Positions 1 through 64,000 are shown, counted from the first letter of the stretch. The stretch is DNA of 64,000 bases from Alphaproteobacteria bacterium (GCA_024275895.1 JAJRYE010000006.1:26139-90138), one strand, 5' to 3'. Program-made: numbers and translations. Notes: generated by a model not told the origin, from the sequence alone.

Positions 1-974
1 CGGCGGCGCACCCTCAAACCGAGATTGCGGCGCTGACGGCCAACACCCATGCCGGCAAGACGATGGGAGAGGTTTTTCCGCATCTGGCCGGTCTTGACCT
101 GCCAAAGCTGACCAGGATTGACGATGCCGACTGGGGAAAACTTGATGCTGTGTTTTGCGGCCTTCCCCACGGCACCACACAAGATGTGATTGCCGCTTTG
201 CCGGAACAGGTGAAAGTTATCGACATGTCGGCGGATTTCCGCCTGCGCGATGTGGAAACCTATGCCAGATGGTATGGCCATGAGCACCGGGCGCCGGAAT
301 TGCAAAAAATGGCCGTTTACGGCCAGTCGGAGCATTACCGCGGCGAGATTTCCAGGGCGCGGCTGGTGGCCTGTCCCGGCTGTTACCCGACAGCGGCGCT
401 GTTGCTGCTGCTACCGCTGATGGGGGCGGGGCTGATCGGGGAAAACCGGCTGATTATCGACGCCAAATCGGGCGTTTCAGGCGCTGGGCGCGGCCTGAAG
501 CAAAATACGCTGTTTTGCGAGGCGGGCGAGGGGCTTGCCCCTTACGCCGTCGCGGCGCATCGCCATGCGCCCGAGATCGAGCAGGAAATCTCTAGAGCCG
601 CCGCCAGGGATTTGAATATTACCTTCACGCCGCATCTGGTCCCCATGAGCCGGGGGGAGTTGCTCACCGTTTATGCCGATCTGAATGAGGGCGTAGGCGC
701 GGCTGATGTGCGGGTGCATCTGGAAGCGCGTTATCGAAACGAGCCCTTCGTGCGGGTTGTGCCTGAAGGCGTAATTCCCGGCACGAGCCATGTGCGCGGT
801 TCCAATTTTTGTCTTATTGGCGTTTTTGCCGACCGGGTGCCGGGCCGCATCATTCTTGTCTCCACTCTGGATAATCTGGTCAAGGGCTCATCGGGGCAGG
901 CGCTGCAAAACATGAATCTGATGTTCGGGCTGGATGAAACAACAGGGCTTGGCCAGCAAGCGCTGTTTCCGTAA
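1..974 (+). CDS. argC: N-acetyl-gamma-glutamyl-phosphate reductase, 5' end cut by window edge
   Basis: Frame is open from the window edge (..TEIAALTANTHAGKTMGEVFPHL..), so the ATG at 63 is internal. Active-site region LVACPGCYPTAALL and C-terminal STLDNLVKGSSGQALQNMNLMFG are ArgC hallmarks. Confidence 0.9.
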   Translation, partial: AAHPQTEIAALTANTHAGKTMGEVFPHLAGLDLPKLTRIDDADWGKLDAVFCGLPHGTTQDVIAALPEQVKVIDMSADFRLRDVETYARWYGHEHRAPELQKMAVYGQSEHYRGEISRARLVACPGCYPTAALLLLLPLMGAGLIGENRLIIDAKSGVSGAGRGLKQNTLFCEAGEGLAPYAVAAHRHAPEIEQEISRAAARDLNITFTPHLVPMSRGELLTVYADLNEGVGAADVRVHLEARYRNEPFVRVVPEGVIPGTSHVRGSNFCLIGVFADRVPGRIILVSTLDNLVKGSSGQALQNMNLMFGLDETTGLGQQALFP

Positions 975-1262
975 GAAGTCGGCCCGTTGGCTCATGCCTT
1001 CAACGCATTGAAAAAGCTGGAATAAATTTATTATTCAACCATAAATAGTAAACAACAAGAATAGGTAGTTGTATTTACGTGAAAATTAAGTAGTTATTGC
1101 GACTATTCATTGTTTGAGTCGAGGGGTAATCTGTCGCTCCCTAAGGTAAATCTCTCTAATTATCATATTATCAGTGTTAACTCTTAATAAGTAAATGATC
1201 GTTTACTGTCCTTGAAGATAAAATTTCATGAGCGATGAAGTTGTTTTCGAGGGGTAAATTCA

Positions 1263-2987
1263 ATGACAATAAAGACCAAGATTCTTTTGGCTTTCGGAGT
1301 GATTTTCATTTCGATTGTCGTCTCTTTCGCGATGATCATCATCCATATCATTTCACAAGGCCGGGAGCTTGAGGCCATGAGTGCGGAGGTGAGCAAAACT
1401 TCTTCCGCATCCGTGCCGCTGCTCAAGGCTATTGATGGTCTGCAAATGGATGTCGTGCAGGTGCAGCAATGGCTGACCGATATCTCGGCAACCCGGGCTT
1501 TGTCGGGGCTTGATGATGGTCTGGCGGAGGCAAAAAAGGCGGCGGACAAATTCAAGGTTGATTTGCAAAAGGCGCGCAAATTTGCCGGAGCGCTCGACTT
1601 GCACGATGTAATCAAGTCGCTTGACGACGCCAATGAGAAATTTGGCCCCTATTACAGTACCGGGGTGAAAATGGCCAATGTCTATATCAAGAGCGGGCCG
1701 GAGGAGGGCAACAAGATGATGTCGTCTTTTGACGCGGTGGCCGAGGAGATCGGCGGGGCGCTTGAAACGCTTATCGCATCCGTCGAAAAGGAGACAATCC
1801 GGCAGTTGGACCTATTGTCCAGACAGTCTTCCGAGTTGAAAGCGCGCAACAGCAGCATTGTCAGGGAGATGCTGCTTGAGATGGCGTTTGTCCTCCTCTT
1901 CATCGCCGGCGTCAGTATTTATCTGTTTATGACCATCAGGCGCAATTTCAATCATCTGCTGGACGACCTGGCTGTTGTCATGAACAAGGACACCGAAACG
2001 CCGCTTGAAACCAATCCCGAAGGAAAAGACGAGTTTGCCGCCGTTGGCCGTTCTCTGGTGGTTTTCCGCCAGACGCTGGCGGAGGTCGAACAGATGACGC
2101 GGCGCGAGGAAGAGCTGAAACGTAAAGCCGAAGAAGAAAGATGCGCCATGATACATCAACTGGCGGACAGTTTTGACGCCAGTGTCGGCGGGATTATCGA
2201 AACCGTATCCTCCGCCTCGGCCGAACTCAATGCCACCGCCAAATCCATGTCGGGTATTGCCGAGGAAACCAGAAGCCAGTCCGCGGCTGTATCTGTCGCT
2301 TCAGAGGAGGCGGCGGCCAATGTGCAAACGGTGGCGGCGGCATCGGAGGAAATGTCAAGCTCAATTGCCGAGATCAACCAGCAGGTCAATCATGCCTCGC
2401 ATTCGGCCAAGCAGGCTGTGGTGGAGGTTGACAAGACCGGCGCCCAGATCGAAACCCTGGCCGATACCGCTGACAAGATCTCCGATGTCATCGGCATGAT
2501 TTCCGATATTGCCGAGCAGACCAATCTTCTGGCCCTCAACGCCACGATTGAATCGGCCAGGGCCGGCGAGGCTGGCAAGGGCTTTGCCGTGGTCGCCAGC
2601 GAGGTCAAGGGGCTGGCCGGGCAGACCGCAAAGGCAACCGAGGAAATTATCGCCCAGGTCAATGAGATTCAAAACGCCACCAAACAGGCGGTGGTGTCCA
2701 TAGACGGTATCGGCAAGATCGTCCGGCAGGTTGACGAAACATCGGCCGCCATCGCGGCAGCGATAGAGGAGCAGGGCTCGGCCACGCAGGAAATCGCCCG
2801 TAATGTGCAAGAAGCCGCTGCGGGCACCGGGGAGGTCACTCGCAACATTTCCGGTGTCAGCGAAGCCTCGCAGGAGGCGGGCGCGGCTTCCATGCAGGTG
2901 ATGTCGGCGGCTGACGAGCTTTCGCGCCAGTCGGAAAAGCTCAGAACCGAGGTTGGTGTCTTTATCAAGCAAATCCGTACCGGCTAA
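1263..2987 (+). CDS. Methyl-accepting chemotaxis protein, transmembrane with periplasmic sensor region
   Basis: TM1 [23 protein letters not shown], a periplasmic stretch of about 190 aa, TM2 [17 protein letters not shown] and a HAMP-like linker. Conserved signalling hairpin [35 protein letters not shown]. Confidence 0.9.
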
Positions 2988-3072
2988 AGCCGGACCGGGT
3001 GCGCTGTGTTTGCGGGGCGCGTATCACCTCCAGCTCCCAATATCGCTTCTTGACAGACGGAGCGGGTTTTCT

Positions 3073-3108
3073 GGGCGGCCTTGAAAAAGGTCGCCCATGT
3101 TATTTTTA
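3073..3108 (+). terminator. Candidate rho-independent terminator downstream of the first MCP gene
   Basis: GGGCGGCC-ttgaaaaa-GGTCGCCC stem-loop (one G-U pair) followed by atgTTATTTTT, about 85 nt after the MCP stop. Confidence 0.35.
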
Positions 3109-3539
3109 GGAGAACAAGCGGGCCCGCAAGGCGACGCGGCACTAAAAGAGGCACAGCGCGACACCCGTAAAGGTTGAGCTGCTGTGGTGGCCGAGGCGGG
3201 GGTAAACCGGTAAATTATATGACTTCGCCTAAAAACGCACAATAACAGTAATCAAAATATAATTATACAAGTAAAATAATGCAACTATTAGTAGAAACGT
3301 GTAAAAGCGATAAATAGGTGAGAGTACCATACCTTTCTAGGGGGCCGCTTGAGTATAGACATAGCAATTAACCATTTTGTCATTTGTAGTTGTTACTCGT
3401 AACTAGGCAGAGCTGATTTAAATCTGTTTTTGGGGGCGGGGAAATGCGTTTGCAGCCGTTTCCCGGTGGTATTCAAAATTACGGGAGTATCGGAATAAAT
3501 TTTTCAAAACACTGAACTCAGAGAACTATAGGGGTCATT

Positions 3540-4091
3540 ATGAGTGAAAAGATTACACCGACAGGTAAGGAAAGGTTTTTCGGCGATGATGATATCATTG
3601 TCTCCAAGACCGATCTTAAAGGGCGTATTACCTACGCCAACAAAGTCTTCCTGAATATTTCGGGATATGCCGAATCAGAAGTTCTGGGGCAGCCGCATAG
3701 CCTGATCCGCCACCCGGAAATGCCCAGATGCATTTTCAAGCTTCTGTGGGATACCATTCAGAGCGGGCAGGAGGTTTTTGCCTATGTCAACAACCTCAGC
3801 AAATGCGGCGAGAATTACTGGGTCTATGCCCATGTCACGCCAAGCTTTGACGCCTCCGGTCAAATTATCGGTTATCATTCCAACCGACGGGTACCGGACC
3901 GCAGGATCCTTGAAGAAGCGATCATACCGCTTTACACGGAGCTGAAAGCCGCCGAGCAGCAGAACGGCAACCGGAAGGAGGGGCTGAAAGCCTCTCAATC
4001 CATGGTCGCGGCCTATCTGGCCGAACGCTCCCTGGCCTATGACGAGTTCATTTTAACGGTCGGTCAGCAAAAGCGCCGCGGTTACCGGTAG
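3540..4091 (+). CDS. Stand-alone PAS domain protein (Aer-type sensory PAS)
   Basis: 183 aa, no TM segment and no output domain. PAS core [33 protein letters not shown]...[11 protein letters not shown] resembles the N-terminal PAS of aerotaxis receptors. Confidence 0.85.
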
Positions 4092-4159
4092 GGGGCGAAG
4101 GCTTCCACCGGGCCAGTGAACTTCTCTGTAAAGCTGCTTATTTTTCAAGGAATGACATT

Positions 4160-5323
4160 ATGATGACGATCTCCAGAAACCGTAAAGCCATTAACAAGGC
4201 GCGCGCCGTTTGCGAGGCGGTTGCCGCCGGTAATTTTGAATCCCGTATCCTGAACATCACCGAAAAGGGTGATCTTGGCGAATTGATGCATGCCATCAAT
4301 ATGATGATCGACCGGACCGATGCATATATGCGCGAGTCCAAGGCCTGTCTTGATTACGTCGGCCGCAACCAGTATTTCCGCCTTATTATCGAGAAAGGCA
4401 TGGTAGGCTCATTTCGCGAGGCGGCTGAAAGCATCAACAAGGCCACATGGAAAATGAAGCTGCGCAATGATGAATTTGGCACCATGTGCACGCGGTTTGA
4501 AGACCAGATGCAAGAGACGGTGGAATCGGTTTCAACATCGGTTGAGGATTTAAAAACAGTATCGCTTACCATTAACCAGACTTCAAGCGAGGCCAATGAG
4601 CAATCGACCATTGTCGCGGCGGGGGCCGAAGAAGCCTCGGTCAACATGCAGGGAGTCTCGGCGGCGACAGAAGAGCTCACCAGCGCCATCGGCGAGATCA
4701 ACCGCCAGGTTGTGCAATCGGTTGATATCACTTCAGACGCGGTGAAAAAATCGGAACAGATGAGCCGTCAGATCGGAAGTCTCGCCAAGTCATCACAAAC
4801 AATCGATGACGTGGTTGAACTGATCAACGATATCGCGGCGCAGACCAATCTTCTGGCGCTCAATGCCACCATCGAAGCGGCGCGTGCCGGGGAGGCCGGC
4901 AAGGGCTTTGCGGTTGTGGCGCAAGAGGTGAAAAGCTTGGCCGGACAAACGGCGAGGGCAACCGAGGATATCAAAAACCAGATCGCCAGTATTCAGAACG
5001 CCACCGCCAAGGCGGTCACGGGCAACAAGGAAATTATCAAGACGATTGCGAGTGTGAACGAGATTTCCACCACCATCGCCTCCGCGGTCGAGGAACAAAG
5101 TGCCGCCACCGGTGAGATTGCGCGCAATGTCGGCGAAGCGGCGAAGGGCACCAGCGAAGTCAGCTCCAGCGTTATCCATATCAGCGATCTGACCGGCGAA
5201 ACCCGACAGGTGGCGGAAAAAGTTACCGAATCTTCAACCGAGCTTTCGGCTCAGGGCGATATCCTGCGCCAGCTGCGCGATGAGATGCATGAGTTTCTTG
5301 TCACGATCCAGAAGGTCGGGTGA
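4160..5323 (+). CDS. Soluble (cytoplasmic) methyl-accepting chemotaxis protein
   Basis: No hydrophobic segments. N-terminal helical linker [38 protein letters not shown], then signalling hairpin [36 protein letters not shown]. Starts 68 nt after the PAS gene with no terminator in between. Confidence 0.9.
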
Positions 5324-5374
5324 TGAAACTTCCTGTCAACTGCATCCGGTTACGGCGCGTCTGACGCCCAAGCA

Positions 5375-5409
5375 CAAAAAAGCCCGGACACATATGCCGG
5401 GCTTTTTTC
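5375..5409. terminator. Bidirectional rho-independent terminator between convergent genes
   Basis: AAAAAA-AGCCCGG-acacatatg-CCGGGCT-TTTTT. A-run and T-run flank a 7-bp GC stem between the MCP (+) and the DUF2852-like gene (-). Confidence 0.75.
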
Positions 5410-5424
5410 GGGGCGGGAAACCTT

Positions 5425-5853
5425 TTATGAAGTCCCGGGATTGTTTTTCCGCTTCATGAAGCTTTCAAACTCTTCCGCGTCGCGGGCGCGGCGAAGCTCG
5501 CGCATGAACTCGGTGAATTCGCGTTCTTCTTCCCTCAGGCGCTCCTTGCGCCGGCGGTGCTCCTCTTCGAGTTTGCGCAGGGTCTCCTTGCGGTACTCGT
5601 CGAAAGCATGATTGCCGGTGGCGCTGTGAAAGCTTTCCGGGCGATAGCTCTCGCGGGCGCTGGTGAATTCAGACTTGATATTCTGCCAGTGCCTGTCTAT
5701 TTCCATGCGGTCTCCCCACAGGATATAAGCCAGCATGGCCAGACCGAGCGGCCAGAACACGACAAAACCCGCAACCATCAGAATCGTATTCAGGGGCGTC
5801 CATTTGCCGCGCGAGGTGCATTTGCCAAAATTTGCCGTTCCGGACCGTGTCAT
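5425..5853 (-). CDS. Small membrane protein with charged coiled C-terminus (DUF2852-like)
   Basis: One TM (ILMVAGFVVFWPLGLAMLAYILWG) followed by an R/E-rich helix (LRKLEEEHRRRKERLREEEREFTEFMRELRRARD). The family name is from memory of similar alphaproteobacterial proteins. Confidence 0.6.
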   Translation of the reverse strand: MTRSGTANFGKCTSRGKWTPLNTILMVAGFVVFWPLGLAMLAYILWGDRMEIDRHWQNIKSEFTSARESYRPESFHSATGNHAFDEYRKETLRKLEEEHRRRKERLREEEREFTEFMRELRRARDAEEFESFMKRKNNPGTS

Positions 5854-6059
5854 GGATCAAACTCCCGTTGTTGCTGATAACTAGGATGTAGGCATATCGG
5901 GAGGGTTTTCAAGTCCGGGAGCGGAGCGGCGGGATTAAACATATTCTAAATTGATAATCAAAAGTGAATCGAATCATTAAAAATCACCGGCTTGCTTTCA
6001 TGGGGATTTAGGATGAGTATCGTATGTTTCTGCTGCAATATAAAAACATGGAGGCAGGA

Positions 6060-6686
6060 ATGCGCAGAGTGAGCTTGTTAGGACTGGTATTCGGCATATT
6101 GTTGTGGCTGCCCGGCGGCGCCCAGGCAAGTGTCGTGGCAAAGATCAATAAATCGACGCAGACCATGGATGTTTACGTCAACGGCGTCAAAAAACATACA
6201 TGGAAGGTGTCAACCGGACGGCGGGGCTATAACACGCCGGTCGGGCAGTGGCGGCCCAAATGGCTGTCACGCATGCATTACTCGCGCAAGTACAACAACT
6301 CGCCGATGCCTTATTCGATCTTCTACAAGGGCGGTTTTGCCATTCACGGCACCAATTATGTCAAGCGTCTGGGGCGGCGCGCCTCGCATGGCTGCGTGCG
6401 CCTTCGCACTTCAAATGCCAGGATTTTATTCTCGCTGGTGCGCAAATACGGCAAAAACAAAACCAAAATTATCGTCGCCAACTCTTCAGGTTCCGGCAAG
6501 GCTGCCAGCAAACCGGCAAAAAAGAAAAAATGGCGCAAAAAAACGCTCAAGCGCAAGATTGTTGCCGTGGAGCCGGCAGAACCGGTGAAGGCCGATCAGC
6601 GGGTGCGCGTAATCCTCAGCGACGATTTTCCGCGCCGCGAGGTTCTTACCGAGGCCAGAACAATTATTCGCGGTCCGCTGCTGTAA
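6060..6686 (+). CDS. L,D-transpeptidase (YkuD family), secreted
   Basis: Catalytic motif HGTNYVKRLGRRASHGCVRLR. Signal peptide MRRVSLLGLVFGILLWLPGGAQA sits behind a GGAGG RBS, so ATG 6060 is preferred to the ORF-track start 6024. Lys-rich C-terminal tail. Confidence 0.85.
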   Translation: MRRVSLLGLVFGILLWLPGGAQASVVAKINKSTQTMDVYVNGVKKHTWKVSTGRRGYNTPVGQWRPKWLSRMHYSRKYNNSPMPYSIFYKGGFAIHGTNYVKRLGRRASHGCVRLRTSNARILFSLVRKYGKNKTKIIVANSSGSGKAASKPAKKKKWRKKTLKRKIVAVEPAEPVKADQRVRVILSDDFPRREVLTEARTIIRGPLL

Positions 6687-6713
6687 TCACCAGCCCGGAT
6701 GAATGCACAAAGA

Positions 6714-6748
6714 GCCCGCATGGCGAAAAACCCGGCGGGTTTTTTATT
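6714..6748 (+). terminator. Candidate rho-independent terminator after the L,D-transpeptidase gene
   Basis: CCCGC...GCGGG stem (6715-6719 / 6735-6739) followed by TTTTTTATT. Confidence 0.4.
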
Positions 6749-6788
6749 GTGCGGCGATATGGTTTGACTTGACGTTGAGGATGAGATA

Positions 6789-6803
6789 GAACAAAAAAGG
6801 AAC
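6789..6803 (+). promoter_or_regulatory. Alphaproteobacterial LexA (SOS) box upstream of ssb
   Basis: Exact direct repeat GAAC-aaaaaag-GAAC (GAAC-N7-GAAC), 144 nt upstream of the ssb ATG. Confidence 0.55.
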
Positions 6804-6946
6804 AGAGACTCCTGTATATGCGGGTTGCAGCTATAAGGAGCTGTGGAAAAAGCAGGCCTGCTGCTGGCTGTTGCCTTGAAAATCTCTTAGGGTGGCGGGC
6901 TAGAGCGGCAGGGTTTATCAATCTCCTCATCTGGAAAGGGCGCAAA

Positions 6947-7432
6947 ATGGCGGGTAGTGTCAACAAGGTAATTCTCATCGGCAATCTGGGGGCTGATCCG
7001 GAAGTGCGGCATATGCAAGATGGCCGTCCGGTGGTGAATCTGTCGGTTGCAACAACCGATAGCTGGAAGGACCGCAATACCGGCGAGCGCCGCGAGCGGA
7101 CCGAATGGCACAGGGTGGTGATTTTCAGCGAGGGGCTGGCCCGGATCGCCGAGCAATACCTGCACAAGGGCTCCAAGATTTATCTTGAAGGCCAGTTGCA
7201 AACCCGCAAATGGCAGGACCAGAACGGCAATGACAAATACACGACCGAGATTGTTCTGCAGGGCTTCAACAGTACCTTGACAATGCTCGATTCGCGCAGC
7301 GGCGGCGGCGCGAGGGAAAAAAACGGCGGCTATGGATCAGGAGGAGAAGGCGCTTCAGGTTCTGGGTCTTCTGGCGGCTCACGCGAGAGCGGCGGTTTTA
7401 CCCCGGATATGGATGACGAAATTCCATTCTGA
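6947..7432 (+). CDS. ssb: Single-stranded DNA-binding protein
   Basis: [21 protein letters not shown]...[11 protein letters not shown]-fold, Gly/Ser-rich linker and acidic tip [11 protein letters not shown] 6947 is used instead of the upstream ORF-track start 6818. Confidence 0.95.
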
Positions 7433-7540
7433 GTCTGGAATGCCCGGTGTTTGGAAAGGATTGTTTTTCCAAAACATCCAACTCCGGCTTCTGCCATGAG
7501 GGGGGCTGACTTGCAATGTGCTGCCACGGAGCGGGCTTTG

Positions 7541-8815
7541 TCAGGTTTTCAGATTTCGTCCTTTTACCACCGCCTTGTCGCCAAATTTCTGGCGCAGTTC
7601 CGATACGGCGAGTTCGGCCTCGATTCTTTTTGTCCATTGCGGGTCAAGGAGGTCCCGGGGCCGCCCGCCGCTTCCCGGCACCAGCTTGCTGATCCCGGCG
7701 CCCAGCAGTCTGTAGGAGGCGCCGTGCGCTTCGTTTTGCAAACAGGGTAGCAGAGCGCCAAACATCACTTCCGCCAGTTGTGTTGCCTCATCAAGGGTTT
7801 TGCTGCGGGTAAGGGTTTGAAAGCCGCGCGTTTTCAGCTTCAGCGTTACGGTCTTGCCGGACAAATTGGCCTTTCGCGCCCGGCTTGCGACCTGCTCGCA
7901 TAAGGGCCACAACACCGCCTCAAGGGTTGACAGATCGCTGATATCCTCATCGAATGTCGTCTCATGGCTGATGCTTTTGATTTCCGAAACCGGCGAAATT
8001 TGCCGGTCATCCTCGCCGCGCGCCAGATGATAGAGGCGCAGCCCCATCTGGCCGTAGGATTTGGCCAGCGAGGATAAGTCCATGGCCTGGAGCTGGCCGA
8101 TGGTGGTAATCCCGTCGCGCGCCAGCCTGAAGCGCAGGGCCTTGCCGACGCCCCAGATCAGGCTCACGGGCCGGGGGGCCAGAAAGCCACGTGCCCCGGC
8201 CTTGCCGATGATGCAAAAGCCGCGCGGTTTGTTCATATCCGAGGCCACCTTGGCGAGGAATTTGTTATAGCTCAGGCCGACCGAGACCGTGATGCCGATT
8301 TGCGCCTCAATCCGGCCGGCCAGTTTGGCCATGGTGAGGGCGGGGCTGGTGCCATGCAATTTTGCCGTTCCACCCAGATCAAGAAAGGCCTCATCGATGG
8401 ATATGGGTTCAACCAGCGGCGTGAGCTCACGCATCAAGGTGCGGATTTGCCGCCCGGTTTCGGTGTATTTGCGCATCTGCGGTTTGATGATCACCGCCTC
8501 CGGGCACAGTTGGCGCGCCTTGAACAGCGGCATGGCGGAGTGCACGCCGCTCAGGCGGGCGATATAGCAGGCCGTTGCCACAACACCGCGTCGGCCGCCG
8601 CCAATGATCACCGGTTTGTTTTCAAGCTCCGGATTGTCGCGCTTTTCCACCGCGGCGTAAAAGGCGTCGCAATCCATATGGGCGATGCTCAACTCATGCA
8701 GTTCCGGGTGATTGGCAATGCGCGGGCTGGCGCATTGCGGGCAGCGGGCCTTGCCGCCGCTGATGGTGAAGCAATCGCGGCAAAAACCGCCCGTTGTATT
8801 GTCCCGCTCACTCAT
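7541..8815 (-). CDS. dinB: DNA polymerase IV (Y-family) with N-terminal Cys4 zinc-ribbon extension
   Basis: IAHMDCDAFYAAVEKRDNPEL, SIDEAFLD and a little-finger region. N-terminal FCRDC-x9-CPQC. The start MSERD at 8815 overlaps the upstream ROK gene stop by 8 nt (ATGAGTGA). Confidence 0.9.
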   Translation of the reverse strand: MSERDNTTGGFCRDCFTISGGKARCPQCASPRIANHPELHELSIAHMDCDAFYAAVEKRDNPELENKPVIIGGGRRGVVATACYIARLSGVHSAMPLFKARQLCPEAVIIKPQMRKYTETGRQIRTLMRELTPLVEPISIDEAFLDLGGTAKLHGTSPALTMAKLAGRIEAQIGITVSVGLSYNKFLAKVASDMNKPRGFCIIGKAGARGFLAPRPVSLIWGVGKALRFRLARDGITTIGQLQAMDLSSLAKSYGQMGLRLYHLARGEDDRQISPVSEIKSISHETTFDEDISDLSTLEAVLWPLCEQVASRARKANLSGKTVTLKLKTRGFQTLTRSKTLDEATQLAEVMFGALLPCLQNEAHGASYRLLGAGISKLVPGSGGRPRDLLDPQWTKRIEAELAVSELRQKFGDKAVVKGRNLKT

Positions 8816-9716
8816 TCCACAGCCAGGCCGCGCCGCGCACGCCGCTGGCGTTGCCGAAGCGGGGCGGAACAATCAGCGGATTTGGCTTGTCGGAAAATAT
8901 CCACGGCGTCATCAATCGGGGCAGTTCGGTATAAAGATGCTTCATATCCGAAAGCCCGCCGCCCAGAACAATAATTTCCGGATCGATGATATTGGTAATG
9001 AGGGCCAGTCCGCGCGCCAGCCTTGAGGCGTGAAGATCAAGGGTTTGTTTTGAACGCCCGTCCCCCTTTGCCGCCAGGGCAACAATTTGCGGCGGAGTTA
9101 AATCTTCCCCCGTGCGCCGTTCATGATCCGCCGCCATGGCGGGGCCCGATATCCAGGTTTCAAGACAGCCCCTGCGCCCGCACCAGCACTCCGGGCCGGG
9201 AAACTCGTCCTTGCTCATCCAGGGCAGGGGGATGTGTCCCCATTCGCCAGATGTTGCGTGCGGTCCGCTCAGGAGCCTGCCATTGATCACAACGCCGCCG
9301 CCGCAGCCAGTGCCGAGAATTACCCCGAATACTGATCTTTTGCCCGCTCCGGCCCCGTCGGTGGCTTCCGACAAGGCAAAACAATCGGCGTCGTTGGCCA
9401 GGCGTACAGGCGCGCCGAGCGCATTTTGCAAATCCTCCGGCAGGGGTTTGCCATTCAGCCAGGTTGAATTGGCGTTCTGCATCACGCCGGTTTGCGGCGA
9501 GACCGAGCCGGGGGCGCCGATGCCGATTGTGGCGGATTGCGCGGTTTTGTCTTTCATCTCCCTGACAAGATCACAAATCGCGTCAAGGGTGGCGCCGTAA
9601 TCATGTCGCGGTGCGGCGATGCGGCGTTCGGCCAGAACCGTGTTTTGCGCATCAAGCGCGATGGCGGCGATTTTGGTGCCGCCCAGATCAATGCCTATTC
9701 GCGTCAGCCGGCTCAT
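8808..9716 (-). CDS. ROK-family sugar kinase (Mak/YajF fructokinase-like)
   Basis: IGIDLGGTKIAAIAL, NANSTWLNGKPL, RLANDADCFALSEA, GEWGHIPLPW, Zn motif CWCGRRGCLETWISG, and C-terminal GVRGAAWLW. Confidence 0.85.
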   Translation of the reverse strand: MSRLTRIGIDLGGTKIAAIALDAQNTVLAERRIAAPRHDYGATLDAICDLVREMKDKTAQSATIGIGAPGSVSPQTGVMQNANSTWLNGKPLPEDLQNALGAPVRLANDADCFALSEATDGAGAGKRSVFGVILGTGCGGGVVINGRLLSGPHATSGEWGHIPLPWMSKDEFPGPECWCGRRGCLETWISGPAMAADHERRTGEDLTPPQIVALAAKGDGRSKQTLDLHASRLARGLALITNIIDPEIIVLGGGLSDMKHLYTELPRLMTPWIFSDKPNPLIVPPRFGNASGVRGAAWLWNE

Positions 9717-9717
9717 T

Positions 9718-10035
9718 TTATATTGAACCGGTCATATGAGCGCTCTCACCGGCGAGCGCATGGCGGGCATTGACAATATCTTGCGGCGCAAGACCGGCGT
9801 TGCCGGAGAAGCTCAGCAGAAGGGAATCATCGGAGAGGAGATAATCCAGCACCCCGGCCAGGAAACCACGCTCGCCCGCCATCTGTTGCACCATGTCCGG
9901 GCGGATGCCGCTGATGGCTTCAAAGCCTGACCAGGAGTGCGCATCCGCCGCCAGAAAGCGCAGCGCCACCAGTGCCAGATGCTCCGCTTCGTCCATGCCC
10001 GGAAGGCCGGTCCTGCAGCTTTTCATAAAAACCAT
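9718..10035 (-). CDS. Conserved hypothetical protein (DUF3572-like), first gene of the ROK-dinB transcription unit
   Basis: 105-aa ORF whose stop lies 1 nt before the ROK start codon and which is divergent from divK. The family assignment is from memory of the usual divK neighbour in Rhizobiales. Confidence 0.55.
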   Translation of the reverse strand: MVFMKSCRTGLPGMDEAEHLALVALRFLAADAHSWSGFEAISGIRPDMVQQMAGERGFLAGVLDYLLSDDSLLLSFSGNAGLAPQDIVNARHALAGESAHMTGSI

Positions 10036-10198
10036 CTCCAGATTAAACAGTTAGTTACACTATTCCGCTCAAATACCAAGAGTACGTAACACGGCTACGA
10101 ATCAATGCATAATGTAACAAGAGTATGGATAAAACTGCATGCAGCCAACGCTGAATTCCGGCGCGTTAACCGGCCCTGCAAGCCCTGCGGAAGCGCTA

Positions 10199-10600
10199 AT
10201 GCCCAAAACAGTTCTCATCGTTGAGGATAACGAGCTGAACAAGAAATTGTTCAATGACCTGCTCGAAGCGCATGGCTATCTCACCCTTGAGACCGGCAAC
10301 GGGCTTGAGGCGCTTGATCTGGCCCGCAAGCATATGCCGGACCTGATCCTGATGGATATCCAGCTTCCCGAGGTTTCGGGGCTTGAGGTGACCAAATGGC
10401 TCAAGGAAGATGAAAACCTGGCGCATATTCCGGTCGTGGCGGTCACCGCTTTTGCCATGAAAGGCGATGAGAAGCGGATTCGCGAGGGCGGCTGCGAGGC
10501 CTATATTTCCAAACCGATTTCCGTTGCCGGCTTTATCGAGACAATCAAGTCGTTTCTGGATGATGATGCCGGCGGCGCTACTCCCGGATTGAACCCATGA
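10199..10600 (+). CDS. divK: Single-domain response regulator DivK
   Basis: [63 protein letters not shown]. Receiver domain only, stop overlaps the pleD start (ATGA). The internal ATG 10199 is preferred to 10139. Confidence 0.9.
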
Positions 10601-11970
10601 GCGCGCGGATTCTGGTTGTTGATGATATCCCGACCAATGCCATCCTTCTGGAGGCCCGTCTTACGGCCGAGTATTTTGAAGTCCTGACCGCGGCAAATGG
10701 TCCTGAAGCCCTGGAGGCGATTGAAAAATCAAAACCCGATATCGTATTGCTTGACGTTATGATGCCAGGGATGGACGGTTTTGAGGTTTGCCGCCACATC
10801 AAGTCCAATCCCCTGACCCAGCATATTCCCGTGATTATGGTCACCGCGCTTGACCAGAGCGAGGACAGGATAAAGGGGCTTGAGGCGGGCGCTGATGATT
10901 TCCTGACCAAACCGGTTAACGATATTGCCCTTCTGGCGCGGGTGAAAAGCCTTGTGCGCCTGAAAACCATCACCGATGAGCTGCGTCTGCGCAGCGTAAC
11001 CGGCGAGGAAATGGGCATTCTTGAGAATTCACCCTGGGATTCCAATCTCTCGGCCATCCCGGGACGCATCTTGCTTGTCGAGGATAATATTGCTGATGCC
11101 CGGCTGGTATGCGCTGCGCTTTCGCCGCCGCATGAAATCATTCAGGAGAGCAATCCTGTCGAAGCCATAATGAAGGCCGCCGAGGTATCACTGGACCTGA
11201 TTATCGTCAGTCTTAATCTGGAAGCCTTTGACGGTTTGAGGTTGTGCTCCCAGCTCAAATCACTGGAGCGGACACGGCAGATTCCCATTTTGATCATTAT
11301 CTCGCCGGGCGAGGACGGGCGTCTGGTCCGCGGTCTTGATCTTGGCGTAAACGATTATATCATGCGCCCGATTGACGAGAACGAGCTTTTTGCCCGCGCC
11401 CGTACCCAGTTTCGCCGCAAACGCTATACCGACAAGTTGCGTCAGGCGTTGCAGGATACGATCGAGCGGGCGGTGCGCGACGGGCTGACGGGGCTGCATA
11501 ACCGGCGTTATATGGAAACCCATATGAAGACGCTGTTTGAAAGCGCCATGAACCGCGGCAAGGACCTCTCGTTCCTGATGATGGATATCGACCTGTTCAA
11601 GGCGGTCAACGATACACATGGCCATGATGTCGGCGACAAGGTGCTGATTGAATTTGCCCAAAGGGCGTCAAAGGGGATTCGCTCCAACGATCTGCTGTGC
11701 CGTTACGGCGGCGAGGAATTTGCCCTGATCATGCCGGACACCGGCAAGGATGTGGCCTTCCAGATTGCCGATCGCATGCGCTCCGCCATGGCGGATGCTC
11801 CGTTTGTGATCGATGATGGCAAAATTGTACTGAATATCACCATGAGCGTCGGAATCGGCTCTATCGAATCGCCCATGGACAAGCCTGAAGATATCATGAA
11901 ACGGGCCGACAAGGCGCTGTACCAGGCCAAGCGCGAGGGCCGCAACCGCGTTATTGCGAATGCCGCCTGA
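10597..11970 (+). CDS. pleD: Response regulator diguanylate cyclase PleD (REC-REC-GGDEF)
   Basis: Two receiver domains ([17 protein letters not shown]; ILLVEDN..), then GGDEF with an [13 protein letters not shown] active site and the [10 protein letters not shown] motif. Confidence 0.92.
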
Positions 11971-12197
11971 AGCATTGGGCGCTTCGGGCCCCGGCTGCGT
12001 TAATCTTACCGGTTTACTATCTTCATGGATACTTTGCCTTCAAAGCGCAATATCCATTGAAAAAGAAACGATCCAACCTAAGATAACAACTGAATATGAA
12101 TTCAGGATGTTTGCCCTGAGCAGGGGGTTTTGGAAGGCTGGTCTGCATATCAACGGTAAATGATATCCGCAATGCCCGGGCGGTTTTTGCTCCCCTG

Positions 12198-12258
12198 CAA
12201 TTTAAACAGAACACCCTACGGAGTGCTCAGGTCCGCCGCATCTCCTGGGTCCGTGGGG
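12198..12258 (-). terminator. Rho-independent terminator of the ubiE-menA-BASS operon
   Basis: On the minus strand: CCCCACGGA...TCCGTAGGG stem with inner CCCAGG/CCTGAG pairing, followed by TGTTCTGTTTAAATT. Confidence 0.5.
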
Positions 12259-12321
12259 TCGGTCGGCTCGAGAGTGGCGGCAGTGGCCTCCTCGACAATC
12301 GTTACTCTCGACCGACCACCA

Positions 12322-13215
12322 TTATTGCAGCGCCCGTCCGCGTTGCAGCATGAGCATTATGAACAGGGCGGCGCTGATATTCATGACCAGCGCATAGGAA
12401 ATGCTCGGGATCATCATATCCGCGTTTTTGAGCAATGTAAGAGCGACGAAAATACCCATGGCTCCGTTCTGCAAGCCGCTTTCAAGCGCGATGGCGGTTA
12501 TCTGGCGCGATGGAAATCCGGACAGTTTAGCAGTGAAAAAACTCAGCAGCATAATCCCGCCATTGAGCAGGATAATGACCGGCCCGATCACGTTTAAATT
12601 CAGCATCATAACGTCCCATTGACTGGCAAAAGCGCCAATAACGATCAAAATGAAAATTCCTGTTGAGATGGGCCGGGCGTAACGGGCAAGGGCGGCGGCA
12701 AGCTGCGGCCAGCGGTGATTGAGCGCCATCCCCAGTACAACCGGTGCGGTCGAGACCGCTAAAACCCCGGCCATCAGTTTCCATACCGGCAAATCCTGCA
12801 ACTGACGCGCATCGGTGAAAAAAATCAGGGCCAGATTGACAACCAGCGGCACGCTCACGACCCCGGCCATGGAGGAAATGGCGGTAAGGCTGATGGAAAG
12901 CGCCGTGTCGCCGCGGGCAAAATGGGTCAGGAGGTTTGAGGTGATACCCCCGGGGCAGGCAGCGAGGATCATGATTCCCACGGCCAGCGCCGGGGGGAGC
13001 GGCCAGATGAGAAGAAGGGTAAAGGCGAGGGCGGGAAGGGCGATGATCTGGAAAAAAAGGCCCAGTATCAGGGCGCCGGGATGCCTGAAAACGGCCTTGA
13101 AATCAGGCAGCCGCAGGCTCAGCCCCAGTGAGGCCATGATGAAAGCCAGCCCGAGGGGAAGGAGCAGTTTTTCGATCATCGGGGTGTTCGTTCCACGTTG
13201 CGACCTAAAAAACAA
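12322..13215 (-). CDS. Bile acid:sodium symporter (BASS) family transporter
   Basis: About 9-10 TM helices with the BASS signature LAACPGGITSNLLTHFARGDTALS. The start overlaps the menA stop by 11 nt. Confidence 0.85.
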   Translation of the reverse strand: MFFRSQRGTNTPMIEKLLLPLGLAFIMASLGLSLRLPDFKAVFRHPGALILGLFFQIIALPALAFTLLLIWPLPPALAVGIMILAACPGGITSNLLTHFARGDTALSISLTAISSMAGVVSVPLVVNLALIFFTDARQLQDLPVWKLMAGVLAVSTAPVVLGMALNHRWPQLAAALARYARPISTGIFILIVIGAFASQWDVMMLNLNVIGPVIILLNGGIMLLSFFTAKLSGFPSRQITAIALESGLQNGAMGIFVALTLLKNADMMIPSISYALVMNISAALFIMLMLQRGRALQ

Positions 13216-14119
13216 TCAGGCCAAGAGACAAGAGCGCCGCAAAAACCAGTTGCAGCTGGGCGGTCTGCACCAGGAGCTGGTTATATGCCGCGCCCACGGC
13301 TCTGGAGAAGCGCCAAGCCAGCATGGCGGCAAGTGGAAAGCTGAGAAACGGGAGCCATAAACGGCCCGTTTCGGAAAAGAAAAAAGCTGTCAGGCCGAGC
13401 AGAATATAGGGCGTAAAAACCAGCAGGATATAAATCCGCACTGTCGGGCGGCGACCGCAGAGAATAGCCAGGGTTTTTCGCCCCGAAAGCTTGTCTTCGC
13501 GCCGGTCGCGCAAGTTGTTGGTCAACAAGACAGCGGCGGCAAAAGCGCCCAGCGCCGCACCGATAACAATGGCGCCGGGCGAGATATAACCGGCCTGAAG
13601 GTAATAGCTTCCCGCCGTGGCGGCGATACCGAAGAACGCGATCACGAATACCTCGCCCAGCGGCGAGTGGGAAATCGGCCGCGGTCCGGTGGAATAGGCA
13701 TAGCCAGAAAGAATGGAAATACTGCCCAGCAGGAGAATCGGCCAGCCGCCGATCCATGAAAGCCACAAGCCCAGAATGGCGGCCAGAAGAAACGAGAACA
13801 GGGAGGCGGTTTTGATCTGGCCGCAGCTTAACAGTCCCATGGCGCTCATGCGGGGTGGGCCGAGACGTTCGGGGCTGTCATTCCCGGTCTGGAAATCCGC
13901 GGCGTCATTGTAAAGATTGGTTCCGGCCTGAATGAGCATGCTGGCGGCCAGAACAGCCAGCATGACGCCGTAACTGAGCTGGCCCTGGGCCTGCCAGGCG
14001 AGGGCGGTTCCGGTAAACACCGGCACAACCGCCATGCTCAGGGTTTTGGGCCGTATAGCGGCCAGCCACAGGCGGACCGTGGATGAAGGGGCGCGAATGG
14101 TGCGCTCGGATAGGGTCAC
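13205..14119 (-). CDS. menA: 1,4-dihydroxy-2-naphthoate polyprenyltransferase
   Basis: UbiA-superfamily membrane protein with MenA-type motifs: RPKTLSMAVVPV, NLYNDAADFQTGNDSPERLGPPR, YSTGPRPISHSPLGEVFVIAFFG, NNLRDRREDKLSGRKTLAI. Confidence 0.88.
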   Translation of the reverse strand: MTLSERTIRAPSSTVRLWLAAIRPKTLSMAVVPVFTGTALAWQAQGQLSYGVMLAVLAASMLIQAGTNLYNDAADFQTGNDSPERLGPPRMSAMGLLSCGQIKTASLFSFLLAAILGLWLSWIGGWPILLLGSISILSGYAYSTGPRPISHSPLGEVFVIAFFGIAATAGSYYLQAGYISPGAIVIGAALGAFAAAVLLTNNLRDRREDKLSGRKTLAILCGRRPTVRIYILLVFTPYILLGLTAFFFSETGRLWLPFLSFPLAAMLAWRFSRAVGAAYNQLLVQTAQLQLVFAALLSLGLIVF

Positions 14120-14874
14120 GGACTCACTCCTTCAGACATTCCCGGTTTGACGCCGTAGTGAATACAGGCAATGCCGAATGACAGGTTCCTGTAGCCCACA
14201 TTTTGAAATCCGGCCTCTTCTAGCAGGCGCTTGACGGCGTTTTGTCCCGGAAAGCGGCGGATTGATTCGATCAGATACTGGTAAGCCATGGGTTCTTTTG
14301 CCACAAACGCCCCCAGTCTTGGAATAACGAAATAGGAATAAAAATCATAAAACGGCCGCAGCCAGAAAACCGGTCTTGAAAATTCCAGGCAGACAAAACG
14401 GCCACCGGGTTTGAGCACGCGCACGCATTCGCGCAATGAAGCTTCCGGCCGCGTCATATTGCGCAATCCAAAAGCGATGGTGATGATGTCAATCGATTCG
14501 CCGCGCACAGGCAGCGCCTCACCCTCCGCCGCGAGCCAGTCCAGCGTCGGTTCATCTGATGAATTAACGGGTTTTCCAGCCCGCATCATGGCCTCGCTGG
14601 CGTCGCAAACAATGACATGAGAGCCCTTCACCCGCGCCATAAGCCGCGCCACATCGCCGGTGCCGCCGGCAAGATCAAGAATTCTGGAGCTGTCACCAGG
14701 GGTGAGAAACCGGATCATGCGCCGCTTCCATAACCGGTGAATGCCAAAACTCATGAGATCATTCATAAGATCATATCTTGGCGCTACCGCATTGAATACA
14801 TGGCGGATACGTCTTTGGCGCTCAAAGGTTTCAACATCCTCGAAACCAAATGACTTATGGAATTTGTTTTGCAT
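14116..14874 (-). CDS. ubiE: Demethylmenaquinone / ubiquinone C-methyltransferase
   Basis: HVFNAVAPRYDLMNDLMSFGIHRLWKR, SAM motif ILDLAGGTGD, ITIAFGLRNM, LKPGGRFVCLEFS, YQYLIESIRRFP. Stop overlaps the menA start (4 nt). ATG 14874 is preferred to 14952. Confidence 0.88.
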   Translation of the reverse strand: MQNKFHKSFGFEDVETFERQRRIRHVFNAVAPRYDLMNDLMSFGIHRLWKRRMIRFLTPGDSSRILDLAGGTGDVARLMARVKGSHVIVCDASEAMMRAGKPVNSSDEPTLDWLAAEGEALPVRGESIDIITIAFGLRNMTRPEASLRECVRVLKPGGRFVCLEFSRPVFWLRPFYDFYSYFVIPRLGAFVAKEPMAYQYLIESIRRFPGQNAVKRLLEEAGFQNVGYRNLSFGIACIHYGVKPGMSEGVSP

Positions 14875-15088
14875 GTAACGGCTTTGGTCCCGTTTTTTTG
14901 TACATTGGCAAGCCAGAACTTGAGTGACCCTAGTGCCTTGTAGATGAGACAAAGATAATAAAAGTCAATACAGCCGATTTTGATCGCCGTGCCAGTCAAA
15001 GGGATATACCGGCTGAAATGATATTGCGAATTAGCCGCAAGTCAAGCAGCAGGCTTGACAAATTGTCACAGCACATTGATGTGCAGAA

Positions 15089-15102
15089 TTGATATTTATC
15101 AA
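15089..15102. promoter_or_regulatory. FNR/FixK/Dnr-type binding site in the ubiE-napF divergent spacer
   Basis: Perfect consensus TTGAT-ATTT-ATCAA, centred about 90 bp upstream of the napF ATG. Confidence 0.7.
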
Positions 15103-15184
15103 GGTCGCGTCTCAAGCATCCGTGCTCTTTTTCACGGGACTTGCCGGGCTTCTGGGCCTGGCGGGACCCTGATGGAGCGTCTTG

Positions 15185-15682
15185 ATGCACGACAGCTTGA
15201 GCCGGCGGCAGATACTGACAGCGAAATTTAGACCGCTGCCAGGTATTTTGCGTCCGCCATGGGCGGTGGAGGGGTTTGAGGCAAAATGCGATGCCTGCGG
15301 GGATTGCATCCGGGCCTGTCCACGAAAAATTCTGCGTGCTGACGGGGGCGGGCTTCCGGCTATCGATTTTTCCCGTACCGGCTGTGATTTTTGCGCCGAA
15401 TGTGCCAAATCCTGTGAAAGCGGCGCGATCCGCCAATCCGGCACAGCTTGGTCTCTGGATGTGCGCGTTCTTGGCCGCTGTCTGGCGGTTCAGGGCACGG
15501 TCTGCCGTTCCTGCGAGGAAAACTGCGAGGAAGCGGCGATCCGTTTCCGTCTTGGGCTGAACGGAAAATCCTGGCCCGTGATCGACGCGGATGAATGCAG
15601 CGGCTGCGGCTTTTGCCTGGCCCCGTGCCCGACAGGGGCAATCGCAATTGAAGTCAAACACATGGAGGAAGCGCAGGCATGA
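15185..15682 (+). CDS. napF: Ferredoxin-type protein NapF
   Basis: N-terminal Tat-like SRRQIL and Cys clusters (CDACGDCIRACP, CDFCAECAKSC, CRSCEENC, CSGCGFCLAPCP). First gene of the nap cluster. Confidence 0.85.
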   Translation: MHDSLSRRQILTAKFRPLPGILRPPWAVEGFEAKCDACGDCIRACPRKILRADGGGLPAIDFSRTGCDFCAECAKSCESGAIRQSGTAWSLDVRVLGRCLAVQGTVCRSCEENCEEAAIRFRLGLNGKSWPVIDADECSGCGFCLAPCPTGAIAIEVKHMEEAQA

Positions 15683-15906
15683 GTATCTGCTCACTGGTGG
15701 TCTATTCGAAACCGGAAAACGTACCCATGGTTGAAAAACAGATTTCTGCCCTGGAGGGTGTCGAGATCAATGCCGATTCCGGCGATGGTCGGCTGGTTGT
15801 CTCCATCGACCATCCCGACCGCACACATTGCAGCAAAATGATTATGGATATGAGCGCAATGAAGGGCGTTCTGAATACCTCACTGATTTATGAGTACTAC
15901 GAATAA
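15679..15906 (+). CDS. napD: NapA chaperone NapD
   Basis: 75 aa. [19 protein letters not shown]......GRLVVSID pattern, located between napF and napA. Start overlaps the napF stop. Confidence 0.85.
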
Positions 15907-15943
15907 AGCGAACTTGGTCAAAACGGAGAAGGAGGAAAGAGTG

Positions 15944-18508
15944 ATGTCAGTTTCACGTCGTGATTTCATTAAGGCGAATGCAGTAGCAGCGGCCGCTGCG
16001 GCTGCGGGTGTAACTCTGCCGGGCGCCGGCAAGGCGCTGGCGGCAGGCGATGACGGTATCCGCTGGGATAAAACCGCCTGCCGCTTCTGCGGCACGGGCT
16101 GTTCCGTGCTGGTGGGGGTCAAGGATGGCCGTGTTGTCGCCACCCAGGGCGATCCCGATGCGCCGGTCAATCGCGGCCTCAACTGCATCAAGGGCTACTT
16201 CCTGACCAAAGTCATGTATGGCAAGGACCGCCTCACCAAACCCCTGCTGCGCAAAACCAATGGCAAATACGACAAGAACGGCGCCTTTACCGAGGTCAGC
16301 TGGGACGAAGCCTTCAAGACCATGGCGGAAAAATGGATTGCGGCGCGCAAGGCCAAGGGCCCCAAGGGAATCGGCATGTTTGGTTCGGGTCAGTGGACGA
16401 TCTGGGAAGGCTACGCTGCCCAGAAGCTTCTTAAAGCCGGTTTCCGTTCCAATTCGCTTGAACCCAATGCGCGCCATTGCATGGCCTCCGCCGTGGGCGC
16501 TTTCATGCGCGCCTTTGGCATTGATGAGCCGATGGGCTGTTATGATGATCTGGAGCTTTCCGACACATTTGTGCTCTGGGGCTCCAATATGGCCGAGATG
16601 CATCCCATTTTGTGGTCGCGCCTGACCAATACGCGTCTGACCAAGAAGGGCTGCGAGGTTCATGTGCTCTCGACTTTTGAGCACAGATGCTATGAGCTGG
16701 CAGATAATGCCATCACATTCCACCCGCAAACCGATCTGGCGATCGCCAATTATATCGCCAACTACATCATCACCAACAAGGCCTATAACAAGGAATTCGT
16801 CGAGAAGCATTGCAACTTCAAGAAAACCCCGACCGATATCGGCTATGGCCTGCGCGCCAGTGATCCGCGCGAAAAAGCGGCCAAAAACCGCAACAAGGGC
16901 AAGCTTTCTAGCATTACCTTTGAAGAATATGCCGCTTCGGTCGCGCCTTATACGCTTGAAAAAGCCTCCGAGCTTTCCGGCGTTCCGGCCGAGAAGCTGG
17001 AACGGCTTGCCAAGGTCTATGCCGATCCCAAACGCAAGGTGGTCTCCTACTGGACAATGGGCTTCAACCAGCACACGCGCGGCGTGTGGGTAAACGGACT
17101 TGTCTATAATATCCACCTTCTGATGGGTAAAATCTCCGAGCCCGGCAATGGTCCGTTCTCGTTGACCGGTCAGCCTTCGGCCTGTGGTACGGCGCGCGAA
17201 GTGGGCACATTCACCCATCGTCTGCCGGCGGATTATGTGACCAAGAAAGACGCCCATTGCAAATTTGCCGAAAAGATCTGGAAACTCCCCGCCGGAACCA
17301 TTCCAAGAGCCAATGGCAAGACGGACAAGGCCGATCAGAGCGATATCAGCGGCAAGCCGATGGGCAAGACCCTGATCCATGCGGTGGCCATGCACCGGGC
17401 GCTGCATGACGGCAAGATGAACTGCTTCTGGGTGATGTGTAACAACAACATGCAGGCGGCCGCCAATATGAACGATGAGAGCTATCCCGGCTGGCGGCGC
17501 GAGGAGAATTTCATCACCGTGTCCGATCCTTATCCCACGGTTTCGGCCATGGCGGCGGATCTTATTCTTCCCACCGCCATGTGGGCGGAAAAAGAAGGCG
17601 GCTACGGCAATTCCGAGCGCCGTTCGCAGTTCTGGCGTCAGCAGGTCAAGGCGCCGGGCGAGTCCCATTCCGATCTTTGGCAGGTCATGGAGTTCGCCAA
17701 ATACGTCAAGGTCAAGGATGTGTGGCCCGAGGATCTCATTGCCAAACAGCCCGAGGTTGCCGACAAGACCCTCTATGACGTTCTTTATGCTAATGGTCAG
17801 GTCGACAAGTTCCCGAAAGTCCAGGTTGTGGATGAGGCGGGCAACAAATATGACAACGACGAATCCGAATATTTCGGCTTCTATGTCCAGAAGGGCCTGT
17901 TCGAGGAATATCGCCGCTTCCAGTTCGAGGGCAAGAAAATTGGTCACGAAATGGCGCCTTACGATGACTACCACAAGGCCCGCGGCATTCGCTGGCCGTT
18001 CATCGACGGCAAGGAAACCCTGTGGCGTTACCGGGAAGGTTATGACCCGCATGTCAAGAAAGGCCAGGGCGTCTATTTCTATGGCAAGCCCGATGGCAAG
18101 GCGAATATCATCACCGCGCCCTATGAGCCTGCTGCCGAAGTGCCGGATGACGAGTATAATCTGTGGCTGTGTACCGGCCGTGTACTTGAGCACTGGCATT
18201 CCGGTTCCATGACCCGCCGCGTGCCGGAGCTTTACCGCGCCGTGCCTGATGCGCTTGTTTACATGAACAAGAAAGACGCCAGGAAGCGCCGGTTGCGTGA
18301 TGGTGCCAAGGTGAAGATTATCACCCGCCGCGGTGAAATTGTCACCCGTGTCTCGACCCGTGGCCGCAATAAACCGCCGCAGGGGTTGATCTTTGTACCC
18401 TGGTTTGATGCTTCCCGTCTTGTCAACAAGCTGACCCTTGACCAGACGGATCCGCTTTCGAAGGAAACGGATTACAAGAAGCAGGCCTGCAAGGTGGTCA
18501 AGGCCTGA
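15944..18508 (+). CDS. napA: Periplasmic nitrate reductase catalytic subunit
   Basis: Tat signal [22 protein letters not shown] after a GGAGGA RBS. 4Fe-4S motif [10 protein letters not shown] and molybdopterin-oxidoreductase body through to the C-terminus. ATG 15944 is preferred to 15890. Confidence 0.95.
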
Positions 18509-18596
18509 CCGATCGAAAACCTCCGGCGGCGCGAGCGATCCGCCGCCGGTTATTTTCTCTTTGAACCAAGCTCCCGTGCCGGGAGTTAAAAACTGG

Positions 18597-19523
18597 ATGC
18601 AGCACAGGTTTATGTCTGAAAAAGCCGGACATACGTTCAAGGCGTCGAAGCCGCGCAAGCTCAGCCGCCGCAAGTTCCTGACCGATATAGCCAGGACGGC
18701 CTGCGGGGTCGGCTTTTTCGGCCTTGGGGTCGGCATATATTCAAAGCCGGCCAGCTCGTTGCCCGCACTGGCGTTAAGGCCGCCCGGCGCCCTGCCGGAA
18801 GAGGCGTTTCTGGCCGCGTGCACAAGGTGCGGGCTGTGTGTGCGCGATTGCCCCTATGATATTTTAAAACTGGCCGAACTGGGCGCCGATAATGTGGCCA
18901 CGGGCACGCCGTATTTTACCGCCCGGACCGGGCCTTGCGAGATGTGCGAGGATATCCCCTGCGTCCCGGTATGCCCGACAGGGGCGCTTTCGCATGAGTT
19001 GACCGATATCAACAAGTCACGCATGGGGCTTGCGGTTCTGGTCGATCAGGAATCCTGCATTGCCTTTTTGGGCCTGCGCTGCGAGGTTTGCTTCAATGTC
19101 TGCCCGGTGCGTGATCAGGCGATCAGGATTGAACCACGGCCCAATCTTCGCTCCGGTCATCACGCCTTGTTTATTCCGGTAGTCTATTCTGAAGCCTGCA
19201 CCGGCTGCGGCTTATGCGAAAAAGCCTGTATTCTGGAAGAGGCGGCGATCAAGGTCCTGCCGATGCGCGTCGCCAGGGGGGAACTCGGGCAGCATTACCG
19301 GCTGGGCTGGGAGCAAAAGGACAAGGCCGGCGGCAGTCTGGTTGCGCCGGATACGGAACATAAATTCAATCTGCCCGAAGGCGTAAAATATGACTATTAC
19401 GGGCGCGGGCTTGTCGATGAACGCGGCGCCGCCATAACAATGCCGGGAACCGGGGAGGCCGCCACGCCGTTTTCCAGTAACCCGCTCGATACGCTCAATC
19501 GCGGCATCAGGGAGGCGAAATAA
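18597..19523 (+). CDS. napG: Periplasmic ferredoxin-type quinol dehydrogenase subunit NapG
   Basis: Tat motif SRRKFLTDIARTA and four Fe-S cluster motifs (CTRCGLCVRDCP, CEMCEDIPCVPVCP, CEVCFNVCP, CTGCGLCEKAC). Start could be 18597 or 18612; the ORF-track start 18438 lies inside napA. Confidence 0.88.
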   Translation: MQHRFMSEKAGHTFKASKPRKLSRRKFLTDIARTACGVGFFGLGVGIYSKPASSLPALALRPPGALPEEAFLAACTRCGLCVRDCPYDILKLAELGADNVATGTPYFTARTGPCEMCEDIPCVPVCPTGALSHELTDINKSRMGLAVLVDQESCIAFLGLRCEVCFNVCPVRDQAIRIEPRPNLRSGHHALFIPVVYSEACTGCGLCEKACILEEAAIKVLPMRVARGELGQHYRLGWEQKDKAGGSLVAPDTEHKFNLPEGVKYDYYGRGLVDERGAAITMPGTGEAATPFSSNPLDTLNRGIREAK

Positions 19524-20446
19524 TGATTACGCCTCTGGATCAGCTTGGACGCGAAGCGATTGCCAAAAGGGGCTGGTTTGCGGCCCATAAATGGTTGCTG
19601 CTGCGGCGGTTGTCGCAAATGTCTGTTTTCGCCCTGTTTCTGCTCGGCCCGATTGCCGGGATATGGATTATCAAGGGAAACCTCTCCTCCAGCTTGTTGT
19701 TTGACGTGGTTCCCATGACTGACCCGCTGCTGTTCCTGCAGATACTGAGCGCCGGGTTTACCGGCATTGCTTCTGCCGCCGTCATCGGCGCGGCGCTGGT
19801 GCTGGTGTTTTACCTTGTCGTCGGCGGGCGTGTCTATTGCTCCTGGGTCTGCCCGGTCAATATCGTCACTGATACCGCCAATTGGCTGCGCCGCAGGCTG
19901 AATATCAAATCCTCGGCGAAAATCAGCGTCAATGCGCGCTACTGGATGTTGGCCCTGACCCTGGTGCTCTCTTTTAGCACCGGCACCTTGGCCTATGAGC
20001 TGGTGAATCCGGTCTCCATGCTGCATCGAGGCCTGATCTTCGGGATGGGCTTTGGCTGGACCATTGTTCTGGGGGTGTTTTTGTTTGATCTTCTGATCAT
20101 GAAGCACGGCTGGTGCGGGCATTTATGTCCCATGGGCGCATTTTACGGAATCCTGGGCAATTCCGCTTTTGTCCGGGTGCGGGCCGACCGGCGCGCCGAT
20201 TGCGATGATTGTATGGAATGCTATGAGGTTTGCCCCGAACCCCAGGTGCTTCCCCCCGCCCTGAAGGGTGAGCAAAAAGGACTTGCTCCTGTGATCCTGT
20301 CCGGCGACTGCACCAATTGCGGGCGTTGCGTGGATATTTGCGGCGAGGATGTGTTTGATTTTGGCCTGCGTATCGGCCGGATATCTGGAGTTGGTAAAGT
20401 TGACGGCGCCCCGCGCGCCGTTTCAGGGCACGAGAGTGCATCCTGA
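19523..20446 (+). CDS. napH: Membrane quinol dehydrogenase subunit NapH
   Basis: Four TM helices, CSWVCP and CGHLCPMGAFYG motifs, and a C-terminal 2x[4Fe-4S] (CDDCMECYEVCP, CTNCGRCVDIC). Confidence 0.88.
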   Translation: MITPLDQLGREAIAKRGWFAAHKWLLLRRLSQMSVFALFLLGPIAGIWIIKGNLSSSLLFDVVPMTDPLLFLQILSAGFTGIASAAVIGAALVLVFYLVVGGRVYCSWVCPVNIVTDTANWLRRRLNIKSSAKISVNARYWMLALTLVLSFSTGTLAYELVNPVSMLHRGLIFGMGFGWTIVLGVFLFDLLIMKHGWCGHLCPMGAFYGILGNSAFVRVRADRRADCDDCMECYEVCPEPQVLPPALKGEQKGLAPVILSGDCTNCGRCVDICGEDVFDFGLRIGRISGVGKVDGAPRAVSGHESAS

Positions 20447-20507
20447 AGAGTTAAGTTTGTTTTGTAGGATCAACCTGAACCTGACGTTCATCATGATGGA
20501 GGTGGAA

Positions 20508-20927
20508 ATGAGAACACTATTTCTGACACTGATTGCCGGGGCTTTTGCGGCTCTGACATTTACCGCAGCGGCCAATGCCGATGTTACTTCCCTGCGCGGT
20601 GCCAACAAGCTGGAGGCTCCCGCAAAAATGTTTGAAAAGAAACGGGTAGAGACGGTGACCGGCGGCATCAAGCGCAGCTGGAAACTGCAACCCCCGTCAA
20701 TCCCGCACAAGATCGGCAAGGAAAGGATCAATCTGGAAGCGAATACCTGCCTGCGCTGTCACGGGGCGGAATTTTATAAAAAAGAAAAAGCGCCGGAGAT
20801 TGGCCTTTCGCATTTCGTCGATGCCGCCGGCAAGAAACAGGAAACCTTGAATATGCGGCGCTATTTCTGCACCCAGTGCCACACGACCCAGGTGGGTGCC
20901 AAACCGCTCGTGCCAAATACATTTTAG
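20508..20927 (+). CDS. napB: Dihaem cytochrome c NapB
   Basis: Signal peptide MRTLFLTLIAGAFAALTFTAAANA after a GGAGG RBS, and two haem motifs CLRCH and CTQCH. ATG 20508 is preferred to 20349. Confidence 0.9.
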   Translation: MRTLFLTLIAGAFAALTFTAAANADVTSLRGANKLEAPAKMFEKKRVETVTGGIKRSWKLQPPSIPHKIGKERINLEANTCLRCHGAEFYKKEKAPEIGLSHFVDAAGKKQETLNMRRYFCTQCHTTQVGAKPLVPNTF

Positions 20928-21062
20928 GGCGCGGGTGACGTGAAACCGGCAGTCGGATGACTGTCATAACGGCCAGAGTGTGAAAAGCTTCCGGACCATT
21001 CTTCGCAGCAAGCGGGATGGTGCGGGGGCGTTTCCGGCGCTGGTCTTCAGGGGATAAGATAA

Positions 21063-21701
21063 ATGAGTAAAAACAAGCAGGGCGGCTTTATCAAGCGCCT
21101 CTGGAGAGGATTTTGGGGACCGAGCGCCCGTTACGGCTTCGGGGCCATTTTGATTTCCGGTTTTATCATCGGCGTTGCGTTCTGGGGCGGCTTCAACTGG
21201 ACCCTGGCACTCACCAATACGGAAACCTTTTGTATATCCTGTCATGAAATGAAGGATAATGTGTACGAGGAGTACAAGGAGACGATTCATTTCACCAACC
21301 GGACCGGGGTTCGCGCCACTTGCCCTGATTGCCATGTGCCCAGAGAATGGGTTCACAAGATCGTCCGCAAGGTCAAGGCCACAAAGGAGTTGTATCACAA
21401 GATACTGGGTACCATCGATACCAAGGAGAAGTTCAGGAATAACCGTCTCTGGATGGCGAAAAGCGAATGGACACGGATGAAAGCCACCGATTCGCGCGAA
21501 TGCCGCAATTGCCATAATTTCGGCTCCATGGATCTGGAAAAACAGGAAGAGCGGGCCTCCGACAAGCATGACCCCTTTGTCTGGGAGGTTCTTGACGGCA
21601 AGGAGCCGACGAAAACCTGCATCGATTGCCATATGGGGATTGCTCATAAGCTGGCCAAAGGCTGGGAAAAAGCCGCCAAGGAAGTGGGACTTGGCGAATA
21701 A
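21063..21701 (+). CDS. napC: Tetrahaem cytochrome c quinol dehydrogenase NapC (NapC/NirT family)
   Basis: N-terminal TM anchor and four CxxCH motifs (CISCH, CPDCH, CRNCH, CIDCH). Confidence 0.92.
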   Translation: MSKNKQGGFIKRLWRGFWGPSARYGFGAILISGFIIGVAFWGGFNWTLALTNTETFCISCHEMKDNVYEEYKETIHFTNRTGVRATCPDCHVPREWVHKIVRKVKATKELYHKILGTIDTKEKFRNNRLWMAKSEWTRMKATDSRECRNCHNFGSMDLEKQEERASDKHDPFVWEVLDGKEPTKTCIDCHMGIAHKLAKGWEKAAKEVGLGE

Positions 21702-21768
21702 ATACCCCGCCTGATTTGCCGTGATTTTGAGGTTTCGGGAAGGCTTCCCGCAGCCTGAAAAATGAAAG

Positions 21769-21808
21769 GCGCGGTGGTGACTTTCGAGGTCGCCACTGCG
21801 CTTTATTT
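21769..21808 (+). terminator. Rho-independent terminator after napC
   Basis: 13-bp stem GCGCGGTGGTGAC / GTCGCCACTGCGC (two G-U pairs), 7-nt loop, then TTTATTT. Confidence 0.7.
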
Positions 21809-21959
21809 GTGCGCCCGCCTACGCATATAGGTGAATGTGTCAATTGATCGCAGGAATTTTCGCCCTCTTTGAGATAGAATGTCATACACAAAACGCAGGA
21901 ATGAGTGTAAACAAAGCTCAGGATAACCTGCCTGTTCCGTACGGTATCGAGGGAGAACA

Positions 21960-22676
21960 ATGAAAAGAAAGCATTTTGAACTGCTTAAAAAACTGCCGCT
22001 TTTTGTTGGTCTTGAAGAAAAACGCATCCAGGAAATTATTGGAACGGCGCAGCCTTGCGAGTTTCCGCGCGGCAAGATAATTTTCCAGCAAGGCGATCCG
22101 GCGGACTGGTTTTACGTTATTTTACAAGGCTGGGTTAAGGTATTCCGGGTCTCCGAAGAAGGTAATGAAGCGGTGCTTGGCGTATTTTCAAGAGGCGATA
22201 CGGTCGCCGATGCCGCTATGTTTATCGGCAAGCGCTATCCGGCCAGCGCCCAGATTGTCGCCGAGGCGACCTTGCTGCGCATTGACGGGGTGCGCTTGCG
22301 CCAGAGCATTCACGACGACTCGGAAATTGCGTTTTCGCTGCTGGCCTCCATGTCGCATCATATGAAAAACCTGACCGATCAGGTTGCCCAGATGAAGCTT
22401 TATCACGGCCCCGAACGCGTCGCCCTGTTCCTTTTACGCCTTTGCCCCCTGCCGGAAGGGCCGGCGGTAATTTCCCTTCCCTATGAAAAATCGCTGGTCG
22501 CCGCCCGGCTCGGGATGCAGCCTGAAAGCCTGTCGCGGGCGCTGAGCAAACTGCGCGATATCGGCGTTACGGTGAATCAGGGCCATGTTGTTGTCAATGA
22601 TGTTGCCAAACTGGCCAAATTCGTCAATGCCGATCCGGTTCACTCCATAAAGAACGGCAGGGGCGGGCGCGCCTGA
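21960..22676 (+). CDS. Crp/Fnr-family transcriptional regulator (Dnr/FixK-like, no N-terminal Cys cluster)
   Basis: cNMP-binding-like fold (LFVGLEEKRIQEI...GDPADWFYVILQGWVKV) and a C-terminal HTH with the FNR-type recognition motif GMQPESLSRALSKL (E-x-x-S-R). Confidence 0.85.
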   Translation: MKRKHFELLKKLPLFVGLEEKRIQEIIGTAQPCEFPRGKIIFQQGDPADWFYVILQGWVKVFRVSEEGNEAVLGVFSRGDTVADAAMFIGKRYPASAQIVAEATLLRIDGVRLRQSIHDDSEIAFSLLASMSHHMKNLTDQVAQMKLYHGPERVALFLLRLCPLPEGPAVISLPYEKSLVAARLGMQPESLSRALSKLRDIGVTVNQGHVVVNDVAKLAKFVNADPVHSIKNGRGGRA

Positions 22677-22804
22677 GCGGCGTTCTGCGCTCCGGATTTC
22701 ATATACTTCACAAATCGCTCCGGTTTCATCACATCCTTTTGACATGATAACCGGTCAGAATCCTCTAAACTTGGTGAATTTGGGGAAATCAGGGAGTATA
22801 TTCG

Positions 22805-25069
22805 ATGCGCCGTCCGCTGTTGTGGCTTTTTGCCCTGAGTTTATTTATAGTGATTCCAGACAAGCCGGTGATGGCCAGCGAGAAATCCTCCACAATGAAC
22901 CGATTAGCCAATGAAGCCTCGCCCTATCTGCGCCAGCATGCGGAAAATCCCGTGGACTGGTATCCGTGGGGGGAAGAGGCACTGGCCAGGGCAAAGGCCG
23001 AGAACAAGCCGATTTTCCTCTCAGTTGGCTATTCGACCTGTCACTGGTGCCATGTGATGAAGCGTGAAAGCTTTGAGAATGAGGCCATTGCCGCGATCCT
23101 CAACACATATTTTATCGCCATCAAGGTTGACCGGGAAAGCCGCCCCGATATTGACGAAATTTACATGCTGGCAACCCAGCTTCTGACCAAAAGCGGCGGC
23201 TGGCCGAACTCGGTATTTCTCACCCCCAAAGGCGAGCCGTTTTACGCCGGCACATATTTTCCGCCGGATATGTTTACAAAAATTCTCAAGGCGGTCGCGC
23301 GCGAGTGGAAGTCCAACCGGCCGGAACTTGAACAAAGCGCAGCCCGCCTGGCGACGATCATCCGCGATTACACCCAGTCGGTCAGCAAGGCGGCAAAGCT
23401 GACCCCGGATGTCTTTACCAAGGCAAATGAAGCGATTTACCAGACCCATGACGAATTTCTCGGCGGCTTCAGCGAGGCGCCCAAATTCCCGCAGGAGCCG
23501 GTTTTGCTTTATCTTTTGCATATGGCGGCAAAGGGGGGGGAGGCCAAATATCTTGATGCCGCGACCCTTTCCCTCGACGCCATAGCCCGGGGCGGGATCA
23601 CCGATCAGGTTGGTGGCGGTTTTCACCGTTATTCGGTCGATAATGCCTGGCTGGTGCCGCATTTTGAAAAGATGCTCTATAATCAGGCGCAGCTCGTGCG
23701 CGCCTATGTCCAGGCCCACGCCCTGACCGGACGGCGCGATTTCGCCCGCACGGCGCGCCATGCCATTGACTATGTCCTTGCCGATTTGCGCGCCCCTTCG
23801 GGCGGGTTTTACTCGGCCCGCGATGCCGATAGCGAGGAGGAGGAGGGCAAATTTTACATCTGGACAAAGGAGCAACTGACCGCGGCCCTGGGCAAGGCAG
23901 ATGCCGGGTTTGTTGTTGAGGTTTTCGGAGTTACCGAGACTGGGAATTTTGAAGGCGCCAATATCCTTCACCTTGAAAAAAGCCTTGCTGAATGGGCGCG
24001 GGAAAAAGGCATGACAACGGCGCAGTTCGTTGAAAAAACTGATAAAATACTTAGCCGCCTGAATTTGGCCAGAGCCGGGCGCATCCCGCCGCACCGGGAT
24101 GAAAAAATCATCACCTCCTGGAACGGCATGATGATCACGGCCCTTGCCGAGGCCGGGGATATCCTGAATGAAAAAGCCTATATCATGGCCGCCGGCAAGG
24201 CGGCGCGGATGATCTGGGATAAAATGCACAAGGGAAACGGCGCGCTCTGGCGGGTGTATTTTGATGGCGGCCTGAGCGTTGATGGCCAACAGGAAGATTA
24301 TGCCTATCTGGCGCAGGGGCTGATCGCTCTTTTTGACGCTACGGGTGACGGCGAATGGCTGAAAAAGGCCGAGTTTGTCACGGCGGCCATGATCGAGCGG
24401 TTTGCCGACCCCAAAGCCGGTGATTTTTTCATGATCGAAAAAACCGGCAAGATGGGGCGGCCGAAACTGAAGAATGACGGCGCTACAGCCTCGGGCAATT
24501 CGGTTGCGCTGGATGTTCTGGGCAAATTGTCGCGGCGCTCGGAAAATCCTGATTTCGATATGCGCGCGCGCGCCCTGCTGGCGGCGCTGTCGGGCCTTCT
24601 GGTCGCCTCGCCAGAGGGGCATGCCTATGCGCTGCGCGCCGCTGAAGCCTTGCTCTACGGCGAGGCCGGGCCGGTGCAATATGCCGGTAACGGCGTTTTG
24701 CGGGCCCGGGCGGTTATGGGCAGGAAAAAGGTTGAAATTCATATCGAGGTGAAAGAGGGCTGGCATATCAACGCCAACAAACCCCTTGAGCCAGACTTCA
24801 TTCCAACCAAATTAAACTATGAGGCCCCCGAGGGCTGGAAACTGGGCGATGTACTTTACCCCAAAGCTGTCGTGCGGGTGTTGCGGTTCAATGATAATCC
24901 TATGGCGCTATATGAAGGGGAGGTTGTTTTGAATATGCCTGTCGTTGAGCGGGACAAGAGCGGCGCAAGCCCCGTGCATCTGAAACTTCAGGTTCAGATA
25001 TGCAGCGACAAAATCTGCCTTGAGCCGGAAACACTGTCGTTATATCTGCCCGTTCCGGACCGGGACTAG
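22805..25069 (+). CDS. Secreted thioredoxin-domain protein (DUF255/YyaL-like) with (alpha/alpha)6-like body and C-terminal DsbD-N-like domain
   Basis: Signal peptide [24 protein letters not shown]. Motifs [65 protein letters not shown]-terminal [10 protein letters not shown]...[14 protein letters not shown]. Confidence 0.8.
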
Positions 25070-25275
25070 GGGGGGCGGGGCTTTGATTGGCGCCTGAAAT
25101 ACCGGCGGCGCGTTCCGGCAGCGCCTGTTTGCCGGGGCAGGGCGCCGATATAAAGGTTTGGTGCCCTGATCAACTGCAGGTTTATTGCGTTGATTCAACT
25201 CCTGATATATAGATGCATCAGGGGTAATATACAGAAACGTTACAGATAAGAATTTCTACAGGGAGATTGTCTGAC

Positions 25276-26619
25276 ATGGACAGCGAGAAAGGCTGGACAC
25301 TGCTGTTTTGGGCCATGATCGTTCTTGGCGTTCTGGCGGTTTTGTTTCGCAGCGGCAGCATTGAGGAGGATCTGGCCGACAGAGCCAATGCGGCGTTGCA
25401 TGAAAACGGACTGTCATGGGCAAGCGTGAAAGAGGTGAGCGGCCGCAACCTGACCCTGATTGGCAAGGCTCCCGTCATGGCGCAAAGAGGATGGCCTGTC
25501 AGTATTGTTGAAAACCTGTACGGTGTCCGCAAGGTGAATGATGCGGGGATCAGCGTCAAGCCTCCGGTAACACCCTACACATGGGCGGCAATTGTTACTC
25601 CGGGCAAGGTTACACTGACTGGTTTTGTCCCTGATGAGGATACCAGAGCCGCTATTCTGGAAAAGGTGGGGAATATTGTTTCCGATCGCGCCATTACCGA
25701 CAAAATGGTGTTGGCCGATGGTGCGCCCGATAGCAGCTGGCTGGAAAATATCAATAATGTGCTGAAATACACCAAATACCTTAAGAACGGCGCGGTTCAG
25801 CTCAATGACCGCTCGGTCAAGGTTGAAGGCGAGGCATGGAATTCGCTTGATTTTGAAGTTATCGCCCTGCGCTCAAGCCGCGGCAGAACCGTGAATGAGT
25901 ACTCCTTTTCAAGCGATCTTGTTCCGCCGGAAGACAGTGCCGGACAATCGCTCGTAACCATTGCCCCGAACCCGGTTGAGGGGAAAGAAGCCGCAACGCC
26001 GGAAAATACCGTTAATCATGAAGATAACGCCGGGGCTGATGTTGAAACCGCTAATGCGGATATGGCCCCCGTTGCCGTGAAGCCCGATGCGGAAGTCAAA
26101 ACGGCAGGGGACAAAAATTCCGGGGATGGAGACGAGCAGGGCGAGGGATCATCTGCGGCCCCGGCCCCGTCATCCGGGGCAGCAGAAGCAACGGGAGATG
26201 TCTCCGGCAAGGTGAAAGCGGCATCTGCTGAAAACGTGAAAACACATGCGCCCGAAGCTGAAGCGGCGATAAAATCCAGCGGCGATAATCTGGCGCGGGA
26301 TAAAGCAGAAAAAGCAGTTTCCAAAGCCGGCACGGCTAAAATAAAAATCGTGGATGAAGAACAACCGGCGGCGGCAAAAGCCGCCATGCCTCAAAGCGAA
26401 CGGCAAAAACGATCGGCGGGCCCGGCGCGGATACCGGCCTATATGATCGCACCGCCATGGGCTTTCGCGCCTTACCGGGCCCCGCCGCCGGGCTTTTATC
26501 CGCCGCCGGGCTTTTATCCGGCCCAACGCGGATATTCTCCGGCGCCTCCGGTATATTATCCCGATTGCGGTTATGGATATCCATACGCTCCGGCTTATTG
26601 CGGCAGGCCGGTATATTAA
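25276..26619 (+). CDS. Membrane-anchored BON-like modular protein with acidic/Ala-rich linker and Pro/Tyr-rich C-terminal tail
   Basis: TM WTLLFWAMIVLGVLAVLF, a BON-like segment (LTLIGKAPV...VENLYGVRKVND), one PYxW..G.V.L.G..P module, a low-complexity linker, and the tail PPPGFYPPPGFYP..YYPDCGYGYPYAPAYCG. Paralogous to the next gene. Confidence 0.7.
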   Translation: MDSEKGWTLLFWAMIVLGVLAVLFRSGSIEEDLADRANAALHENGLSWASVKEVSGRNLTLIGKAPVMAQRGWPVSIVENLYGVRKVNDAGISVKPPVTPYTWAAIVTPGKVTLTGFVPDEDTRAAILEKVGNIVSDRAITDKMVLADGAPDSSWLENINNVLKYTKYLKNGAVQLNDRSVKVEGEAWNSLDFEVIALRSSRGRTVNEYSFSSDLVPPEDSAGQSLVTIAPNPVEGKEAATPENTVNHEDNAGADVETANADMAPVAVKPDAEVKTAGDKNSGDGDEQGEGSSAAPAPSSGAAEATGDVSGKVKAASAENVKTHAPEAEAAIKSSGDNLARDKAEKAVSKAGTAKIKIVDEEQPAAAKAAMPQSERQKRSAGPARIPAYMIAPPWAFAPYRAPPPGFYPPPGFYPAQRGYSPAPPVYYPDCGYGYPYAPAYCGRPVY

Positions 26620-26668
26620 AAAAAGTTCCAGGGCTGGTTAAAAGCCGGATGTGACAAGGGAAGCGAAT

Positions 26669-28549
26669 ATGTTCTTGAAGGGATTGACCTGGACGATTGT
26701 TATCTCGCTCGTCCTCTCTGTCTTGGCTGTTTTTATCAACCGGGACAAGGTTGAATCGGATCTGGTTTCACGCGCATTTGCCAGCCTGAGCCAGTTCAAC
26801 AGGGGCTGGGTCAAAATCAGGGCCGAAGGGCGCGATCTCACTTTCGCGGGTAAATCCCCCCTGACGGCGCTGCAAAAAAGCGCTCTTGAGGCAGTTGAAA
26901 ACGTAAACGGCGTCCGGATTGTCAGTGATCGTTCAACCGTCAGGCCCAAAGCCGTGCCCTATCAATGGTCGGCAACGCGCACCGGGACGGGTTTTATCCT
27001 CAAAGGCTATGCGCCCTCGCCTGAATTGCGCGCTGATATTGTAGAAAAAGCGCGGCTGGTCAGCGGCGGCGTGGCGGTAAAGGATCAGATGGAGCTTGCC
27101 GACGGCGCGCCTGAAGAGGGCTGGAGCGATGCGGTCGAGTTTGGGCTGGCGAATATGGACAAGCTCAAAACCGGCTCGGTCAATGTGGATGAAAACGCGG
27201 TGCGCATCGAGGGCGAGGCAAAGGATGTCAAATCCTATCTGGCCCTGACGGAAGCCTTTCAGGGCGGCGGTGATGCGCCCGATGGTTATATTCTCGCCAG
27301 CAATGTCTCCACGCCGCGCGTGACGGATTTTGTCTGGTCCGCAATACGCAAAAATGGAACCATTGTTCTGAAAGGTTATGCGCCAGGCGAGGAATCGCGC
27401 GAGGAGATCGAGGCCATGGTCATTGATGTGGCCAATGGCGCCAGCGTCGACAACCAGCTCAAACTTGCCTCCGGCGAACCTGCGGACTGGGATGAGCGGA
27501 TAACTTTCGCCATTGAGCATTTAAAAGCGCTCAAATCCGGTGAGGTGCGTATTTCAAACGCCGGTATCATGGTAAGCGGCGAGGCGGTCTCAAATGCTTC
27601 CTATGTCGCCATGACAAAGATGAATGCGCCGGAAGGGGTCAGTGTGACGAAAACAATTTCCCGCCCTGTTGTCGCGCCCTTCATCTGGTCGGCCCGTATT
27701 GATGAGGATGAACTTGTTCTTGGCGGCCGGGTTCCCGATGAGGCAGCGCGCAAGGCGCTGCTGCTAAAGGCAAGAGCTGTTGCCGACGGGCGCAAAGTTG
27801 TCGATGAGATGAAATTTGCCGCCGGAGCGCCGCAAGGCTGGCAGAAACTGAGCACTTTTGCGCTGGAGAATCTGGGGCGGATGAAAACCGGCGAGGTCAA
27901 GCTGAGTGACAGCAAGCTGGCCCTGAAAGGTATGGCGCGCGATGAGGCCGCATTGACGGCAATAAACAGCGCCAAAGCGCCCCAGAGCAGCGGATTGACA
28001 CTGGAAATTATGCCGCCAGAGCCTGGTCCGGCCAAAATCGAGGCTGCCAGAGCCGCGGAAAAAACACGGGGCGCCGCAGAGGCAAAAGCTGCTGAAGACG
28101 CCGCAGAAGCCGCTGAAACCGCAAAAACTGCGGAGAGCGGCAAGGCCGGGGCCGCCAAAACTTCCGAAGCGGAACCGGTATCCCCGGAGGCTTGTCAAAA
28201 CCTGTTGAACAATATTACCAAGCATAAGCCGATCAGTTTCAAGACCGCCAGCGCCGAGCTTGAAGATGTTTCGCAAGGGGCGCTTGGTGTTGTCGCCGCT
28301 GCCCTCAAAAGATGCCCCGAAGCCCAAATCGTAATCGCGGGCTACGCGGATTTTGATGGCGATGATCCGGCAAACCCGGCTTTAAGCGGCAAACGCGCCC
28401 GATCCGTCAAGGCCGGGCTGGTGAAATTGGGCATTGGCGAAAAACGCATGACTGCGCTAGGCTATGGCGAGACAAAACCTTTGGTGCGGAACGATATGCC
28501 GGAAAACAAGATATATAAAAGGCATATTGAATTTATAGTCAAACATTAG
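26669..28549 (+). CDS. OmpA-family peptidoglycan-binding protein with N-terminal TM, BON-like segment and three repeated modules
   Basis: TM LTWTIVISLVLSVLAVFI and three modules of about 105 aa (PYQWSA.., DFVWSA.., PFIWSA..). OmpA_C-like end: IVIAGYADFDGDDPANPALSGKRARSVKAGLVKLGIGEKRMTALGYGETKP. Confidence 0.8.
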   Translation: MFLKGLTWTIVISLVLSVLAVFINRDKVESDLVSRAFASLSQFNRGWVKIRAEGRDLTFAGKSPLTALQKSALEAVENVNGVRIVSDRSTVRPKAVPYQWSATRTGTGFILKGYAPSPELRADIVEKARLVSGGVAVKDQMELADGAPEEGWSDAVEFGLANMDKLKTGSVNVDENAVRIEGEAKDVKSYLALTEAFQGGGDAPDGYILASNVSTPRVTDFVWSAIRKNGTIVLKGYAPGEESREEIEAMVIDVANGASVDNQLKLASGEPADWDERITFAIEHLKALKSGEVRISNAGIMVSGEAVSNASYVAMTKMNAPEGVSVTKTISRPVVAPFIWSARIDEDELVLGGRVPDEAARKALLLKARAVADGRKVVDEMKFAAGAPQGWQKLSTFALENLGRMKTGEVKLSDSKLALKGMARDEAALTAINSAKAPQSSGLTLEIMPPEPGPAKIEAARAAEKTRGAAEAKAAEDAAEAAETAKTAESGKAGAAKTSEAEPVSPEACQNLLNNITKHKPISFKTASAELEDVSQGALGVVAAALKRCPEAQIVIAGYADFDGDDPANPALSGKRARSVKAGLVKLGIGEKRMTALGYGETKPLVRNDMPENKIYKRHIEFIVKH

Positions 28550-28558
28550 GAAAGGGGC

Positions 28559-28660
28559 ATGACCATGATGTATCTTCTTGAACAGCAACTCTTATGGGTC
28601 ATTCTGGCTCTGATTGTTGGTATAGTTCTGGGTTTTTTCTTTTGCCGGAAACCCTCCTGA
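28559..28660 (+). CDS. Candidate 33-codon single-TM micro-protein
   Basis: MTMMYLLEQQLLWVILALIVGIVLGFFFCRKPS. It follows the OmpA-like stop by 10 nt behind a purine-rich AGGAAAGGGG. Its TM shares the A-x3-G-x3-G-x3-C-R pattern with the N-terminus of the next protein. Confidence 0.4.
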   Translation: MTMMYLLEQQLLWVILALIVGIVLGFFFCRKPS

Positions 28661-28707
28661 CAGAAAAACTCTAAAAGCGGTCACAATTTCGAGACGGGGT
28701 GATTTCA

Positions 28708-29385
28708 ATGACTATGTATGTATTTCAAACTATCCTGCTTTTGCTTCTCGCAGGTGTAATCGGCTATTTGATCGGGTGTCTGCTTTGCCGCTGGTTCTGT
28801 AGTTCCAGACAAGACGCACAATCCTCTGCCGCTGCGGCGGGCAGCACGGCAATCGCGGCTAAATCCGGGGAAGAAGCCAAAGCCGAGACAGAAGCAAAAC
28901 CCGAGCCGGAAGCGGTATCTGAACCTGAGCCCGAGCCGGAGGCAAAACCCGAGCCGGAAGCAGCATCTGAACCCGAGCCGGAGCCGGAGCCGGAGCCCGA
29001 ACCCAAGCCGGAAGTGAAACCCGAGCCTGAGGCGAAATCCGAGCGCGAGCCCGAGCCGGAAGCGGAAGTCGTGACTTTCGCCGCGACCACCGGGCCTGAG
29101 CCGGTCACTCTCCCGGCGCCGAAGGGCGGCAAGGCGGATGACCTCAAGCGCATCAAGGGCGTTGGGCCAAAACTTGAGCAGACCCTGAATGAACTGGGTT
29201 TTTACCACTTCGCACAGATCGCGGTCTGGACGCCGGAGAATGTCGCCTGGGTCGATGATCACCTCAAGTTCAAGGGTCGGATTGAGCGCGACGACTGGAT
29301 GGCGCAGGCGAAATTGCTTGCCGAAGGCGGCGAGACGGAATTCTCCAAACGCGTTGACAAGGATAAGGTGGGATCAAGCAAATGA
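28708..29385 (+). CDS. Membrane-anchored Pro/Glu-repeat protein with C-terminal helix-hairpin-helix/H3TH-like domain (COG3743-like)
   Basis: [23 protein letters not shown], ([12 protein letters not shown])n low complexity, and C-terminal [59 protein letters not shown]. Confidence 0.75.
28884..29075 (+). repeat. In-frame tandem repeat encoding the Pro/Glu-rich linker
   Basis: Two near-identical 48-nt units (gcaaaacccgagccggaagc[g/a]g[t/c]atctgaacc[t/c]gag...) followed by degenerate gagccg/gaaccc hexamers. Translates to AKPEPEA(V/A)SEPEPEPE repeats. Confidence 0.8.
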
Positions 29386-29426
29386 GCCACGCTGGAGCCT
29401 TACTCCCTGAAAGCTAATTCTGGATA

Positions 29427-29462
29427 AGAGTTTCTTGTTCCTATGTGAAACTCTTTGTTTTT
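29427..29462 (+). terminator. Rho-independent terminator after the Pro/Glu-repeat protein gene
   Basis: Perfect 8-bp stem AGAGTTTC / GAAACTCT, 12-nt loop, then TTTGTTTTT. Confidence 0.7.
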
Positions 29463-29468
29463 AATTGT

Positions 29469-29552
29469 TATCCCTGCGAAGGCAGGGATCCAGGCCGGGT
29501 TTTTCCGTCAGCTGATGGCCTGTTTCGGATTCCTGCCTTCGCAGGAATGACT
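29469..29552. repeat. Pair of REP-like palindromic elements in inverted orientation
   Basis: tATCCCTGCGAAGGCAGGGATcc (29469-29491) and ggATTCCTGCCTTCGCAGGAATgac (29528-29552). The 14-nt cores CCTGCGAAGGCAGG and CCTGCCTTCGCAGG are exact reverse complements. Confidence 0.7.
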
Positions 29553-29625
29553 TAAAAAAGGGAGCATTTTGTTTCCCTTAAACCGATTCAGCATTTTAAA
29601 ATAGCCGGGGCAGACACTCCGCCTT

Positions 29626-31728
29626 TTATTTTGAGTCGGAAATCCGCTGGATGAGCGATGTGATGCCGCCGCCGCGCTGTAAATCCGCTTGCAGCCGGAT
29701 GGGGTTGGTGGAGCCGTTGAGGCGGGCGCGGTAAACCTGCGTGTTTTCCAGCACATGCTGGACGTAATTGCGGGTTTCGGTGAAAGGAATAAGCTCTATC
29801 CAGTCGATCGGGTCCACCTTGCCCCGGCGCGGATCGCCGTAAGCCCTGATCCATTTGGGGATATTGCCCTTGCCGGCGTTATAGGCGGCGATGGTCATGA
29901 TGTAAGAGCCGGAAAACCGCTTCAAAAGATCATCAAGATGCACCGTGCCGAGTTTGGCGTTATAGGCGGCGCTGGCTGTCAGCCTTGCCTTTGAGTATTT
30001 AAAGCCGTGCTGTTTGGCGATATGCCGCGCGGTGCCGGGCATGATCTGCATCAGCCCGCGCGCGCCGGCATGGCTTTTGGCTTTTGGATTAAACTCGCTC
30101 TCCTGGCGGATAAGACCGTAAACCATTGCCTTTTCAACCCGTTTCGTCCGGGGCAGGGCGGGCATGCCGCCTTTGGGATAGGCATAAAAACGGGTGGGGT
30201 AGCCGCGTTTCAAGCCGATTTTACCCACTCTGAGCACCCAGTGTTTGAGTTTGAAATCATCCGCCAGCTCAGCCAGAAGACGAAATTCCTGTGCCGATTT
30301 AAGCCGGCTTGTCAGGTTGTAAAAGAACGGATTGAGCAACCGGCCATATCCGGCCGTATACAGCAGTTTCATGGCGCGCACCGTCTCAAGCGATAAAAAG
30401 GCGCGCCGCGCTGCCGCAGTTGCCCTTTTCGGCCGCGGGAAGGAAATCCTGGCATTGCGCGAAAGGGCATTGAGCGCCAGTTGGCCATAATATTTGGTTG
30501 GATAGAGGGCGGCTTTTTCAAGATGCGTCCTGGCCTGCGCTTTTGTTCCGAGGCGCTGATTGGCGCGTCCCAGCCAGTATTGCGCCCGGGATATGCGAGA
30601 GGGGGAGTTCGCATTCTTGTTCAGGCGTGTAAAATGCTTCAGCGCCAGTTTGGGTTTTTTCAAAAACCGCAGCGCGATAAATCCGGCCAGAAACTCAGCA
30701 TCGGAGAAATAGAACCCGGATGAAAACCCGTGCGCGGCGGCAAGTCTGTAGGCGTCGCGGTATTTGCCCATAGCAAGCGCCTTGCGTGCTCCGATGCGCC
30801 GCTCGGTCCACCATTCGATCGGATTGCCCAGACGCTTGTGATCCGTGGGGGCCTGAAGCAGCAACCGGATAGCCTTGGCGCTGTTCTTGTTGCGCCGGTT
30901 CCACTGAATGCGGTTATAAAGAAGGCCGATATTTTTTGAGCGCGGCCCCCGGAGGACAGCGGCGATTTTGCGCGCCGCATGGCGCGAGCGCTTCATCACC
31001 GCGATGCGCGCCTGCGCCATGCGGACATAGTCGCGATTGAGCCGTTTCGCCGCCCGCAACCCGGCCTCCGCCGTGGCGCGTTTATACAGCATCCGGTTCA
31101 TGCGGATTTTATGATCGGTTTTGGTCAAAAAGCGCCTCAAGCCGCTTTTCATGATTTTCAGTTCAGCTCTGGAGCCCAGAGAATCATAATGCCAGGCGCT
31201 TTTGATCAGGCTTTGCGCCTGTTTTTTATTGCCCTGCGCCAGATGCGCCAGCGCCAGCGCCGCCTTGCCATTGCCCGAAAGCGGCGGATAGGATTTGAAA
31301 TAGCGCAATACAATCCGCGCCGGCTGGTTTTCACGCATCAAGGTCCACTCCGCCTTGCGGCGCAGCGTCCGGGGACTGGGCCAATGGGGGTTTTGCCTGA
31401 TAAACTCGTATATCCGCACAAAACCGGCATCACCCGCCCTGGCCTTGAGGTAAAACCATTCAACGGTTTTTCTGGCGATCTTATTGTTTTGAGCCAGTTG
31501 AAAGGCTTTGGGGAATTTTCCCGCCACCGCCGCCCTGATGGCCGCCCTGCTGTCTGATTTGCCGGAAAAAGACAAAAAAGAGGACCCGGATGAGGCCTTT
31601 TGATTCGTTTGGGCTTTTACAAGCGGTGCCGGGATGAGGCTGAAAATGATGAAGCCTGCAGCCAAAGCATAAATAAATTCATTTTTTAAAGCAACAGGTT
31701 GCAACTTTTTAAAGCGGAATATAGCCAT
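29626..31728 (-). CDS. slt: Soluble lytic murein transglycosylase (Slt70-like)
   Basis: Signal peptide (..AAGFIIFSLIPAPLVKAQ), a superhelical repeat region and a C-terminal SLT domain: GLIRQESEFNPKAKSHAGARGLMQIMPGTA...AAYNAG. ATG 31728 is preferred to the GTG at 31860. Confidence 0.88.
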   Translation of the reverse strand: MAIFRFKKLQPVALKNEFIYALAAGFIIFSLIPAPLVKAQTNQKASSGSSFLSFSGKSDSRAAIRAAVAGKFPKAFQLAQNNKIARKTVEWFYLKARAGDAGFVRIYEFIRQNPHWPSPRTLRRKAEWTLMRENQPARIVLRYFKSYPPLSGNGKAALALAHLAQGNKKQAQSLIKSAWHYDSLGSRAELKIMKSGLRRFLTKTDHKIRMNRMLYKRATAEAGLRAAKRLNRDYVRMAQARIAVMKRSRHAARKIAAVLRGPRSKNIGLLYNRIQWNRRNKNSAKAIRLLLQAPTDHKRLGNPIEWWTERRIGARKALAMGKYRDAYRLAAAHGFSSGFYFSDAEFLAGFIALRFLKKPKLALKHFTRLNKNANSPSRISRAQYWLGRANQRLGTKAQARTHLEKAALYPTKYYGQLALNALSRNARISFPRPKRATAAARRAFLSLETVRAMKLLYTAGYGRLLNPFFYNLTSRLKSAQEFRLLAELADDFKLKHWVLRVGKIGLKRGYPTRFYAYPKGGMPALPRTKRVEKAMVYGLIRQESEFNPKAKSHAGARGLMQIMPGTARHIAKQHGFKYSKARLTASAAYNAKLGTVHLDDLLKRFSGSYIMTIAAYNAGKGNIPKWIRAYGDPRRGKVDPIDWIELIPFTETRNYVQHVLENTQVYRARLNGSTNPIRLQADLQRGGGITSLIQRISDSK

Positions 31729-31956
31729 ATAAAACAACTCAATGCTCTTTTTTATTAAACAAATAATATAAGCAAAATCTGTAACCCGTCCCTCGTTTCT
31801 ACCATCTAAAGATGGCAAAAAACGGAAGGTTGTGAATCCTTGCCATAAGCTGCACTCCACACCAGCTCCCTCAATAAAGCCTTAATCTTCTGTTGACCCG
31901 TGAAGGGGGGAGAGGCAAAACAGGCATATCGGGTCTTGGATTTTCATGAGGGCGGA

Positions 31957-32220
31957 ATGAGGTTTTTTACAATCGCTACAAGATGCGCGGCGGCAATCGG
32001 GATGCTTGCCGCGCTCGCCGCGTGTTCCCCGGCTAATGACGGATATCCGAAAATCAGCGAGATCAAAACGCCTCATCCCAATTTTCTCACCCCGAAGCAG
32101 CAACGGGCGAGAAAAAACCAGATGGAGCGCGCCAAGGCTGCCCATGTCTATCGCGAACGCAGCCGGATCCGGGAACGTTCGCGCCGGCTGAAGGCAAACA
32201 GGGAATTGCAACCGGAATAA
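31957..32220 (+). CDS. Small basic lipoprotein, function unknown
   Basis: MRFFTIATRCAAAIGMLAALAAC lipobox (LAAC) followed by a K/R-rich region. The internal ATG 31957 is chosen because it creates the signal peptide. Confidence 0.55.
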   Translation: MRFFTIATRCAAAIGMLAALAACSPANDGYPKISEIKTPHPNFLTPKQQRARKNQMERAKAAHVYRERSRIRERSRRLKANRELQPE

Positions 32221-32242
32221 ATCAAGTCAACGAGCCGGAATT

Positions 32243-33490
32243 ATGACCATGAATAGCGATTATTACCGTATCAAGCGTTTGCCGCCTTATGTCTTTGAAG
32301 GGGTCAACCGCCTGAAAGCCGCCGCCAGGGCCAAAGGCGAGGACATTATCGATTTCGGCATGGGCAATCCGGACATGCCTACCCCGGAGCATATTGTCGA
32401 AAAACTGATCGAAACGGTAAAAAAACCACGCACAAACCGCTATTCCGCCTCGCGCGGCATTCCCGGTTTGCGCAAGGCGCAGGCGAAATATTATGAGCGC
32501 CGCTTTGGCGTCAGGCTTGACCCTGACACCCAGGTGGTGGCCACTCTCGGCTCCAAGGAGGGCTTTGCCAATATCGCCCAGGCCATCACCGCGCCGGGCG
32601 ATGTCATTCTGGTGCCCAATCCAACCTATCCCATTCACCAGTTCGGCTTTATCATCTCCGGCGGCGTCATCCGGGATTTGCGTGCCGAACCGGGGCCGGA
32701 TTTCATGGTCTCGCTCGACAACGCCATGCGGCACTCGGTGCCCAAACCTATCGCGCTTATTCTGAATTACCCGTCAAACCCGACCGCAAGGGTGGCCGAT
32801 CTTGATTTTTACACCGAAGTGGTGAATTACGCCCGCAAGCATGATCTCATCCTGCTTTCCGACCTTGCCTATGCCGAGATTTATTTTGACGACAATCCGC
32901 CCCCTTCAGTTTTGCAGGTTCCCGGCGCCGTGGATGTCACGGTGGAATTCAGCTCATTGAGCAAAACCTACGCCATGCCCGGCTGGCGCATGGGCTTTGC
33001 GGTCGGCAATGAGCGCCTGATCGCGGCGCTGGCGCGGGTCAAATCTTATCTTGATTACGGCGCCTTCACCCCCATTCAGGTGGCCTCGGCGGCAGCTCTC
33101 AACGGGCCGCAGGAGTGCATTGACGATATCCGCAATATCTATAAAGAGCGCCGCGATGTCATGGTAGACGCCATCGGCCGCGCCGGATGGGACATTCCTC
33201 TGCCGCCCGCCACCATGTTTGCCTGGGCGCCGGTGCCCGAACCCTTCACCGCGCTTGGCTCGGTTGGATTTTCGCAATTGCTGCTGGAAAAAGCCGGGGT
33301 TGCCGTCTCGCCCGGTCTCGGCTTTGGCGAATATGGCGAGGGTTTTGTCCGGCTGGCGCTTGTTGAGAATGAGCAGCGCATCCGCCAGGCGGCGCGCAAT
33401 ATCAAAAAATTCATGAGCAGCGCCGATACGCATTTGCATAATATTTTGCCCGTTGCCTCAGGGGCGGGCGGAGAGAAGAAAAAATCATGA
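32243..33490 (+). CDS. Class I/II PLP-dependent aminotransferase (AlaA/AspC-like)
   Basis: RIKRLPPYVFEGVNRLK, DFGMGNPDMPTP, NYPSNPT, PLP-lysine context SLSKTYAMPGWRMGF. Stop overlaps the hom start (ATGA). Confidence 0.85.
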   Translation: MTMNSDYYRIKRLPPYVFEGVNRLKAAARAKGEDIIDFGMGNPDMPTPEHIVEKLIETVKKPRTNRYSASRGIPGLRKAQAKYYERRFGVRLDPDTQVVATLGSKEGFANIAQAITAPGDVILVPNPTYPIHQFGFIISGGVIRDLRAEPGPDFMVSLDNAMRHSVPKPIALILNYPSNPTARVADLDFYTEVVNYARKHDLILLSDLAYAEIYFDDNPPPSVLQVPGAVDVTVEFSSLSKTYAMPGWRMGFAVGNERLIAALARVKSYLDYGAFTPIQVASAAALNGPQECIDDIRNIYKERRDVMVDAIGRAGWDIPLPPATMFAWAPVPEPFTALGSVGFSQLLLEKAGVAVSPGLGFGEYGEGFVRLALVENEQRIRQAARNIKKFMSSADTHLHNILPVASGAGGEKKKS

Positions 33491-34803
33491 GTTCAGGAAA
33501 AAGTGAGCCCCTGAAGATCGGCATTGCCGGTTTGGGAACGGTTGGTTGCGGCGTGATCAAATCGCTGCGCACCCATGGGCAGGCTCTCACCCAAAAATGC
33601 GGCCGCGAGTTGGTGCTGGCCGGGGTGAGCGCCCGCAGCCGCGCCAGGGAGCGGGGGGTCAGTCTTGACAATGTCACATGGTATGATGATGCCCGGCAAC
33701 TGGCGCAGTCAAACGAGATTGATGTTTTTGTCGAGTTGATCGGCGGCGAGGAGGGCATGGCGCTGGAGAGCGTGAAAGCTGCCCTTTCCAGCTCCCGCCC
33801 GGTGGTAACCGCCAATAAAGCGCTTCTGGCTCGTCATGGGACAAAGCTGGCCGAACTGGCGGAAAAAAACGGCGTGGCCCTGAATTACGAGGCCGCTGTT
33901 GCCGGCGGCATTCCGATTGTCAAAACCTTGCGCGAGAGCCTTGCAGGCAATGAAATCTCACGGGTTTACGGCATTATGAACGGCACCTGCAATTATATCC
34001 TCACCCGGATGGAAAACGAGGGCAAGGATTTTGCCGACATCCTCGCCGATGCGCAAAAGCTCGGCTATGCCGAGGCCGATCCTACGGCGGATATCGGCGG
34101 CTTTGATACCGCGCATAAACTTTCCATCCTCACCTCGCTCGCCTTTGGCACCGTCATTGATTTTGACAGCGTTTATGTTGAGGGCATTGATCGCATCACA
34201 TCCGCCGATCTGGAGGCTGCCGCCAGTCTTGGCTACCGCATAAAGCTGCTGGGGGTTGCGGTCAAAACCGATACCGGGATCGAGCAGCGGGTTCACCCCA
34301 CCATGGTGCCCCGGCACTCGGCCATTGCTGAAATCCATGATGTGTTCAATGCGGTCGTGGTCGAGGGTGATTTTGTCGGCGAGTTGATGCTCATGGGGCG
34401 CGGCGCCGGGGAGGGGCCGACTGCATCCTCGGTGGTCTCGGATCTGGCCGATCTGGCGCGCGGCGGTGCGGGCCCTGTTTTTGGCCGCCCGGCAGCAGAG
34501 CTTCTCCCCTATAGGCGCGCCGGCATGCGCGCCCATGAGGGCGGCTATTATGTGCGCCTTGATGTGCCTGACCGGCCCGGCATCATGGCGGCGATTACCA
34601 CAAGGATGGCGGAATACGGCATATCGCTGGAAAGCATTATGCAGCGCGCGCCGGAGGGGGAGCAGGGCGGAATGCATGGCGTGAGCGTTATCCTGATCAC
34701 CCATGAGACAACCGAGTCGGATATGCGCGGCGCGCTGGAGGTGATATTTTCCGATGGCACCGCGAGTGAAAAACCGCAAATGATCAGAATCGAAAGGGCC
34801 TGA
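33487..34803 (+). CDS. hom: Homoserine dehydrogenase
   Basis: IGIAGLGTVGCGV NAD fold, TANKALLA, GIMNGTCNYILT, GYAEADPTADIGGFDTAHKL, and a C-terminal ACT domain. Confidence 0.93.
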   Translation: MSSGKSEPLKIGIAGLGTVGCGVIKSLRTHGQALTQKCGRELVLAGVSARSRARERGVSLDNVTWYDDARQLAQSNEIDVFVELIGGEEGMALESVKAALSSSRPVVTANKALLARHGTKLAELAEKNGVALNYEAAVAGGIPIVKTLRESLAGNEISRVYGIMNGTCNYILTRMENEGKDFADILADAQKLGYAEADPTADIGGFDTAHKLSILTSLAFGTVIDFDSVYVEGIDRITSADLEAAASLGYRIKLLGVAVKTDTGIEQRVHPTMVPRHSAIAEIHDVFNAVVVEGDFVGELMLMGRGAGEGPTASSVVSDLADLARGGAGPVFGRPAAELLPYRRAGMRAHEGGYYVRLDVPDRPGIMAAITTRMAEYGISLESIMQRAPEGEQGGMHGVSVILITHETTESDMRGALEVIFSDGTASEKPQMIRIERA

Positions 34804-34814
34804 GAGCAGAACAT

Positions 34815-35783
34815 ATGAGCCAGAACAAGGATACGCTTGACCGGATTTTCTCCATGGAATTTGCCCGGGTAACCGAGCAGACCGCGATTGCCGCCGCCCG
34901 GTTTTGCGGCCGCGGCGATGAAGAGGCCGCCGACAAGGCCGCTACCGCTGCCATGCATGAGGAACTCTCTTCACTTCCCATGAACGGCACAATTGTCATC
35001 GGTGAATATGAAGACGCGCCCATGCTGGCGGTCGGCTCAAAAACCGGCAATGGCGAGGGACCTGAATTTGACGTGGCGGTTGATCCTCTCGAAGGGGCGA
35101 CCCTGTGCGTCAAGGATTTGCCCAATGCGCTGGTCTCTCTGGCGGTGGCGCAAAAGGGCGGGCTGTTGCATGCGCCGGGTATGTATATGGAAAAAATCGC
35201 CATCGGCGGTGAATATGACAGCCAGATTGTCAGTATTGAGGCCACGCCGCAGGAAAATATCGCCGCTCTTGCCGGGGCGAGGGATATTGAGCCTGAAGAA
35301 ATAACCGTATGTATCCTCGACCGCTCGCGCCATGCGCGTTTAATCGAGGATGTGCGCCAGACCGGCGCCGCCATAAGGCTGATCGGCGATGGCGATATTG
35401 CCGGAGTGATTGCCACCGCCAGTTGGGAGCAGACCGGTGTTGATATCTATATGGGGGTGGGCGGCGCGCCCGAGGGCGTTCTGGCGGCGGCGGCCTTGCG
35501 CTGTGTCGGCGGCCAGATGCAGGGGCGGCTGGTGATCCGCAATCAGGGCGATGCCGCCATGGCGCGCGCGGTCGGCATTGAGGATGCAGGCCGGATTTAC
35601 GATCTGGGGGATCTGGCCAGCGGCGATCTCATCTTTGCCGCCAGCGGCATTACCGACGGGGCCATGTTTGAAGGGGTGCGCTTTGATCATCACTGGATTG
35701 AAACCGACACCATTGTCATGCGGAGCCGGACCGGCACCGTGCGCCGGATCAATACCCGCCATGTGAATTCCAGGGCCCGATGA
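34815..35783 (+). CDS. glpX: Class II fructose-1,6-bisphosphatase
   Basis: FARVTEQTAIAAARFCGRGDEEAADKAA, DVAVDPLEGAT, IRLIGDGDIAGVI, GGAPEGVLAAAALRCVGGQMQGRL. Confidence 0.93.
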   Translation: MSQNKDTLDRIFSMEFARVTEQTAIAAARFCGRGDEEAADKAATAAMHEELSSLPMNGTIVIGEYEDAPMLAVGSKTGNGEGPEFDVAVDPLEGATLCVKDLPNALVSLAVAQKGGLLHAPGMYMEKIAIGGEYDSQIVSIEATPQENIAALAGARDIEPEEITVCILDRSRHARLIEDVRQTGAAIRLIGDGDIAGVIATASWEQTGVDIYMGVGGAPEGVLAAAALRCVGGQMQGRLVIRNQGDAAMARAVGIEDAGRIYDLGDLASGDLIFAASGITDGAMFEGVRFDHHWIETDTIVMRSRTGTVRRINTRHVNSRAR

Positions 35784-37564
35784 GCGGGCCCGCGGCTTTT
35801 CTTGGCGTTGAAAACTCCTTGAGCGGGCGCTTCTGGCAAAGCCGCATCGAGCACGATGCCCAGGCGCTGGCGATTTCCCAGAAGCTGGGCGTGGCCGATC
35901 TTGTGGGCAGGGTTCTGGCCGGGCGCGGCGTCGATGCCGATCACGCGGCTGATTTTTTAAATCCCACTTTAAGGGCCTATCTGCGCGATCCTTATGTTTT
36001 GCACGATATGGAGCGCGCCGCCAAGCGCATCGCCGATGCCATCATCAAGGGCGAGGCTATCACCATCTTTGGCGATTATGATGTCGATGGCGCAACATCC
36101 TCGGCGCTTTTGCGGCGCTTTTTTGCCCATCTTGGCGTTCAGGCGCGGGTCTATATTCCCGACAGGATGAAGGAGGGTTACGGCCCCAGTTCGCAAGCCT
36201 TCGCGCGGATTATCGATGCCGGGGCCAAACTGATCATCACCGTGGATTGCGGCACCGCTTCTTTTGAGCCTATAGTGCAGGCCGCCGAATCGGGCGTTGA
36301 TGTTGTAGTGCTCGACCATCATATTGCCGGTGAGGCGCTTCCTGAAGCCTTCGCGCTGGTCAACCCCAACCGGCAGGATGATGTCAGCGGTTTTGACCAG
36401 CTTGCCGCGGTGGGGGTCACCTTCATGCTGCTCGTCGCTCTCAACCGGCTGTTGCGTAAAAACGGGGTTTATGGTGACAAGTGCCCCGAGCCCGACCTGC
36501 TGCAATGGCTCGATCTGGTGGCTCTGGGCACGGTTTGCGATGTTGTGCCCTTAAAAGGCCTTAACCGCGCCTTTGCGGCGCAAGGTTTGAAGGTGCTGGC
36601 CAGGGGGCAAAACACCGGGCTGGCGGCGCTGGCCGAGGCGGCGCAGATCAGCGCGCCCATAGACGCCTATCATCTGGGCTTTGTGCTGGGACCGCGCATC
36701 AACGCCGCCGGGCGCATTGGCAAGGCGGGGCTTGGTTCGGAACTTTTGTCGATTGATGACGCGGTACTGGCGGCGAAGATTTCGGCGCGGCTTGACAATC
36801 TCAATGCCGAGCGCAAGCTGATTGAAGACAAGGTTGTGGAAGAGGCGCTGTTGCAGGCGGAAGATTTGCTGCAAGGCAAAACTGATCCGGATATTCTCAT
36901 CGTTGCCAAAAAAAACTGGCACCCCGGCGTGATCGGCATTGCCGCCAGCCGGTTGAAGTCGCGCTTCAACCGCCCCTCGATTGTTATCGCGCTGGATGAG
37001 GCCGGTGAGGGCAAGGGCTCGGGCCGCTCGATTGAAGGGGTTGATCTTGGCGCGGCGATCACGCAGGCGGCGGCCAGGGAGCTTATCCTCAAGGGCGGGG
37101 GTCATAAAATGGCCGGCGGCCTCAGCCTCACCGCCGGACAGATACCGGGTTTTGCCGCTTTCATGCAAGACGCCCTGGGACCTGATATCCGCACCGCCCG
37201 CACCCGCCATGTGCTCAAGCTTGACGGCGCCATAACCGCGCGCGGCGCCAATGCCGGGCTGGTCAGGGCGCTGGAAATGGCCGGGCCCTTCGGCGCGGGC
37301 AACGCCAGACCCCGTCTTGTTCTGCCCGCCCATCATGTTGCCTTTGCCGATATTGTCGGCAAGGACCATGTGCGCTGCACGTTAAAAGCCGCCGATGGCG
37401 CCCGATTGCAGGGAATCGCCTTTCGCGCCGCGGAATCGCAATGGGGCAAATACCTGCTGAACGAGCGCCAGATGCCGCTGCATATCGCCGGATCATTGAA
37501 GATCGATCACTGGCAGGGGCGCGAACAAATCAAACTTCATATCGAGGATGCCGCTCTGGCGTAA
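35780..37564 (+). CDS. recJ: Single-stranded-DNA-specific exonuclease RecJ
   Basis: DHH motifs ([24 protein letters not shown]) and DHHA1 ([10 protein letters not shown]). Start overlaps the glpX stop (ATGA). Confidence 0.93.
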
Positions 37565-37630
37565 ATCTTCATTTCGCCCTCTTGCATTGGCGTTCTTATC
37601 GCCTTATAAGCGGCCCAGACCAAATCTCGT

Positions 37631-37705
37631 GGTCCCTTCGTCTATCGGTTAGGACGCCAGGTTTTCAACCTGGAAAGAGGGGTTCGATTCCCCTAGGGAC
37701 TACCA
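37631..37705 (+). tRNA. tRNA-Glu (anticodon UUC)
   Basis: 75-nt cloverleaf folded by hand: acceptor GGTCCCT/AGGGACT (G1-U72), anticodon arm CCAGG-TTTTCAA-CCTGG, T arm AGGGG-TTCGATT-CCCCT, encoded ACCA end. Confidence 0.9.
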
Positions 37706-37896
37706 TTTTCCTTCCATCGCTGCATGCAAGAAGCCGCCGGCCGGGTTTTATCGGTGCGGCGCGGTTTTTTCTGTCCATGTTTCTCTGGCGGGTGCGACAT
37801 TCCGCCATGTATTTACGCTTGCAAAAACTACGTAAATATACGTATATTGCATCTACAAAAAACGCTGTCCAACATGTAGCTGTAAGGTGGGGAAAC

Positions 37897-39111
37897 ATGC
37901 CTGATTATGATGCCGTTCTTGAATCTGCTCTGGATACAATCAAAACGGAAGGCCGGTACCGGGTTTTTGCCGATATCCGCCGCAAGCGGGGCGAGTTTCC
38001 AAGGGCGACCTATTACGGCGGCGATGAGCCGCGCGAAATCACCGTCTGGTGCTCCAATGACTATCTCGCCATGGGGCAGCACCCCGATGTGCTGAAAGCC
38101 ATGCACGAGGCGATAGACACAACCGGTTCAGGCTCGGGCGGCACCCGAAATATTGCCGGTACAACCCATTATCATGTCCAGCTTGAGAAGGAGTTGGCCG
38201 ATCTGCACGCCAAGGAGGCGGCCTTGCTGTTTACCTCGGGCTATATCGCCAATGACGCCACCTTGAGCACCATGGCCAAGCTGTTCCCTGACTGTATCAT
38301 TCTCTCCGACGCCAAAAACCACGCCTCGATGATCGAGGGCATTCGCCGCGGCCGCGGGCCAAAGCGCATCTGGCGTCATAATGATCTTGAAGACCTTGAG
38401 CGCCAGTTGCAGGAAATCGATCCGGATCATCCCAAGATTATTGCCTTTGAGTCGGTATATTCCATGGACGGTGATATTGCCCCCATCGCCAGAATTTGCG
38501 ATCTGGCGGACAAGTACAATGCCCTGACCTATCTTGATGAAGTCCACGCGGTTGGCCTTTACGGTAACAGGGGCGGCGGTATTGCCGACCGCGACGGTGT
38601 TCTGGACCGGGTGGATATCATTGAAGGCACCCTTGCCAAGGGGTTTGGCATGATGGGTGGATATATTGCTGCCTCGAAAGCCATGGTGGACGCGGTGCGT
38701 TCCTATGCGCCGGGCTTCATCTTCACCACCTCGATTGCCCCGGCCATTGTCGCGGGCGCCCTGGCCAGCGTGCGGCACCTCAAAAAGAGCCATTTGGAGC
38801 GCGAGGCGCATCAGGAACGCGCCGCCGAGCTGAAAAGACGCCTCAGGGAAGCCAGTCTGCCGGTTATGGACAGCCCGTCCCATGTGGTGCCGGTCATGAT
38901 CGGTGATCCGGTGCTGTGCAAGCAACTGACCGATGCCCTGATGGATGAGTATGACATTTACGTCCAGCCCATCAATTATCCCACCGTCGCCAAGGGCACC
39001 GAGCGTATCCGCCTGACCCCGGGGCCGAAGCATTCGGACGCCGATATGGATCATCTGATCACGGCGCTTGATGCGCTGTGGCGCGCCCTTGCCCTTGAGC
39101 GCGCCGCGTGA
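37897..39111 (+). CDS. hemA: 5-aminolevulinate synthase
   Basis: [73 protein letters not shown]. The ORF-track start 37441 runs through tRNA-Glu and is rejected. Confidence 0.93.
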
Positions 39112-39311
39112 GCAAGGACGGGCCGCACGAAGGCGAGGTTTATCTGGAATTTATTCCCCTTGGCAATATGGTCAAGGTGAACGCGGTTGACGCGCGCACC
39201 GGCGAGGAGGTCTCCATCGCCGGTCCCCGCGATGCGCCGCGCACCGAGCTTGAACGCACCGCACTGGCCAAACTGCGCTATGTCCAGAACAAGAAGAAAT
39301 CTTCCCGGTGA
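39108..39311 (+). CDS. Small conserved hypothetical protein translationally coupled to hemA (DUF6898-like, from memory)
   Basis: 67 aa. The GTG start overlaps the hemA stop (GTGA). Sequence [50 protein letters not shown]. Confidence 0.55.
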
Positions 39312-39428
39312 TCTTCTTGGCCTTTTCTGTCTTCTTGTGTTAAGCAACCAGCATTCGGTCGGATTCATCATTCCTGCAAGCGCGGCAATGATGACGAGAA
39401 TGGTTTTAAAATATAAGAGTGTGATAGG

Positions 39429-40733
39429 ATGACCAGCCAAAGAAATACACCAGCGCTGTATCCAGAGTTTTTCACGGCTACGCTCAGGCAAGCCGATCCG
39501 GCGGTTGCCGATGCAATTACCGCCGAGCTTGGCCGCCAGCGCGACGAGATCGAGCTGATCGCGTCGGAGAATATTGTCTCGCGCGCCGTTCTGGAGGCGC
39601 AGGGCTCGATCATGACCAATAAATACGCCGAAGGCTATCCCGGGCGGCGCTATTACGGCGGCTGTCAATATGTTGATGTGGCCGAAAATCTGGCGATCGA
39701 GCGCGCCAAACAGCTTTTTGGCTGCGGTTTTGCCAATGTTCAGCCCAATTCCGGCTCCCAGGCCAATCAGGGCGCATTCATGGCGCTGATCAAGCCGGGC
39801 GATACCATTTTGGGCCTCAAACTGGCCGCTGGCGGGCATTTGACCCATGGTGCGCCGCCGAACCAGTCCGGCAAATGGTTTCATGCCGTGCAATACGGGG
39901 TGCGTCGCGAAGATGCGCAGATTGATTTTGACGAGGTTGAAAAACTGGCCCGCGAGCACAAACCGGCGCTGATTGTTGCGGGCGGTTCGGCCTATCCGCG
40001 CATTATTGATTTTGCCCGCTTCCGGGAAATCGCTGATGAGGTGGGGGCAAAGCTGATGGTGGATATGGCGCATTTTGCCGGGCTTGTGGCCGGCGGCGTT
40101 CACCCCGGCCCGTTTCCCCATGCCCATATCGTCACCACCACGACCCATAAAACCCTGCGCGGTCCGCGCGGCGGCATGATCCTCACCAATGACGCGCAGA
40201 TCGCCAAAAAGGTCAATTCGGCGATCTTTCCCGGCATTCAGGGCGGCCCGCTGATGCATGTCATCGCGGCCAAAGCGGTGGCCTTTGGCGAGGCTTTGCT
40301 GCCTGAATTTAAAATTTACGCCCAAAATGTCGCCGATAACGCCAAAACCCTCGCTTCCACCTTGCGTGATGGCGGGCTCGATATCGTCTCGGACGGCACC
40401 GACACCCATCTCATGCTGGTCGATTTGCGCCCCAAGGGCCTCACCGGAAATATCAGCGAGGCGGCCATGGAACGGGCTCATATCACCTGCAATAAAAACG
40501 GCGTGCCGTTTGACCCGGAAAAACCAATGGTGACGTCCGGCGTTCGTCTTGGCACCCCGGCCGGGACAACCCGCGGTTTTGGCGCGCCGGAATTTAGACA
40601 GATCGGCGAGTTGATTTTACAGGTGCTCGATGGCCTGGCGGCAAATGGCGCGGAAGGGAATGCAGGCGTTGAGGCCGGGGTTAAGGAACAGGTGCTTGGC
40701 CTTTGCCGCCGCTTCCCGGTTTATGGAGCTTGA
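39429..40733 (+). CDS. glyA: Serine hydroxymethyltransferase
   Basis: [38 protein letters not shown], and [15 protein letters not shown] containing the PLP lysine. Confidence 0.96.
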
Positions 40734-40743
40734 GGGATAAAAC

Positions 40744-41199
40744 ATGCGCTGCCCCTATTGCAGTAACAACGATACCCAGGTGAAGGATTCGCGTCCCGCC
40801 GAGGACAATACCGCCATCCGCCGCCGCCGCTATTGTCCGGCCTGCGCCGGACGCTTTACTACTTATGAGCGCATCCAGCTGCGTGAGTTGACCATTCTCA
40901 AGCGCTCGGGCCGCCGGGTGCCGTTTGACCGCGACAAGCTCATGCGCTCGGTTCAGGTGGCGCTGCGCAAGCGCCCGGTTGAGCCCGAACGGGTTGAACG
41001 CATGATCAACGGCATTGTCCGGCGGCTTGAGAATCAGGGCGAAAACGAGATTCAGGCCCAGAGCGTCGGCCATCTCGTCATGGAAGGCCTAAGGGCGCTG
41101 GATGATGTCGCCTATGTCCGCTTTGCCTCCGTTTACCGCAATTTCCGTGAAGCCAAGGATTTTGAAAACCTCATCGACGAGTTGAGCGGAGAGGATTAA
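40744..41199 (+). CDS. nrdR: Transcriptional repressor NrdR
   Basis: [18 protein letters not shown]...[17 protein letters not shown] zinc ribbon plus an ATP-cone. Confidence 0.95.
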
Positions 41200-42314
41200 T
41201 GGATGCAAATGATGATGCCGCATTCATGCAGATCGCGCTTCAGCTTGGTCGCAGGGGAGCGGGCAACACCTGGCCCAACCCCAATGTCGGCTGTGTCATC
41301 GTTGCAAATTCACCTTTTGGGCCGCTGATCGCCGGGCGCGGCTGGACGGCAAGAGGCGGGCGGCCCCATGCCGAAACGCGCGCGCTGGAAAAGGCAGGCG
41401 AAGCGGCGAGGGGGGCAACGCTCTATGTCACCCTTGAGCCCTGTTCGCATTTCGGCCAGACTCCGCCTTGCTCATCGGCCATTATCAAGGCGGGCGTCAA
41501 ACGCGTTGTCTGCGCTCTTGAGGACCCGGATAAACGGGTGGCGGGCAGGGGGATCGCGCAGCTTCGCGGCGCCGGCATTGAAGTGGAGCTTGGCGTTGGC
41601 GCCAGGACGGCGCGGCGCGATCTGGGCGGGCATTTAAGCCGCGTAACCAGGCACATGCCGCATGTGCGGCTGAAACTCGCCATATCAAAAAACCGTAAAA
41701 TTGCCGGAAGGGGCGGTGAGCAAATCCGGATTACGGGCAAGGAATCCCTTGCTCTTGTGCACGCCATGCGCGCCCGCCATGATGCCATTATGGTCGGGGC
41801 CGGGACCGTGCGGGCGGATGACCCGGAACTGACCTGCCGTCTTCCGGGGCTGGAGAAAGACCAGCCCGTGCGCGTCATCGTGGATACGGCGCTTTCCCTG
41901 AAGAGCTGCTCAAAGCTGTGCCAAAGCGCAAAAGCAGTACCGGTCTGGGTGCTGACGGGGGAAGGTTTTTCGCAGGTCCGCGCCGCTCGGTTGCAAAAAT
42001 GCGGTGTTGAAATCCTCCCCTGTCCCCTGACCAAAGAGGGCCGGGTGAATTTGCAAAGCGGTCTGGAAAAACTGGCCGAAAAAGGCATTACCAGCCTTTT
42101 TGTGGAAGGCGGCGCAAGGCTTGCCGCCTCGCTTTTGCAGGCCGGGCTGGTGGATGAGGCCGATTTTTTCTTCTCCGAAGTTGAAATCGATGAAGACGGG
42201 ATCGATGCGCTCTGCAGCATGGAGCTTGAGTCTGTTATCAACTCACCGGAATTTACCCGCTTGTCAACCCGCTCTGTTGGCGCTGACATGTTGCACAGCT
42301 ATATCAGAAACTGA
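41199..42314 (+). CDS. ribD: Bifunctional riboflavin deaminase/reductase
   Basis: PNPNVGCVIV, HAETRAL, TLEPCSHFGQTPPC deaminase motifs, and a C-terminal reductase domain (LKLAIS..., LFVEGGARLAASLL). Confidence 0.93.
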   Translation: MDANDDAAFMQIALQLGRRGAGNTWPNPNVGCVIVANSPFGPLIAGRGWTARGGRPHAETRALEKAGEAARGATLYVTLEPCSHFGQTPPCSSAIIKAGVKRVVCALEDPDKRVAGRGIAQLRGAGIEVELGVGARTARRDLGGHLSRVTRHMPHVRLKLAISKNRKIAGRGGEQIRITGKESLALVHAMRARHDAIMVGAGTVRADDPELTCRLPGLEKDQPVRVIVDTALSLKSCSKLCQSAKAVPVWVLTGEGFSQVRAARLQKCGVEILPCPLTKEGRVNLQSGLEKLAEKGITSLFVEGGARLAASLLQAGLVDEADFFFSEVEIDEDGIDALCSMELESVINSPEFTRLSTRSVGADMLHSYIRN

Positions 42315-42348
42315 AGAATTGGGTTCAGAACCAAAAGGAATTAGCGCC

Positions 42349-42957
42349 ATGTTTACAGGCATTATCTCGGATATTGGCGAGGTTATCAAACGCGAGGAGC
42401 GCGGCGATACCCGCTTTGTCATTGCGTGTCACTATGACGCCGGCAGTATTGATATCGGTGCCTCCATCTGTTGCTCCGGCGCTTGTCTGACAGTGATTGA
42501 AAAGGGGCGTGAAGGCGGGCGCACATGGTTTGCAATTGACGCCTCGGCCGAAACCCTGGACAAGACCACTCTGGGCGACTGGAGCAAAGGCACGCGGGTA
42601 AATCTGGAGCGTTCGCTAAAAATTGGCGATGAGCTTGGCGGTCATATCGTGACCGGCCATGTCGATGCGGTGGGCGAGGTGATCAGCCGCACGGCGGAGG
42701 GCGATTCCTCACGCTTTGTCTTTGAAGCACCCGAAACCATATCGCATTTTATAGCGCAAAAGGGCTCCATTACCCTGAACGGTACCTCGCTGACCGTGAA
42801 CGAGGTTGAGGGGAACAGCTTCGGCGTAAACCTCATTCCCCATACGCTGGAAGTCACCACCTGGGGCAAAACCCGGCCTGGCGAGCGGATTAATATGGAA
42901 ATTGATATTCTGGCGCGCTATGTAGCACGCATGGTTGAAACCGGATTTGTCAAATAA
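42349..42957 (+). CDS. ribE: Riboflavin synthase
   Basis: MFTGIISDIGEV..., GASICCSGACLTV, and a duplicated barrel (GHIVTGHVD, SITLNGTSLTVNEV, VNLIPHTL). ATG 42349 is preferred to 42100. Confidence 0.93.
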   Translation: MFTGIISDIGEVIKREERGDTRFVIACHYDAGSIDIGASICCSGACLTVIEKGREGGRTWFAIDASAETLDKTTLGDWSKGTRVNLERSLKIGDELGGHIVTGHVDAVGEVISRTAEGDSSRFVFEAPETISHFIAQKGSITLNGTSLTVNEVEGNSFGVNLIPHTLEVTTWGKTRPGERINMEIDILARYVARMVETGFVK

Positions 42958-42987
42958 ACCTGTTCGCGCCACGAGAAAGTACAAAAA

Positions 42988-44115
42988 ATGACCGAGACCG
43001 AATACGGAAAACACCTCTCCTCCATTGAAGAGGTGATCGAGGACGCCCGCAACGGGCGGATGTTTATTCTGGTGGATGATGAAGACCGCGAAAATGAGGG
43101 CGACCTGATTGTTCCGGCCCAGATGGCAACCCCCGATGCGATCAATTTCATGGCTCGCCACGGGCGCGGCCTGATCTGCATGCCAATCACCGCCGAGCGC
43201 GGCAAGGAACTCAAGCTTGATATGATGGCGCGCAGCAACGAGATGCGCCACGGCACCGCCTTTACCGTCTCCATTGAAGCCAAAGAGGGTATCTCCACCG
43301 GCATCTCCGCCCATGACCGGGCCAGAACCGTTGCAGTGGCCGCCGATCCGGCCCGGGGCGCGGCGGATATTGTCTCGCCGGGGCATGTCTTTCCGCTCAT
43401 TGCCCGCGAAGGCGGGGTACTGATGCGCGCCGGGCATACCGAGGCGGCGGTTGATATCGCCCGTCTGGCCGGATTGCAGCCCTCGGGCGTGATTTGCGAG
43501 ATCATGAAGGATGACGGCACCATGGCGCGCCTGCCCGATCTCGTTGAGTTTGCCAAAACGCACAATCTCACACTCGCCACCATAGCTGATCTGATTGCCT
43601 ACCGCCGCCGCAATGACCGGATTTTCGAGCGCAAGCTGGAGCGCCAGGTCGATACGGTCCATGGCGGCCCCTTTAACCTGTCACTTTATGTCAATACGCT
43701 GGACCAGTCCGAACATCTGGCTCTTGTCAAGGGCGATGTGACAACCGGCGGGCCGGTTCCGGTGCGGGTTCATGTGGTCAATATTCTGGATGATATTCTC
43801 GGGCTCGATGCGGACAAGGCTTCGCTGGTGCCCGGTTCCATGGCGATGATCGCCGAAGAGGGCCGCGGCGTGGTGGTGCTGATCCGTGATACACGCCCGG
43901 CCTGTCTTTCAAGGGCGCTGGGTGAGGAAAAAAGAGATGACAACCAGACCGAGGAGCGTCTGCTGGAAATCGGCGCCGGCTCGCATATTCTGCGCGATCT
44001 GGGGGTGAAGGATTTTATCCTGCTCTCCAATACCGAGCAGCCCAAGATTGTCGGCCTTGAGGGCTTTGGTCTGCGCATCGTCGGCCAGCGTCCTGTAAAA
44101 GAAGGTAAGAAATGA
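42988..44115 (+). CDS. ribB: 3,4-dihydroxy-2-butanone-4-phosphate synthase fused to a degenerate GTP-cyclohydrolase-II-like domain (RibBX type)
   Basis: RibB half is intact ([39 protein letters not shown]). The C-terminal RibA-like half reads [15 protein letters not shown] where active enzymes have the Zn-binding Cys cluster. Confidence 0.85.
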
Positions 44116-44555
44116 GCCAAAAATCACCGCATATCCTTGTTGTTGAGGCCCGGTTTTATGATGAACTGGCCGATGAGCTGGCGCGCGGCGCGGTTGGCGA
44201 GCTTGAAAGGCGCGGCGCGAGTTATGACCGCGTCAGCGTACCCGGTGTGCTGGAAATTCCTGCTGCTGTCGCCATGGCGCTGGATTCTGAAGTTGAATAT
44301 GACGGCTTCGTTACGCTGGGCGTGGTTATTCGTGGCAAGACCACCCATTATGATATCGTTGCGGGCGAATCTGCCCGGGCGCTGATGGATTTGTCGGTTA
44401 TTCACGTGCTGGCGCTGGGCAACGGCATCCAGACGGTTGAAAACGCCGATCAGGCCTGGGCACGGGCCAGGGTTGATGAGAAAAACAAGGGCGGCGGGGC
44501 CGCGGCTGCATGTCTGGACATGATTGCCCTGCGCGCCTCTCTGGCAGACCGGTAA
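44112..44555 (+). CDS. ribH: 6,7-dimethyl-8-ribityllumazine synthase
   Basis: [39 protein letters not shown], and a lumazine synthase fold length of 147 aa. Confidence 0.9.
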
Positions 44556-45025
44556 TGGCGGATAAACAGGTAAAGGCGCGCAGTTCGGCGCGGCTGGCGG
44601 CGGTTCAGGCGCTCTATCAGATGGAACTGGCCGGAGCCGATGTCAATGAGGTGATTGCCGAGTTTGGCAGCGCCCGCCTGCAGGAAAATGATGAACCCCC
44701 GGTGGCGTTTGATGTTGATTTTTTCCGCAACCTCGTAACCGGCATTGTGAAGCAGCAAAAAAAGATCGATCCGCTCATTCATGAGGCCCTGCGCGATGAC
44801 TGGCCGCTCTCGCGCCTCGACAGCACCTTGCGCGCCATATTGCGGGCCGGGGCCTATGAGTTGATCTACCGGCGCGATGTGCCCTTCAAGGCGGTCATTA
44901 ATGAGTATATGGATATCGCCCACGCCTTCTTCAATGGCGGCGAACCGGCCATGGTGAACGGTGTGCTGGACTATATGGCGAAGACTTCCGGAAAGAAGCC
45001 CACAGCAGACAAAGAAGCATCATGA
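44555..45025 (+). CDS. nusB: Transcription antitermination factor NusB
   Basis: ARSSARLAAVQALYQMEL, RLDSTLRAILRAGAYEL, VINEYMDIAHAF. The ATG overlaps the ribH stop (TAATG). Confidence 0.9.
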   Translation: MADKQVKARSSARLAAVQALYQMELAGADVNEVIAEFGSARLQENDEPPVAFDVDFFRNLVTGIVKQQKKIDPLIHEALRDDWPLSRLDSTLRAILRAGAYELIYRRDVPFKAVINEYMDIAHAFFNGGEPAMVNGVLDYMAKTSGKKPTADKEAS

Positions 45026-45044
45026 ATGACGCGGTGAACCTCGA

Positions 45045-46019
45045 GTGGCCAAATTCAGCGAACGTTCTTTAATCGAAACAATTCTTGCCCCCCTGAGCCG
45101 GAACTGCCCCGGCGCTTTCGGGCTGGGCGATGATGCGGCGCTGATCTCGCCGCGGTCCGGATATGAGTTGGTGATCACCAAGGACGCGCTGGTGGCGGGG
45201 GTGCATTTTTTCCCCGATGACAAACCCGAACTGGTTGCCGCCAAGGCGCTGCGGGTGAATCTGTCGGATTTATACGCCAAGGGCGCCGAGCCCACATGTT
45301 ATCTGCTCTCCTTGTTTCTCCCGGCAATCATGAGCGAAGACTGGCTTAGGGCCTTTGCCGATGGTCTGGAGGCGGAGCAGGAAAAATACTCAATCTGCCT
45401 GCTTGGCGGCGATACCGTGCGCACGCCGGGACCGTTCAGCCTCAGCGTCACCATGACGGGCGAGATGCCAGAGGGCAAGATGGTACACCGTAGCGGCGCG
45501 CGGCCGGGGGATCATATCTTTGTCTCCGGCCCCATCGGTGATGCGGCGCTCGGGCTTCGGGTCATCAGGGGGGAACTGAAAGTCACCGAAAAAAAGGACG
45601 CTGATTATCTGAAGCGCAACTATCTGCTTCCTGATCCCGACCCGGAGTTGATAACATCGGTGCGCGATTTTGCCAGTGCTGCTATGGATATCTCCGATGG
45701 TCTGGCGGGCGATCTGACATTGCTGTGCGCCGCCTCAAGGGTAACCGCGCAGATAGAAGTGGACGCCATTCCGCTCTCCTCTGCGGTGCGCCATGTGGTG
45801 GAAAACCGGCCCGAACGGATCACTGCAATTTTGACCGGCGGTGATGATTATAAAATCCTTTGCACAATTGCGCCGCATCATGCCGATGCCTTTATCGCGA
45901 GTTGCGGCGGCAAAATGTTCAGAATCGGCAAGATTGAAGCCGGGCAATCATCAGTAAAATTCATTGGCCGGGACGGGCAAAACCTGTCATTAAACGCGCT
46001 CTCCTATCGTCATTTTTAA
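45045..46019 (+). CDS. thiL: Thiamine-monophosphate kinase
   Basis: GTG start. GLGDDAALI, TKDALVAGVHF, ALRVNLSDLYAKGAEP, LLGGDT, SDGLAGDL, ILTGGDDYKIL. Confidence 0.9.
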   Translation: MAKFSERSLIETILAPLSRNCPGAFGLGDDAALISPRSGYELVITKDALVAGVHFFPDDKPELVAAKALRVNLSDLYAKGAEPTCYLLSLFLPAIMSEDWLRAFADGLEAEQEKYSICLLGGDTVRTPGPFSLSVTMTGEMPEGKMVHRSGARPGDHIFVSGPIGDAALGLRVIRGELKVTEKKDADYLKRNYLLPDPDPELITSVRDFASAAMDISDGLAGDLTLLCAASRVTAQIEVDAIPLSSAVRHVVENRPERITAILTGGDDYKILCTIAPHHADAFIASCGGKMFRIGKIEAGQSSVKFIGRDGQNLSLNALSYRHF

Positions 46020-46036
46020 ATTTTCGAGAATGCAAT

Positions 46037-47242
46037 ATGTCCGCCTCGGTTCCCGCCATTAACAAGGACGCACGCGCGCGGCGCAATGTGCTGGTGCTGG
46101 CCACCGCCCAGGGGCTTTACGGTTCCGGGGCCATCATTATTTTCACCCTTGGTTCCCTGACCGGCCAGATGCTGAGCGTCAACAAGGCGCTGGCCACATT
46201 GCCCATCACCGCCTATGTTCTCGGCGCTGCCCTGTCCACATTTCCCGCCTCGATGTACATGCAGCGCTTTGGCCGCCGCACCGGCTTCATGACCGGCGCC
46301 TTTATGGGCATGAGCGGAGCCGGAGTGGCGGTTATCGCCATCTACAGGGCCAGTTTTCCCCTCTTTGTCGCCGCCATGCTGATCGCCGGATTTTATCAGG
46401 CTTTTAGCCAGTTTTACCGCTTTGCCGCCGCCGATACCGCTTCTGAGGCTTTTAAACCCAAGGCCATTTCATGGGTTCTGGCCGGCGGCGTCGCGGCGGC
46501 CTTTGCCGGTCCGCAAATCGCCATCTGGAGCAAGGACCTTCTGGCGCCCCTGAACTTTGCCGGCGCATTTGCCGCCGCCATGGGGCTCTCGATCATTGCC
46601 CAGATGGTTTTGCTTTTTGTCGATATTCCCCGGATGAGGGCGGAGCATTACGACGCAAGGCCGCGCCCGCTCGGGGTCATTATCAGGAATCCGCGCTTTC
46701 TCGTCGCCGTCTTTTGCGCCATGACCAGCTACGCCATCATGAATCTGGTCATGACCGCAACCCCGCTCTCGATCGTTGCCTGCGGGTTTTCGGTTGCCGA
46801 TGCCGCCTTTGTCATTCAGTGGCATGTTGTCGCCATGTTCGCGCCGGGGTTTTTTACAGGATATCTGATCACAAGATTTGGTGTGGAGAAGATCATCGCG
46901 CTGGGTCTGGTCTTGCTGGCGGCTTGCGGAATCGTCGCCCTGAGCGGAGTTTCGCTGGCCCGGTTCTGGTTTGCCCTTGTGCTTCTGGGGCTGGGATGGA
47001 ATTTTGCCTTTGTCGGCGCAACCACCATGGTGACCGATTGCTACCGGCCGGAAGAAAAGGCAAAGGTGCAGGGAATCAATGACTTGTCCGTGTTCGGCTC
47101 CGTCGCTCTTGCCTCCTTGCTATCAGGTGTCCTGTTCCAGAATTTTGGCTGGAACAGTGTTAACATGACCATATTTCCGTTCGTAACTCTGGCTTTGATT
47201 CTTATATTCTGGCTTGCTAATATGAAACGGTATCCATCCTGA
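46037..47242 (+). CDS. MFS transporter
   Basis: 12 predicted TM helices with the MFS loop motif MQRFGRRTGFM. Substrate not inferable. Confidence 0.8.
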   Translation: MSASVPAINKDARARRNVLVLATAQGLYGSGAIIIFTLGSLTGQMLSVNKALATLPITAYVLGAALSTFPASMYMQRFGRRTGFMTGAFMGMSGAGVAVIAIYRASFPLFVAAMLIAGFYQAFSQFYRFAAADTASEAFKPKAISWVLAGGVAAAFAGPQIAIWSKDLLAPLNFAGAFAAAMGLSIIAQMVLLFVDIPRMRAEHYDARPRPLGVIIRNPRFLVAVFCAMTSYAIMNLVMTATPLSIVACGFSVADAAFVIQWHVVAMFAPGFFTGYLITRFGVEKIIALGLVLLAACGIVALSGVSLARFWFALVLLGLGWNFAFVGATTMVTDCYRPEEKAKVQGINDLSVFGSVALASLLSGVLFQNFGWNSVNMTIFPFVTLALILIFWLANMKRYPS

Positions 47243-47420
47243 GTCTTAAGACTAAAGGGTTTGATCTTGCGAGTAGGCATGTGAATCAATTGCTTTTACA
47301 GTTGAGGTTTGTCATGTTTGCGCCCGGTTGAATGCTCTATGGGAGGGAAACAGCGCTTTTGCGCGCCTCAGGGATAACGGATACTGAAAACTAACTGGAC
47401 AAGGGAAATAGGGGGAACCA

Positions 47421-49538
47421 ATGAGTTCTACAATCTTGATTATCATCGCGAGTGGCCTGCTCGCTCTGGTCTACGGGATCTGGGCCGCGCGTTCGATCAT
47501 GGCGGCCGATGCCGGCAATGAGAAAATGCAGGAGATCGCCAAGGCCATTCAGGAAGGTGCCAGCGCCTATCTGTACCGGCAATACACGACCATCGCCATC
47601 ACCGGCGTTGTGATCTTCGCCATTGTCACACTCACATTGTCATTCACGGTTGCGATCGGCTTCGCCATCGGCGCCATCTTGTCGGGCGCGGCCGGTTTTG
47701 TTGGCATGCTGGTCTCCGTGCGCGCCAATGTGCGTACGACCCAGGCCGCCAGCAAGAGTCTTTCCGCCGGTCTGGAAATTGCGTTCAAATCAGGCGCGGT
47801 CACCGGCATGCTGGTCGCCGGGCTCGCCCTGCTGGCGGTGGCGGTTTATTATGCCGTTCTGACCGGAATCATGGGCTATGAAACCGGTGACCGCACCGTC
47901 GTCGCCGCGCTTGTAGCGCTTGGTTTCGGCGCTTCCCTTATCTCCATTTTCGCACGTCTGGGCGGCGGCATTTTCACCAAGGGCGCCGATGTCGGTGGTG
48001 ATCTTGTCGGCAAGGTTGAAGCTGGTATCCCCGAGGATGATCCGCGCAACCCGGCAACCATCGCCGATAATGTCGGTGACAATGTCGGCGACTGCGCCGG
48101 CATGGCGGCCGATCTTTTCGAGACCTATACGGTGACTGTGGTCGCCACCATGGTTCTGGCCTCGATCTTCTTCACCGGTAGCGCCCTGATGGATAACATG
48201 ATGCTTTATCCGCTGGCCATCGGCGCGGCCTGTATCCCGGCCTCGATTATCGGCACTTTTTTCGTCAAGCTGGGGAAAAGCGAAAACATCATGGGCGCGC
48301 TCTACAAGGGCTTTATCGCTTCCGCCCTGTTTTCGCTCGTGTTCTTGTTCCCGGTAACCTACCTGCTGGTCGGTTTTGATGCCACGATGAACGTTGATGG
48401 CGCCAGCTTCACCGGCTGGGATCTTTATCTGTGCGGCGTTGCCGGACTGATTGTCACCGCCCTGATTGTCTGGATCACGGAATATTACACCGCGATCGAC
48501 AAACGCCCGGTGAAAAGCATCGCCAAGGCCTCCGTCACCGGTCATGGCACCAATGTCATTCAGGGGCTGGCGGTTTCGATGGAATCCACAGCCTTGCCGG
48601 CGCTCGTTATTGTTACCGGTATTCTGGTCACGTTTAACATTGCCGGTCTGTTTGGCATTGCCGTTGCGGTGACCACCATGCTGGCGCTGGCCGGGATGGT
48701 TGTGGCGCTTGATGCTTTTGGCCCGGTCACCGACAATGCCGGCGGCATTGCCGAGATGGCGGATCTGCCCGAGGATGTGCGCAAGACCACCGATGCGCTT
48801 GACGCGGTCGGCAACACCACAAAGGCCGTGACCAAGGGCTATGCTATCGGTTCCGCCGGTCTTGGCGCTCTGGTGCTGTTTGCCGCCTATACCAAGGATC
48901 TGGAACACTTTATCGCCAATCCCGACCAGTTCGCCTATTTCAAGGGCGTGGTGCTCGATTTCTCACTCTCCAACCCCTATGTCGTGGTTGGCCTGCTGAT
49001 CGGCGGTTTGCTGCCCTACCTGTTTGCTTCCATGGGCATGATGGCTGTGGGCCGCGCCGCCGGTGCCATTGTTGAAGAGGTTCGCCGTCAGTTTAAGGAA
49101 AAACCCGGCATCATGACCTATGACGACAAACCTGACTATGGCCGGGCCGTTGATATGCTCACCAAAGCGGCGATCAAGGAAATGATGATCCCCTCGCTGC
49201 TTCCCGTGCTGGCCCCCATCGTCATGTATTTCGTTATCTACATGGTCGGTGGCAAGTCGGCAGCCTTCTCCGCCGTTGGCGCCATGCTGCTGGGGGTAAT
49301 AGTTACCGGTCTGTTCGTGGCGATTTCCATGACTTCGGGCGGCGGCGCCTGGGACAACGCCAAAAAGCTGATTGAGGACGGCGCCCATGGCGGCAAGGGT
49401 TCAGAAGCCCATAAGGCGGCCGTCACCGGCGATACGGTTGGCGATCCCTACAAGGATACGGCGGGACCCGCAGTCAACCCGATGATCAAGATTACCAATA
49501 TCGTCGCCTTGCTGCTGCTGGCCGTGCTGGCGCATTAA
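47421..49538 (+). CDS. hppA: Membrane H+-translocating pyrophosphatase, K+-independent type
   Basis: [39 protein letters not shown], and Lys in [10 protein letters not shown] (the K+-insensitive signature). Confidence 0.95.
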
Positions 49539-49556
49539 CTACCCCGGATACAAAAC

Positions 49557-49596
49557 AAAAACCCGCGAAACGTCTTGTTTTCGCGGGTTTTTTATT
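49557..49596. terminator. Bidirectional rho-independent terminator between hppA and bamE
   Basis: AAAA-ACCCGCGAAAC-gtctt-GTTTTCGCGGGT-TTTTTATT: 10-11 bp stem with flanking A- and T-runs. Confidence 0.8.
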
Positions 49597-49625
49597 GAGC
49601 TGAATCAGACCGGCGCAATATGGTT

Positions 49626-50129
49626 TTACTTTTGCCTCACGCCGGGCCTTGATGTCTGGTTGAATTTGCCCAGATTGCCGAACATCTGCTGAATAATGGT
49701 AAGTTCCTTGCCTCTTGTGGGGGTCTTGCGGCTGATGAAGTCAAAAACCACCCCATCCTTGAGGCCGTAATTTGCTATTTTAGCAACGGTTTCGGTATCA
49801 TCGAATTTGATTGCGAGAATCTTCCTATCGGTGATTTTTGGGGCGAAGAACATGTTTTGTTCAACGGTGCTTGAAATATAATAGTAGGTCTGGCCGTCAA
49901 TCGTTGATGTCGACGAGGGCGATCCCAACGCCGTTTCGACATCTTCCTTGGTGGAGCCGATATCGATCTGGTTTAACCTGTCTTTTGACATCACATAACC
50001 GCGATGGTCCCTGATCGGGCTGCATGCGCTGCTCAAACCGCCAATGACCAGTGCCATCATCACAGCTCTGGCGGCTTTGCCGGTCAGGGTGTGCTTCAGG
50101 CGCAATGCGTATTGATGAGTGTCTTTCAT
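49626..50129 (-). CDS. bamE: Outer-membrane assembly lipoprotein BamE (SmpA/OmlA)
   Basis: Lipobox GGLSSAC, then RGYVMSKDRLNQIDIGSTKEDVETALGSPSSTSTIDGQTYYYIS. Confidence 0.85.
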   Translation of the reverse strand: MKDTHQYALRLKHTLTGKAARAVMMALVIGGLSSACSPIRDHRGYVMSKDRLNQIDIGSTKEDVETALGSPSSTSTIDGQTYYYISSTVEQNMFFAPKITDRKILAIKFDDTETVAKIANYGLKDGVVFDFISRKTPTRGKELTIIQQMFGNLGKFNQTSRPGVRQK

Positions 50130-50227
50130 GATCCACCAGCGGATGTTAAACTGTTGTGTGTTGACCTATACCGGCAGGCGGCACTTTGCAAGTGACGCCG
50201 GGGGTAAAAGCGAAGAAGGAATGATTT

Positions 50228-50770
50228 GTGATTATCAGACGCCTGCTCCGTAAAAATCCTCACCGGGAGGCTGTAGAGTCTCTTTACGCGGAAATTATGG
50301 CACAATCCCGCATGCCCTTTTTTTATCAGGAGCTGTATGTGCCCGATACGCTTGACGGGCGTTTTGAGCTGCTCACAATTCATGTCTTTCTGGTCGTTCA
50401 CCGCCTGAAACAGGACCCGGGTAGGGAGGAAATCATACGGCAGTTGCCGGAAAAAATGCTGCATGAGATTGACCTGGCCTTAAGAGAAACCGGCGTGTCT
50501 GATATGGGGGTGCCGCGCCGGGTGAAAACGATGGCAAAAGCCTTTTTGGGGCGTGCAACGGTCTATGAAACCGCTATGGGAAACTCTGATATGGATATGC
50601 TGGAGGCCGCGCTTGGCCGCAATGTGTTTCCTGAACAGGAAGGGGATATGCCTGCAATTGCCGGGCTTGCCGTCTATATGCGGCGGGCTGAAGCGCATCT
50701 CGCCGCCCTTGACGGGGACAGGGTTTTTGCGGGCATGGTGTCTTTTCCGGGTCCGGGGGAAAAAGAATGA
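50228..50770 (+). CDS. Ubiquinol-cytochrome c chaperone-like protein (Cbp3/UQCC1 domain)
   Basis: GTG start. Y..I..Q.R.P.FY....VPDTLDGRFELLTIHVFLVVHRL pattern, and the usual position between bamE and the DUF177 gene in Rhizobiales-type synteny. Confidence 0.7.
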   Translation: MIIRRLLRKNPHREAVESLYAEIMAQSRMPFFYQELYVPDTLDGRFELLTIHVFLVVHRLKQDPGREEIIRQLPEKMLHEIDLALRETGVSDMGVPRRVKTMAKAFLGRATVYETAMGNSDMDMLEAALGRNVFPEQEGDMPAIAGLAVYMRRAEAHLAALDGDRVFAGMVSFPGPGEKE

Positions 50771-51318
50771 ATACCAGGACGGAAATCGGTTGTTTTATCA
50801 AAGCGGCATCGCTTCATGCAAAAGACCGGGATATCGTTATTCGCGCCAGCGCGGATGAATGCGCAGCGATCGCTGCCCGGTTCGGATTGTTGCGGCTTGA
50901 GAGCTTTTATGTGGAGGGAAAAGCTGCGCGCTGGAAAAAAAGAGGCGTCAGCCTGAGCGGGCGGATAAGGGCGCGTCTGGAGCAAAACTGTATTGCGACG
51001 CTCGAGCCGGTCGGTGAGGAGATTGATGCGCCGTTCAAGGCGTTTTTCTGGCCGGCCGAATTTGCCGGAGAATTGCCGGATGAGGGCATCTCGGGCGAGG
51101 TTTTTACCGATATTGATTCCGATGATTCGCCTGAGCTTTATGAAAATGATGCAATCAATATCGGCGAAGCCGTTCTGGAATATTTTGCCCTGGCGATAAA
51201 TCCCTACCCGAAGAAATCCGGCTCCGGGTCCGGTATTCCGGCGCAAAAGAGTGACAATGCGGCAGTCGAGGCTTCACCTTTTGTGGTTTTGAAGGGGTTG
51301 AAAAATGGTGGCGAATAA
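50767..51318 (+). CDS. DUF177 (YceD-like) protein
   Basis: 183 aa, acidic. LEQNCIATLEPVGEEIDAPF...DAINIGEAVLEYFALAINPYPKK is typical of YceD. Lies upstream of plsX as in many bacteria. Confidence 0.75.
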   Translation: MNTRTEIGCFIKAASLHAKDRDIVIRASADECAAIAARFGLLRLESFYVEGKAARWKKRGVSLSGRIRARLEQNCIATLEPVGEEIDAPFKAFFWPAEFAGELPDEGISGEVFTDIDSDDSPELYENDAINIGEAVLEYFALAINPYPKKSGSGSGIPAQKSDNAAVEASPFVVLKGLKNGGE

Positions 51319-51438
51319 GTCACTTTTTGTAAGGAACTGCAATATTGTGTGATGAAAACAGTTGCCAGTCCCATGAAGGGCATTTTACCCTGTGGTGACT
51401 GACTGGCCTGAACGCCAGAGGTAACAGGCAGGGGGGAC

Positions 51439-52506
51439 ATGGCCAAGACATTGACAATCGCGCTGGATGTCATGGGGGGAGATCGCGGCCCCTCGACAGT
51501 CATCCCCGGCGCTGATATTGCGCTCAAACGCAATCCGGAACTGAATTTCCTCCTCTATGGCGATGAGGGCGAGATTGCCGGATGGCTGGAGCGATATCCT
51601 GATGTCGCCAACATCTCGCAAACCATTCATTGTGAAATCGCCGTGCGCATGGACGAAAAACCGTCCCAGGCCCTGCGCCGAGGGCGCCGCGAAAGCAGTA
51701 TGTGGCGCACCATTGACGCCACCAAAACGAAACAGGCCGATGCCGCCGTCTCCGCCGGCAATACCGGCGCACTCATGGCCATGGCGTTTTTTAATCTGCG
51801 CACCATGCAAGGCGTTGACCGTCCCGCAATTGCCGGCATCTGGCCAACGAATCGCGGTGACAGCATTGTTCTGGATATGGGGGCCACCATTGGCGCCAAT
51901 GCCATGCAGCTGGTCGATTTTGCTGTTATGGGCGCGGCCATGGCGCGCGCCGTGCTGGGGATGAAAAAACCGACCGTCGGATTGCTCAATATCGGTGTGG
52001 AAGAGGTCAAGGGGCTTGATGAGGTCCGGCAGGCCGGCCGGATCCTGCGCAAACTTGAACTTCCCCTTGAATATCATGGTTTTGTTGAGGGCAATGATCT
52101 GGGGCAGGGCACGACGGACGTTGTGGTGACCGAAGGCTTCAGCGGCAATATTGCCTTGAAGGCCGCCGAGGGCACGGTCCGGCAGATTACCGGCTTTTTA
52201 AAACGCGCCATGGTCAAATCCTGGCGCACCAGGCTTGGCTATATTCTCGCCAAGCCCGCCTTTGACGCGCTGAAGGAAAAGCTTGATCCGACCGGGGCCA
52301 ATGGCGGCGTTTTTCTCGGGCTAAACGGTCTTGTCATCAAGAGCCATGGAGGCACCAGCGCCATAGGATTTGCCAATGCTATCGAGCTTGGCGTCAATAT
52401 GGCGCGCTTTGATATGGTTGCGAAAATTGCAAGAGATATTGACTTGTCCCACAAGGTGGATACGGTGCCAGCCGACAAGTCAGTAAAAAAGGCGGCGAAA
52501 TCTTGA
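51439..52506 (+). CDS. plsX: Phosphate acyltransferase
   Basis: [61 protein letters not shown]. Confidence 0.95.
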
Positions 52507-53480
52507 AAACTTACCGTTCGGTTGTGCGCGGGACAGGTTCGTACCTGCCGGCGAGAATCGTGACCAATGATGAACTGGCGACCTCGGTAGATACCAGCGA
52601 CGCCTGGATTGTCGAGCGCACCGGCATCCGCGAGCGCCGCATCGCGGCGGATGACGAATTCACCTCAACACTGGGGCTTGAAGCCGCCCGCCGGGCACTT
52701 GACCATGCCGGCATGAAGGCAGACGAGATCGAACTGATCGTTCTGGCGACCTCCACTCCCGATTATACCTTTCCGGCAACGGCAACTGCGATCCAGAACG
52801 GTCTGGGTATCACCCGCGGCGTCGCTTTTGATTTGCAGGCCGTTTGCAGCGGATTTGTGTTTGCGCTGGCGACGGCGGATAATTTTTTAAAATGCGGCCA
52901 GTATAATACGGCGCTGGTTATCGGCTCGGAAACCTTCTCGCGCATTCTTGACTGGGATGACCGCTCAACCTGCATCCTGTTCGGCGACGGGGCGGGAGCC
53001 GTTATTCTGGAAGCGCGCGAAAGCGGCAATGAGGCAAATCCGCGCGGGATCATATCAACCCATATCCACTCCGACGGGCGCTACCGCGACAAGCTCTATG
53101 TCGATGGCGGTGTCTCGAAAACCGGAACGGTCGGGCATCTTCGCATGCAGGGCCGCGATGTTTTCCGTCACGCCGTGGTGAACATCGCCGCCTGCATAAC
53201 CGAAGCGCTTGAGGCGTCAGGGCTCAAAGCGGATGATATCGACTGGTTCGTACCGCATCAGGCCAACAAGCGAATCCTCGATGGGACTGCCCGCAAGATT
53301 GGACTGGCTCCTGAAAAAATCGTCATAACCCTAGATAAACATGGCAATACTTCCGCCGCTTCCATTCCTCTGGCGCTGGACGAGGCAGTAAAGGACGGCC
53401 GGGTGAAAATCGGCGATCTGGTGCTCCTGGAAGCTATGGGCGGTGGGTTTACCTGGGGCTCGGCGCTCATCAGATGGTAA
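52503..53480 (+). CDS. fabH: 3-oxoacyl-ACP synthase III
   Basis: TTG start overlapping the plsX stop. [31 protein letters not shown] (active Cys), [21 protein letters not shown]. Confidence 0.93.
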
Positions 53481-53581
53481 CAGTCTCGTGCTTTGGCCAA
53501 AAATTCCTTAAATCGCATTGATTTTTATGGCATATTCAGGAATAATGAATACAAAATGCCTGAAGGGGGGGCAAATAGGTT

Positions 53582-53887
53582 ATGGAAAAAAGTACATTGA
53601 CGCGTGCTGACCTTGCCGAAGCCATTTATCAGGAAGTGGGGTTGTCGCGCAGCGAATCAGCCGCATTGGTTGAATTTCTGATTGAGGAAATTCTGTCTTC
53701 CCTGGAAAAAGGTGGCGATGTCAAGATATCCTCATTCGGCAATTTTATCGTGCGAGACAAGAAAGCCCGCATCGGCAGGAACCCGAAAACCGGCGAAGAA
53801 GTGATCATCACGCCGCGCCGGGTGCTTTCGTTCCGCCCCAGCCAGGTCCTCAAACAGAAAGTCGACGAGGGAAACAAATCGGCTTGA
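53582..53887 (+). CDS. ihfA: Integration host factor alpha subunit
   Basis: [21 protein letters not shown]..., [40 protein letters not shown]. Confidence 0.95.
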
Positions 53888-53933
53888 GCCTGGATGACAG
53901 CAATGGCGGGACACAGTAAGCTGGAGGCCAGTT

Positions 53934-54443
53934 TTGGATAAATCACCCGACGCCTTTCGCACAATCAGTGAAGTTGCCGACGATCTTGACGTGCCGCAGC
54001 ACGTATTGCGGTTCTGGGAGAGCAAGTTTCATCAGATTAAACCCCTGAAACGCGGCGGTGGCCGGCGTTATTACCGCCCCTCCGATGTCGATCTTCTTCG
54101 CGGAATAAAACAGCTTCTTTATGGCGATGGTTACACCATAAAGGGGGTGCAGAAGATTTTGCGTGAGCAGGGCGTGGTCTATGCCCAGACAATATGGAGC
54201 GGGCAGGAGGGAAAATCCGGCGCCAAGTCCACTGAGCCTGAACAAAAGCAAAGCCCGTCACGGCCCGTTCAGAAAACGTCTGGGCCGGCCAGGGAGACCA
54301 CGCCCCGAAGCAAGGCTGCGCCCGATGCGCCGCCGGCGGCTGTTCAGGGGCTTGATGCCAATCGCTCCCGTCTGTTGAAGGCGGCGTTGTTTGAGCTTTC
54401 CGAGATCAGGCTGCTGCTGGAATCGGCGCCGCAAAAACCTTGA
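53934..54443 (+). CDS. MerR-family transcriptional regulator
   Basis: [54 protein letters not shown] start is uncertain. Low-complexity C-terminus. Confidence 0.8.
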
Positions 54444-54530
54444 GGTCTCACAAAAACTTTACTCTTTCTTAGCCAAGACTGCCTAGCCTTTACCCTTGAT
54501 TCATCCTGATGCATAAAGGGTTGCGGGTTT

Positions 54531-55913
54531 ATGGCATTTTGTAGTTGCGTTAAAAAGCACGGGCTCGTTCTGGCCGCGGCTTTGTTTGTTGCGTTCCTCA
54601 TCAATTCCACCGGCGACGCCGCGGCAAGGCCCGAGCTGGCCTCGCTGGTTGTGGATGGATATAGCGGCAAGGTGCTTTTTGCGCGCAAAGCCGATGCGCG
54701 GCGCTATCCTGCGTCCCTGACCAAGATCATGACGCTTTATATCCTGTTTGAGGAAATGAAAAACCGGCGTATCAGCAAGCATACGCTCATGCGCTTTTCA
54801 CGCCGCGCCGCCGCGCAGCAACCCTCGAAACTCGGCTTGCGCGCAGGCTCAAAAATCCGCGCTATCCATGCCATCAAGGCTCTGGTGACCAAATCCGCCA
54901 ATGATGTCGCCGTGGTTGTCGCCGAGCATATCTCCGGCTCGGAATACAAATTCGCCCGCCGCATGACCCGCACGGCGCGCAAACTGGGCATGAGCCGGAC
55001 GGTTTTCCGCAATGCATCGGGACTGCCAGACCGCAAGCAGGTCACCACCGCGCGCGACATGGTTACTCTTTCCAGAGCCATCCAGCGCGATTTCCCGGAA
55101 TATTTCCATTATTTCAAAATCCGCAGTTTCAGCTACAAGGGGCGTAAATACCGCAATCACAACCGTCTGCTGGGCCGTTATCAGGGCATGGAGGGGATCA
55201 AGACCGGATATACCCGTGCCGCCGGTTTTAACCTGACAACCTCGGTTAAGATCAACAACCGCCATATCATTGCCGCGGTGCTGGGCGGCAAAACCGGCAA
55301 GGCGCGCGATGCCTATATGCGCTATGTCCTGGACCGTTCCCTGCCAAGGGCGGTGCGATTGACCCCGGCCAAACTCAGAGCCAGAAAGCTGCGTCTGGCC
55401 AGAGCAAAAACCAGATCAAACTCAGACCGCCATACCGTCAAACTGCTGCGCAGAAGTGTTGAAACGCCGCTGGAGGACCGCTCGCTCGACGCCAAGATTG
55501 CGGCGATTATCGACAAGCCCGTTGTCCTGAGTTCCGTTGTCACTGCCGCGAGCATCACCGATACCGGCAAGGCGCTCGAACAGGGCAGCCGCAAGCCCGA
55601 AAACAGGCCCTCCATAATTCCGCGCCGCGCGCCGAGCGTGCCCTCGCGCGCCATTGTTGCCGTCAACACATCGCCGTGGAATATTCAGGTTGGCGCCTAC
55701 AGCTACAAGGAGCAGGCCATCAGCCGTCTGGCCGCCGTCAAGCGCGCCGCCGCCTGGATTCTCAAGGGCCGCACCGGTTTCGCCATGGAAGTCAACAAAG
55801 GCGAAAAAACCTTTTACCGCGCCCGTTTCGGGCTTGATAACAAGCGTATCGCCTCTCTGGCCTGTAAAAATCTGAAGCGCAAATCCATCCCCTGCATCGT
55901 TTTGCAGAATTAG
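54531..55913 (+). CDS. D-alanyl-D-alanine carboxypeptidase (S11, PBP5/6-like) with C-terminal SPOR domain
   Basis: SxxK (PASLTKIMT), SxN (KSANDV) and KTG (IKTGYT) motifs. C-terminal WNIQVGAYSYKEQAISRLAAVK...FYRARFGL resembles a SPOR fold. Confidence 0.85.
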   Translation: MAFCSCVKKHGLVLAAALFVAFLINSTGDAAARPELASLVVDGYSGKVLFARKADARRYPASLTKIMTLYILFEEMKNRRISKHTLMRFSRRAAAQQPSKLGLRAGSKIRAIHAIKALVTKSANDVAVVVAEHISGSEYKFARRMTRTARKLGMSRTVFRNASGLPDRKQVTTARDMVTLSRAIQRDFPEYFHYFKIRSFSYKGRKYRNHNRLLGRYQGMEGIKTGYTRAAGFNLTTSVKINNRHIIAAVLGGKTGKARDAYMRYVLDRSLPRAVRLTPAKLRARKLRLARAKTRSNSDRHTVKLLRRSVETPLEDRSLDAKIAAIIDKPVVLSSVVTAASITDTGKALEQGSRKPENRPSIIPRRAPSVPSRAIVAVNTSPWNIQVGAYSYKEQAISRLAAVKRAAAWILKGRTGFAMEVNKGEKTFYRARFGLDNKRIASLACKNLKRKSIPCIVLQN

Positions 55914-55940
55914 GCTATCACGCGATTAATAAGAATCGCA

Positions 55941-56117
55941 TTCATACTCTAGAGCGTTTCCGATTTTGATTGAATCAAAACCAGGCTCTAACTCTTTGTT
56001 ATTGCCGCACTTCTTATCGGAAAACCGGTTCCCACTTTTCCGGAAGTGCTCTAACTATTGGTTTTGATCCCATCATTTTATCCGAAAGCCGCGTACACTT
56101 TTTGGAATGATGCTCTA
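55941..56117. repeat. Three tandem intergenic repeat units each ending in GCTCTAA
   Basis: Units end at 55990, 56053 and 56117. The last two (63 and 64 nt) align over ..ATCgGAAAaCCG..cCACTTTT.cGGAA.t.GCTCTAAc/t. The first unit carries the palindrome TTTTGAT-tga-ATCAAAA (55964-55980). Confidence 0.65.
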
Positions 56118-56996
56118 ATTCACGCGGATAAAGGCGCTTTCTCTTTCTTTTGCGGTTTTTCTGCCCTTTATCGCCGGATTTGTACGATCTGGCAGCCCCA
56201 GGGCGTCAACCAGTGCCCGGACTTCCTGCCGCGCGGCGATATGCGAGATTGAGGGGGCGACACGGCCCTGCGTTTCGAAAACGTCAAACAAGGTCAACCC
56301 TCTGGTAAAAAGCTCGCGGTAAATCACCCGCTCGCCAAGCCCCTTCGCGGTTCTGAATCCATAGCAGGTTCTGGCCTGCGCCAGTGCGGTTTCCATGGCG
56401 CGTTTGTTTCTGGCGTCGAGGCTGGAGAGGCGGTTTCGGGCCACGATCCAGTCGATCGTGCCGCCATCGGCCGCCATGCGCTGTTTGCGCGCCTCCGCGA
56501 CCATTTTTGTGTATTGGCTCTGTTCGATAATCGATGTGGCTTCAGGGGCAAATTTGGCGATGACATCCAGATCAATAAAACTGTCATTGATGGGGGTAAG
56601 AAGTGTGTCGGCCATGGCGTGGCCAAGACGGCACAGATAGCTGTCATGCCCCGGCGTGTCTATGACCAGAAAATCATAATCATATTCAAGCTGTGCAACC
56701 GCTTCGGCAAAAATCGTAAACTCATAATCCTCGCGCGCGTTGATACCTTGCGCATCGGAACGGGTGAGGGGGATGTGATCGGGTATCTTGAGATCAAGGT
56801 TTTGCGCCCTGGACCAGGCCGCCCTGTTTTCAATAAAGCGTGTCAGAGAGAGCTGACGCGTATCAAGATCAAGCGAGGCCACGCTCTGGCCTGATGCCAG
56901 CAGGGCAACGATGATATGCATGGCAAGGGTTGATTTTCCCGAACCGCCCTTTTCATTGCCCAGAACAATAACATATGCCGGTTTTTGGTTCGCCAT
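56115..56996 (-). CDS. mipZ: Division-site positioning ATPase MipZ (ParA/MinD superfamily)
   Basis: AYVIVLGNEKGGSGKSTLAMHIIVALL deviant Walker A, then DLDTRQLSLTRFIENRAAW, characteristic of MipZ rather than ParA. Confidence 0.85.
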   Translation of the reverse strand: MANQKPAYVIVLGNEKGGSGKSTLAMHIIVALLASGQSVASLDLDTRQLSLTRFIENRAAWSRAQNLDLKIPDHIPLTRSDAQGINAREDYEFTIFAEAVAQLEYDYDFLVIDTPGHDSYLCRLGHAMADTLLTPINDSFIDLDVIAKFAPEATSIIEQSQYTKMVAEARKQRMAADGGTIDWIVARNRLSSLDARNKRAMETALAQARTCYGFRTAKGLGERVIYRELFTRGLTLFDVFETQGRVAPSISHIAARQEVRALVDALGLPDRTNPAIKGRKTAKERESAFIRVN

Positions 56997-57176
56997 TTCT
57001 CGCTTAAGCCCTTAAATATATCCCGGCCCTTCCCATTTAATTATTCAAGCGTAACATGCAAGCTGTGATACGGGTGGGGAATCTTGAAAAATGGTAAATA
57101 TGCCAAGTTGCGGCGCCAGGGGCTTTGCAGCTATATGTAGCCCTGATTATAAAACCCTGCGGGAAACCGGCGAATA

Positions 57177-58040
57177 ATGAGCAAATCAAAACTATCAGCC
57201 GTACCCATAGCGAACAGCCTTGATGATTTGCGCAATGTTGTGAACGGCTGGAAGGCCGGCGGGAAGTCTGTCATGCTGGTGCCCACCATGGGCGCGCTGC
57301 ACGAGGGCCATCTGTCGCTGGTGCGCATAGCGAGGCGCAAGGCGGACAGGGTTGTGGTTTCCATCTTTGTCAATCCAGCCCAGTTTGCCCCTCATGAGGA
57401 TTTTCAGGAATACCCGCGCGAGTTTGAAGGCGATGCGGCCAAGCTGGCCGGTGAGCAGGTAGATCTCATCTACGCCCCGAAGCCCGATGTCATGTATGCG
57501 CCGGGCGCCTCCACCACGGTTCAGGTTGAAGCGCTCTCCAGCCAGCTTTGCGGTATAAGCCGGCCGCATTTTTTTGGCGGTGTGGCGACAATCGTTACCA
57601 AGCTGCTGATCCAGTGCGCCCCGGATATGGCCATATTTGGCGAAAAGGATTACCAGCAACTGCTTGTTATCCGTGCCCTTGTACGTGATTTGAGCCTGCC
57701 GGTGGAAATCTGCGCCGGGCCGATCATCCGCGACAAAAACGGCCTCGCGCTTTCCTCGCGCAATGCCTATTTGACCCCGGAGCAGAGGCGCACCGCACCA
57801 ATGCTCAACCGGATGATGCTCAGGGCGGCGGATAGAATAACAGAGGGTGCGGATATTTCCGCTGTTTTGCAACATACCCGGTCCGAATTGCTCAAATCGG
57901 GTTTTGACAAAATCGATTATCTTGAAATCCACGATGCCGAAACGCTTGCGCCCGTGGCTAACAAGATCACATCTCCCGCCCGCCTGTTTGCCGCCGCCTG
58001 GCTGGGCCAAACCCGCCTGATCGACAATATTGCGCTGTAA
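57177..58040 (+). CDS. panC: Pantoate-beta-alanine ligase
   Basis: VPTMGALHEGHLSLV, VVSIFVNPAQF, FGEKDYQQL, GLALSSRN. Confidence 0.95.
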   Translation: MSKSKLSAVPIANSLDDLRNVVNGWKAGGKSVMLVPTMGALHEGHLSLVRIARRKADRVVVSIFVNPAQFAPHEDFQEYPREFEGDAAKLAGEQVDLIYAPKPDVMYAPGASTTVQVEALSSQLCGISRPHFFGGVATIVTKLLIQCAPDMAIFGEKDYQQLLVIRALVRDLSLPVEICAGPIIRDKNGLALSSRNAYLTPEQRRTAPMLNRMMLRAADRITEGADISAVLQHTRSELLKSGFDKIDYLEIHDAETLAPVANKITSPARLFAAAWLGQTRLIDNIAL

Positions 58041-58064
58041 TTTGTTTATGACGGGTTGAAAAAC

Positions 58065-58565
58065 ATGGTTTCTCCTGTGCAAATCCGCCCTCTGACCATC
58101 AACGATGCCAGCGCCGTTCTGGCCCTGAATGCGGCCAGCGAGACCGAAACCGCGCCAATGGGTAAGGCGGAACTGGAGGGCTTGCTGGCCATGGCTTTTT
58201 ACCGGGGCGCTGCAGGAGATGCTCCTGACGGATTTTGCCTCGCATTGGACCAGAATGCGCCCTGTCAGAGCCCCAATTTTAACTGGTTTGCAAAACGCTA
58301 TGACCATTTTGTCTATGTTGACCGCATCATCGTCGCCGCCCATGCCCGCGGCCGCGGTGTGGCGCGCGCTCTTTATGAGGATTTGTTTCGCGCAGCACGC
58401 CGGGCGGGACATGCCATGGTGGGCTGTGAGGTGAATATAAACCCGCCAAATCCCGCCTCGGATAGATTTCACTCCCGGCTTGGTTTTAACCGAATCGGGC
58501 AGGGCGTTTTGTCCGGGACCGGCAAGAGTGTTTCTTACTGGATTCGCAAGCTCCCGGGCCTGTAA
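58065..58565 (+). CDS. GNAT-family N-acetyltransferase
   Basis: IRPLTINDASAVLALN... and Q/RxxGxG/A-like ARGRGVARALYEDL. The ORF-track TTG at 58056 is an alternative start. Confidence 0.75.
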   Translation: MVSPVQIRPLTINDASAVLALNAASETETAPMGKAELEGLLAMAFYRGAAGDAPDGFCLALDQNAPCQSPNFNWFAKRYDHFVYVDRIIVAAHARGRGVARALYEDLFRAARRAGHAMVGCEVNINPPNPASDRFHSRLGFNRIGQGVLSGTGKSVSYWIRKLPGL

Positions 58566-58672
58566 ATCCCCGCTATGTTATGTCCGGACCCACCGGTATA
58601 TTTGCGGAATGCTCGTTTTGCATGCAAATGCGAAGGCGAAGTGAACTCATGTCTTGCCTAACCGAATTTGCT

Positions 58673-58690
58673 TCGTCATACTCCTGTTAC
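58673..58690 (+). promoter_or_regulatory. Candidate Pho box upstream of ugpB
   Basis: TCGTCAT-actc-CTGTTAC, compared with the enterobacterial CTGTCAT-N4-CTGTCAC consensus (3 mismatches), about 100 nt upstream of the ugpB ATG. Confidence 0.25.
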
Positions 58691-58783
58691 GAAAAAGTGC
58701 GAAAACGGGATGTGATTATTGAATCAGATTGCGCTTTCGAGCCTGAACCCGAAATGTGAGAATTCAAAAACAGGAGGAATAAC

Positions 58784-60097
58784 ATGTTTAAATACAAATT
58801 GATACTGGGAACGTTCACGGCCCTGTGTGTCGGTGGTTTATCCGTATCCGCCATGGCGGCGACGGAAATCCAGTGGTGGCATGCCATGGGCGGCGTAAAT
58901 GGCGAGCGTGTCAACAAGATCGCCTCCGATTTCAACGCCACCCAGCCCGATTACAAGATTGTTCCTGTCTACAAAGGCAATTACACCGAAACCATGACCG
59001 CGGCGATCGCGGCTTTTCGCGCCAAGAAACAGCCCCATATCGTGCAGGTTTTTGAAGTCGGCACCGCGACCATGATGGCGGCAAAAGGCGCGGTTTATCC
59101 TATTGAGGATATGATGAAAGATTCCGGCGAGTCGTTTGACAAATCCATCTATCTGCCGGCGGTGATTTCCTATTACCAGACCCCGAACGGGGACCTTTTA
59201 TCCATGCCGTTCAACTCGTCCACCCCGGTTTTGTGGTATAACAAGGACGCCTTCAAGAAGGCTGGCGTGGCCTCTCCGCCCAAAACCTGGGGCGAGGTTG
59301 CCGATGCTTCCAGAAAAGTGCTGGCCGCGGGTTATGAATGCGGTTTTTCCTTTGGCTGGCAGTCCTGGGTCATGATCGAAAATTTCAGCGCCTGGCACAA
59401 TATCCCCGTCGGCACCAGGGAAAACGGCTTTGCTGGTCTTGATACCGTCTTCACCTTCAACAATGATGCGGTCAAGATGAGCCTTGCCAATGTCGCCAAA
59501 TGGGGCAAGGACAAGATCTTCGTCTATGGCGGCCGCAGGGGCGACAGCCTGCCGATGTTCACCAGCGGCAAATGCGCCATGTGGCTGAATTCTTCCGCCT
59601 ATTACGGCGGCATCAAGAAGCAGGCCAAATTTGCCTTTGGCCAGGCCATGCTGCCTTATTATCCCAGCGTAATCAAAAAACCGCAGAACTCGATCATCGG
59701 CGGCGCCACCTTGTGGGTGCTGCGCGGTCATGATCAGGGCTCTTACAAGGGCGTGGCCAAGTTCATGACCTATCTGTCCTCACCCAAGGTTCAGGCCTGG
59801 TGGCATCAGGAAACCGGCTATGTGCCGATCACGACCCCGGCTTACGAGCTGTCCAAAAAAGAAGGTTTTTATGACAAGAATCCAGGTACGGACACTGCTA
59901 TCAAGCAACTCAGCCTCAATACGCCGACACCCAATTCGCGCGGTGTCCGGTTTGGCAATTTTGTCCAGATGCGCGACGTCATCAACGAGGAAATGGAAGC
60001 CATCTGGAGCGGCAAGAAAACGGCCTCAAAAGCTATGGATGATGCGGTGAAGCGCGGTAATAAACTGCTGCGCAGGTTTGAAAAAGCCAATAAATAG
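58784..60097 (+). CDS. ugpB: sn-glycerol-3-phosphate ABC transporter substrate-binding protein
   Basis: Signal peptide ...LSVSAMAATEIQWWHAMGG; KIVPVYKGNYTETMTAAIAAFRAKKQPHIVQVFEVGTATMM; SMPFNSSTPVLWYNKDAFKKAG. Confidence 0.9.
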   Translation: MFKYKLILGTFTALCVGGLSVSAMAATEIQWWHAMGGVNGERVNKIASDFNATQPDYKIVPVYKGNYTETMTAAIAAFRAKKQPHIVQVFEVGTATMMAAKGAVYPIEDMMKDSGESFDKSIYLPAVISYYQTPNGDLLSMPFNSSTPVLWYNKDAFKKAGVASPPKTWGEVADASRKVLAAGYECGFSFGWQSWVMIENFSAWHNIPVGTRENGFAGLDTVFTFNNDAVKMSLANVAKWGKDKIFVYGGRRGDSLPMFTSGKCAMWLNSSAYYGGIKKQAKFAFGQAMLPYYPSVIKKPQNSIIGGATLWVLRGHDQGSYKGVAKFMTYLSSPKVQAWWHQETGYVPITTPAYELSKKEGFYDKNPGTDTAIKQLSLNTPTPNSRGVRFGNFVQMRDVINEEMEAIWSGKKTASKAMDDAVKRGNKLLRRFEKANK

Positions 60098-60112
60098 CAA
60101 TACACTCAAGTT

Positions 60113-60148
60113 ACGCCCCGGTTTATTCGAGCCGGGGCGTGAGATTTT
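60113..60148 (+). terminator. Intercistronic hairpin / partial terminator between ugpB and ugpA
   Basis: ACGCCCCGG-tttattcgag-CCGGGGCGT followed by gagATTTT. This is the usual position for differential expression of the binding protein. Confidence 0.45.
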
Positions 60149-60165
60149 GAAAAAATGATTAAAAC

Positions 60166-61047
60166 ATGTTGAAGCGCGTTCATTTTGGTCCCTCATTGCT
60201 CCCCTTTCTGCTGGTGGCGCCGCAGATTGCGATCACGATTGTTTTTTTTATCTGGCCAGCCTCCCAGGCGCTTTATCAGTCCTTGCTGGTTGAGGATGCC
60301 TTTGGCCTCAAGACCGAATTTGTCTGGTTTCAGAATTACTCCGAGCTTTTTGACGATGAGCTCTATTTCGATACGGTTTACCGCACCGCATTTTTTTCCT
60401 CCATGGTCGCTTTTTTATCCATGTCGTCGGCGCTGCTGCTGGCGGGAATGGCCGACCGGGTGATCAAGGGCGCAAAAGTCTATCGCACATTCCTGATCTG
60501 GCCCTATGCGGTGGCGCCGGTTGTGGCCGGGGCGTTGTGGATGTTTATGTTTGATCCGACATTGGGGATCGTCGCCTATTTTCTGCACGCCATGGGCAGC
60601 AACTGGAATTTTCGCGTCAATGGCGATGAAGCCATGGCGCTGGTTATATTTGCCGCCGCCTGGAAACAGATTTCCTATAATTTCCTGTTTTTCCTCGCCG
60701 GCATGCAAGCAATTCCGAAATCCCTCATCGAAGCGGCGGCAATTGACGGGGCCGGGCCGGGGCGGCGCTTCTGGACCATTATTTTCCCGCTGCTGTCGCC
60801 AACCACGTTTTTCCTGCTGGTGATGAACATAGTCTATGCGTTTTTTGACACGTTCGGCATCATCCACGCCGTCACCAAGGGCGGACCGGCAAAAGCGACT
60901 GAAATTCTTGTGTACAAGGTTTATAATGACGGCTTTATCGGCCTTGATCTTGGCGGTTCGGCAGCCCAGTCGGTTGTTCTCATGACGATCGTGATCGTGC
61001 TCACGGTCATCCAGTTCCGCTATATTGAAAACAAGGTGAAATACTGA
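60166..61047 (+). CDS. ugpA: sn-glycerol-3-phosphate ABC transporter permease
   Basis: Six TM helices and the EAA loop [25 protein letters not shown]. Operon position after ugpB. Confidence 0.88.
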
Positions 61048-61895
61048 TGATCGAGAACCGGCCCTTCGTGACTTTTGTCTCTCATGTCGTGCTGATTCTG
61101 GGCATAGTCATTATTGCCTTTCCCATCTGGGTGACCTTCGTTGCCGCCAGCCATGATGCGGTGCGTATGACCCAGGTACCGCTGCCGCTTCTTCCCGGCG
61201 GGCATTTTTTTGAAAACCTCGTCTCGGCACTGACCAAAGGGGTCGGCAACGCCAGGGAACAATCGGTCGGGCTGATGCTGATGAATTCGCTGATCATGGC
61301 GCTGATGATCGCGGTTGGAAAGATCGCCATTTCGCTGCTCTCCGCCTTCGCCATTGTCTATTTCCGCTTTCCCTTCCGCATGATGTTTTTCTGGATGATC
61401 TTCATCACCCTGATGCTCCCGGTTGAAGTGCGCATCATTCCCACTTTTCAGGTGGTGGCCAATCTGGGCATGCTGAACAATTACTGGGGATTGTCCATCC
61501 CGCTGATCGCCAGCGCCACCGCCACCTTCATGTTCCGGCAGGTGTTTCTCACCATTCCGGATGAGTTGCTGGAAGCGGCGCGTATCGACGGGGCGGGGCC
61601 GATGCGGTTTTTCAAGGATATTCTACTGCCCATGTCGCGCACCAATATCGCCGCGCTGTTCGTGATTTTGTTTATCTATGGCTGGAACCAGTATCTGTGG
61701 CCGCTGCTGATTACCACCGATAAAAGCATGTACACCATTGTCATGGGCATCAAGTCCATGCTTGAGGCCGCCGAAGAATCCCCCGAATGGCATTTGATTA
61801 TGATGTCGTCGCTGCTCGCCTTGCTGCCGCCGGTGATGGTGGTAGTGTTCATGCAAAGCCTGTTCGTCAAGGGGTTGACCGAGACCGAGAAATAA
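61047..61895 (+). CDS. ugpE: sn-glycerol-3-phosphate ABC transporter permease
   Basis: EAA loop [24 protein letters not shown]. Start overlaps the ugpA stop. Confidence 0.88.
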
Positions 61896-61914
61896 CAAAC
61901 TGGATCTGATTTTT

Positions 61915-62997
61915 ATGGCTGAAATTCTTCTTGCAGATGTCTATAAATCCTATGGCAAGACGGAAGTTATCCACGGGGTGGACTGGCATATCGAGGATAG
62001 TGAATTTGTCGTTATCGTCGGCCCCAGCGGCTGCGGCAAATCCACCTTGCTGCGGATGATCGCCGGGCTGGAAACCATAACAAACGGCGAAATTTCCATC
62101 GGCGGGCGGGTAGTCAATGATCTGGAACCGGCCCAGCGTGATATCGCCATGGTGTTCCAGAACTATGCGCTTTATCCGCATATGTCGGTCTATAACAACA
62201 TGGCTTACGGCCTCAAGATCAAGGGGGTGCCGAAGGCTGAGATCGACCAGCGGGTGCGGGAGGCGGCGGACCGGCTGGAGATCGGCGAATATCTGGGGCG
62301 CTCACCGCGCCAGCTCAGCGGCGGCCAGAGGCAGCGCGTCGCCATGGGGCGGGCCATCGTGCGCAAGCCCAGCGTGTTTCTGTTTGATGAGCCTTTATCA
62401 AATCTGGACGCCAAATTGCGCGTCCAGATGCGGCTGGAGATCAAAAAACTGCAAGAACGCCTCGGCATAACCAGCGTCTATGTCACCCATGATCAGGTCG
62501 AGGCCATGACCCTTGGCCACCGCCTGATGATTCTCAATGACGGCTATGTGGAGCAATTGGGAACCCCGATCGAGATTTATGAAAACCCGCTGACAAAATT
62601 CGTCGCCGGGTTTATCGGCTCGCCCTCGATGAACTTTATCGAAACCCGGCTGGAAGAGGATGCAACAACGGTCAAGTTTTCTCATAAAACCTCATTCAGG
62701 TTGGCCGGTTCTTATCCGCAATTCAAAGGGCGCAATGTTAGCATCGGCATACGGCCGGAACATTTCTTTTTTGCTCCGGATAACCCCGAAGCCATTCCTT
62801 TCCGGGCCGAGGTGGTGGAACATCTTGGCGCCGATACGCTGCTGCACGGCACGGTGGATGAGGGCGAGTCGGAACTCATCGTCCGCTTTAACGGCATCAG
62901 CACCGTAACCCAGGGCGAAACCGTGCCGGTCTATATTGACCCGGCGAACATCCATATTTTTGATGCGCAAAACGGCAAACGACTTGAAGTGGAATAA
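61915..62997 (+). CDS. ugpC: sn-glycerol-3-phosphate ABC transporter ATP-binding protein
   Basis: Walker [10 protein letters not shown], signature [14 protein letters not shown], Walker [13 protein letters not shown], and a MalK-type C-terminal regulatory domain. Confidence 0.9.
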
Positions 62998-63003
62998 GTA
63001 TCC

Positions 63004-63296
63004 TCAGTTCATCCGCTGCAAGCGCACCGGCACCCGGCCATCCGGGATCACCAGCCCATCGTAATCCTTGGCGTGAAGATCAGCAAATGTAGCGTTGAGT
63101 GCGAAGTTGTGACCACGTTTTTCACTGTAGGTCCGGTCGCCTTTCAATATAATGGATGGCGGTCACCACCATCTCACCGGCCCTTTTGTCCAGGCACGCA
63201 GCGCCAATCTCATGACCCGCCGCCAGCAAAATCTGGAATGGCGCCATGGTTTCGTAATCTTCGGTAAAATCACCGGTAATCATCAAATTCTGGTCA
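63004..63296 (-). pseudogene. Decayed, 3'-truncated DJ-1/PfpI-family (intracellular protease/amidase) gene remnant
   Basis: The minus strand reads MTRI* / MITGDFTEDYETMAPFQILLAAGHEIGAACLDKRAGEMVVTAIHYIE, then a 1-nt shift near 63152-63154 gives GDRTYSEKRGHNFALNATFADLHAKDYDGLVIPDGR.. and a stop. The nucleophile-elbow half is absent. Confidence 0.7.
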
Positions 63297-63493
63297 TTTT
63301 AGTCTCCCGTCTGTTTTATTGAAGTTTGCAGACTGGCGCCTGTCCGGATGGTGCGGGTGTTTGGGATTTACTGCAACGGCATCCAATTAAAGCCATTTTA
63401 GCCGGATTTGCCAGCGGGTTCCTCGTTTCGCTGTTTTTTGGGATTGCGCCCCATATGCAAAAGAGCTAGAAAGCTCAGGCATTTCTCCCGTGT

Positions 63494-63570
63494 CGGAGCG
63501 TAGCGCAGCCCGGTAGCGCACTTGTCTGGGGGACAAGGGGTCGTGGGTTCGAATCCCGCCGCTCCGACCA
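63494..63570 (+). tRNA. tRNA-Pro (anticodon GGG)
   Basis: 77-nt cloverleaf folded by hand: acceptor CGGAGCG/CGCTCCG, D arm GCGC-AGCCCGGTA-GCGC, anticodon arm CTTGT-CTGGGGG-ACAAG, T arm GTGGG-TTCGAAT-CCCGC, ACCA end. Confidence 0.9.
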
Positions 63571-63581
63571 TTTGAGTTTTC

Positions 63582-63621
63582 AAAGAGACCGGCAAGCGAT
63601 GTCTTTGCCGGTCTCTTTTTT
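63582..63621 (+). terminator. Rho-independent terminator after tRNA-Pro
   Basis: 14-bp perfect stem AAAGAGACCGGCAA / TTGCCGGTCTCTTT, loop gcgatgtct, then a TTT run. Confidence 0.8.
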
Positions 63622-63770
63622 GCCGCCAGACGTGAAAATTGCCTTTCCCCGCCATGGCGCGCGGGCATATTATTGTGATATGGCTATTAAAAACCCGGCA
63701 GATTTTCTTATCTACTCTGGGTGATAACGGTTTTGTGTGTGGCGCTGGAACTCATATTGAGAACACATTG

Positions 63771-64000
63771 ATGCAATATGATCAGGAAAATGAAGCCGTT
63801 CTGATGAGCGGCGGACCGGACAAGGAGGGGGATGGCGCGGGAACGAATGTTGTTGCCCAGACCCGGACCAGAGTCAAAAAACCGAGCATGTACAAGGTGT
63901 TGCTGCTCAATGATGATTATACGCCGATGGATTTTGTGATTCTGGTTTTGCAGAAATTTTTTCACAAGGACCATCAGGGTGCAGTTGAGATTATGATGCA
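63771..64000 (+). CDS. clpS: ATP-dependent Clp protease adaptor ClpS, 3' end cut by window edge
   Basis: Frame is open from ATG 63771 to the window end: [15 protein letters not shown]...[41 protein letters not shown]. Absent from the ORF track because no stop codon is reached. Confidence 0.88.

Follow-up and report, generated by a model that had tools for sequence, protein, structure and literature searches.

Why should a proteobacterium carry the last two enzymes of menaquinone synthesis chained to a transporter gene, back-to-back with a nitrate reductase operon? The classes in which this arrangement is found typically use ubiquinone. The question is raised by a ubiE-menA-BASS gene group in a 64-kb stretch of DNA, which we call the window. 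A sequence-only reading had proposed that the group is a salvage module, in which the transporter imports 1,4-dihydroxy-2-naphthoate (DHNA) or a related naphthoate that MenA and UbiE then convert into menaquinone. We have examined the locus, its relatives in other genomes and the explanations that compete with this proposal.

Organization of the ubiE-menA-BASS locus

ORF calling finds three minus-strand ORFs, all co-directional, at 14116-14952, 13205-14119 and 12322-13215, so that the three chained genes described earlier are present, each with a strong family match. The features of the region are collected in Table 1. The 4-nt overlap between the ubiE stop and the menA start is confirmed, both lying within the GTGA at 14116-14119. 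The mechanical ubiE ORF runs out to a TTG at 14952; the relatives of UbiE are 247-250 aa long. An 11-nt overlap of menA and the transporter gene had been placed at 13205-13215, and this exists only with a mechanical TTG start at 13215. The database copy of the transporter (P0001, 100% identity) is 285 aa long, with the ATG at 13179 as its start, and homologues are 284-297 aa throughout. This ATG is the most likely start, which would leave a 25-nt gap after menA and no overlap. The gap is identical in a 74%-identical relative (L001), and other relatives have menA and BASS separated by 2 nt or overlapping by 4 nt, so that their tight chaining holds despite the correction of the start. The genes are thus co-directional and overlap or nearly abut, in an order that is kept in 35 genomes. 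By this arrangement ubiE, menA and BASS are predicted to form a single operon in the window organism, and the comparison of sequences supports their being one functional unit.

Table 1. Features of the ubiE-menA-BASS locus and its neighbourhood (positions in the window)
Feature	Position	Strand	Basis or remarks
EcpR1 (Atu_C6) sRNA gene, convergent with and abutting the transporter gene	12211..12322	+	RF02500
BASS/SBF-family Na+-coupled transporter	12322..13179	-	285 aa, ATG start at 13179
menA, 1,4-dihydroxy-2-naphthoate polyprenyltransferase type, UbiA family	13205..14119	-	304 aa, GTG start
ubiE/menG paralogue, SAM-dependent C-methyltransferase	14116..14874	-	252 aa from ATG at 14874
Promoter candidate, sigma-70-like, TTGACT-16-TATCAT, for the ubiE-menA-BASS transcript	15018..15045	-	10/12 consensus positions, consensus match only
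FNR/Crp-type palindrome TTGATATTTATCAA, ubiE/napF divergent intergenic region	15089..15102	.	sole perfect TTGAT-N4-ATCAA in 64 kb
napF-napD-napA-napG-napH-napB-napC, periplasmic nitrate reductase, NapGH and NapC quinol dehydrogenases	15182..21701	+	ORFs; Pfam on L001 and L004
Crp/Fnr-family regulator, downstream of napC	21960..22676	+	cNMP_binding and HTH_Crp_2 in 96-100% identical orthologues

The sequence-only reading ended the operon with a hairpin and U-tract at 12198-12258. That assignment has to be abandoned, as the gene for the EcpR1 sRNA lies there on the opposite strand. It scores 95.2 bits against RF02500 (gathering score 60) in a match that spans the whole model (positions 1-113 of 113), and is kept at the same place in three relatives (L001, L003 and L004). 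The T-tract of a terminator-like site at 12228-12209 is poor; the region contains 8 such sites compared with 5.5 ± 2.1 in shuffled sequence, i.e. no excess, and its fold z-score is -1.37. No intrinsic terminator with a convincing T-tract was found in the stretch downstream of the BASS gene. The 3′ stem of EcpR1 might terminate transcription bidirectionally; the sRNA itself is outside the quinone unit.

The methyltransferase and the prenyltransferase

In HMM profile comparisons UbiE matches PF01209 (5.8e-73) and TIGR01934 (254.5 bits, cutoff 158), and its translation contains the SAM-binding glycine motif LDLAGGTGD. Against the housekeeping UbiE equivalog NF001242 it scores 270, below the cutoff of 351, which accords with its being an additional paralogue. 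The copy of this gene in strain MSR-1 of Magnetospirillum gryphiswaldense is annotated ubiE_1 (PMC9549626 Table S3). For UbiE there is also a match of 223 bits to the methyl-plastoquinone enzyme MpqE, under the cutoff of 335.

The strong MenA call of the sequence-only reading is upheld. The motifs on which it was based (RPKTL, NLYNDAADFQTGND and NNLRDRREDKLSGRKTL) were all found, and the protein passes TIGR00751 menA (151.5 bits, cutoff 102.15) and matches PF01040 (1.5e-32, 113 bits vs 34). Both of the Asp-rich motifs of the UbiA type, N-LYND-AADFQ and NNLRDRREDK, are present and align with those of UBIAD1, the best solved relative (8djk, 1.4e-21). MenA is under the cutoff of every NCBIfam PRK06080 equivalog, the best score being 238 vs 264. 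It is ~49% identical to MenA proteins within menF-menD-menB-menA-menC operons, and it is this identity that points to DHNA as the aromatic substrate that the MenA of the unit would take. We rejected a futalosine-type prenyltransferase as its identity, since the classical MenA model is passed and there is no UbiD/UbiX-like decarboxylase or mqn gene nearby.

The transporter

The transporter matches PF01758 SBF (1.9e-32, 112.9 bits vs a gathering score of 24.3) and ASBT_NM (3zux/3zuy, 2.7e-29). The alignment begins at ASBT residue 40, and the predicted lack of the first helix of ASBT_NM implies a protein of nine TM helices. Both sodium sites are retained. The Na1 ligands are S81, N82, S95, T99 and E233 (S114, N115, S128, T132 and E260 of ASBT_NM) and the Na2 ligands Q44, E233 and Q237 (Q77, E260 and Q264); E233, Q237, N82 and T99 are invariant in 40/40 homologues. 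The conserved Na+-site residues are consistent with an importer role for the BASS protein.

What might it carry? The transporter is under the cutoffs of the NCBIfam models TIGR00841 'bass' (175.8, cutoff 326.3) and PanS NF047939 (94.4, cutoff 400), so that homology transfers no function, and the labels of bile-acid or pantoate transporter were rejected. We know of no BASS-family member that carries a naphthoate. Specificity-determining-position analysis identified three positions separating menA-linked from unlinked transporters of the clade, G10, V142 and M191, and with so few the sequences show no special DHNA pocket. The unlinked members have housekeeping neighbours (AFG1 ATPase, ArsR and HemE) that give no clue to substrate, and some close relatives that lack the linkage come from Sedimenticola-type MAGs, a complete men operon also being found in that group. 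Taken with the small number of separating positions, these relatives indicate that the substrate is possibly general. A plasmid collection contained no close homologue, the best being 40% identical, and plasmid carriage of the unit is unsupported.

Conservation of the menA-BASS linkage

How widely is menA linked to this transporter? The sequence-only reading had named lack of conservation of the pairing as part of what would refute its proposal, and the outcome is strongly positive for conservation. Among 80 species-level genomes with this BASS clade, 39 have menA at most 6 kb from the transporter, and these span the Alpha-, Beta- and Gammaproteobacteria. In 35 of the 39 menA is directly upstream of BASS on the same strand, and UbiE is also present in 34 of the linked loci. 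The genes in high-GC relative loci were called by conservation. The menA-linked transporters form one clade in a neighbour-joining (NJ) tree, save one long branch, and the MenA and BASS trees yield matching subgroups, showing that the pair is inherited as a unit.

The pairing is kept in four architectures: after nosY; as senC-ubiE-menA-BASS divergent from nosZ; convergent with menA; and beside nap. Three linked loci (L067, L065 and L075) are without any nos or nap gene. In one lineage (L018, L021, L022 and L038) a FadL/TodX outer-membrane channel is encoded divergently upstream of ubiE, which is consistent with the importer role suggested for BASS, and in L074, L075 and L084 a gene for a COQ10-like START protein adjoins menA. 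The unit is also carried by two phototrophs, Roseospirillum parvum 930I (L067) and Roseospira marina DSM 15113 (L074). Other carriers are M. moscoviense BB-1, Magnetospirillum sp. UT-4 and LM-5, and Thermopetrobacter TC1. A literature search found no paper describing a ubiE-menA-BASS unit, and none on men, ubiE or BASS genes in nos clusters.

Association with nap and nos clusters

In the window the unit is indeed back-to-back with nap, which is divergent from ubiE. Pfam matches in the syntenic nap operons of L001 and L004 comprise NapD, Molybdopterin, NapB, Cytochrom_NNT and Fer4, and the nap proteins of the window are 79-98% identical to those of these two relatives. The nap operon is presumably the consumer of the quinol of the unit. 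As a general partner nap does not stand, however, since the pairing is confined to the window lineage (the window, L009, L001 and L004), and the idea that the unit is nap-specific was rejected. More usually the unit accompanies a Sec-type nosZ cluster that includes nosG and nosH, NosG/H-like genes being found in 23 linked loci; thus the unit mainly concerns N2O reduction.

Regulatory sites accompany both associations. A perfect FNR box between ubiE and napF recurs in L001, L004 and L009, and L019, L024 and L025 have equivalent perfect boxes in their nosZ/senC-ubiE intergenic regions. The conserved box in the shared intergenic region supports co-regulation of the unit with nap, and the Crp/Fnr-family regulator encoded downstream of napC is a candidate for the protein that reads it. 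A Crp-family gene adjoins the unit in L005 and L012.

M. gryphiswaldense MSR-1 carries the unit at a Sec-type nosZ/nosGH cluster. RNA-seq of this strain gives a log2FC of 5.2 (37-fold) in anoxic vs oxic conditions for MSR1_08220 (ubiE_1), the gene after nosY and the one gene of the unit that this expression evidence covers, and the nos genes MSR1_08120-08210 are anoxically induced alongside it (PMC9549626 Table S3). Going by gene order, menA and BASS of this strain would be MSR1_08230 and MSR1_08240. Recurrent linkage, FNR boxes and anoxic induction in MSR-1 together mark the unit as an accessory part of nap/nos respiratory clusters.

Absence of men and mqn genes around the unit

As had been stated at the outset, there is no men or mqn gene in the 64 kb, by Pfam on the major ORFs; searching the window by tblastn with the MenF, MenD, MenB, MenC and MenE proteins of Sedimenticola returned nothing. 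Nor was any men or mqn gene found up to 10 kb either side of the unit (less at contig ends) in the 39 genomes. Of the nearest MenA proteins from outside the unit, 3/3 sampled belong to menF-menD-menB-menA-menC operons that lack BASS. The men-operon MenA is thus without BASS and the unit MenA with it, so that the transporter stands where the men operons have their genes for making DHNA. In the NJ tree the men-operon MenA proteins are interleaved with the family of the unit, and not far outside it. The supplements of transposon studies on MSR-1 and AMB-1 contain no men, naphthoate or futalosine entries, which is uninformative either way.

A menaquinone-finishing unit and its alternatives

The analysis suggests that the nitrate and N2O respirations beside the unit use menaquinone that is assembled from a precursor taken up from outside. 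Specifically, we propose that ubiE-menA-BASS is a self-contained menaquinone-finishing unit for anaerobic N-oxide respiration, with BASS importing the head group, and we judge the chances of this being right to be even. The Na+-coupled BASS protein would import an aromatic-carboxylate head group, the likeliest being DHNA that neighbouring menaquinone producers release. MenA would join this, with decarboxylation, to polyprenyl diphosphate from the ubiquinone pathway, giving demethylmenaquinone, and the UbiE paralogue would methylate the product to menaquinone. The menaquinol would then be oxidized by NapC/NapGH in the window organism, feeding nitrate reductase, and by NosGH in most other carriers, feeding N2O reductase. 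A low-potential naphthoquinone would thereby equip proteobacteria whose classes typically use ubiquinone for N-oxide respiration.

The NapGH and NosGH linked to the unit would depend on menaquinol. Wolinella succinogenes is a menaquinone organism whose NosGH is thought to oxidize menaquinol, and in Escherichia coli NapC works with menaquinol. Against such dependence, NapGH of E. coli works with ubiquinol. Salvage of DHNA is itself known, for example in Streptococcus agalactiae; a point against the proposal is that Gram-positive auxotrophs take up DHNA with no transporter known to us. A literature search for a DHNA transporter in any organism found none. Both the use of exogenous DHNA by quinone auxotrophs and its release by producers are established (PMC10746273). 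In pure culture MSR-1 has very low N2O reductase activity, making N2O 20-fold faster than N2 (PMC4065386), which is compatible with an absent external precursor.

The same strain does produce some N2 in pure culture (PMC4065386), and so reduces some N2O. This would fit a different explanation, in which genes elsewhere in the carriers provide for de novo synthesis of DHNA; ubiE and menA would be late steps, induced under anaerobic conditions and located next to the consumers of the quinone, and BASS would move another anion (pantoate, pyruvate, glycolate or some other carboxylate) or be housekeeping, with no part in supplying a head group. We think this rather unlikely, while taking it seriously. 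It leaves unexplained why the transporter stays with menA through four rearrangements, including the three loci without nos or nap, why the MenA and BASS trees match, why the sampled MenA homologues of full men operons lack the transporter and why a FadL-type uptake channel joins the unit; moreover, an organism's own men pathway already includes menA and ubiE, and the extra copies would be redundant. To its credit, linked and unlinked transporters are nearly alike at conserved sites, the latter in housekeeping contexts, and the absence of men and mqn genes refers to the 64-kb window and the flanks of the unit alone. E. coli has menA apart from the other men genes. When grown in defined media, the two phototrophs that carry the unit, R. 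parvum and R. marina, contain menaquinone, and they would then have to make DHNA de novo.

The sub-cutoff scores of MenA against the PRK06080 equivalogs and of UbiE against MpqE would accord with another prenylquinone. BASS would import a different aromatic acid, to be prenylated by the MenA-like and methylated by the UbiE-like enzyme into a new low-potential quinone or a bound cofactor that serves NapGH/NosGH. This is improbable given that MenA passes TIGR00751, has both catalytic Asp motifs in standard form, and shares ~49% identity with the men-operon MenA proteins among which it is interleaved. Lastly, an incidental adjacency of three unrelated genes between pleD and nap, which simple inheritance could explain within the window lineage where the region is syntenic throughout, is hardly credible and is refuted by the 39 species-level genomes of three classes, with varied flanks and one monophyletic transporter clade.

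If a menaquinone-finishing unit is the right description, what would follow? We advance tentatively, and with more doubt than belief, that BASS is the first DHNA importer, and that N2O and nitrate reduction of the NosGH/NapGH type, including that of M. gryphiswaldense, depends on a cross-fed vitamin-K precursor. N2O reductase is the sole biological sink for N2O, a major greenhouse gas, and the strength of that sink would then be set partly by the community supply of DHNA. A quinone-finishing unit in nos clusters points to menaquinol as the electron donor of Sec-type (clade II-like) NosZ, and if the transporter imports the head group, dependence on an external precursor could explain weak N2O reduction in pure culture (PMC4065386). 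Since MSR-1 is genetically tractable and carries the unit, the idea is directly testable. Plant plastids hold several BASS proteins, and we know of no identified DHNA carrier in them; the family would become the prime candidate for that role. A DHNA importer of the BASS family, if identified, would be relevant to quinone cross-feeding in microbiomes and to phylloquinone synthesis in plants.

Comparison with known systems

The unit resembles several known systems in part. The transporter shares the SBF fold and the Na1 and Na2 ligands with ASBT_NM (3zux, 3zuy), ASBT_Yf (4n7w), PanS and plant BASS2/BASS6, and the characterized BASS/SLC10 members carry organic carboxylates; it differs from ASBT_NM in missing the first helix, with ~30% identity over the 3zux alignment. 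The nearest MenA found outside the unit belongs to the classical operon menF-menD-(menH)-menB-menA-menC-thioesterase of Sedimenticola, Thiohalobacter and related Gammaproteobacteria (L091-L093). In that operon the neighbours of MenA are the enzymes that make DHNA, and BASS is absent; in the unit its neighbours are UbiE and BASS, and no men gene is found within 10 kb. A START/COQ10-like gene accompanies both the men operon (L092) and the unit (L074, L075 and L084).

The DHNA salvagers S. agalactiae and Lactiplantibacillus plantarum (PMC10746273 for L. plantarum) have the late steps only, MenA with or without the methyltransferase, and make (demethyl)menaquinone from the DHNA of their neighbours. 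Both are Gram-positive fermenters, otherwise without a quinone, for which no transporter is known. In the carriers of the unit, where salvage is our inference, the transporter gene is chained to menA and attached to nap/nos. Finally, the clade II nos cluster of W. succinogenes and NapC/NapGH of E. coli share with the linked clusters Fe-S quinol dehydrogenases of the NosG/NosH or NapG/NapH type, and the W. succinogenes-type cluster also two c-type cytochromes and the Sec-type signal peptide of NosZ. Both of these organisms obtain their menaquinone from a complete pathway encoded elsewhere, whereas the carriers described here have a quinone-finishing unit, together with a transporter, within or beside the reductase cluster itself.

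The ubiE-menA-BASS genes and their boundaries

The family assignments of the three genes, to a UbiE/MenG methyltransferase, a MenA-type prenyltransferase and an SBF/BASS transporter, are unambiguous at the level of profile matches. They form a co-directional chain on the minus strand, as a sequence-only reading had proposed, and its MenA call is borne out. Of the two gene overlaps claimed there, one is real: the GTGA at 14116-14119 is common to the ubiE stop and the GTG start of menA. The 11-nt overlap of menA with the transporter gene needs a TTG start at 13215 and does not stand. The database copy of the transporter (P0001; 100% identical, 285 aa) begins at ATG 13179, as do its homologues, all of 284-297 aa, and this leaves a gap of 25 nt that is equal in a 74%-identical relative. 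Read from ATG 14874, UbiE has 252 aa (relatives 247-250 aa). Pfam scans of all major ORFs and tblastn with a real men operon found no men or mqn gene in the 64-kb window, in agreement with the earlier reading.

The hairpin and U-tract at 12198-12258, previously taken as the operon terminator, are no such terminator; the stretch belongs to a full-length gene for a homologue of the rhizobial sRNA EcpR1 on the opposite strand. A terminator scan and fold statistics gave no independent support for a terminator there. The sRNA gene closely follows divK-pleD and converges with the transporter gene, whose stop codon its 3′ end abuts; it is kept at the equivalent spot in three related contigs. In Sinorhizobium EcpR1 regulates cell-cycle mRNAs, and it adjoins divK-pleD there too.

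Elsewhere in the window, a tRNA-Glu(TTC) gene falls inside the 5′ part of a mechanically called aminotransferase ORF; since the Pfam match starts only at residue 199, the aminotransferase gene must begin downstream of the tRNA. Antisense to napA and napG runs an ORF of 956 aa, which is almost certainly spurious, a shadow of the coding strand.

Coordinates of features in the window and in loci (L numbers) from other genomes
Feature	Locus	Position	Strand	Remarks
ubiE/menG, C-methyltransferase (ORF)	window	14116-14952	-	PF01209 5.8e-73; TIGR01934 254 bits (cutoff 158)
menA, MenA-type prenyltransferase	window	13205-14119	-	TIGR00751 151.5 bits (cutoff 102); both Asp-rich motifs
BASS/SBF transporter (ORF)	window	12322-13215	-	PF01758 1.9e-32
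EcpR1/Atu_C6 sRNA gene	window	12211-12322	+	RF02500 95.2 bits (gathering score 60), full-length
EcpR1 gene	L001	10871-10982
EcpR1 gene	L003	3137-3248
EcpR1 gene	L004	8863-8973
FNR/Crp palindrome	window	15089-15102		TTGATATTTATCAA; divergent ubiE/napF intergenic region
Shadow ORF	window	15953-18823	-	956 aa
DUF255 protein gene	window	22805-25069	+	754 aa
Aminotransferase ORF	window	37441-39111		556 aa
tRNA-Glu(TTC)	window	37631-37705
nos-ubiE-menA-BASS block	L089 (CP027527.1)	806922-827809		M. gryphiswaldense MSR-1
FadL/TodX outer-membrane channel (family f52)	L018	6723-7982		divergent from ubiE-menA-BASS
same	L038	6614-7975		same
same	L021	281-1552		same
same	L022			same
Cytochrome and PPK2 genes	L018	2921-5393
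same	L038	2827-5343
COQ10-like START/polyketide-cyclase protein	L084	10874-11365		adjoins menA
same	L074	4100-4621		same
same	L075	8395-9033		same
same family	L092 (Thiohalobacter)	1514-1963		upstream of menF in men operon

Conservation and genomic partners

How general is the unit? Forty transporter homologues were aligned, and with this alignment GTDB was scanned at one genome per species, which gave 80 loci at 42-92% identity. By tblastn of the window proteins against these loci, MenA lies within 6 kb of the transporter in 39 of the 80, directly upstream on the same strand and <200 nt away in 35, and a UbiE paralogue is also present in 34; the menA-BASS co-occurrence that the earlier reading wanted tested is thus found well beyond this genome. 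In a neighbour-joining tree all menA-linked transporters fall in one clade, except for one long-branched Sulfuritalea sequence, and the unlinked ones form two others. The MenA tree shows the same subgroups as the transporter tree, and the two genes are therefore inherited as one unit. Its carriers are mostly Hyphomicrobiales and Rhodospirillales, with a few Beta- and Gammaproteobacteria; cultured ones include Magnetospirillum species, Thermopetrobacter, Roseospirillum and Roseospira. In MAGs labelled Bacteroidota (L027), Stygiobacter (L029) and Solirubrobacterales (L071), nos-ubiE-menA-BASS blocks and their flanks have almost the same order as in Magnetospirillum, with which they cluster in the trees. 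Mis-binning of Magnetospirillum-like contigs is the probable explanation, not presence of the unit in those phyla.

The back-to-back arrangement with napFDAGHBC, noted from the sequence alone, is correct for the window and its lineage (L001, L004 and L009), but is confined to it. Elsewhere a nos cluster contains or adjoins the unit, and its usual partner is the N2O reductase cluster, not nap. This comprises nosZ, two c-type cytochromes, an unassigned protein, nosD, nosG, nosH, nosF, a nosL-like gene and nosY. The NosZ N-termini of these clusters lack the twin-arginine motif, and are therefore of the Sec-type, clade II-like form. Three arrangements were observed. In Magnetospirillum, for example, the unit comes straight after nosY and the gene boundaries overlap; in MSR-1 everything from nosZ to the transporter gene, in the order listed, is one co-directional block. 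In several Hyphomicrobiales a senC/SCO1-ubiE-menA-BASS operon is divergent from nosZ, and in the third arrangement the transporter gene follows nosY with menA-ubiE convergent upon it. Since the transporter still adjoins menA in three loci that have neither nos nor nap in the vicinity (L065, L067 and L075), these two genes are the constant core.

Other neighbours recur. In one lineage ubiE is divergent from the gene of a FadL/TodX channel, of a type for hydrophobic compounds, and in two members (L021 and L038) the shared intergenic region has an FNR-like box with one mismatch. Two members (L018 and L038) also have cytochrome b561-type, multihaem cytochrome c (Cytochrome_cB) and PPK2 genes between nosY and the FadL-ubiE-menA-BASS group. 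The occurrence of a COQ10-like START family both beside menA and in a men operon suggests a quinone-binding accessory role in the menaquinone pathway.

Anaerobic control

The unit is under anaerobic control. The palindrome between ubiE and napF is the window's only perfect TTGAT-N4-ATCAA; a perfect box is kept there in L001, L004 and L009, and others occur between nosZ and senC in L019, L024 and L025. A Crp/Fnr-family gene lies downstream of napC. Directly after this regulator gene is that of a protein with a DUF255 thioredoxin domain, a GlcNAc-2-epimerase-like region and a C-terminal DsbD_N-like domain, which could be a redox-maturation factor for the periplasmic reductase encoded by nap.

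Published expression data for MSR-1, whose gene order is that of L089 gene for gene, fit this picture. The 41 genes with the strongest anoxic induction include MSR1_08220 ('ubiE_1'; RNA-seq log2FC 5.2), which lies directly behind the nosY-type MSR1_08210; the corresponding anoxic versus oxic values are 5.09 for nosZ, 6.84 for nosD and 6.47 for a NosG-type gene (PMC9549626, Table S3); the authors left the ubiE_1 induction without comment. The nosZ of MSR-1 is controlled by an Fnr protein, and in pure culture its N2O reductase activity is very low, N2O being made 20 times faster than N2 (PMC4065386).

Function of the unit

A methyltransferase, a prenyltransferase and a Na+-symporter are conserved and inherited together, attached to reductase clusters with NapGH/NosGH-type quinol dehydrogenases. 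Among the matches listed, the best for MenA outside the unit are ~49% identical to the window protein. All three sampled (Sedimenticola, Thiohalobacter and one 3.6-Mb contig) sit in menF-menD-(menH)-menB-menA-menC-thioesterase operons, which supports 1,4-dihydroxy-2-naphthoate (DHNA) as a classical substrate for window MenA. None of the three operons has a BASS gene, and Sedimenticola MenF, MenD and MenB queries found no orthologue in any linked locus. Thus in the examined loci MenA is flanked by either DHNA-making enzymes or the transporter.

We suggest that the symporter would import DHNA, MenA would prenylate and decarboxylate it with polyprenyl diphosphate from the ubiquinone pathway, and UbiE would methylate the product, the menaquinol so formed feeding NapC/NapGH or NosGH. 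A ubiquinone-only bacterium would need exactly these genes to make menaquinone from an external head group. They would be redundant where a men pathway exists, and the transporter occupies the place of the DHNA-making genes in the nearest relatives. The alignment of the transporter with ASBT_NM begins at residue 40 of 3zuy, the first helix of ASBT_NM being absent. Every side-chain ligand of the two Na+ sites is retained, as would be expected of a Na+-driven importer.

Several observations weaken the import reading. Linked and unlinked transporters differ at three conserved positions only, with no sign in these sequences of a dedicated naphthoate pocket. The unlinked relatives lie among housekeeping genes, and some of them come from Sedimenticola-type MAGs, the same group that yielded a full men operon. 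Among the carriers of the unit, Roseospira and Roseospirillum have menaquinone when grown in defined media, and E. coli NapGH works with ubiquinol. MSR-1 forms some N2 in pure culture (PMC4065386). The main alternative, that DHNA is made de novo from genes elsewhere and the transporter has another role, seems to us rather unlikely; it leaves unexplained why the transporter stays with menA in every rearrangement. We give DHNA import about an even chance, and consider it probable that the unit supplies a naphthoquinone for N-oxide respiration.

Comparison with known systems

The substrates of BASS proteins include bile acids, pantoate, pyruvate and glycolate, and the window transporter falls below the curated cutoffs of the bile-acid and PanS models. 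The NosGH of Wolinella is regarded as a menaquinol dehydrogenase. A full-text literature search found no paper tying nos or nap clusters to a menA, ubiE or BASS gene, and none naming a DHNA importer. Gram-positive quinone auxotrophs make menaquinone by the late steps only, starting from exogenous DHNA (PMC10746273); those users are not known to have a transporter for it, whereas here a transporter gene adjoins menA. The unit gives a clear prediction that is testable in a tractable organism. Rather than a novel type of system, it is a previously undescribed and widely conserved combination of components of known kinds.
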